Positions 1 to 40,197 of a DNA stretch of 40,197 nt are shown here, piece by piece. The DNA comes from a bacterium (GTDB lineage: Bacteria > Zhuqueibacterota > Zhuqueibacteria > Oceanimicrobiales > Oceanimicrobiaceae). Both the position numbers and the translations under genes were made by a program. The stretch is from positions 1 to 40,197 of the forward strand of contig JBHHXN010000028.1 in assembly GCA_046757025.1 (NCBI GenBank). Reading direction: 5' to 3'. Position 1 is the stretch's first letter. Every line of letters begins with the position of its first letter. The notes below the pieces were generated by a model. It saw nothing but the letters and a program-made list of their open reading frames with translations. It was not told the origin of the DNA and ran no database searches.

Positions 1-896
1 AGCAAACTTCGGTAACGGATGGTTTTGCCATCGACATAAAAAATGACGCGGAAGTGGTCATCGATAACGCCAATTCCGGGTGGCAAAAAGGCAACAGTAA
101 TTACATCGTGCGCATTGGTTTTGATTCACGATTTGCACCCGCGTATCAAAATAAACGGGTGGCGTATCCCGCGGATTTTGAAATTACCTTTACTGAAAAA
201 GGTCTGGGTGATTTGTCCTTTCCGGCGACTTCCTTCAGCCAGCCGCAGCCATCCAACGTCACCACAAAAAATCTCACAGAAAACATCGAACATTTTCAGT
301 TTATTTTCCGTGACGTCAACAACGATACCGCCTTCAACGCCGGCGATGCATTGTATTTCGTTTCAGGGGCGGCGGCTGGTGAGCCGGCCACCTCCTTCTC
401 CAACTTGCGGGTAGCTTGGTCGGTTTCCTTTGTCAAAGACACCACCCTGTCAGAAGTGGACCAACGGCCGCCCAGGAGCGGGGATGTTTTCGTAGTACGA
501 ACCAAAAAGCCGTTTCGCTCCGATGAGTACTTTGAATTTACAACAAAAGCGCCGGCTTTCGATAAACAAAAGGCCAGATCCGAGCTAGATGATATCGCGG
601 TGGTACCCAACCCTTACGTCGGCGCCGCCTCCTGGGAGCCGCAGACCAACAGCGTAGGACGAGGCGAACGCAGAATTTACTTCATCAATTTACCGGCGGA
701 ATGCACCATTCGCATCTTCACCATCAGCGGCCATTTAGTGCAAACTTTACAACACCGCTCCACTCTTGCCACCGGCCAGAAAGCGTGGAATTTGGTGACA
801 AAAGACGGGATGGATGTTGCCTACGGCGTTTACGTTTTCCACGTGGACGCGCCCGGCATTGGCAAAAAAATCGGGCGATTTGCGATTATCAAATAA
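1..896 (+). CDS. 3' part of a large secreted protein with a T9SS-type C-terminal sorting domain (5'-truncated by window)
   Basis: The frame is open from base 3. The C-terminus VVPNPY...IYFINLP..CTIRIFTISGHLV...WNL..KDG.DVAYGVY.FHV...GRFAIIK is typical of CTD-bearing proteins encoded just upstream of PorV-family genes. Confidence 0.75.
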   Translation, partial: QTSVTDGFAIDIKNDAEVVIDNANSGWQKGNSNYIVRIGFDSRFAPAYQNKRVAYPADFEITFTEKGLGDLSFPATSFSQPQPSNVTTKNLTENIEHFQFIFRDVNNDTAFNAGDALYFVSGAAAGEPATSFSNLRVAWSVSFVKDTTLSEVDQRPPRSGDVFVVRTKKPFRSDEYFEFTTKAPAFDKQKARSELDDIAVVPNPYVGAASWEPQTNSVGRGERRIYFINLPAECTIRIFTISGHLVQTLQHRSTLATGQKAWNLVTKDGMDVAYGVYVFHVDAPGIGKKIGRFAIIK

Positions 897-921
897 CCAC
901 AATCGATTAATGAGGGAAACC

Positions 922-1959
922 ATGCGTACGAAGTATTTGTTATTTATTTTGATATTCGGCTCTTCTGCCACTCTTTTAAATGCGCAGGGATTGATCACCG
1001 ACGTGTCCAAATCCGGCACTTCAGTGGCCACATTTCTTGAAATCTCAATTGGCGCTCCCGCGGTAGGCATGGGCGGCGCTTATGTCAGCATTGCCAACGA
1101 CGCCACGGCGCTATACTGGAATGTCGCCGGAATTGCAGAACTCGAGCAAAACGAAGTGGTGGCCTTACACAATAGCTGGATTGCCGGCACCAGTCTGGAT
1201 TTTCTCGGTCTGGTCCTGAAGTTAGGCGATTTTGGATCCCTTGGCGCCAGCATCATCTCCCTATCCATGGATGACATGGTCGTCAGAACCGTGGAGCAGC
1301 CGGACGGCACCGGCGAGTTTTTCAGCGCCGGTGACATTGCGGTGGGACTATCGTACGCCAGACAATTGACTGACCGTTTTTCAATCGGGTTTACTGCGAA
1401 ATTCGTACAACAAACCATCTGGCACGAAACTGCAAAAGCCTTTGCCATCGACGCCGGCTCCACCTTTAAAACAGACCTGTTTGGCGGTATGACCATTGGC
1501 GCCAATATCTCAAATTTCGGCACCAAAATGAAACTCTCGGGTCGGGACACCCGGCATTTCATTCGCATCGACGACAACAAACTCGGCTCCAACGAGCGCA
1601 TTCCCACCAACATCGAGCTCGATTCCTGGCATCTGCCGTTGACGCTGCAATTCGGCGTTTCCACCAACATCATCGATAACGAAAAAAGCCGCTGGACCAT
1701 CGCCCTCGACGCGCTGCACCCCAGCGACGACTACGAAAGTGTGAATCTTGGAATGGAATATGCCTTTGGCGACCTGTTGTTTTTACGCGGCGGCTACCAA
1801 TCCTTGTTCCTGGATGACGCCGAAGGCGGGCTGTCGTTCGGAGCGGGTTTAAAATTGAACATGCTATTCAGCAAAGCGCCCATCAAAATCGATTACGCGT
1901 TTCGTGATATGGGACGCCTGGAAGACACGCATGTTTTTTCCATTGCGGTCAGCTTTTAA
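922..1959 (+). CDS. PorV/PorQ (UPF0164) family outer-membrane beta-barrel protein
   Basis: ATG at 922 follows a GAGGGA SD-like sequence. Signal peptide, FLEISIGAPAVGMGGAY and NDATALYWN.AG motifs, C-terminal Phe (VSF). Confidence 0.85.
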   Translation: MRTKYLLFILIFGSSATLLNAQGLITDVSKSGTSVATFLEISIGAPAVGMGGAYVSIANDATALYWNVAGIAELEQNEVVALHNSWIAGTSLDFLGLVLKLGDFGSLGASIISLSMDDMVVRTVEQPDGTGEFFSAGDIAVGLSYARQLTDRFSIGFTAKFVQQTIWHETAKAFAIDAGSTFKTDLFGGMTIGANISNFGTKMKLSGRDTRHFIRIDDNKLGSNERIPTNIELDSWHLPLTLQFGVSTNIIDNEKSRWTIALDALHPSDDYESVNLGMEYAFGDLLFLRGGYQSLFLDDAEGGLSFGAGLKLNMLFSKAPIKIDYAFRDMGRLEDTHVFSIAVSF

Positions 1960-2173
1960 ACCCAACTTTAATTTTCACGTCCCCCTGAGCGAAGTCGAAG
2001 GGTGAGCAATGAGCAGATGATAATTCTACAAATACTTATTGCGGTAAACCGAAACCAAAAAATAAATTGTCAGTACGCTGAATCGGAACTGACACAGAAT
2101 TATAATTCACTCAAGTTACGCACTTAGATAATGTAAACAAAAACAGATATGTCAAGCTGATGAATTCATATTT

Positions 2174-2261
2174 AGTGTCTGAACGAAAACTCGAGAAATG
2201 CAGGAATTCACCCTCGGAAAGGAGGCCTTCGGGAAGATCGGGTGGTTTTCGTTCAGTCACT
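2174..2261. mobile_element. MITE of the GTG...CAC TIR family (copy 1)
   Basis: AGTGTCTGAACGAAAAC ... GTTTTCGTTCAGTCACT, 16/17 inverted match. Confidence 0.65.
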
Positions 2262-2350
2262 CTTTTAGCAATTAATATGCAAGATATTACATTACGATTC
2301 CAAAATTTGAGTGATTGAGTAATTATTTACACATTCTAACCATTTTATTT

Positions 2351-2426
2351 AACGCAGAGGCGCAGAGGACGCAGAGCTGCGCAGAGAAAAATATCTCGCT
2401 CTGCGCTCTTGGCGGTCTCTGCGTTG
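2351..2426. repeat. Tandem CGCAGAG repeats followed by inverted CTCTGCG copies (hairpin module)
   Basis: Four CGCAGAG units (2353-2386), then two CTCTGCG units ending in CTCTGCGTT, which can pair with AACGCAGAG. Confidence 0.7.
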
Positions 2427-2659
2427 AAATCAAAGTCTTTATTTCATAATCTTTTGCTCTGGTGCAAATCGTCTTTTGAATCGTAAAGAAAAAAGTCGAT
2501 TTAGAAATGACTTCTTAAATAAAGGGTTACTTGCGAATATTTTTAATTTTGTTATATCTTTAATCATGATAAGAAATTATCTGAATTCAGGTTAAGAAAA
2601 ATACATTAGATACCATTTATTACATTACTGCGAAACTTGAGTCAAATAAATAGCAACAA

Positions 2660-4267
2660 ATGATTAAAAATACAAAAATTTTTCTTGCGGTTTGGGGTCT
2701 GCTTTTAAGTTCAATGCTCATGGGCTCCCCGAAAGGAGAGCCGGATATTCGGGTCGTTTCGTATGCAGCGCTGACCGAAGCCCGTCTCGATACCGTCATC
2801 GTAGCCAGAGTAGGCGACCTGGTGATTACCGCCAAAGAGTTTCTTCTCGGTTTTGAATACGGGCCGGCGTTTGTCAAGCGTAACAGAGATTCCAAAGCGC
2901 GCTACCTGGAGTTCATGATCAATGAAAAATTGCTGGCTTTAGATGGATATGACCGGAATTTGGATACCAATCGACAAGTTGTGGAAACCATCAAAGAAAT
3001 CGAAGGCGATCTGGCAACAGAGGAGCTGTATCGGGAGGATGTTTTAAGCCAGGTGAAAATCACTGAAGAGGAAATTGCCGAAGGAATCGCGCGCGAACGC
3101 CGCCATCTTTCGCTAAAATGGCTGTACGCCCCTACGTTTGACGAAATCGACGCTTTGCAGAAACAATTACAGGCCGGCGTTCCTTTTGACTCGCTCTTTA
3201 ATCGGCAGTTGAGTGAATCCGTTCCGCTGGAAGACCGTTTCATGGAAACCACCCGCTTTCGCTTGCAGACCAAAAATCCGGTTTTGTCCAGCATCGTGGA
3301 CACGCTTTCGCACCAGAGCAATTCCACGGCCATCGGAACGGCTGACGGCTGGTATATCGTGCGCATCGTGCAGCAGTGGACGAATCCCATTATGACCGAA
3401 TCCGAACAGATGAAGCTGCAGCACGACATTCAACGCGCCATCTTCAAACAAAAAGCCGATGCGCTCTCAGACAAATACGTACACCAGCTCATGCTTGATC
3501 ACGACCCGGTTATTGTGCGTTCGACATTCGACCTGCTGCGAGCTTATCTCGGCAAGAAAATTTTACCGCCGGATAAATTCACCGATTGGGAATTAACCAA
3601 AAATCTCATGGCCGAATACGGCCCGCGTGACAGCGTGGAAGTGGATGACCATCTGGACAAAACCCTGGTAAAACTCACGCAGGGCCAAATCCGGCTGCAA
3701 GATTTTATGGTCTGGTTTCGCACCCGGGAGGCGGTTATTCGATTCAGCGTTTCCTCACCGCAGGCATTTTTTGTTTCTTTAGAGCAATTGATCTGGCGCA
3801 TGGTTCGTGACCACTTGCTGGTGAAGCGGGCATTCGCACGAGACATGCATTTGCGAGAATCGGTGAAAACGCAAAAGATTTGGTGGCGGGATAAAAGCGT
3901 GTACGCGCTGACGAAATCGCAGTTGGCCCGGCGCATCAAGCTCAATGAAAAGCAGTTAAAAGAATATTATGAAAAAAATAACTATTCATTTCACAACCGC
4001 AGCGGAGCGCTGATTCCGTTTGAGAAAGCCAAAGACGATGTTTTAAGAGAAGCGTATCAAGAGGCCCTGACTCAAAAAAAGCTTCGACATATTTTAACAT
4101 TAAAACGAAAATATCCAGTTACAATCAATCAACCTGTGTTGAATTCATTGCAAGTGGACATGGAGCATCAACTCAATGCCATCGATGTCTATACCGTTAA
4201 AAAAGGGGGTACCTTTCCCCGCCCGGCTTTTCCGACCATCGATCCGGACTGGCAAGCCTGGTATTAA
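2660..4267 (+). CDS. Periplasmic PpiC/parvulin/SurA-like peptidyl-prolyl isomerase or chaperone
   Basis: Signal peptide; VARVGDLVITAKEF SurA-N-like start, FDSL, and a GWYIVRI parvulin-like strand; EYYEKN...PFEKAKDDV repeat. The parvulin motifs are divergent. Confidence 0.65.
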   Translation: MIKNTKIFLAVWGLLLSSMLMGSPKGEPDIRVVSYAALTEARLDTVIVARVGDLVITAKEFLLGFEYGPAFVKRNRDSKARYLEFMINEKLLALDGYDRNLDTNRQVVETIKEIEGDLATEELYREDVLSQVKITEEEIAEGIARERRHLSLKWLYAPTFDEIDALQKQLQAGVPFDSLFNRQLSESVPLEDRFMETTRFRLQTKNPVLSSIVDTLSHQSNSTAIGTADGWYIVRIVQQWTNPIMTESEQMKLQHDIQRAIFKQKADALSDKYVHQLMLDHDPVIVRSTFDLLRAYLGKKILPPDKFTDWELTKNLMAEYGPRDSVEVDDHLDKTLVKLTQGQIRLQDFMVWFRTREAVIRFSVSSPQAFFVSLEQLIWRMVRDHLLVKRAFARDMHLRESVKTQKIWWRDKSVYALTKSQLARRIKLNEKQLKEYYEKNNYSFHNRSGALIPFEKAKDDVLREAYQEALTQKKLRHILTLKRKYPVTINQPVLNSLQVDMEHQLNAIDVYTVKKGGTFPRPAFPTIDPDWQAWY

Positions 4268-4425
4268 TTTCAATTAAAAAATGAACATATTAAATCAAAA
4301 GTGCATTTTCTTTCCCAATTTAAATCTTTCACAAATTTCGGTGGGCGGTGATTTTACCAATGCCTGGATGGGTTAGCCAATTGGAACTAAGAACAACGAA
4401 TACTGACTTCTGCGCGCCATTTAGA

Positions 4426-5748
4426 ATGTATCCCTGCACTCCTTTCAACCGCGACTGGCTGAAGCGGTTATTAGTGATTTTTTCATTCAGCATTTTCATC
4501 TGGTCCGGGTTTTCATGCAGCCCCAAAGAGCATGCGCAACCAGATTTCATAACCTACTGGTCAGCTAACAATCAGTATGAGCAAGACCTGGCCAAGGTAA
4601 TCGTGGCGGAATGGAATCAACGGCACCCGGAAATGCCGGTAAAGCACCAGCCCATTCCTGAAAGCCAGTCCAGCGAGGAAGTGATTCTGGCGGCGGTGAT
4701 CGGTAAGGCCACACCGGATGTGTACTCCAACATGTGGCCGGGGGACGTGCAGCTCTATGTGAACGCTCAAGCTCTGGTGCCTCTGAGCGATTTCATGAGC
4801 TTTGATTCGGTTATAAGCTCGCGGGTTAAAAAAGAAATTTTGGAAGAGTCGCGCTCGCTGGACGGCAAAGTGTATCAAATTCCCTGGAAAACCAATCCCA
4901 TCATGATGATTTACAACAAAAAGATGCTGGCAGAAAATGGCTTTCCGGAACCGCCCAGAACCTATTCCGAGTTTGAAAGACAGGCTGAAATTATCACCGC
5001 TGATTTAGATGGGGACGGTTACACTGATCGCTACATGGGGTTGGCCGACATCCGCGTGCTCTGGTGGCAACGTTTTTTTGATTTCTACACTTTTTACATC
5101 GCGGCCTCCGGCGGTCAGACTCTGCTCAAACAGGGTAAGGTGTATTTCAACAATCCTGCCGCGGTTGCAGTATTTGATTTTTTTCGATCCATATATGAAA
5201 ATGGCTACATACCCATGGAAAAATACCAGGCGCGTGTGGACCCGTTTTTATCCGGCAGAGTGGCCACGCGCTTTACCGGACCCTGGGAGATCACCCATGC
5301 TGAAAAACTGAAACCTGCAGGATTTGAATACGATTTTGCTCCGATTCCGATTCCAGACTCGCTTGCTGGCCCGGTTTACACGTATGGCGATTTCAAAAAT
5401 ATCGTCATGTTCAAAACCAGAAACGACCCCGCAAAGGTCTGGCCGTTTGTTGAATTTATGATTTCTCGTGAAAATGATTATCGTTTATTGGAGATGACCA
5501 ATCAGCTACCGATCAGAAAAAAGATATTGGATGACAGCTTGTTTCAAGAATATTTCGCCCGCAACCCGCTGATGCTGAAATTTGCCAGGCAGGCGGAGTT
5601 TGTGCGCGGCGCCGACGTCTCAAAAGATCTGAAGGAAATTTTTGACGCCATTTCTCAGGAATATGAAGCCTCGGTAATTTATCAGGCGAAAACATCTGCC
5701 AAAGCGGTAGCGGACGCCGCAAAACGGGCAGAGTTGATTATGCGGTAG
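4426..5748 (+). CDS. Sugar ABC transporter substrate-binding lipoprotein (CUT1 family)
   Basis: Lipobox-like GFSC; PDVY, GKVYQIPW, MIYNKKM and GPWE motifs of family-1 solute-binding proteins. Start codon uncertain. Confidence 0.9.
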   Translation: MYPCTPFNRDWLKRLLVIFSFSIFIWSGFSCSPKEHAQPDFITYWSANNQYEQDLAKVIVAEWNQRHPEMPVKHQPIPESQSSEEVILAAVIGKATPDVYSNMWPGDVQLYVNAQALVPLSDFMSFDSVISSRVKKEILEESRSLDGKVYQIPWKTNPIMMIYNKKMLAENGFPEPPRTYSEFERQAEIITADLDGDGYTDRYMGLADIRVLWWQRFFDFYTFYIAASGGQTLLKQGKVYFNNPAAVAVFDFFRSIYENGYIPMEKYQARVDPFLSGRVATRFTGPWEITHAEKLKPAGFEYDFAPIPIPDSLAGPVYTYGDFKNIVMFKTRNDPAKVWPFVEFMISRENDYRLLEMTNQLPIRKKILDDSLFQEYFARNPLMLKFARQAEFVRGADVSKDLKEIFDAISQEYEASVIYQAKTSAKAVADAAKRAELIMR

Positions 5749-5830
5749 GAAAGCTTTGAGAGAAAATACTACCAAGAATAAAAACAACATCTCGAAAATA
5801 TTTGATAATTTTTTTTTCGGACATATTTCA

Positions 5831-6077
5831 TGTTTGATCGAAAACTCCCTCGTCGCTCTGTCATTCTGAGGTGCGCAGCGACGAAGAATCTCATGCAACA
5901 CAATTTGCTAAAAATGCAAAATGGTGAATTCGTGCAGAAGGTTAGTTCTCTGAACTAATAAACACTGTGAGAAAAGATTCTTCGGTTGCGGAGCTTGTCC
6001 CTTCGCAAGGCTCAGGGCACAGGCTCTGAGTATCGTCGAAGAACTCCCACAGAATAACACTTTCCGTTCAGACACTA
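5831..6077. mobile_element. MITE of the GTG...CAC TIR family (copy 2, degenerate left end) carrying a GTCATTCTGAG...GAAGAATCT / AGATTCTTCG...CAGAATAAC REP-like pair
   Basis: Left TGTTTGATCGAAAAC (5831); right TTTCCGTTCAGACACTA (6061-6077); internal inverted palindromic units. Confidence 0.55.
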
Positions 6078-6158
6078 ATAAAAATGAGCCACTGATTAAC
6101 ACGGATTTTCACGGATTATTCAAATTGAGACACCGTTACAAACGGTGTCGTACCATAT

Positions 6159-7094
6159 ATGGTCACTACGAACATGAATAAATCGGAGACAATCTCTCAG
6201 AAAATGAACTATCCGTTTTCTAAACGAAAATCTTCAAAACGGGACCGGGTGGGCTATTTGCTGGTGCTGCCCTACGCCGCACACTTTGCCTTATTTGTGG
6301 CCTTTCCCGTGCTGTTTTGCCTGACGCTGGTTTTTCACAAATGGGACATCGTATCGGACATGCAGTGGGTGGGGATAGGCAATTTCATACGGCTTATCCA
6401 GGATCGGTTGTTTCTTAAAGCGATCCTCAACACCCTGACCTTTTTACTGGTGCACATTCCGTTACAGATCGTTATCGCTCTGTTTCTGGCGGAGCTGCTC
6501 AATCAGAAGATCAAACTGCGAGGCTTTTTTCGCGCTTCGTTTTTTATGCCGGTGGTGGTTTCGGGTGTGGTCGTCACCATCTTGTGGGATCAATTGTATG
6601 CTCAGGACACCGGCGTCATCAATTTGCTGCTGGCGAAAATGAGCCTGCCGAAATTGCCGTGGCTCACCAGTCCCAAATTAGCCATGCCCAGCATCGCGGT
6701 CATGGCTACCTGGAAGAATGTCGGTTTGTATATCGTGCTGTTTCTGGTCGGCTTGCAAAGCGTCCCGCGTTATTTATACGAAGCCGCGGAAATCGAAGGC
6801 GCCTCGCACTGGTATAAATTCACGCGCATCACCTTGCCGATGATCAACCCGACGATTTTTCTGGTGGTGATTCTTTCCACAATAAACGGTTTTGCGCTGT
6901 TCATCGAACCATACGTCATGACCGGCGGCGGCCCAATGAACTCCACGCTGTCGGGGGTTTTATATATCTACAATCAGGGCTTTACGTTTTATCACATGGG
7001 TTATGCCGCCACGCTGGCGTTTTTCTTCGCCGCAATCGTGTTCCTGGTGGTGTTTGTTCAACGCAAAGTCATCGAACAAGAATCTATCTATTGA
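6159..7094 (+). CDS. Carbohydrate ABC transporter permease (MalF/UgpA-like)
   Basis: Multiple TM segments; EAA loop LYEAAEIEGAS; ITLPMINP; MTGGGP. The true start may be 6174 or 6204. Confidence 0.92.
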   Translation: MVTTNMNKSETISQKMNYPFSKRKSSKRDRVGYLLVLPYAAHFALFVAFPVLFCLTLVFHKWDIVSDMQWVGIGNFIRLIQDRLFLKAILNTLTFLLVHIPLQIVIALFLAELLNQKIKLRGFFRASFFMPVVVSGVVVTILWDQLYAQDTGVINLLLAKMSLPKLPWLTSPKLAMPSIAVMATWKNVGLYIVLFLVGLQSVPRYLYEAAEIEGASHWYKFTRITLPMINPTIFLVVILSTINGFALFIEPYVMTGGGPMNSTLSGVLYIYNQGFTFYHMGYAATLAFFFAAIVFLVVFVQRKVIEQESIY

Positions 7095-7095
7095 T

Positions 7096-7902
7096 ATGAA
7101 AAACTGGCTCTACTATTTGCTGCTCATCTTCTGGACGATCTTATTTATTTATCCGTTTTTGTGGATGATCTCCGCAACCATCCGGCCGGAGTACGAGGTG
7201 GGCGGATTGGATATCCTTCCTTCACAATTCACTTTGAGCAGCTATGTAAAAGTCTTTGAAAAAATCCCAATTGTAAGAGCCTTTTTTAACAGCCTGTTTG
7301 TAGCGTTGACCGTCACCGCCGGTGTGCTGGTATTCGGCTCGATGATCGGATATGCCCTGAGCCGATTGCATTTTCGCGGCCGGGACACCATCTTTTACCT
7401 CGTGTTGTTCACCATGATGATTCCCTTTCAAATCATTCTGATTCCGCTGTATATTTTGATGGTTAAATTTGGCTGGGTGAATTCCTACCTTTCTTTGATC
7501 GTACCCTGGCTGGTCAGCGCTCTGGGGATCGTGCTGTTTCGCCAGTACTTTCAAAGCGTTCCGCAGGATGTCATCGATGCGGCGCGCATCGACGGCTGCA
7601 ATGAGCTGCAAATCATCTTTCGAATCATCTGGCCGATTTCCGTGCCGACGCTGATCACCGTGGGCATTTTGACGTTTATGACCACCTGGAACGAAGTGCT
7701 CTGGCCCCTGATCGTCATTCGTGAACACGATTTGATGACCATGCCGCAGCTCGTGACCATTTTTACGGTGGGCGGTCAGGCGGAATCCCTGCTCGGCGTG
7801 CAATTGGCTGCCGCCACCCTTTTGGCGCTGCCCGTGATCATCGCCTATGCCTTTTTTCAAAAATATTTCATCGAAAGCATGGCGACCTCCGGATTAAAAT
7901 GA
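7096..7902 (+). CDS. Carbohydrate ABC transporter permease (MalG/UgpE-like)
   Basis: ATG 1 nt after the upstream stop; DAARIDGC EAA loop; WNEVLWP; FQKYF...GLK end. Confidence 0.92.
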   Translation: MKNWLYYLLLIFWTILFIYPFLWMISATIRPEYEVGGLDILPSQFTLSSYVKVFEKIPIVRAFFNSLFVALTVTAGVLVFGSMIGYALSRLHFRGRDTIFYLVLFTMMIPFQIILIPLYILMVKFGWVNSYLSLIVPWLVSALGIVLFRQYFQSVPQDVIDAARIDGCNELQIIFRIIWPISVPTLITVGILTFMTTWNEVLWPLIVIREHDLMTMPQLVTIFTVGGQAESLLGVQLAAATLLALPVIIAYAFFQKYFIESMATSGLK

Positions 7903-7923
7903 CTATGGAAGGGATTTCTTAAA

Positions 7924-9231
7924 ATGAAAATCAAGAAAATCTGCCAGCCATTCTTTACCGCTGTACTGTTCATTTTTTTGCTGACAAACACGGGCTGCGA
8001 AAGCAACCACACGACCTCGGAAACTGGACTGAATTTGTTTAATCTCACCCATCTCGATCACTTGTACGAAGAGGTGGTCATCGACGGCAAAGAGATGGCC
8101 ATCATTCATATTTACTGTGAGTACCCGGATTATCGATGGGTGGATGCCGCTGACGAAGGCATCGCCTGTGTGGACGATGTGGCGCGGGCGGCGGTGGTCT
8201 ATCTGCGCCATTTTGAAATCAGCGGCGAAGAATCGAGCTTGCATAAAGCGCAAAAACTGTTGGAATTTTGTCGGTATATGCAGGCAGACGACGGCTTATT
8301 TTATAATTTTATCTTTACGGATCACACCATCAACCGTCACGGTGAAACCAGCTTCAAAAGCCTGGGTTGGTGGAGCGTGCGGGCCATCTGGGCGCTGGCA
8401 GAGGGATTTCGAGTTTATCAGCAGCGAGATTCAAGCTATGCCGCTCTGCTGCAGACGCAAATTCAAAAAACCTTCACGCACATCGACACACTTTTGGAAC
8501 GCTATCCCGAGGTCGATATAATAAACGGTTTCAAAGTGCCGAAGTGGCTGCTCTACCATTCAGCCGCTGACGCCACCTCCGAGCTCATGCTCGGATTAAC
8601 GGCTTATGTAAAAGCGGCGGGCGATTCAACAGCCATGCGGTATATAAAAACTTTTGCGGAAGGTCTCCTGCAAATGCAAGTAGGCGACCGCGAACATTTC
8701 CCGTACGGCATGTTTTTATCCTGGCGAAATGTCTGGCACGGCTGGGCAAACGGACAAACACAAGCGCTGGCATACATGAGCCAGGTGGTCCACAATGAGA
8801 CCTTCCAAAATGCCGCCATGAAAGAAGCCAGCTATTTTTATCCATACTGGATTGGCAGCGGTTTTCCGCGAGAATATAAATTGGTGCGGGCAGATTCGTT
8901 CGGTGTGGAGAGCAAACAGCGCTTTGCGCAAATCGCGTACAACCTTCGACCGGCAGTGGTTGGCGCCCTGAAGCTTTACGATTTGACAAAAGATGAAAAA
9001 TACGCCAGGTTAGCTGGAGAGCTCGCAACCTGGTTCTTTGGCAACAATCCAGCGCAAGCGCAAATGTACGATGCGGAAACCGGCAGAGGTTTTGACGGTA
9101 TTTTGTCTGAAACGGAAATTAACCGCAACGCCGGGGCGGAGTCCACAATTGAAGCGCTTTATTCCATACTGGAAGTGGAGGCGAATCCGATTGCAAGTAA
9201 ATATTTACATGACTACATAAATTCCAAATGA
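7924..9231 (+). CDS. Uncharacterised lipoprotein, probable (alpha/alpha)6-barrel glycosidase-like protein of GH130-associated loci
   Basis: Lipobox-like NTGC; motifs EGIACVDDVARA, WFFGNN, G.GFDG and NRNAGAESTIE. Confidence 0.6.
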   Translation: MKIKKICQPFFTAVLFIFLLTNTGCESNHTTSETGLNLFNLTHLDHLYEEVVIDGKEMAIIHIYCEYPDYRWVDAADEGIACVDDVARAAVVYLRHFEISGEESSLHKAQKLLEFCRYMQADDGLFYNFIFTDHTINRHGETSFKSLGWWSVRAIWALAEGFRVYQQRDSSYAALLQTQIQKTFTHIDTLLERYPEVDIINGFKVPKWLLYHSAADATSELMLGLTAYVKAAGDSTAMRYIKTFAEGLLQMQVGDREHFPYGMFLSWRNVWHGWANGQTQALAYMSQVVHNETFQNAAMKEASYFYPYWIGSGFPREYKLVRADSFGVESKQRFAQIAYNLRPAVVGALKLYDLTKDEKYARLAGELATWFFGNNPAQAQMYDAETGRGFDGILSETEINRNAGAESTIEALYSILEVEANPIASKYLHDYINSK

Positions 9232-9246
9232 ACGTATGATGAGCTA

Positions 9247-9394
9247 AGTGCTTGCGCAAAAAGAAAATACCGTTCTGGAGTCGCAATTATCACACCTCGA
9301 CTTCGCTCGGTGTGAAGCTACCTACTTCATTCTGAATCCCAAAGACATTTCGGGAAAGCATAATAGAATTCCAAGTTGTTTTCGCTCAAGCACT
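9247..9394. mobile_element. MITE of the GTG...CAC TIR family (copy 3) carrying a TCACACCTCGACTTCGCTCGGTGTGA palindrome
   Basis: AGTGCTTGCGCAAAA ... TTTTCGCTCAAGCACT; the GTG...CAC core is flanked by TAA on both sides. Confidence 0.55.
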
Positions 9395-9419
9395 AAGTAC
9401 AATTTTCGAGGAGGTGTTA

Positions 9420-10373
9420 ATGTGTAAAAAGGTGAATCCATCTTACCTGTTTCAACGCTACAAAGACAATCCCATTTTAACCGCACAGGATTGGCCGTAC
9501 CCGGCGAATTCGGTGTTTAACGCCGGCGCCACCCGCATTAACGACCAGACTTTGCTGCTGCTGCGGGTAGAAGACCTACGCGGGATTTCCCATTTGACTG
9601 CAGCTCGCAGCGAAGATGGATTAACCAACTGGAAGATCGATACGGCTCCCACTCTGGCGCCGGAGCCCGAAAATTTTCCGGAAGAGCTGTGGGGGATTGA
9701 AGATGCCCGAATCGTACATCTGCCAGAATTGCAAGAGTATGCTATCACCTACACCGCTTATGGACGCGGGGGTCCGCTGGTGTCGCTGGCCTTCACCCGC
9801 GATTTTCAAAAATTCAAAAAATGCGGCGCCATTCTTTCTCCTGAAAACAAGGATGCCGCCCTGCTGCCGCGCCAAATTGCAGGAAGGTGGGTGCTCATCC
9901 ACCGGCCGGCGCCCAGTGCGCGCTATAAACCGGCCCATATATGGTTGGCCTCCTCGCCGGATTTGCTGCACTGGGGCAGGCACCGATTGTTAATGGAGAC
10001 GCGTGCCGGCGGCTGGTGGGATTCCCACAAGATCGGGCTGGGACCGCAGCCCATCGAAACGCCGGAAGGCTGGCTCATTTTGTACCACGGCGTTAGAAAA
10101 ACCGTTTCCGGCGCACTCTACCGCACCGGACTGGCCTTGCTGGATCTCGAGCAGCCTGACAAAGTCATAAAACGCAGTCAACAGTGGGTGCTGGGGCCCT
10201 GGGAAAATTTCGAACGCACGGGGGATGTGCCCAATGCCAGTTTTCCATGCGGGGCGGTGGTAAACGAAAAATCCGGCGAACTGTTTCTCTACTACGGAGC
10301 CGCCGACAGTTGTCTGGCCGTGGCCACAGCCAAAATCAGCGACTTGCTGGATTTTCTAAAACAAGACGGTTGA
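9420..10373 (+). CDS. GH130 family glycosidase/phosphorylase (short form)
   Basis: SD GAGGAGG before ATG 9420; VFNAGA, WGIEDARI, YTAY, NKDAAL, HRP, GWLILYHGV and GDVPN..FPCG five-bladed-propeller motifs. Confidence 0.9.
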   Translation: MCKKVNPSYLFQRYKDNPILTAQDWPYPANSVFNAGATRINDQTLLLLRVEDLRGISHLTAARSEDGLTNWKIDTAPTLAPEPENFPEELWGIEDARIVHLPELQEYAITYTAYGRGGPLVSLAFTRDFQKFKKCGAILSPENKDAALLPRQIAGRWVLIHRPAPSARYKPAHIWLASSPDLLHWGRHRLLMETRAGGWWDSHKIGLGPQPIETPEGWLILYHGVRKTVSGALYRTGLALLDLEQPDKVIKRSQQWVLGPWENFERTGDVPNASFPCGAVVNEKSGELFLYYGAADSCLAVATAKISDLLDFLKQDG

Positions 10374-10542
10374 GGCGATAACATGGAAATTTCGCATACA
10401 TCGGCGTCGACGGGTGGAAATGTGCGCTCCAGTCCTCGTTAAAAGTCTTTAAAAAAAGATAACTAAAAAACGACGATCGAACTTGTCCACAAACCGTAGC
10501 TACGTATTCAATAATCCATTTTAACCAAAGAGTCGATACTAC

Positions 10543-11988
10543 ATGAAAGCCAAACGCACCAACATCGTCATCAAACCCGATTGCACCCGGGTGTTGTTTC
10601 GCCCTTTCGAATACATCAGTAAAGAGCGCACCATGAAAGTCATCGCGCGCGTGATGTCGCTTTCAGAAAAAGAGGTGAAACGAATTACCGAACAGGTTCT
10701 TTCTGAATTCCACGGCCGTCATCAAAAGTTGTGTGATTTTTTCCTCAAACAGTTCGAGCAAGTGCGCGATTATCTGATCACAGACCAACCACTCAGTGAA
10801 CAGCGCAAACTGCTCATCGGCGCTTATTTCACCCAGGAATACTCGCTGGAATCGGCGGCGCTGTTCAACCCTTCCATGATCTGGCACCCGGACCAATCGA
10901 ATCTGGCCAAAGGCTGTCGGCGATTTATTCTCAGTTTACGCGCCACGGGCGAAGGGCATATTTCGTCCATCACTTTTCGCACGGGCGTGGTGGATGATCA
11001 TAACAAAATTCAGTTAGAACAACCCACGCGCTTTGTGACGCTACCGGAAATTTACACCAATCCGGCTTATGACAAAGCGCTTTTTGAAAAGAAACTCTTA
11101 GAGCTTGGCCTGGCAAACGATTTTGCCGACAGAGTTATGCAGCCGCTTGCCGGCACCTTTACCATTGAGGAACTAAACGAAACCATTCGTTACGCATTGC
11201 TGCAAAAAAGCGAAACGGTTGAGCACAAGGATACCGCCCAGGGTATTCTCTCCCTGGCGCAGTCAAATTATGAAATTTTTTATTCGCCAGATCAGCAGCT
11301 TTCAGAACGCATTATTTTTCCATCCACACCGGCTGAAATCAACGGCATCGAAGACGCGCGATTTGTGGAATTTCATGATGACGATGGCACCACCACTTAC
11401 TATGCCACCTACACAGCCTACGACGGCAAAGTCGTTTTACCACAGCTATTAGAAACCAGAGATTTCCTGCATTTCAAAATCAACACTTTAAATGGGCCCG
11501 AAGTGCACAACAAGGGCATGGGGTTGTTTCCGCGAAAAATCAATGGCTGCTATGCCATGATTTCGCGCCAGGATAATGAAAATATCTATATCATGTTTTC
11601 GGAGCAACTTCATTTCTGGTATTCAAAAAAAATGCTTTTGAAACCGACCTTCCCCTGGGAATTCTTGCAAACCGGCAACTGCGGTTCGCCTATCGAAACC
11701 GAGGCCGGCTGGCTGGTGCTCAGCCACGGGGTGGGCCCCATGCGCAAATATGCCATTGGCGCTTTTTTACTCGACCTGAACGATCCTGCCAGAATAATCG
11801 GTCGATTACAAGAACCCCTGATCAGCCCCAACGAAAATGAGCGAGAGGGCTATGTGCCAAACGTGGTGTATAGCTGCGGCGGCCAAATCCATAACGGCGA
11901 ATTGATCATTCCGTACGCCATGTCGGATTATGCCAGCAGTTTTGCCGTGGTAAATTTAAATGAGCTTTTAGACGAGCTGCTGTCATAA
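10543..11988 (+). CDS. GH130 family protein (long form with N-terminal extension)
   Basis: ESAALFNPS, SLRATGEGHISSI, NGIEDARFV, YYATYTAY, NKGMGLFPRKI, GNCGSPIET and REGYVPNVVYSCG. Confidence 0.88.
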   Translation: MKAKRTNIVIKPDCTRVLFRPFEYISKERTMKVIARVMSLSEKEVKRITEQVLSEFHGRHQKLCDFFLKQFEQVRDYLITDQPLSEQRKLLIGAYFTQEYSLESAALFNPSMIWHPDQSNLAKGCRRFILSLRATGEGHISSITFRTGVVDDHNKIQLEQPTRFVTLPEIYTNPAYDKALFEKKLLELGLANDFADRVMQPLAGTFTIEELNETIRYALLQKSETVEHKDTAQGILSLAQSNYEIFYSPDQQLSERIIFPSTPAEINGIEDARFVEFHDDDGTTTYYATYTAYDGKVVLPQLLETRDFLHFKINTLNGPEVHNKGMGLFPRKINGCYAMISRQDNENIYIMFSEQLHFWYSKKMLLKPTFPWEFLQTGNCGSPIETEAGWLVLSHGVGPMRKYAIGAFLLDLNDPARIIGRLQEPLISPNENEREGYVPNVVYSCGGQIHNGELIIPYAMSDYASSFAVVNLNELLDELLS

Positions 11989-12131
11989 GTTGGCAATTTT
12001 AACTGAAACAGAAAACGGCCGCGGGCATGCTAACAACATCCTTTATACACATCCATGACTCTGTTGATAAAGGCATTTTTCCATCAGTTTTCATGTTGAA
12101 ATTGTCTTTGAATTAATCAACAGAGTTATCC

Positions 12132-15100
12132 ATGTTTAAGCACAAACTTTTTTACACCTCACTTTTGACCATGGCCTTTTGCTCTGTCTCCACCCTTTTG
12201 GCTCAGCAGATTCCCATCACCCGCATCGAACAGATGCCCAACCTGCCGGTTCCTTACAAAATGCGAAATTGGAAACAGGTGGCGGCTGGTTATGACTCGT
12301 TGGTATTCAATCTCGGGCTTTCTGGTCGCTATTTACCTCTGGTCTGGCTGAACGACAACAGCATAAATTATCCTGAACATCAGAGTTTCGGGCTGCACAC
12401 AGTGGTGGGCACGACCTTCCCCCAATCTGCTGAAGCCATCAATGTCCTGCCCGCTGTCATCGGAGCGACCCTGGTAGGCATCGATAAAAGCCGGCAAAAT
12501 GACTACAACTGGGTGCTCATGTGCGAGGAATTTTTTAACAAGCGGCCGCAAGAAAACGTTTATCTAAATCATCCGGTGACTGCAAGCGGCGGCGACTGGT
12601 GGTACGCTACCATGCCCAATATTTTCTTTTACCAGCTTTACGACCTCTATCCCGGTACGGGCGATTTTAACTACCAATTTACCAGCGTTGCCGACCGCTG
12701 GCTGGAAGCGGTGCAGAAAATGGGCGGCAGCAGCACGCCCTGGCAGGCGCCGAACATGAACTACCGCGGCTGGCGTCTGGCCACCATGACGCCGTACCAG
12801 GGCGGCGTTCCCGAACCGGAAGCGGCCGGCGCCATCGCCTATCTTTTGTATCATGCTTTTGTCGAAACGGGTCAGTCGAAATACAGGATTGGCGCAGAGT
12901 GGGTCATGGAATTTCTGGAGGCCCTGAATTCGAATCCATCGTATGAATTGCAATTGCCCTACGGCGTTTACACCGCCGCCAGGATGAATGCCGAGCTCGG
13001 TTCACAATACGACATCGAGAAAATGTTGAACTGGTGTTTTAATGTCGGACCGTTGCGGCAATGGGGCGCCATCGTCGGCAACTGGGGAGGGTACGATTGT
13101 AGCGGGCTCATCGGCGAAGTGAACGGGGTGAACGATTACGCCTTTATCATGAACACTTTCGAGCAGGCCGGCGCCCTGCTGCCGCTGGTACGCTATGACG
13201 ACCGCTTTGCCCGCGCCATGGCGAAATGGCTGCTCAACGCCGCCAACGCCGCGCGGTTGTTTTACACCAACTATCTGCCAGACAGCCGACAGGACTCCGA
13301 AGATTGGGCGCATCAATACGATCCACACTCTTACATCGCTCACGAAGCCCTGCGGCAATCGGCGTATGGCGGCAGTCCGTATGCCACCGGCGACGCCGTC
13401 GCCGGCGGCTGGGGCGCCACCAACCTGGCGCTCTACGGCTCGTCGCACGTGGGTATTTTCGGCGGCATCCTCGACACCACCAACGTCACCGGCATCCTGC
13501 AATTAGATCTGCTGAAAACGGATTATTTTCATGACGACGCCTATGCCAGTTATCTCTTCTTTAATCCATATAATGAAGCTAAAGACGTCACAATCGACGC
13601 CGGCAGCGGTGTGCACGACCTCTACGATGCGGTGACCAATCAATTCCTGCAAACCAGCGTGAGCGGAGAAACGGCGATCACGATTCCCGCTGACGTCGCG
13701 GTTTTACTGGTCTTGACGCCGGCCGGCGGCAGGGTAACCTACGAGCTACATAAAATGCTCATCGACGGCGTGGTGGTGGACTATCGATCTGATCTGCCGG
13801 TGGCCAACCACCCTCCACGCATTAAAAGTTTAGCCGCGAAAAAAAACACCATCCTAATAAATGAAGCCGTGAAAATTTATTGCACAGCAAGCGATATCGA
13901 TGGCAATCCGGTCACGTTCAATTGGAGCGCTTCTGGCGGGCAGATCGCGGGCGACAGCTCCGCTGTGGTCTGGACCGCCCCGGATTCCGCCGGTACGTAC
14001 GTCATCTCCTGCCAGGTAGATGACGGCAATGGCGGCGCAGTGAAAGATAGTGTTTTAATCAGCGTGGTAGAGAGGATCAATTCTGCGCCGGTCATTGTAA
14101 GGTTGACCGCTTCGCCGCGCAAGCTGGATCTGGGTAAAACCACTAATCTGAGCTGCACCGCCACCGACGCCGACGGCGATTCCTTGTCCTACACCTGGAC
14201 CGCCCGGCATGGCAGCTTGAACAGTGGGGATTCCACCGCCGTCTGGAACGCCCCGCTGCAGGCGGGAAATTACCCGATCATCTGCACAGTAAGCGACCCG
14301 CACGGTGGCGTGGCGGTGGACAGCATCGGCGTCGTGGTGCGAGACTTCTCGATTATTCAAACCGGCGAGCTGGTGGCATTTTATCCTTTCAATGGCGACG
14401 CCAAGGATGAAAGCGGTTTCAACCATCATGGCACGGTGGTGGGCGCGCTGCCTGCCCGCGACCGCACTGGCGCCGCCAACCGCGCATACTCTTTTGATGG
14501 CGTCGATGATCGCATCAATATTTCCAACCATGACCAGCTCAATTTTCGTGACGCCATCACCATCAATTTCTGGATGCGTGTCGGCATGTTTTACCAACGC
14601 GAAGCCTACCCGATCTCACACGGCAACTGGGAAAACCGCTGGAAGATTTCCATCACCAACCAGCGCGTGCGCTGGACGGTGAAAACCGATCAGGGCATCA
14701 AAGACCTGGACTCAGAAACCCGCCTCGTCAGCAATCGCTTTTACAACATCACGGCGCTGTTCAGCGGGTCGGACTTTGAAATTTATATCGATGGCGAGCT
14801 GGATGCCTTTTCCACCTGGTCTGGATTGATCTTGCCCACCAGCTACGATTTAACCATCGGTCAGGCGCTGCCCGGCAACAACCAGTACAATTTCAAAGGC
14901 ACGCTGGACGAGATCCGCCTTTACAACTACGCTCTGCCGCTCAGGGAAATTCAAAATCTCGCTGACCTGTCTACTTCAACGACAACTCCAACAACCGAAA
15001 AAAAACTCAACTTAGAGTTATTTCAAAACTACCCGAATCCCTTTAATGCGCAAACCACCATCTTTTTTCAAATACACAAAGCCGCTAATGTCCGCCTTAA

Positions 15101-15284
15101 AATTTTCGATGTGCTCGGCAAAGAGGTCAAATCTCTGCTGCAGGAGTTCCTGCCGGCCGGCCGCTACCGGGAAAGCTGGAATGGCACGAATGCCACCAAT
15201 CAGCCGGCAGCCAGCGGATTGTATTTCTATCAATTGCAAATAGACGAAGTACGGCTCATCAAAAAAATGCTCCTTTTGAGGTAA
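12132..15284 (+). CDS. Secreted multidomain protein: uncharacterised N-terminal putative catalytic domain, two PKD/Ig-like repeats, LamG domain, T9SS/FlgD C-terminal domain
   Basis: Signal peptide; two NxxP..I...C.A.D.DG....W...G......VW.AP...G.Y.I.C.V.D..GG repeats; LVAFYPFNGDAKD...AYSFDGVDD...FKGTLDEIRLYN LamG; QNYPNPFN...SGLYFYQL...KKMLLLR CTD. Confidence 0.8.
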   Translation: MFKHKLFYTSLLTMAFCSVSTLLAQQIPITRIEQMPNLPVPYKMRNWKQVAAGYDSLVFNLGLSGRYLPLVWLNDNSINYPEHQSFGLHTVVGTTFPQSAEAINVLPAVIGATLVGIDKSRQNDYNWVLMCEEFFNKRPQENVYLNHPVTASGGDWWYATMPNIFFYQLYDLYPGTGDFNYQFTSVADRWLEAVQKMGGSSTPWQAPNMNYRGWRLATMTPYQGGVPEPEAAGAIAYLLYHAFVETGQSKYRIGAEWVMEFLEALNSNPSYELQLPYGVYTAARMNAELGSQYDIEKMLNWCFNVGPLRQWGAIVGNWGGYDCSGLIGEVNGVNDYAFIMNTFEQAGALLPLVRYDDRFARAMAKWLLNAANAARLFYTNYLPDSRQDSEDWAHQYDPHSYIAHEALRQSAYGGSPYATGDAVAGGWGATNLALYGSSHVGIFGGILDTTNVTGILQLDLLKTDYFHDDAYASYLFFNPYNEAKDVTIDAGSGVHDLYDAVTNQFLQTSVSGETAITIPADVAVLLVLTPAGGRVTYELHKMLIDGVVVDYRSDLPVANHPPRIKSLAAKKNTILINEAVKIYCTASDIDGNPVTFNWSASGGQIAGDSSAVVWTAPDSAGTYVISCQVDDGNGGAVKDSVLISVVERINSAPVIVRLTASPRKLDLGKTTNLSCTATDADGDSLSYTWTARHGSLNSGDSTAVWNAPLQAGNYPIICTVSDPHGGVAVDSIGVVVRDFSIIQTGELVAFYPFNGDAKDESGFNHHGTVVGALPARDRTGAANRAYSFDGVDDRINISNHDQLNFRDAITINFWMRVGMFYQREAYPISHGNWENRWKISITNQRVRWTVKTDQGIKDLDSETRLVSNRFYNITALFSGSDFEIYIDGELDAFSTWSGLILPTSYDLTIGQALPGNNQYNFKGTLDEIRLYNYALPLREIQNLADLSTSTTTPTTEKKLNLELFQNYPNPFNAQTTIFFQIHKAANVRLKIFDVLGKEVKSLLQEFLPAGRYRESWNGTNATNQPAASGLYFYQLQIDEVRLIKKMLLLR

Positions 15285-15286
15285 AG

Positions 15287-17857
15287 ATGCCAGCACGAAA
15301 CAGATCGGGATTTTTCATTTCTATCTTTATTTTTCTAGCGTTTTTACTGAACGCCTGTGGCAGCAGTCCGCCAAAGACTTCCGCGGATTTGCGCGTCCGT
15401 TTCAAGGGGGATGCGCAAATTGAAGTTGGCGGACCGTATGTCGGCGTCGAAATGCACCACGGCGCGCCCTTGCTCAACCGCATCAGCTTTTTTTACCCGG
15501 TGGCGAACAGCGTGGATTTGAGTACGGATTACTGGCAGCGCCACCGCTCGCGCATCATGGCCCTGGCAGTAAAAATCGGCACGCAGCCGGTGGAATGGCT
15601 TGGGCAGCAGCCGCTTGAATTTCAGCTCACGCCCTATTCCGTACAATTCCATCAAGTGGATGCAGATAAAGCGCTTAAAATCACCTATGAATTCTGTCTC
15701 AACCAACCCGCCCTGATCGGCACTTTTGAGCTGACCAACCGCGGCAGCAGCGCCCGGGAGTTCACTTTTTTCACTCACCTGGAGGGGTCCCTGCGCACCA
15801 GTCACAGCTACAAATTAAAAGATCAGCCCAAGGCAATCCTGGATGGAAAAAAATCGGCAATTTACTTTAACTACGATGGTGAAGAAACCGGTGGGGCGCA
15901 GTTGTTCGTGGCCAACGCCGGCGAACCAGCGGTGGCTGCCAGTTTTACTGTGGACGTTGGCAGCGAGTTCAGTCTGTGGGCGCCATTTAAAAATGCCTTG
16001 CCTTTTGAAGAAATCATCAATCGCGAAAACCGCGCGCGTCCGGTGGCGAGGTTTATCTACAAAAAGAAATTAGCTCCCGGCGAAACCATACGGGTGGTGC
16101 AAATCCTCGGCGCCTGTAAAAAAAACGAAGCCCTGGAAATAGTGTCATCGCTTCGAAAAAACTATGCCGAAGAAGTTCGAGCTTACGAAAATGACGTACT
16201 GAAGCGGGTTTATCAGCAGGGTAAAATCACCACCGGCAACGCGGCGCTGGATCACTCCGCCGCCTGGGCCAGGGCGATCTTAGCAGCCAATGCCCACTAC
16301 CTGGACGGCGAAATCGTGCCCATGCCCTGCCCGGCAGAATACAACTTTTTTTTCACCCATGACGCCCTGGTTACCGATTTAGCCGCGGTGATTTTCGACA
16401 GCGCGCGGGTAAAAAAAGACCTGCTTTATATCGCGGAACACGCCGCTCCCGACAGCGCCATTGCGCACGCTTACTACTGGAAAGACACGCAATTTGTGAT
16501 GGAATTCGCCGGTAAAGACAACTGGAATCATTTCTGGTTTGTGCTGGTTTCGGCCAGCTATTTGCGTCATACAAATGACACAGCTACATTGGAAACGCTC
16601 TTTCCTTTCTTGAAGAAGAGCCTCCAGCAAATCCGCGAAAACATTCAGGATAGTTTGAGCTGGGCGGCCCATCCCGATTGGTGGGATATCGGCAAAAACC
16701 GCGGTCCCAGAGCGTACATGACGATTTTGGCCATTCGCGCCATTCAAGATTACGTTTTCATTTCAACCACTTTAAATAAATACCATCTCTCTTTGCTTGA
16801 GTTGACACAATTAACTGAAAAAATGCGAGAGCGATTGGAGCAGCAATTGTGGGATGCGGAAGAAAATTATCTCACCAGCTACAACGAAAACCTCAAAAAG
16901 GATGAGCATTTTTACTCTGGCTCGCTACTGGCCGCGCATTTCAATGCCATCAACGAGTGGAAAACACGCGCGCTTTTGCAAACGGCTGAAAAAAAACTGC
17001 TGGACAAAAATATCGGAATTTACAACGCCTTTCCCATGGATTTTCACCAGCGCAAGGACGAATATCGCTTCAACGGCAACGAAGCCGGCGATGAATATTT
17101 TTATTTCAACGGCGGAGTCTGGCCGCAGGGAAATGCCTGGTATGCGCTGGGCCTAATTGCTGCTGGTAAAAAAGAGGCCGCTTTTCATTTTATACAAAAA
17201 TGCATGACTCTGCAAGGCGTTATGAACAGTCCCAACGGTCAACCGGCCATGTATGAATATCGCCATTCCAACCAAAGCGACGCCTCCGTTTACGGCAAAA
17301 TTGACAAGCCGCAATTTCTCTGGGCCGCGGGCTGGTACCTGTACAGTGTTTATCATCTTCTGGGAGTGCGTGAAAATGCCTGGAATCTGACATTTGAGCC
17401 TTATTTAATTCCGGGCCAGTCGCGCAGCAATTTTGTAATTTTAGCTGGGGGAAAGAAGCTGACGGTGACCGTGAGTGGCGCCGGCAAAACCATCCAATTC
17501 ATCAAATTTAATGGGCAGCCCGAATCGTCAACTGTGTTGCCGCAGGTCTTCGCTTCTGCTCAAAATGTGCAAATCGAGCTCGGGCAGCCGCAACGGCCTT
17601 TTCTGGCTGCTACCACCTCCATTCTGCAATTTTGTCGTTATCACGACAAAAATAGAAGGTTGACATTGCAGTTAGCCGCATTTCCGGGGTATAAAAATCA
17701 AACCACCATCGTATCACCATTTAAACCGGAAGCCATTCTTTTGAATGATCAAAAATATCATCAGCAGCAAAACGTAAAAAGTGATCATGGAATTTATGAA
17801 TTAAATTTACTATTTTATCATCAAACAACTGCCGATACTTTAATCATCCAATTTTGA
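15287..17857 (+). CDS. Uncharacterised lipoprotein with probable six-hairpin (alpha/alpha)6 glycosidase domain (amylo-alpha-1,6-glucosidase/GH63-like fold)
   Basis: Lipobox LNAC; YNFFFTHD, DWWD, YFNGGVWP, MYEY and QFLWAAG resemble six-hairpin glycosidase motifs. Confidence 0.6.
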   Translation: MPARNRSGFFISIFIFLAFLLNACGSSPPKTSADLRVRFKGDAQIEVGGPYVGVEMHHGAPLLNRISFFYPVANSVDLSTDYWQRHRSRIMALAVKIGTQPVEWLGQQPLEFQLTPYSVQFHQVDADKALKITYEFCLNQPALIGTFELTNRGSSAREFTFFTHLEGSLRTSHSYKLKDQPKAILDGKKSAIYFNYDGEETGGAQLFVANAGEPAVAASFTVDVGSEFSLWAPFKNALPFEEIINRENRARPVARFIYKKKLAPGETIRVVQILGACKKNEALEIVSSLRKNYAEEVRAYENDVLKRVYQQGKITTGNAALDHSAAWARAILAANAHYLDGEIVPMPCPAEYNFFFTHDALVTDLAAVIFDSARVKKDLLYIAEHAAPDSAIAHAYYWKDTQFVMEFAGKDNWNHFWFVLVSASYLRHTNDTATLETLFPFLKKSLQQIRENIQDSLSWAAHPDWWDIGKNRGPRAYMTILAIRAIQDYVFISTTLNKYHLSLLELTQLTEKMRERLEQQLWDAEENYLTSYNENLKKDEHFYSGSLLAAHFNAINEWKTRALLQTAEKKLLDKNIGIYNAFPMDFHQRKDEYRFNGNEAGDEYFYFNGGVWPQGNAWYALGLIAAGKKEAAFHFIQKCMTLQGVMNSPNGQPAMYEYRHSNQSDASVYGKIDKPQFLWAAGWYLYSVYHLLGVRENAWNLTFEPYLIPGQSRSNFVILAGGKKLTVTVSGAGKTIQFIKFNGQPESSTVLPQVFASAQNVQIELGQPQRPFLAATTSILQFCRYHDKNRRLTLQLAAFPGYKNQTTIVSPFKPEAILLNDQKYHQQQNVKSDHGIYELNLLFYHQTTADTLIIQF

Positions 17858-17880
17858 ACTTAGGTACGAAGAAACGGACT

Positions 17881-20340
17881 ATGACAAAAACAATTGATTT
17901 GACCGGTAATTGGGAATTTATGATTGATTGGGAAAGTCCCAACATTTCACTGGCGCCCAGCGATTTGTTCCAGATGGGAAAATGGCTACGCGCTCAGGTG
18001 CCGGGCACGGTGCACACCGATCTGCTGGCAAACGAAAAAATCGCCGACCCGTTTTATCGGGATAACGAGCTCAAAGTCAAATGGGTGGCCGAAGTGGCGT
18101 GGATTTATCACAAAGAATTTCATGTGCCGCCGGAGCTGCTGGATTCGGAGCGCGTGCAGTTGGTGGTGGAAGGACTAGATACGTTTGCGACTATTTACGT
18201 CAATGATCAGAAAATTGCCCAGACGGACAACATGTTTGTGCCCTACCGCTTTGACCTGAAGAAGGTCCTGCTACCCGGCAAAAACGAAATCGAAATCCAG
18301 CTTGACTCGCCCCTGAAGCGCGCGCGCGAGCTGGAAAAAAAGCACGGCAAACCCGCGCTTTCCCATGCCGATTACCGGGTGTATGCCCGAAAAGCGCAAT
18401 ATTCTTTCGGCTGGGATTGGGGCCCGGAGCTGCCCACCGCCGGCATCTGGCGGCCCATCTACATCGAAGCCCACGATGCCATTCGCATCAAAGATGTGTT
18501 TGTGGAAACCCGACTCAACGACGATCTCTCCCGCGCCCATCTGGAGGTGCAATTAGAAACCAAGATTTTTGGCGCTGGCGAAAGTGAATTCACCGCTGTC
18601 GCAAAGATCGGGGGACTGACAAAAGAAGTCACGATTCAAAAAAGTCAGCAGACCATTTCGTTTGAATTGCGCAACCCGCAGCTCTGGTGGCCAGTGGGTT
18701 ACGGTCAACCGCATCTACATCAATTAGAGATGCAGGTTTATGCAGATGGCGCCTTAGCTGACAAACGCACGGTCCATTTTGGCATCCGCAAAATCGAGCT
18801 GGTGCAGGAGCGGGATGCGGCTGGCAAATCTTTTCTATTTAAGATCAACAACCTGCCGATTTTTTGTCGAGGCGCAAACTGGATTCCTGCTGACAGTTTT
18901 ATTCCCCGCATCAGCCCGCAGAAATATCGTCGTCTGGTGGAGGCCGCCAGAGAAGCGAACATGAACATGCTGCGGGTCTGGGGCGGCGGCATTTACGAAC
19001 AAAGCGCGTTTTATGCAGCCTGCGACGAAGCCGGCATGCTGGTATGGCAGGATTTCATGTTTGCCTGCGGCGCGTATCCGAATTACAGCCAATTTCAAGA
19101 AAATGTTAGTCAGGAAATCGAAGCGGCTGTGCGTCGGCTAAGAAACCACCCCTGCATCGTGATCTGGTGCGGCAACAATGAGAACGAATGGATTTGGTAT
19201 CAGGCCACGGGGCAGGCCATCGAAAACATGCCCGGCGCCCCATTGTTTCACAAATTGCTGCCGTCTCTTTGCGGCCAATTGGACCCCACGCGCCCATACT
19301 GGCCGAGCTCTCCGTTTGGCGGCGACGACCCCAACTCCCACACCGAAGGCAACCACCACCAGTGGCAAATCTGGAGTCAGTGGCATGATTTCACCGCAGT
19401 TACCGAGGCCCGCAGCCGCTTCGTCACCGAATTTGGTTTTCAGGCGCCGGCTAATTTAAACACGCTGAAAGCGATCACCGCGCCGGAAGACCGGCACCCG
19501 CAAAGTGAGATCATGGAATTCCACAACAAACAAATCGAGGGACAGGAGCGTCTGTTTCGATTTCTGGCAGGGCACGTTACCCTGCCGACCTCGTTTGAAG
19601 ATTTCATATACAAATGTCAGGTCGTGCAGGGAGAGGCGCTGAAATATTGCATCGAACACTGGCGCCGCCATAAATTCCACACCGCCGGCGCCTTGATCTG
19701 GCAGTTCAACGATTGCTGGCCGGTTTCAAGCTGGTCTCTGATCGATAGCGCTCTCAAACCCAAAGCCGCTTATTATTACACCAAACGCGTGTTTGAACCG
19801 CGCCTAATTTCTATTTTCGAAAAGGCTGACAAAATTGAATTTTATGTAATCAACGACATGGAAGACGCCTTGGCGGCAACCCTGCAAATCTCCACGCTCT
19901 CTTTCACCGGGCAAGTGTTGTTTTCAAAAAATATGGAAGTGCAGGTCGATAAAAACGCCGTCAAATTAGCCGGCCAGTTCAGTGCGGAGGAACTGGCTGT
20001 CAGCGATAAATCTACTCAGTATCTAAAAGTCGAAATGTTTTCCAGCGAAAATTTGCTCTCGGAAAACAGATGGTTTTTCAAACGATTCAAACACCTGCAA
20101 TGGCCTGAAGTCCGCTTTCACCAGCAATTGCTTCATTTGAGCGGCAACGAGTTCGTTTTAAAATTAAATTCTGCCCACTTTGCCAAATCGGTTGCTATCG
20201 AGTCCGAAATGCTCAGTAAAGCAGATGACAACTATTTTGACTTAGACGCAAACACAGAAAAAACCGTGCACTTAACTTTCCAGGAGAGCGCGGTGGCGAA
20301 GAAAGAAGTTTTAACCATTCGCTCATTGCTGAACAGGTAA
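17881..20340 (+). CDS. GH2 beta-mannosidase
   Basis: VPGTVHTDL, GLDTFA, RKAQYSFGWDWGP, GANWIP, NMLRVWGGGIYE, WQDFMFAC, WCGNNE (acid/base), RFVTEFG (nucleophile), WQFNDCWP. Confidence 0.93.
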   Translation: MTKTIDLTGNWEFMIDWESPNISLAPSDLFQMGKWLRAQVPGTVHTDLLANEKIADPFYRDNELKVKWVAEVAWIYHKEFHVPPELLDSERVQLVVEGLDTFATIYVNDQKIAQTDNMFVPYRFDLKKVLLPGKNEIEIQLDSPLKRARELEKKHGKPALSHADYRVYARKAQYSFGWDWGPELPTAGIWRPIYIEAHDAIRIKDVFVETRLNDDLSRAHLEVQLETKIFGAGESEFTAVAKIGGLTKEVTIQKSQQTISFELRNPQLWWPVGYGQPHLHQLEMQVYADGALADKRTVHFGIRKIELVQERDAAGKSFLFKINNLPIFCRGANWIPADSFIPRISPQKYRRLVEAAREANMNMLRVWGGGIYEQSAFYAACDEAGMLVWQDFMFACGAYPNYSQFQENVSQEIEAAVRRLRNHPCIVIWCGNNENEWIWYQATGQAIENMPGAPLFHKLLPSLCGQLDPTRPYWPSSPFGGDDPNSHTEGNHHQWQIWSQWHDFTAVTEARSRFVTEFGFQAPANLNTLKAITAPEDRHPQSEIMEFHNKQIEGQERLFRFLAGHVTLPTSFEDFIYKCQVVQGEALKYCIEHWRRHKFHTAGALIWQFNDCWPVSSWSLIDSALKPKAAYYYTKRVFEPRLISIFEKADKIEFYVINDMEDALAATLQISTLSFTGQVLFSKNMEVQVDKNAVKLAGQFSAEELAVSDKSTQYLKVEMFSSENLLSENRWFFKRFKHLQWPEVRFHQQLLHLSGNEFVLKLNSAHFAKSVAIESEMLSKADDNYFDLDANTEKTVHLTFQESAVAKKEVLTIRSLLNR

Positions 20341-20486
20341 AACTTTCAAAATAGCAAGCAATTGACTCTTTTGGAACTGGTTGATTATTGTTCGCGATTT
20401 ATTTTGGATTTGTTTATTTGAATATTTGGAAATTTTTTAGTCGAATTAAATAACAAGGCTTGACGGTTTTGCATGACCGGGAGCGT

Positions 20487-21587
20487 TTAATGAATGGCTG
20501 CTTCACTGCGGATGTCAAAAAAATGGGCTTTGACCATGTTAAACACTAAATCGGCTTGCTGGCCAATTTTGAGTTGCGACTGTGCATTCACTCTTGCCAC
20601 CAACGGTTGCTTGCCCATGCTAAAATACAGAAAGATTTCATTTCCCATCGGTTCGACCACTTCAACCGGCAATGAAAGGGCAGCCGGCGCTGAAATTTCG
20701 GGGGTATGGCTTGCTTCATAAATATCTTCCGGTCTAATACCGAAGATGATTTCACGATCCAAATACTCTGACAACGCCTTCTCTCGATTTTGTGGAGCCC
20801 GTAATTGCAGGTTGGCGGTTTTAAAAAAGAGGCCGTTGTCTCGGAGTATTTTGCCTTTGAATAAATTCATGGCCGGGCTGCCGATAAAGCCGGCCACAAA
20901 TTTGTTTTTGGGATGATTGTATAAATTCAGCGGTGAATCTATTTGCTGAATGACACCTTCGTTCATCACCACGATGCGGTCTCCCATGGTCATGGCTTCC
21001 ACCTGGTCGTGTGTGACATAAATCATGGTTGTTTTCAACCGATCATGCAGCTTTGAAATTTCCGTGCGCATCTGCACCCGCAGTTTGGCGTCTAAGTTTG
21101 ACAGAGGTTCATCAAACAAAAAGACTTGTGGATGCCGGACAATGGCTCTGCCCACGGCCACTCGCTGCCTTTGACCGCCCGAAAGCGCTTTGGGTTTGCG
21201 ATCTAACAAATTTTGAATACCCAGAATCTCGGCGGCTTCCTGCACGCTACGTTTGATTTCGCATTTGGGCACTTTTCGCAGCTTTAGCCCGAAGGCCATG
21301 TTTTCATAAACCGTCATGTGCGGATAAAGGGCGTAGTTTTGGAACACCATGGCGATATCCCGGTTTTTCGGCGGCACCTGGTTCACCAGTCGCTCCCCGA
21401 TGTAGAGCTCGCCGCTGGAAATTTCTTCCAGCCCGGCAATCATTCGCAGGGTGGTGGATTTGCCGCAGCCGGACGGACCCACCAGCACCACGAACTCCTT
21501 ATCCTCCACTTTCATATTGAAATTATTTACCGCTGCAACCTCTTTCTCAAAATATTTGTACACTTCTTTCAACAAAACATTTGCCAT
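20487..21587 (-). CDS. Sugar ABC transporter ATP-binding protein (MalK/MsmX/UgpC family)
   Basis: Walker A GPSGCGKST, VFQNYALYPHM, LSGGQRQR, FLFDEPLSNLD, VTHDQ, and a C-terminal TOBE region. Confidence 0.95.
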   Translation of the reverse strand: MANVLLKEVYKYFEKEVAAVNNFNMKVEDKEFVVLVGPSGCGKSTTLRMIAGLEEISSGELYIGERLVNQVPPKNRDIAMVFQNYALYPHMTVYENMAFGLKLRKVPKCEIKRSVQEAAEILGIQNLLDRKPKALSGGQRQRVAVGRAIVRHPQVFLFDEPLSNLDAKLRVQMRTEISKLHDRLKTTMIYVTHDQVEAMTMGDRIVVMNEGVIQQIDSPLNLYNHPKNKFVAGFIGSPAMNLFKGKILRDNGLFFKTANLQLRAPQNREKALSEYLDREIIFGIRPEDIYEASHTPEISAPAALSLPVEVVEPMGNEIFLYFSMGKQPLVARVNAQSQLKIGQQADLVFNMVKAHFFDIRSEAAIH

Positions 21588-21667
21588 CTGATTTCACTCA
21601 TTTTTGAATTTGATTGAACGGTGATTTTTTGTTTAGTGGATCAAAATCGTGAAAATGAAATTGCATA

Positions 21668-21696
21668 AATTTAATAAAATTAAATCTTTTTGTCAA
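21668..21696 (-). promoter_or_regulatory. Putative sigma70 promoter of the ABC ATPase gene
   Basis: Minus strand TTGACA-N17-TAAATT, about 80 nt upstream of the ATG at 21587. Confidence 0.55.
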
Positions 21697-21891
21697 GTTA
21701 TTTTCAATTAGATTTGTTAAGAAAAACCGGTATCCTTTTCATTCAGGCGCCTACGAGTGTTGTTGATTTACTGGAGAAAAAATACTCCGTTCAGGGCATA
21801 GAATTGCATATTTTTCAATTTTCTTATTGTCAATTTAAAAAAAAATTGCTAATATGCCCTGAAATCTAATCGAACCACAAGTTGTGACAAT

Positions 21892-23634
21892 ATGCGAGAC
21901 AACGGAAGTCAAACCGTCATTTGCTCCAGTGCCTTTTCACAAAAAGCCGCTAATAATCGAAACAATCGCCCGCAGGTCTGGAAACTTGCCCGTGAACAAT
22001 TGAGCGCAAAAGGCGAGCTGTTTGTCGTGGCCAACGCGGTAAACGACTCGGTGGACAGCCACGGCGCCACCGAGATCGCTATCAACATCATCCACGATGT
22101 CTATTATTCCAACCCGCAAGCAGACGTGATTATGAGTTTGCAGCAAGCTTTTCAGGACGCCAACACTCTGCTGCATCAAATCTTCAACGGACATCAACCT
22201 GAAAATAAAGTGGCAATAAATTGTGCGGCCGTGGTGCTGACCAGAGACGGAATCTATTATACACAAACTGGCACCAGCGCCGCTTATCACATTTCAAAAA
22301 ACAAAATTGAAAAATTGAACGGCGTTCAAAAGACTGTTCGATCTTCAGACAAAGTAAACTCATCAAATCACAATGGCTTCTGCACCGAAGTACTCAAAGA
22401 CGGCGATGCTCTGGGATTTTACGAGCAAATAAACATCTCGATTCAGCAGAAACGGCCGCTCCGAAACGGCGACCATTTTATGTTGTGCAGCCACAACCTG
22501 GCCAATCTCGATCAAGAGGAAATTAAAGAAATGGTGCTCAAGCGAACGCCACAACAAGCCAGTCGCAAGCTGGTCACCATGGCAGACCATCCTGGCGTAA
22601 AAAATAATCTCATAGTGCAGATCATTCAGGTCAACTCGGCGTCCGAGCCATCCATTCTTGCTAGACTGAACAATTTACGCTTTTTCAAATCGAACTTTTG
22701 GCGCTGGCTTTTGCCGGCATTCGCTGTGCTGATTTTCGTCAACGCGGCTTTGTTGATCACCAAGTACCGTGAGCTTATCAACCCACCCCTTTCTGATAAG
22801 CTCGCAAAACCGGTTGTACAACCCGCGTTCAACCCTGCCCAGCATTCGAATTCGGTGATTGCGGATAAGGTGTCAGACAGTGAATTGTCAGCAACCGCCA
22901 CAAAATCCCGCGGTCAGACTGAATTCACAGCCACCAGCCCTGACAACTCCACCAGAGACCAGAATGAGACCAATTTGTCGATGACCGCACGCCGGTCAGA
23001 TGGCCCGAAATTGAACCAGGCTGTGAGCTATCCTCTGGTAGCGGCCGGCGCGATGCCGGTGGACAAACTCAACATCATTGCAGAAATGGTAATGGGTAAT
23101 TTGAAAACAGAGGAGCTGACCACAATCGACCTGGCGATTTCGCAGGACAAAATGATCTTTTTTAACCGCCAGAAACGGATCAAACTCATCAACCAGACCG
23201 AATATTCAGATTTGAGTTTTCAGATACAAACTAAAAAATTATCCAATTCTACCCAGGGACGTTTTGGAATTATTTTCGGTTACCGGGCTTTAAACCGACG
23301 GCCTTATGAAACTTATTATTTATACGCTGTAAATGGCAGCCAAGTGATCCTGCAAAAATACGCGAACTTCAAAAAACAGCTCATCACGACGATGCCAGTG
23401 AAATTAGATTCCTCCAGCAATGCGCAAACCATTCAGCTCAAAGTCGTGCAATACGGCCCCTATCTCGAGCTCCATGCTAACCAGCAACGGGTGTTTTTCT
23501 GGCAAGCCGATGAAAACATTCGCGGACGTGTGGGCATTTTCGTCGATCCCAACACGCCGGTGGAATTTTCAAAAATAAAAAGTTCCAACTCGCTCTATTT
23601 AAAAAAAATGACCACCAGCATGCGATTAGAATAA
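21892..23634 (+). CDS. Membrane protein: N-terminal degenerate PP2C/PPM phosphatase fold, TM helix, C-terminal beta-sandwich (DUF1080/lectin-like)
   Basis: PP2C-like blocks KGELFVVAN, LQQAFQDAN, GDHFMLCS, PQQASRKLV and KNNLIVQ; TM segment WLLPAFAVLIFVNAALLI; C-terminal GRFGIIFGY...GRVGIFV...VEFSKI. Confidence 0.65.
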   Translation: MRDNGSQTVICSSAFSQKAANNRNNRPQVWKLAREQLSAKGELFVVANAVNDSVDSHGATEIAINIIHDVYYSNPQADVIMSLQQAFQDANTLLHQIFNGHQPENKVAINCAAVVLTRDGIYYTQTGTSAAYHISKNKIEKLNGVQKTVRSSDKVNSSNHNGFCTEVLKDGDALGFYEQINISIQQKRPLRNGDHFMLCSHNLANLDQEEIKEMVLKRTPQQASRKLVTMADHPGVKNNLIVQIIQVNSASEPSILARLNNLRFFKSNFWRWLLPAFAVLIFVNAALLITKYRELINPPLSDKLAKPVVQPAFNPAQHSNSVIADKVSDSELSATATKSRGQTEFTATSPDNSTRDQNETNLSMTARRSDGPKLNQAVSYPLVAAGAMPVDKLNIIAEMVMGNLKTEELTTIDLAISQDKMIFFNRQKRIKLINQTEYSDLSFQIQTKKLSNSTQGRFGIIFGYRALNRRPYETYYLYAVNGSQVILQKYANFKKQLITTMPVKLDSSSNAQTIQLKVVQYGPYLELHANQQRVFFWQADENIRGRVGIFVDPNTPVEFSKIKSSNSLYLKKMTTSMRLE

Positions 23635-24052
23635 TTGAGTTCTATAAAACATTCATGCCCGGTTTCGAGAATTGCTTCCAACAGATATCTCATATCTTGA
23701 AGTCCGGGTTACTATGTTTAAGCGATTTGATTTTCAAATTTACCCTGAGCCTCGCGAAGGGAAAAACTCTGCGTCTGAAGAATCTCAGAAACCACGATAT
23801 TTTTCTCACTCATCAAGCACCGTAGTATGAGATTCTTTCCGCTCTCTTAAAGCGAATTGGCGTCAACCAAATTTCAAAATAATTTCTTTTAAATCACTTT
23901 TTTAGACAGGATTACAGGATAAACAGGATTCACAAGACAATCATTTACATGTAATTAACATTAATAAATATGGACTGGTTTTAGATTTTTTCATGCTTTC
24001 AGCTCAGAAAAATGAAAGATATTCTCAATGACTTTTTCAGATTCATTTTATT

Positions 24053-24187
24053 TAGTGTTTGAACGAAAACAGTCTTCTATTGTCATTCCCGAATGTTTTT
24101 GGCGGGAATCTCCTGCCCAGAATCATGGGATTCCGGCTGAAAGCATGCCGGAATGACAGCTCTGAGAGAGTTTTCTTTCAAACACTA
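24053..24187. mobile_element. MITE of the GTG...CAC TIR family (copy 4) carrying an inverted GTCATTCC...GGAATC REP-like pair
   Basis: TAGTGTTTGAACGAAAAC ... GTTTTCTTTCAAACACTA (17/18); TTTTATT on both flanks; internal GTCATTCCCG...CGGGAATC and GATTCCGG...CCGGAATGAC. Confidence 0.75.
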
Positions 24188-24496
24188 TTTATTCCAATCC
24201 CAATCGGGTTACGATGAATAAATAGTTTATTGTCGTGTAACGCCTCTCTTGGAATTTGACAAAAAAAAGGCTTATCTTTAAGGTAGTTCAAAACGCCAAA
24301 ACGCAAAGCGGGATCACCCTGAATGACCATTTTAAAAGATTTCGGAGATAACGGGATAGCCGTATTGTGATAAAGGTGATTAGCTGGATTCGAGGTTATA
24401 CTTTTACTGAGAAAGGGACTTTTGAATATTAGTCAGCATCGAAGAAACAAACAACCAGGAAGGGGTAATAAAATAAAGTGTAAAGCAAGGACACCT

Positions 24497-25957
24497 ATGA
24501 AAAAGAAATGGATTATTTTAATTTGCGTCATTTTTGCGACGGCTCTGGTGAGCTGTTCGAAACATTCCACGCCGACGGGGCCGGCACAACCGGAAGATAC
24601 GACCCGCAAAATTGTCATTCTCTACACCAATGATGAGCACGGTTGGATGGAAGCTACCGAAAACAACGGCGGCGCCGCAGAAATGATGGGTCTCTGGCGT
24701 GAAAACGAAGGCTATGTCAAAAACAGCCATTTTCTGATTCTCAGCGGCGGCGACTTATGGACCGGGCCGGCCATCTCCACATGGTTTGAGGGAGAGTCCA
24801 TGGCCGAAGTGATGAACGCCATGCATTACAGCGCTGCAGCCATCGGCAATCACGAATTCGATTTTAAAGTGGAGGGGCTAAACGCGCGCCTGCAGCAGTC
24901 TGACTTCCCCTTCCTCGCCGCCAACATTCGCGAAAAAACCACCAGCCAACCGCCTGATTTTTCCACGCCCTACGTGATCAAGGAAGTTAACGACGTCAAA
25001 ATTGGCATCATCGGCTTGAGCTCGTTGTTCACGCCGTTTACGACTTTTCCCGACTATGTTGAAGATTACGACTTTTTGGAATATGCAAACGTGCTCAATG
25101 AAATTGTGCCAAAAGTTCGTTCAGACGGCGCCGAGCTGCTGGTGGTGATCGGTCACATCTGCGTGGAGGAAATGCAAAGCCTGGCGCCTCTCGCGGAACA
25201 GCTTGGTATTGCGGTCATCGGCGGCGGGCACTGCCATCAACGTTTTGCAGAAGTGGTAAACGACGTCGCTCTCATCGAAAGCGGTTCTTACCTGCAGGCT
25301 TATGCCCGGGTCGAGCTGACTTTTGATTATGAAGCCGACTCGGTTTTAACTTTGAATACCAGCTTGCACGACAACGTTGGCGGCACCGCGGATGATCAAA
25401 TCGCCGCCATCGTCGATATCTGGAAAGCGCGTGTGGATGCGCAACTGTCGCTGGTGATCGGCTATGCACAGCAGTCCATCAGCCGCTACTCCGCGGCCAT
25501 GCACAATATGGTGGCAGATTCCTGGTTGTGGAGTTTTCCCTCCGCAAACGTGGCCGTGACCAATCGCGGCGGCATTCGTCAGGATATCCCGGCTGGCGAC
25601 ATCAAACTCGAGACCATCGTCGGCGTGCTGCCATTTCAAAATGACCTGATCGAATTAGAGCTTACGGGCGCGCAACTGATCGAATTCATCACCGAGGGCC
25701 AGCTCGTCATCGGCGGCATGACCACGGTCGGCGGTTACAAACTAACTGACGGTACGCCGATCACTCAGAATCATACCTACAAAGTGATTACCACCGACTT
25801 CCTTTATGCCGTGCGCGGTTACCTGGCAACCTATGATCCCACGCCAAACAATTTGTCGGTAAACTACCGCCAACCGCTGAGCGATTGGATTAGTTCGTTA
25901 AATACGTCCGTGAATATTCCTTTGGACAATTTTCTGGACACGACGCCGCGGTGGTGA
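24497..25957 (+). CDS. Bifunctional metallophosphatase/5'-nucleotidase lipoprotein (UshA-like)
   Basis: Lipobox LVSC; YTNDEHG, SGGDLW.G, GNHEFD, GH, GGHCH, N.GGIR and LPFQN. Confidence 0.92.
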   Translation: MKKKWIILICVIFATALVSCSKHSTPTGPAQPEDTTRKIVILYTNDEHGWMEATENNGGAAEMMGLWRENEGYVKNSHFLILSGGDLWTGPAISTWFEGESMAEVMNAMHYSAAAIGNHEFDFKVEGLNARLQQSDFPFLAANIREKTTSQPPDFSTPYVIKEVNDVKIGIIGLSSLFTPFTTFPDYVEDYDFLEYANVLNEIVPKVRSDGAELLVVIGHICVEEMQSLAPLAEQLGIAVIGGGHCHQRFAEVVNDVALIESGSYLQAYARVELTFDYEADSVLTLNTSLHDNVGGTADDQIAAIVDIWKARVDAQLSLVIGYAQQSISRYSAAMHNMVADSWLWSFPSANVAVTNRGGIRQDIPAGDIKLETIVGVLPFQNDLIELELTGAQLIEFITEGQLVIGGMTTVGGYKLTDGTPITQNHTYKVITTDFLYAVRGYLATYDPTPNNLSVNYRQPLSDWISSLNTSVNIPLDNFLDTTPRW

Positions 25958-26160
25958 ATTTCAGATTAAGACTTTTGAAAGATTACCAAATTAATTAGTG
26001 ATTGACTGAAAAGTCAGTGCAAGTCATTCCTGCGAAGTTTGTCCTCGCGAAAGCGGGTAGCAGGAATCCAACAAAAATATCAGCTTATAGATTCCAGATT
26101 GTCACTATTCAGCACCGGTCTGTCATTCCTGCGAATGCAGGAATCTCCTCTGACATCCAT

Positions 26161-26675
26161 TTAAACCAGTTCTGCGTGCAGGTTTTTCCATTCTGGATTC
26201 ATTTCTCCAATGACATTTTCTATGTATTCCTGGATGTCCCCCATAAATTCATATTAAACTTAATGTAAGCGATTGATAAAATATAGTTTATGTTTTTAAA
26301 GTTTTAATAAAATTCAAGCATGGAGAAATCGTGCTCCTACACAGTTTGCAACTGTGTATTCCTTTCGGATTTGTGCCTGAAACACGGTTGCAAACCGTGT
26401 TGGATCAGACTTGAATTTACTATCTCCCAAATAATGGGGGACATTCAGTTTCTATGTATTCCCGTTGCTATTTTTTCAGTCCTTTTTCCTGAGTTATCGC
26501 GGCAGTAATATCTTATGCTCACTGAAACCATCCAAGCTGGTGGCAAGGGTATTTTTTAGTAAACCCATGGCTCAATCCGCCCTTGTGTTCATGCACCCGT
26601 GGAATAAGATTGTTCGTAACACCGATGTCAAGCACGTTGTTCTGTTTGTTTGCCATCATGTACACGCCATAATTT
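26161..26675 (-). pseudogene. GIY-YIG nuclease (UPF0213-like) pseudogene
   Basis: Manual translation NYGVYMMANKQNNVLDIGVTNNLIPRVHEHKGGLSHGFTKKYPCHQLGWFQ*A*DITAAITQEKGLKK*QREY; three stops plus a 219-bp insertion. Confidence 0.8.
26230..26448. mobile_element. 219-bp MITE with 15-bp TIR and 13-bp TSD
   Basis: CTGGATGTCCCCCAT versus reverse complement CTGAATGTCCCCCAT; TTTCTATGTATTC duplicated at 26217-26229 and 26449-26461. Confidence 0.85.
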
Positions 26676-26928
26676 TTCTACCTGAACATATTTTTACTTG
26701 ATTGAACGATAAGAAATCCTTTCTCACTTATTTTTATTGAATCGGGGGACTCCTGCATTCGCAGGAGTGACACCTGAAAAGTGACTGCCGATTTCTCGGG
26801 AATAACAAAAATGGATAGTTTTCTGTCAATCACGAATTAAACGGAATCTTGCACTTTAGAATCGTCAAATTTAACAGAACTAAACAGGGTACATGCGGAA
26901 AATTAAACATAATTTGAAGTAAATTCAG

Positions 26929-26957
26929 TTGAAAATCTCAAAAATATTGACTATCTT
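26929..26957 (+). promoter_or_regulatory. Putative sigma70 promoter of selC
   Basis: TTGAAA-N17-TATCTT ending 15 nt before the tRNA. Confidence 0.5.
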
Positions 26958-26972
26958 ATCAAGGGACTTTCC

Positions 26973-27068
26973 GGGAATGCATGAGTGCCTGGTGGCCTCC
27001 GCGGTCTTCAAAACCGTTGCGTCCTGAGTCGCCTCAGGATGGGTGGGTTCGATTCCCACACGTTCCCG
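26973..27068 (+). tRNA. selC: tRNA-Sec (anticodon UCA)
   Basis: Acceptor GGGAATGC/ACGTTCCC plus discriminator G; D arm GAG.GCC-TGGT-GGCCTC; anticodon arm GCGGT-CTTCAAA-ACCGT (TCA at 27008-27010); long variable arm CGTCCTGAG-TCGC-CTCAGGATG; T arm GTGGG-TTCGATT-CCCAC. CCA is not encoded. Confidence 0.95.
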
Positions 27069-27145
27069 CTATCTTTTTCAGAGCGTCGATGGTGGTAATA
27101 GCGTAAAATGAACCGCTGGTGGATGTATTTTCAACAGGTGATAAA

Positions 27146-29143
27146 ATGCAAAAATTTATTCTTCGATTACTAACGCTCACAAATCTGGTGTTTGTGGGCG
27201 TTTCTTTTTCTCAAAACCCGGCTTTTAGAAATGATGAAGCAAATGAAATTCTTCTGAAACATTTTCAACGGAAGCACGACCGCTTTTTTCAGCAAAAATT
27301 CGTGAAACCGGCCGCCTTGATTTCAGCTCAGGACAAGTTCGATGTTCACTATTATAAGTTGGATATCGATGTGGATCCAACCACGGAAGTAGTAAAGGGA
27401 TTTGTGGAGATCAAGGCCAGAGCGAAAGTTGACCAGTTCAGCACCGTGGCTCTGGATTTCAGAACGAATTTGGTGGTGGAAGGCGTCAGCCAGGAGGCAG
27501 CGAGTTATCACCACCAGAATGACGTGCTGCAAATTCAGTTGAGCCAGGTTAAGCAAAGCGGGGAAGAATTTGCCATTCGAGTCGATTACCGCGGCCAGCC
27601 AGCCGAAAACAGCTTTGGCTCGTTTGGCTTTGATTATCACCGCGGTGCCCCCATCATCTGGTCGCTGAGCGAACCCTACTTTGCCCGCAACTGGTGGCCG
27701 TGTAAAGATGTGCCCAACGATAAAGCAGACTCGGTGGACGTCATTCTAACGGTGCCGGAAGAGCTCATCGCGGTGTCCAATGGCTCGCTGATCAGTAACA
27801 CCAATAACGGCGACGGCACCCGCACATTTCACTGGCATGAAGGCTACCCTATCACCACTTACCTGGTCTCGCTAGCCATCTCTAACTACGCCACCTACTC
27901 CGACTGGTTCCACTACGGGGTGAACGACAGCATGGAGATTCAATATTATATTTATCCAGAGCATTTCGAAGGAGCCAAAAGCCAACTGAACGACATGTTA
28001 GAAATGATGTCGCTTTTTCACAAAATATTTGGACCGTATCCCTTTTTGAGAGAAAAATACGGTATCGCACAATTTCCCCGCGGTGGCGGTATGGAACATC
28101 AAACCATCACCAGCCAGAGCGGATTCTGGACTGAGCTGACCGTGCACGAGCTGGCGCACCAGTGGTGGGGCGACAAAATCACCAACGCCACCTGGCCGGA
28201 CATCTGGCTGAACGAAGGCTTTGCCTCCTATTCTGAAGCGCTCTATTTCGAACATATCAACGGGAAACCATTTTATCACAAGTACATGCGAAGCATGGAT
28301 TGGGACCACCCTTACGCCATTTTTGTGGATGACACCTCTTCGGTTTGGAGAATATTCGACAGAACGGTCTATCACAAAGGCGCCTGGCTGCTGCACATGC
28401 TGCGGCACGTTGTGGGCGATTCCACGTTTTTCGATATCCTGCTCGCCTATTCCAACGATGTGCGGTTTGCTTATGGCAACGCCACCACCCGCGGCTTTCA
28501 GGACGTTTGTGAATCGGTCTCCGGGCAAAACCTGGACTGGTTTTTCCAGCCCTGGATCTATGAACGGGGGCGGCCAGTTTACCAAGCACAGTGGAACAAA
28601 AGGGTTGAAGGGAATTCGCAAGTATTGAATCTGCAATTGAAACAAATCCAGTACCCAAATGAAGCGTTGTTTCCCATGCCTATCGACATTACCGTGGAAA
28701 CCGCCCGCGGCGACACCATTGTGACCGTCTTCAACGACGCGGCTGAGCAAAATTTTAAAATCACCTTGAACGCAGAACCCCAGAATATCATCATTGACAA
28801 AGACGGCTGGATTTTGAAAAGGGTGGATTCTATTTCCGCGAACGAAGAATCGCCCGTCGTCATCACCGATTTTGTGCTGAAGCAAAATTATCCCAATCCT
28901 TTTAACGGGGAGACCGTCATCGAGTTTAGTCTGCCCAGACGAGAAACAGTTGAGCTGACTCTTTACAACCTCTCCGGGCAAAAAATCCGAACTTTGATTT
29001 CCAAACAATATGAAGCAGGTACCTATTCCATTCCCTGGAACGGATTGAATGATGAAGGTCAAACCGTGGCCAGCGGTTTATATTTTTACCAGATACAAGC
29101 TGGCAATTTTAAGCTGCAAAAAAAGTTGCTTTACATCAAATAA
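27146..29143 (+). CDS. M1 family zinc aminopeptidase with T9SS/FlgD C-terminal domain
   Basis: Signal peptide; GGMEH, HELAH-x18-E (WLNEGFA), YHKGA; QNYPNPFN...SGLYFYQI...KKLLYIK. Confidence 0.93.
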   Translation: MQKFILRLLTLTNLVFVGVSFSQNPAFRNDEANEILLKHFQRKHDRFFQQKFVKPAALISAQDKFDVHYYKLDIDVDPTTEVVKGFVEIKARAKVDQFSTVALDFRTNLVVEGVSQEAASYHHQNDVLQIQLSQVKQSGEEFAIRVDYRGQPAENSFGSFGFDYHRGAPIIWSLSEPYFARNWWPCKDVPNDKADSVDVILTVPEELIAVSNGSLISNTNNGDGTRTFHWHEGYPITTYLVSLAISNYATYSDWFHYGVNDSMEIQYYIYPEHFEGAKSQLNDMLEMMSLFHKIFGPYPFLREKYGIAQFPRGGGMEHQTITSQSGFWTELTVHELAHQWWGDKITNATWPDIWLNEGFASYSEALYFEHINGKPFYHKYMRSMDWDHPYAIFVDDTSSVWRIFDRTVYHKGAWLLHMLRHVVGDSTFFDILLAYSNDVRFAYGNATTRGFQDVCESVSGQNLDWFFQPWIYERGRPVYQAQWNKRVEGNSQVLNLQLKQIQYPNEALFPMPIDITVETARGDTIVTVFNDAAEQNFKITLNAEPQNIIIDKDGWILKRVDSISANEESPVVITDFVLKQNYPNPFNGETVIEFSLPRRETVELTLYNLSGQKIRTLISKQYEAGTYSIPWNGLNDEGQTVASGLYFYQIQAGNFKLQKKLLYIK

Positions 29144-29149
29144 ACGGTG

Positions 29150-29186
29150 AAAAAAAAGCCCCTGACAATTACTTTCCCAGGGGCTT
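29150..29186 (-). terminator. Rho-independent terminator of the DUF3179 gene (between convergent genes)
   Basis: Minus strand AAGCCCCTG-loop-CAGGGGCTTTTTTTT. Confidence 0.7.
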
Positions 29187-29230
29187 ACAGGATTTTGGAA
29201 GGGTTAGAGACCTGATATGGTTCCTGTCGC

Positions 29231-30229
29231 TTAATTTCCTAATATTTTCGTGTGCGGGTTGGCTAAACTCCAATTATACCAGAAGGTGTCAAAGCCGTGA
29301 AATCGTTCTGGACACGGCTTCTCTCCCGATTCAAATTCGCCATTTTCCGGATTAAACAGGCAGCCGCTGTCCGAGTCCACCCACCCTCCATCTTGTTTTA
29401 CAAAGCCGGCGCCTTCTGTCAAAAATGCCGCAGTGGAATAAAAAATTTCAGATTTGGGCGGTCGATAGAGAAAAAGATGGGTGTCTCCGAGATCAAAACT
29501 TTTCCCGCCGGTAATTTCATGGTGAGGTACCGCGAAACTCTGGCCCTTATAATGAAAAGCGAAAATGGGTTGTTTAGTTTTAAAACGCTTGTCTTTGGCG
29601 CGAGTTCCCCGAAAGCCCTGATCTGAGGTAAAATAACCCATATAAGGATTGTATGGCTCATCCTCTTTGCCGTTGATGGAGAGCACCAGCGTACCGGGAT
29701 GCTTTTTCACCCAGTCTTTCCACTGCATTTTTGCGCCGATGGGCAGCTCTTTTAATTTGTTGCCTTTCAACTTACCGGCGATGGCTTCGCCGCTCATGAT
29801 GGCCCAGTAGGTGTCGGTTTCCCGGTCCTGCATCACCAACGAGCTGTGAATCAAACCGCCCGAAGCCTCAAAATTGATTTTTTGTCCCGCATATTCCCGG
29901 TCGTACACGACGGCCGTATTTGCTAACGGTCACCAAACCGCCGCAAACGCGATTTCTCCAATTTGATCGTTCACCACTTCGTGGCTGTTCAGCAAGTTCA
30001 GGCTGTATGCTCGCGCCTGACCCTCTGCGACCACGCCGATTATCCAGGAATCGTCCGCGATGTCCGCTTTTTGAGCAGAGACAAACTCGGGCTGCGTGAT
30101 GGCGGCGATAGCCCCGCGGCGTAAAAGCTGCTTAAATTCTTTCGGCAGCTCCTTATTTTGTGAAATAGCTAAAGAAGACATCAATATAATAAACAGGGTT
30201 ATGAAAACAATCTTGTTTGTATTGGCCAT
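29231..30229 (-). CDS. DUF3179-family selenoprotein (332 aa, Sec at codon 100)
   Basis: SD AGGAGG and ATG at 30229; signal peptide; ARAYSL..L.SHEVVND...AVW-TGA-PLANTAVVYDR continues in frame into F.ASG.L..S.LVMQDRET.TYW...GEAI.G, W..W...HP.T.VL and FWYNW...NP.T. The TGA (29930-29932) sits at the Cys of the family's CPL motif. Confidence 0.9.
29897..29913 (-). promoter_or_regulatory. Bacterial SECIS-like hairpin
   Basis: mRNA UGA CCGUUAGCAAAUACGG-CC-GUCG-UGUA-CGAC-CGG. The apical loop UGUA has G at position 2 and starts 22 nt after the UGA. Confidence 0.75.
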
Positions 30230-30458
30230 TTGACCTCCTGACTTATTAAAATGTGGACTTCTGCAATATAGGTGTTCAACCTTTAGGTTGCGGCAGGTTG
30301 AAACCTGAACACCCATTTTAGACGTCGTTTTGCAGAATTCATAAAAAATCGAATACAATATTATATCTCTAAAACGATATTATCAAGGATTAAATTCCCG
30401 CCACCGAAATTCAAGATACGGCAACAAATGGGAAAAGGCAAATTCATTGCGCTGCATG

Positions 30459-30487
30459 TAAAACTTTGTGGGGCCAACCGTCGTCTA
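30459..30487 (+). promoter_or_regulatory. Putative autoregulatory ECF-sigma promoter
   Basis: TAAAAC-N17-CGTCTA, 43 nt upstream of the ECF sigma ATG; matches the AAC...CGT ECF pattern. Confidence 0.6.
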
Positions 30488-30530
30488 ATCAATGTAAATG
30501 AACTCAATCGTGTAAAAGCAAACAGAGCTG

Positions 30531-31133
30531 ATGACGGATTCCCAACTGATCGATAAGTTTTTGAACGGCAAAATCAACGCATTTAACACATTAGTCTGGC
30601 GATGGGAAAAAAATCTTTACAATTTTGTTTTACGCTACCTGGGCGATGGCGAAGAAGCCAGGGACATCTGTCAAAAGACCTTCATTCGGGCTTATCAAAA
30701 CTTGCACCGACTGCGCGACACCCGCAAGTTTTCCACCTGGCTTTTTCAAATTGCCGTCAATTTGTGCCGGGATGAGCTGAAAAAACGCCACCGACATCCA
30801 ACGTTTTCATTGGAAAATTTACAGGAAGACCACCGTGGTGCAGAGGCATTCAATCAAAGTATGCACAACGCATCAACAAATCATCCGGATTATGTGGTGC
30901 AAAATCACGATTTGCGGGAATTACTGAATCGCGCGCTGCAAGCCATTCCAGAAGAACAGCGGGTGGTCATCATCATGAAGGAATACCAGGGATTCAAATT
31001 CACTGAAATCGCCGAAATTCTGGAAACCTCGGTGAACACGGCCAAATCGCGCATGTATTATGGTTTGAGCGCTTTGCGCAAAGTTTTTAAGAAATGGAAA
31101 ATAAATGAGGAGATTTTGAGATATGAAGTGTGA
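30531..31133 (+). CDS. ECF (sigma-70 group 4) RNA polymerase sigma factor
   Basis: AFNTLV, DICQKTFIRAY, FSTWLFQIAVNLCRD (region 2); EQR.V......G....EIAEILETSVNTAKSR (region 4). Confidence 0.93.
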   Translation: MTDSQLIDKFLNGKINAFNTLVWRWEKNLYNFVLRYLGDGEEARDICQKTFIRAYQNLHRLRDTRKFSTWLFQIAVNLCRDELKKRHRHPTFSLENLQEDHRGAEAFNQSMHNASTNHPDYVVQNHDLRELLNRALQAIPEEQRVVIIMKEYQGFKFTEIAEILETSVNTAKSRMYYGLSALRKVFKKWKINEEILRYEV

Positions 31134-31836
31134 CCTGAAAAAAACACAACTTTTAGGTTATTTCTATCAAGACATGGAGGCCGATGAAAAACAGCTAGTG
31201 GAAAAACATCTCTCCGGTTGTGCCGCCTGCCAAAAAGAGCTGAAAAAGCTGTCACAGACCAGTCAAATTCTGCAGCACTGGCCGGACGAGGAGTCGAACA
31301 TCAAATACAATTTCGTGCAGGAAAAATCCAGCCAGTTTGAAAGCCTCAAATCCTTCTGGGCGCGAAAAACAACCTGGCGCGGATTTGCCATTGGATTTGC
31401 CGCCGGTATCGCCGCGGTGCTCGTCGTATTTTCGCTTCTCAATTTTGAAGTGAATTACCTCGACGGTCAATTCAGCGCAAAATTTAATTTGTTTTCTAAG
31501 CCCAAACAGGCCGCCAACATCTCCCGGGATCCCCTGTCACAGCCGGTAACGCAGCGGCAATTCGATCTCTGGCAGCAACAATCGCTTGCGCTCATTCAGG
31601 AATTGATTCAGGACACCGAGGAACGGCAACGGCAGGAAGTGAACGCCAGGTTGGTACAATTTGCCCGGGATCTGGACTATCAGCGCCGGCGAGATTTGCA
31701 ATTGGTGGGCGAAGGCCTGGAAGTGTTTCAATTAACCAATGAAAATCGTTTTCGCCACACCCATGAGACATTGCAGGAGCTCATCAAAGTGGCCCGGTTT
31801 GAGAGAGTTCAAACTCGGCCAGAACAAAAAGACTGA
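31123..31836 (+). CDS. Zinc-binding (zf-HC2/ZAS) membrane anti-sigma factor
   Basis: Overlaps the sigma stop; HLSGCAAC (HxxxCxxC); TM segment GFAIGFAAGIAAVLVVFSLL. Confidence 0.85.
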   Translation: MKCDLKKTQLLGYFYQDMEADEKQLVEKHLSGCAACQKELKKLSQTSQILQHWPDEESNIKYNFVQEKSSQFESLKSFWARKTTWRGFAIGFAAGIAAVLVVFSLLNFEVNYLDGQFSAKFNLFSKPKQAANISRDPLSQPVTQRQFDLWQQQSLALIQELIQDTEERQRQEVNARLVQFARDLDYQRRRDLQLVGEGLEVFQLTNENRFRHTHETLQELIKVARFERVQTRPEQKD

Positions 31837-31875
31837 GCCAAATTAACCGTAATTAATTTTTGGAGATAAATCACC

Positions 31876-33078
31876 ATGTCAGCTAAATATTCAATCAAAA
31901 GATGGCAATATTTACTCATCCCGCTCGCGCTTCTATTGATGACGCCCAGCAATTCAACCGCGCAGTCCCAGGGCGCCATCAACTGGGATCGCATGCAGCG
32001 GGATTTGGATATCATGGAAGGCGTGCTGGACAAACTTTTAAATAGTTCGCCTTATGATTTTGAGCTGGCCATGGCAAACGGCAAAACGCTGGGCACTTTT
32101 TTTAAAGGTTACGGCGTGGTTTTCCAGATCAATTATTCCAGCTTCAACTACGCGGCCATTGTAGACGTGAAGACAAGTATTGAGCTCGAGATGCAACAAT
32201 TAAAACAACTGCAGAAACAAATCGAACCATCCGAATTGCGCATCATTGAAGAATCTCAGCTTAACAAACAAAGCTCAAACATGGCGGAAAGGGTAAATAA
32301 CCTCAAAGATCAGCTCACGGAATTTTTGGGAGATTATGCCGACGCCATCGGTCAGTTGCGAGACAGCCATCGCGTGACTGTGCTGGTCAATTTCGGAAAA
32401 AACCGGTCGGTTCTCACTTACCGTTCGCGCCAAAAACCGAAAAAAGAAAAAGCCATTTCCATGCTTGAGGTTACGGTAAAAAAAAGCGATATCGTGGCCT
32501 ATCGTCAGGGCCGCATCAACGAAGCGGCCTTTCGTAAACGCATCGTATTTCGTGAGCGCACGCAAAACGAAAAAATGCGCAAGAACATCGATATCATGGC
32601 CAATATTATGAACACGGCCTTGCACAAAAAATACCACAAAAATTTCAGCTCGGACGGCAAAACCCATGGCATCTACTTAGAGGGTCTGGGAGTGCTTTTC
32701 TTCATGAACGGTAAAATCGACTGGAATAATCGGCGCATCTTGCTCGAATCGTATATTGAAAATTATCAAAAAGGCCATGAAGTACAAATCACTCGCAAAA
32801 AACGCGAGCGGGAGTCTAAAAAGAAATTTCGTGAAACAATCGACGCTTATAAAGACGCGGTGATCGAAGTAGTGGGAAATTACGGCCACACCTTGCGTAC
32901 ACTCAAACCAACAGAAAATGTCATCGTGGCGGTGCATATCGGTGATTACCTGAGTTACAGCGACGATTTTCCCAACCGTTTTATCGTCAAAATCAACAAA
33001 AGCGATCTGGACAAATACAACCGTGGAAAAATTAAATTCGCAAGCTTCAAGAAAAAAGTCGAGTTCATCGAGTATTGA
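31876..33078 (+). CDS. Secreted hypothetical protein made of two tandem homologous domains
   Basis: Signal peptide; internal repeat visible by eye (see findings). Confidence 0.75.
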   Translation: MSAKYSIKRWQYLLIPLALLLMTPSNSTAQSQGAINWDRMQRDLDIMEGVLDKLLNSSPYDFELAMANGKTLGTFFKGYGVVFQINYSSFNYAAIVDVKTSIELEMQQLKQLQKQIEPSELRIIEESQLNKQSSNMAERVNNLKDQLTEFLGDYADAIGQLRDSHRVTVLVNFGKNRSVLTYRSRQKPKKEKAISMLEVTVKKSDIVAYRQGRINEAAFRKRIVFRERTQNEKMRKNIDIMANIMNTALHKKYHKNFSSDGKTHGIYLEGLGVLFFMNGKIDWNNRRILLESYIENYQKGHEVQITRKKRERESKKKFRETIDAYKDAVIEVVGNYGHTLRTLKPTENVIVAVHIGDYLSYSDDFPNRFIVKINKSDLDKYNRGKIKFASFKKKVEFIEY

Positions 33079-33137
33079 GGAAAATTATTAACCAAACCAA
33101 TCGACTCACTGGTAACCATCATTAAGGAGGTATTGAT

Positions 33138-34004
33138 ATGAACAAATTATTCAACATGCCACCTGCGGTTTCTCTCTGCACGCTTTTGCTGGGATTTTTG
33201 TTTATCATCAGTGGCGATGCACACGCTCTGAGCAAATCTCAAAAAGGCTGGCTGGGCGTGAGCATCGAAGAAATGACGCCTTCCATGGTAGATGAATATG
33301 AAATAGGCAACCGCACCGGCCTGCTCATCACCGATGTGGTGCATAACAGCCCCGCGGACGACGCCGGCTTGTGGGAAGACGATGTCATCGTGGAATTCAA
33401 CGGCAAAGCGGTAGCCATCGCAAAAGATTTTTCAAAAAGCGTGCGAGCGCATAAGCCCGGCGCCACGGTTAAACTGAAAATTGTCCGCGATGGCGAAGAG
33501 AAAACTATCGAAGTCACCCTGGGCAAACTCAAATCGCAACGACGGTATTTGCGCCGGATTGATGAAAATGTCTTCTTCATTTCAGACAGGCCACAATTAG
33601 GGATTCGGGTGGAGGAGCTGAATTCCGATCTAGCGCCCTATTTCCAAGTGGAAGAAGGCGATGGCGTTTTGATCTGGGAAGTGTTCGAAGGCAGTCCCGC
33701 TGAAAAGGCTGGCTTGAAAGCCGGTGACGTCATAACCCAACTGGATGAAGAAAAAATTTCCGATGCGGAGGATTTGATCGCAACTCTGGAAGAGTATGAG
33801 GAGGACGACGAAGTGAAAATCAAATACATCCGCAAAGGCCAAGCCGCCGAAGTGGAAGTGGTGCTGAAGGAAGCAGACCCGCAAGACTTTCATTTTAGTT
33901 TGCCACGTATGCCGCGGATTCGAATTAAGGAATTCAAACGGTTCGATGATGCGCCATCACAAATAATCATAAAAAGGCGTAAGCGCCAATCAGCAGTGAT
34001 TTAG
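33138..34004 (+). CDS. Secreted tandem-PDZ-domain protein (no protease domain)
   Basis: SD AAGGAGG; signal peptide; KGWLGVSI...SPADDAGL..DDVI and PQLGIRV...GSPAEKAGLKAGDVI. Confidence 0.88.
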   Translation: MNKLFNMPPAVSLCTLLLGFLFIISGDAHALSKSQKGWLGVSIEEMTPSMVDEYEIGNRTGLLITDVVHNSPADDAGLWEDDVIVEFNGKAVAIAKDFSKSVRAHKPGATVKLKIVRDGEEKTIEVTLGKLKSQRRYLRRIDENVFFISDRPQLGIRVEELNSDLAPYFQVEEGDGVLIWEVFEGSPAEKAGLKAGDVITQLDEEKISDAEDLIATLEEYEEDDEVKIKYIRKGQAAEVEVVLKEADPQDFHFSLPRMPRIRIKEFKRFDDAPSQIIIKRRKRQSAVI

Positions 34005-34306
34005 AATGAACAGCCATTTGAATGAGAAAAATATTTATCCTATGATTCTAACCAAAAATATTTGTAATTTATAGTATGACTTCTGAACTTTTGCATTTTT
34101 TTACAAGAAAATGGCTAAATGACGCGAAGTGAATGACACGACCCGTCATAAAGTCATCAGGTCATTTGCCTTTGGCGTCATTTTAGACAGCAGCAATAAT
34201 TCACCTCTGTCAATGACAGCGAGGCTTAATGACGGCTGATAATAGCACCATGGTTTGGACCACAACAAAGCAAGTCATTTAAACATTTGCGGCTCCGCCG
34301 CGCTAG

Positions 34307-34769
34307 GTAACTATTCAGCACAGGGCTGTCATTCCTGCGAATGCAGGAATCTCCTTTGACAAACATTTAAACAAGTTCAGCGTACAAGTCTTTCCTCTCT
34401 GAATTTATTTCTCGAATGACATTCGCTTTGTATTCCCGCTGCCATTTTTTCATGCTTTTTTCCTGAGTGATAGCGGCAGTAAAATCTTATGTTTGTTGAA
34501 ACCACACCAGCTGGTGGCAAGGGTATTTTTTTGTAAAGCCATGGCTCAATTCCCTTTTGTGCTCATAAACACGTCGAATAAGATTGTTCGTTACACCGAA
34601 GTAAAGCACATTGTTATGTTTGTTTGCCATCATGTACACGTTGTATGTTTCCACAATTCCTCTACCTGAACCTGTTTTTACTTGATTGAACGCTATGAAT
34701 TCTTTTCTCACTTATTTACATTGAATCAGGAGACTCCTGCATTCGCAGGAGTGACACCTGAATAGTTAC
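34307..34769. mobile_element. TIR/REP-flanked GIY-YIG cassette, copy B (463 bp)
   Basis: Perfect 12-bp TIR GTAACTATTCAG/CTGAATAGTTAC; subterminal inverted GTCAYTCCTGCGAATGCAGGARTCTCC palindromes. Confidence 0.85.
34367..34654 (-). pseudogene. GIY-YIG nuclease (UPF0213-like) pseudogene with one internal stop
   Basis: SD-like AGAGGA then GTG. METYNVYMMANKHNNVLYFGVTNNLIRRVYEHK...FTKKY...LVWFQQT*DFTAAITQEKSMKKWQREYKANVIREINSERKDLYAELV; internal TAA at 34487-34489. Confidence 0.85.
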
Positions 34770-34780
34770 ATGAAAAGTAT

Positions 34781-35047
34781 GGTTCTTCTCCCAAGTCTGG
34801 TAACGTGTACTACATGTAGTATGCTAAGGAACTATGGTAATTAGGTCTTGATTCTTCCTCCTTCTTCTGTGTTGGCGAACAGCATGCGAAGTGAGGAACA
34901 AAATCAAGGCCGAGCGTTTCTGAGCGAGCCGAAGGGTAGCCTTTATTTTGTCCGCAACGGAGCATATCTTATAGCAACACAAGAGAAGGAGTTTCATTAT
35001 GTCAAACACTATATATTGGGGTTCCCGCCAGTCTTGGGAGAAGAACC
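34781..35047. mobile_element. 267-bp MITE with 20-bp TIR and 8-bp TSD (ISL3-like ends)
   Basis: GGTTCTTCTCCCAAGTCTGG versus reverse complement GGTTCTTCTCCCAAGACTGG (19/20); AAAAGTAT duplicated at 34773-34780 and 35048-35055. Confidence 0.88.
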
Positions 35048-35160
35048 AAAAGTATAAATATCTAAACTGGATTTATTGAAAAATCCGTAGCAAACACGCG
35101 GCACATCAATGCTCAATTATGAAAGGAGTCAGGAGATTATCGCAGCAGAGGTGCAAGGAC

Positions 35161-35416
35161 ACCCGCTGTGGTTTCCCTCAAGGGGGACGAAAAGCAAGTC
35201 TCCCCTCGAGGGGAGATTTAGAGGGGTGTCGTGTAAACACATAATGAAATAACAAAACAAAATTACCAAACCAAAGCTGATTAATAAATCACTTCAACTT
35301 ATTCAGCAGAAAAACAACTAAAGCAAAAAGAAACCAAATCGCTCGCAGTTAGGTGCACAGCCCCCCCTGTGGTTCCCCTCGATGGGGATAAAAATTAAGT
35401 CTCTCCTCGAAGGGAT
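35161..35416. repeat. Two degenerate direct copies of a GC-rich palindromic unit
   Basis: CCC.CTGTGGTT.CCCTC.A.GGGGA...AAGTCTC.CCTCGA.GGGA at about 35161-35216 and 35361-35416. Confidence 0.65.
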
Positions 35417-35480
35417 GCCAGACTATCCGCGGGGGTACCAGTAGCGTCTTCCCAGCAAATTAAATTAGAAATTCGCACCG

Positions 35481-36584
35481 TCAATCATCCCCAAAGGACG
35501 TACCCACGGCGCGCGCGGCTTCAATTTCCTGGCAATTTCTCGGCACGAGCCGTTGTTTTTCAATGGCCTTCTCAATGGGCACGGCTTCGATACGGGCGCC
35601 TCTCAAAGCAACCATGTAGCCAAATTTGCCGGCCGCGGCCAGGTCGCAGGCATGCACACCGAATTTCGTGGAAAGATTGCGGTCGAAAGGCGTGGGCGAG
35701 CCGCCCCGCTGCAGATGGCCTAACACCGTCACCCGGGTTTCCAAGCCGGTGTCATCTGAAATACGGTGCCCCACGAGCTCGGCAATACCTCCCAGCCGTT
35801 TGGCATCCGTGCGTTTGACGTCCAGCTCTTTCACCACCATTTCGCCGTCCAGAGCCTTGGCGCCTTCAGCAACACAAACGATGCTGAAGCGCTTACCGTG
35901 CAGACTTCTATCTTTGACTTTTTTGTAAATGCTTTCCCATTTGAAAGGAATTTCCGGAATGAGAATGATATCGGCTCCGCCAGCGAGTCCGGCGCCCAGC
36001 GCGATCCAGCCGGCATATCGGCCCATGACTTCGATAACCATGACTCGGTGGTGCGAAGACGCGGTCGTGTGCAAACGGTCGATGGCCTCGGTGGCGATGT
36101 ACAATGCCGAATCGTAGCCAAAAGTAAGATCGGTGGCCCAAAGATCGTTATCGATGGTTTTGGGCACGCCGACGATATTCATACCCAATCCAGATAATTT
36201 ATGACAAATATTCATGGTGCCGTCGCCGCCGATGGCCACCAACGCATCCAGGCCCCATTTTTTGTAATTTTGCAGAACGCGCGCCGACTCATCGACTATT
36301 TCCACTTTCCCCTGGAGATTTTCAACAGGATAATGAAATGGATCGCCTTTATTGGAGGTGCCTAAAATGGTGCCGCCAAGCGCTAAAATACCTGAAACCG
36401 CCTGGTTTTCAATTTCTCGCATGCGGCCTTCCACCAGCCCTTCAAATCCATCTTCGATGCCGATGACAGTGGCGCCGTATTTGCTCATGGCTGATTTTGC
36501 CACCGCTCGGATCACCGCATTGAGTCCGGGACAATCGCCGCCGCCGGTGATGATTCCAATCCTTTGTCTTGCAGTTCTCGTCAT
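35481..36584 (-). CDS. pfkA: 6-phosphofructokinase (PfkA family, group III-like)
   Basis: TGGGDCPGLNAVIRA, GGTILGTS, IGGDGT, PKTIDND, EVMGR and LGHLQRGG. Confidence 0.93.
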   Translation of the reverse strand: MTRTARQRIGIITGGGDCPGLNAVIRAVAKSAMSKYGATVIGIEDGFEGLVEGRMREIENQAVSGILALGGTILGTSNKGDPFHYPVENLQGKVEIVDESARVLQNYKKWGLDALVAIGGDGTMNICHKLSGLGMNIVGVPKTIDNDLWATDLTFGYDSALYIATEAIDRLHTTASSHHRVMVIEVMGRYAGWIALGAGLAGGADIILIPEIPFKWESIYKKVKDRSLHGKRFSIVCVAEGAKALDGEMVVKELDVKRTDAKRLGGIAELVGHRISDDTGLETRVTVLGHLQRGGSPTPFDRNLSTKFGVHACDLAAAGKFGYMVALRGARIEAVPIEKAIEKQRLVPRNCQEIEAARAVGTSFGDD

Positions 36585-36807
36585 TTGATTTTCCGCAATA
36601 AACTAAGTTAACGATTTGATTATTCATGAAATTGGAGTTAAAATAATCATTGGCTATTTTAAAAGCAAGCACGGATAAATGTAAATCGCCCTATCCAATT
36701 ATTTTATCATAATATTTATAGACATTTTCAATTTTTTTTTGTAAAATTCTAACCTGACTTCTATTAGAAATACTAAATTAATCAAACGCAATTAAAATCA
36801 AACAGCT

Positions 36808-39726
<2,919 letters not shown>

Positions 39727-40022
39727 AGAGACCGGGCTAAATGTCAAAGCGAATAATTGAGAAAAATCGTGACATCGTAAAAAACGGTAACCATGACATG
39801 ACCTTTCATGCTAATGAAGAAATGACAGAAGACTTCCTCAATATTTTGGATATTGAAGCGGCACTTTTTTTCTGATAAAATAAAAGAATTGAATAAATGA
39901 CCCTCGCGGCAGCATATATACAATCGAAGGCATTGCAGTGATGATTCGACTCCCGTTGGAATAGTAGGTAGGTTTCAAGAAACGGGCGTGTTTTTCATAA
40001 TAACAGATTATGAAATTAAATT

Positions 40023-40143
40023 ACTCAAGTTTCGCACTTAGATAATTTAATCTGAAAAATTCACAACTTCGTTGTCATTCAGGAAGAATCCTTTTAATTA
40101 ACAGCAGGTTACTTTAATAAAAAGACTCCTCCTGAGTGACAAC
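40023..40143. mobile_element. Left end of an ACTCAAGTTTCGCA-TIR element with an internal GTTGTCATTCAGGA...TCCTGAGTGACAAC inverted pair (runs off the window)
   Basis: 23/24 identity to 2109-2132; perfect 14-bp inverted match to 2629-2642. Confidence 0.6.
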
Positions 40144-40197
40144 CGGATTCATGACCAATGACCATAAACCGTGAATTTGTGCATTAATCCGGTTAAA

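Follow-up and report, generated by a model that had tools for sequence, protein, structure and literature searches.

The reverse strand of the window (the whole stretch of DNA analysed, 40,197 nucleotides) carries at 29231..30229 a DUF3179 (PF11376) gene of 332 codons plus a TAA stop, interrupted by one in-frame TGA. Translation of the frame from 30229 down to 29231 gives 99 residues, the TGA (29932-29930), 232 residues and the TAA, in the context AVW-TGA-PLANTAVVYDR. The open reading frames recorded separately at 29930..30358 and 29231..29908 both belong to this frame, which confirms the initial annotation's view of a single gene split by one TGA. Its claims of a strong Shine-Dalgarno motif and an intact terminator also hold. 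An AGGAGG at 30234..30239 (reverse strand) stands 4 nt 5' of the ATG at 30229, and no AGGAGG-like motif precedes either possible start of the downstream piece (GTG 29908, ATG 29833). Behind the gene, at 29150..29186 on the same strand, folding gives an intrinsic-terminator-like hairpin (29186-29156; -18.2 kcal/mol, z -2.8) followed by a U run, which our pattern scan overlooked because of its loop limit of 8. The read-through product matches the Pfam DUF3179 profile over positions 3-292 of 292 (195.6 bits against a gathering cut-off of 27; E 1.6e-57, residues 40-327), and the pieces on either side of the TGA match profile positions 2-61 and 74-292. The letters of the TGA are unchanged in contigs of four DNA runs from one hydrothermal vent metagenome study, one of which is possibly the source; no RNA run was among the listed holders of the DNA, which is uninformative on expression.

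Tail to tail with this gene lies selC, the tRNA-Sec gene with anticodon TCA, at 26973..27069 on the forward strand, where it had previously been placed, 2.16 kb from the DUF3179 stop codon; the tRNA would be needed in trans and lies outside the DUF3179 transcript. On the other side, divergent from the DUF3179 gene, 30531-34004 (forward strand) encodes an ECF sigma factor, a zinc-finger anti-sigma factor, a 400-residue protein with no Pfam match and a PDZ protein. This operon is the only neighbour that recurs near this lineage (the anti-sigma gene is found in 8 of 90 close loci), the other clusters being lineage-specific, and no recurring redox partner was found among the neighbours in the 90 close loci of at least 4.5 kb. 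A REP-like double hairpin lies upstream of the DUF3179 gene at 30271-30314; seven similar sites occur in the genome and the element is also present on many unrelated contigs of the vent runs, and it was not found upstream of the orthologues. Farther away, 4348-21587 is a cluster of mannan-utilisation type, with a sugar ABC transporter, two GH130 phosphorylases, a GH2 mannosidase-like enzyme and a secreted lectin/Ig-domain protein, and 21892-23634 (forward strand) encodes a protein whose N-terminal domain resembles a PP2C-type phosphatase (below the NCBIfam cut-off) and is fused to a membrane-spanning segment and to a C-terminal part with no match.

The in-frame TGA and its hairpin

Codon 100 (29930..29932), the putative selenocysteine of a W-U-P-L-A (UxxA) motif, aligns with the conserved Cys column of DUF3179. 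A close orthologue (55-68% identity) is present in 16 of 60 relatives, and all 16 have a single TGA at this column, within AVW-TGA-PLAN. Among 79 GTDB loci, the 55 close ones have TGA in 53, TGG in one and TCT in one, and the 24 distant ones have Cys in 23, Ser in one and TGA in none. Metagenome loci were retrieved with a pattern that favours Cys; the site is covered in 78 of 80 and reads TGA in 62, Cys in 15 and AAC in one. After pooling the distinct close copies (duplicates removed, matches of at least 200 bits only), 132 sequences were obtained, 115 with TGA, 14 with Cys, three with another codon (TGG, TCT, AAC) and none with TAA or TAG. The homologues thus have TGA or Cys at the site with those three exceptions. 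The 115 TGA copies span several phyla, and among the names in the titles of close records are candidate division KSB1, Calditrichota, Acidobacteriota and Gammaproteobacteria.

Gene callers record the frame as split: of the 120 homologues listed from the protein database, 103 have only 196-243 residues (60-69% of the query), and the two of these that were inspected begin at the Val codon within the hairpin described below. This is as would be seen if the TGA were a true stop, leaving either a pseudogene or two proteins of 99 and 225 residues. We regard this explanation as very improbable, since 115 distinct copies from several phyla share this TGA and none has TAA or TAG, fused Cys forms are known (the remaining 17 listed homologues are long, with Cys at the site in 16 and Ser in one), the break lies in the middle of a predicted beta-domain, and the second piece has no ribosome-binding motif. 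A variant genetic code or leaky read-through might instead place Trp or some other residue at the TGA. This has in its favour a close homologue with TGG at the site, but we rate it lower still: TGA terminates other genes of the window, such as the ECF sigma reading frame at 31133, the column in homologues is Cys and not Trp, and a tRNA-Sec and a covarying hairpin are present.

A quick tree built on 140 columns, site 100 being masked, places two pairs of Cys forms inside a Sec clade with support of 95-97, many other forks being unresolved; this suggests changes from Sec to Cys. Two Cys forms (L138, L139), sister to a TGA copy, retain the CGUGU loop of the hairpin and have its outer pair broken, possibly a recent change from Sec to Cys with a decaying SECIS. 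The copy with TGG at the site (L092:5190-5235) has an intact hairpin and no Cys at all, comes from a genome with selA and has a TGA copy as its sister; we take it for a recent change to a natural Trp variant or for an assembly error. The other close copies with neither Cys nor Sec are L097 (TCT), whose genome also has selA, and L140 (AAC).

Downstream of the TGA, at 29899..29915 on the reverse strand, a conserved stem-loop was found by covariation and by constraint on synonymous sites. Counted from the U of UGA, its register pairs positions 19-33, 20-32, 21-31, 22-30 and 23-29 around the loop CGUGU (29909-29905), with a spacing of 20 nt. This copy has the pairs G19-C33, C21-G31, G22-C30 and U23-A29 and a C-A mismatch at 20-32. 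In the covariation set of 69 TGA-bearing sequences (68 distinct, from the close and distant subfamilies), pair 20-32 is unpaired in 33 of 68 copies, this one included. The conserved register shows 25 cells with changes on both sides, compared with 4.9 after shuffling; none of 500 shuffles reached it, and it lies above all slid controls. RNAalifold, unprompted, returned its three inner pairs, and no conserved lower stem in the same alignment.

Of 42 four-fold sites in the Sec genes, the third bases of Val107 and Val108, both within the loop, show the strongest constraint (0.77 and 0.73 bits; the next has 1.40). Val108 is encoded by GTG in 98 of 115 Sec copies, compared with 716 of 2261 Val codons elsewhere. 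Of the Sec copies, 113 of 115 have the four core pairs and an NGUNU loop, as do 2 of the 14 Cys copies; the rule was derived from the Sec set and the kin are not independent, so that the figure of 113 is partly circular and is given as a description.

The initial annotation had proposed a hairpin GUCG-UGUA-CGAC at this place and had described it as fitting the bacterial SECIS in spacing and loop G. Its letters are present, but the conserved pairing is that of the CGUGU register and not GUCG/CGAC around UGUA. The GUCG/CGAC register has 3 double-change cells versus 1.9 after shuffling (145 of 500) and was rejected as the conserved element; it may still form in this copy, where, with its loop 22 nt after the UGA, it is the lowest-energy local hairpin (-5.8 kcal/mol). 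Both folding energies of the element come from this register, -10.2 kcal/mol for the UGA plus 37 nt and -5.8 for the hairpin alone (the SECIS limit being -7.5). Folding of a 73-nt region in this copy was no better than that of shuffles (z +0.90), and Rfam gave no match for the SECIS.

We scanned the genome with a similar hairpin filter at stop codons flanked by open frames, and 10 of 6979 TGA, 2 of 6407 TAA and 0 of 2479 TAG sites passed. Four of the 10 TGA sites are the genome's four TGA-bearing DUF3179 genes. The three besides the gene studied here are about half its size (C335:516 on the forward strand, C19:31062 on the reverse and C16:9437 on the forward), with the motifs YUPLV, YUPLV and YUQVI, and their hairpins have the same register. 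Two long Cys-form DUF3179 genes (CxxT) are found on contigs C166 and C3.

We conclude that the product of the gene is almost certainly a single DUF3179 protein of 332 residues, with the UGA read as selenocysteine. That UGA100 is so read through SelB and the CGUGU-loop hairpin is, from these comparisons, a reading in which we have very high confidence.

Selenocysteine machinery and the linkage to selC

A search of the genome for selA, selB and selD, the genes that the selenocysteine reading calls for, found all three over their cut-offs: selA on one contig (C1), and selB with an adjoining selD that itself bears a TGA on another (C73), in addition to selC in the window. A second match to the selD family, also over the cut-off (C344:1415-2341, locus L039), lies in a 755-residue open frame without TGA and is probably a fusion protein. 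The presence of selA discriminates little here, because it is over the cut-off in 56 of the 61 genomes of the group; it is so in 15 of the 16 relatives that bear an orthologue. In a control genome that is 96% complete and has no selA over the cut-off (G011), all 10 DUF3179 matches are free of stops. No selA was found in one 95% complete genome with a TGA orthologue and selC (G046), nor in two genomes with TGA-bearing distant copies (G002, 94% complete; G007, 76% complete).

The tail-to-tail linkage of selC with the orthologue is seen in 7 of 13 orthologue-bearing genomes of the same family; in three the genes are unlinked, and in three contig ends preclude judgement. In genomes of other families the two are linked in none of four. 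An operon of selC and the DUF3179 gene was rejected, the genes being on opposite strands. Their arrangement, tail to tail with a peptidase gene in between, means that they do not form one transcript, and their closeness is a matter of inherited gene order. The intervening gene (27119-29143, forward strand), directly behind selC, encodes an M1 aminopeptidase with a C-terminal secretion sorting domain. Among the linked genomes the genes between selC and the DUF3179 orthologue differ or are absent, which is consistent with insertions beside a tRNA gene.

Protein architecture and proposed function

By eye, the N-terminus has a basic start, a hydrophobic core and A-I-S before Q24; the structural model has a helix at 2-22, and the orthologues have similar N-termini, some with a lipobox-like motif. 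Residues 1-23 (30161..30229, reverse strand) are likely a cleavable signal peptide of an exported product. The initial annotation had likewise proposed a signal peptide here.

AlphaFold2, run with 98 sequences, predicted a mostly beta protein (pLDDT 95.7, pTM 0.90), with strands at 85-90 and 93-100. The C-terminal half is homologous to the N-terminal half (hhalign probability 97.6, E 4.8e-12, 115 columns). Repeat 1, at about residues 50-184 (29678..30082), contains H83, E84 and U100, and repeat 2, at about residues 209-331 (29237..29605), contains an optional pair of cysteines, C290 and C306. From the comparison of alignment rows, the invariant residues of repeat 2 are R215, R256, D314, T315, W317 and W320; the first five of these and Y199 are invariant in 72 of 72 close rows, R256, D314 and T315 being different in distant rows. 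U100 aligns next to the position of R256. Of the 72 close and 26 distant rows, 70 and 25 retain H83, and 71 and 26 retain E84. The three rows of the two sets that have neither Cys nor Sec mostly keep H83, so that loss of H83 and loss of Cys/Sec are not coupled. The first aromatic residue of the motif is Trp in all 72 close rows. At position +3, which had been read as lacking a resolving Cys, Ala indeed occurs in 70 of 72 close rows, and Cys (giving CxxC) in 17 of 26 distant rows. From the strand order in the model, H83/E84 may lie opposite W99/U100 through the hairpin of strands 85-90 and 93-100, and U100 would end strand 93-100, ahead of the part that would match the cluster loops of Rieske proteins.

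The sole cysteines of this protein are C290 and C306, and in 111 of 115 Sec copies there is no other Cys in residues 30-283. In the 113 Sec copies covered at both positions, C290 and C306 are both present in 50, both absent in 63 and never found singly; both are absent in 14 of 14 Cys copies. A role as resolving cysteines was rejected as a general mechanism, because they are missing from those 63 Sec copies and from every Cys copy. The pattern is what an optional structural disulfide of an exported protein would be expected to give.

Searches by sequence and profile found no solved relatives, and Foldseek returned nothing at E <= 0.001. NCBIfam has no model for the protein or four homologues, and the ESM Atlas, queried with a Cys homologue (P0003), returned DUF3179 clusters only. 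No thioredoxin fold occurs among the listed rows of the fold searches, and the model places U100 at the end of a strand. In a wide structural search, rows 1-26 were all of Rieske type, the match lying over residues 69-170 of the model and the best having Z 6.5 and rmsd 2.9 over 91 of 106 residues. Repeat 2 alone matched a Rieske domain with Z 4.8 (rmsd 2.6, 78 residues aligned), below a WD40 match at 5.2. According to the tool, Z below 8 may mean only a common arrangement, and we treat the Rieske-like fold of the repeats as a weak lead.

As a whole, the explanation that we favour, with slightly better than even confidence, is an exported Sec-DUF3179 protein acting as a single-selenol redox enzyme. 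The activity taken by itself, that of a single-selenol redox enzyme outside the cytoplasm, has in our view about an even chance of being correct, judging from the sequences and the model. The initial annotation had likewise called this an exported redox selenoprotein; its selenocysteine is supported, and its redox role is something that we can only infer. In the scheme we propose, SelB would bind the CGUGU-loop hairpin and insert Sec100, a step of which we are nearly certain. Residues 1-23 would carry the protein across the inner membrane and then be cut off, and C290-C306, where present, would be a structural disulfide, both of which we think highly likely. The mature protein would consist of two copies of one beta-rich domain, predicted to be weakly Rieske-like and to have no iron-sulfur ligands. 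At the end of the beta-hairpin, opposite His83/Glu84, Sec100 might be kept as a reactive selenolate, for which the chances seem to us evenly balanced. It would attack an oxidised small molecule or disulfide and be re-reduced by an outside thiol or a partner protein, with no Cys at +3, while the CxxC relatives would resolve internally. Such recycling by an external thiol or a partner is the way in which one-Cys thiol oxidoreductases are re-reduced.

Two other functions can be set beside the redox reading. Sec100 and His83/Glu84, with Cys103 in the CxxC relatives, could bind a soft metal or metalloid (Cu, Hg, As), the protein being a periplasmic chaperone, sensor or detoxifier. The nearly invariant His/Glu and the Cys/Sec are near in sequence and probably in space, six paralogues occur in the genome, four of them with TGA, and the DNA is found in hydrothermal vent metagenomes of one study; all this is in keeping with metal binding. 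Yet 70 of 72 close rows have Ala in place of Cys103 and so lack that ligand, and no recurring metal-transport or resistance gene occurs among the annotated neighbour clusters (eight neighbours annotated), so that we consider this function possible and rather unlikely. Somewhat less likely again is non-redox covalent catalysis, with Sec100-His83-Glu84 as a nucleophile-base-acid triad of a hydrolase or group transferase and the Arg, Asp and aromatic residues of repeat 2 holding an anionic substrate. The invariance of those residues across the close rows and the few homologues with Ser at the site would suit such an enzyme. However, known Sec residues nearly all have redox or metal roles, as stated in parts of PMC13188914, the CxxC found in distant members speaks for disulfide chemistry, and the His-Sec geometry is read from strand order alone. 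The single-selenol redox enzyme remains the function that we prefer.

A broader and more speculative proposal, which we consider doubtful and put forward tentatively, is that a DUF3179 protein consists of two Rieske-derived domains in tandem, from which the iron-sulfur cluster was lost and in which a new His-Glu-Sec active site arose where the domains meet. The UxxA proteins would then be a class of exported selenoenzymes whose reaction, on an anionic small molecule or metalloid, is undescribed; they would be widespread among bacteria of marine sediments and have escaped notice because gene callers split their genes.

Comparison with known systems

The proposed working of the protein resembles that of the 1-Cys peroxiredoxins in one respect, a single reactive chalcogen recycled by an external reductant. 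DUF3179 differs from them in showing no thioredoxin fold among the listed fold matches and no sequence match, and in probably being exported. With the Rieske [2Fe-2S] and NirD-like fold (3dqy, 2qpz, 1vm9, 3gce, 3c0d) the likeness is a weak structural one, predicted residues 69-170 aligning over most of a Rieske ferredoxin. The DUF3179 protein differs by the absence of CxH/CxxH ligand boxes (neither of its cysteines has a His at +2 or +3), by 4-13% identity, by its two repeats and by its likely signal peptide.

The hairpin can be compared with the bacterial SECIS model as given in parts of PMC13188914: a loop of 3-9 nt, G in the first two loop positions, a spacing of 16-37 nt and an upper stem of 4-16 bp. 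Here the loop is CGUGU, the spacing 20 nt and the stem five pairs with one mismatch; shared with the model are the G in the first two loop positions followed by U, the 5-nt loop, the spacing and the short upper stem. The hairpin departs from the model in the mismatch at 20-32 in about half of the copies and in its unconserved lower stem. For KSB1 genomes, selA, selB and selD have been reported, with selC absent from the annotation, in the part of PMC9012183 covered; in contrast, selC was found here.

DUF3179 is itself already listed as a predicted selenoprotein, with the motif UxxC/T, in the parts of PMC9312934 and PMC13188914 covered, both of which cite PMC1976440. The latter names the new families OS_HP1-3 and others, and the name DUF3179 is absent from the parts of it covered. 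In PMC9230427 a DUF3179 protein appears only as a table entry, and two homologues already carry the NCBI name "DUF3179 domain-containing (seleno)protein". The covered parts of PMC9312934 and PMC13188914 assign no function to any listed Sec-DUF3179 member, and our literature search found no paper with a UxxA selenoprotein or a Rieske-like selenoprotein fold, although supplements may list UxxA members.

The present gene is thus neither a new recoding mechanism nor a new selenoprotein family. Its description corrects a systematic annotation error: most entries of the subfamily contain just the C-terminal part, without the putative signal peptide or the active-site residue. For an unstudied selenoprotein family it also offers an anatomy open to testing, in which the fold has two repeats, the site is likely His-Glu-Sec and covariation defines the SECIS. 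The site occurs naturally as Sec, Cys, Ser or Trp, and the Cys orthologues can be expressed without the Sec machinery, so that function is directly testable. With the listed Sec-DUF3179 proteins the gene shares the Pfam family, the Sec at the first Cys of a CPLC-type motif and the SECIS directly behind the UGA. It differs from them by UxxA (Ala103), by Trp as the first aromatic residue and by its own invariant residues of repeat 2, R256, D314 and T315. What we add to the known family is a widespread UxxA subfamily, the internal duplication with its weak Rieske-like match and no cluster ligands, the conserved His83/Glu84 that probably lie beside Sec, the optional, always paired C290-C306 and a family-level tail-to-tail synteny with selC.
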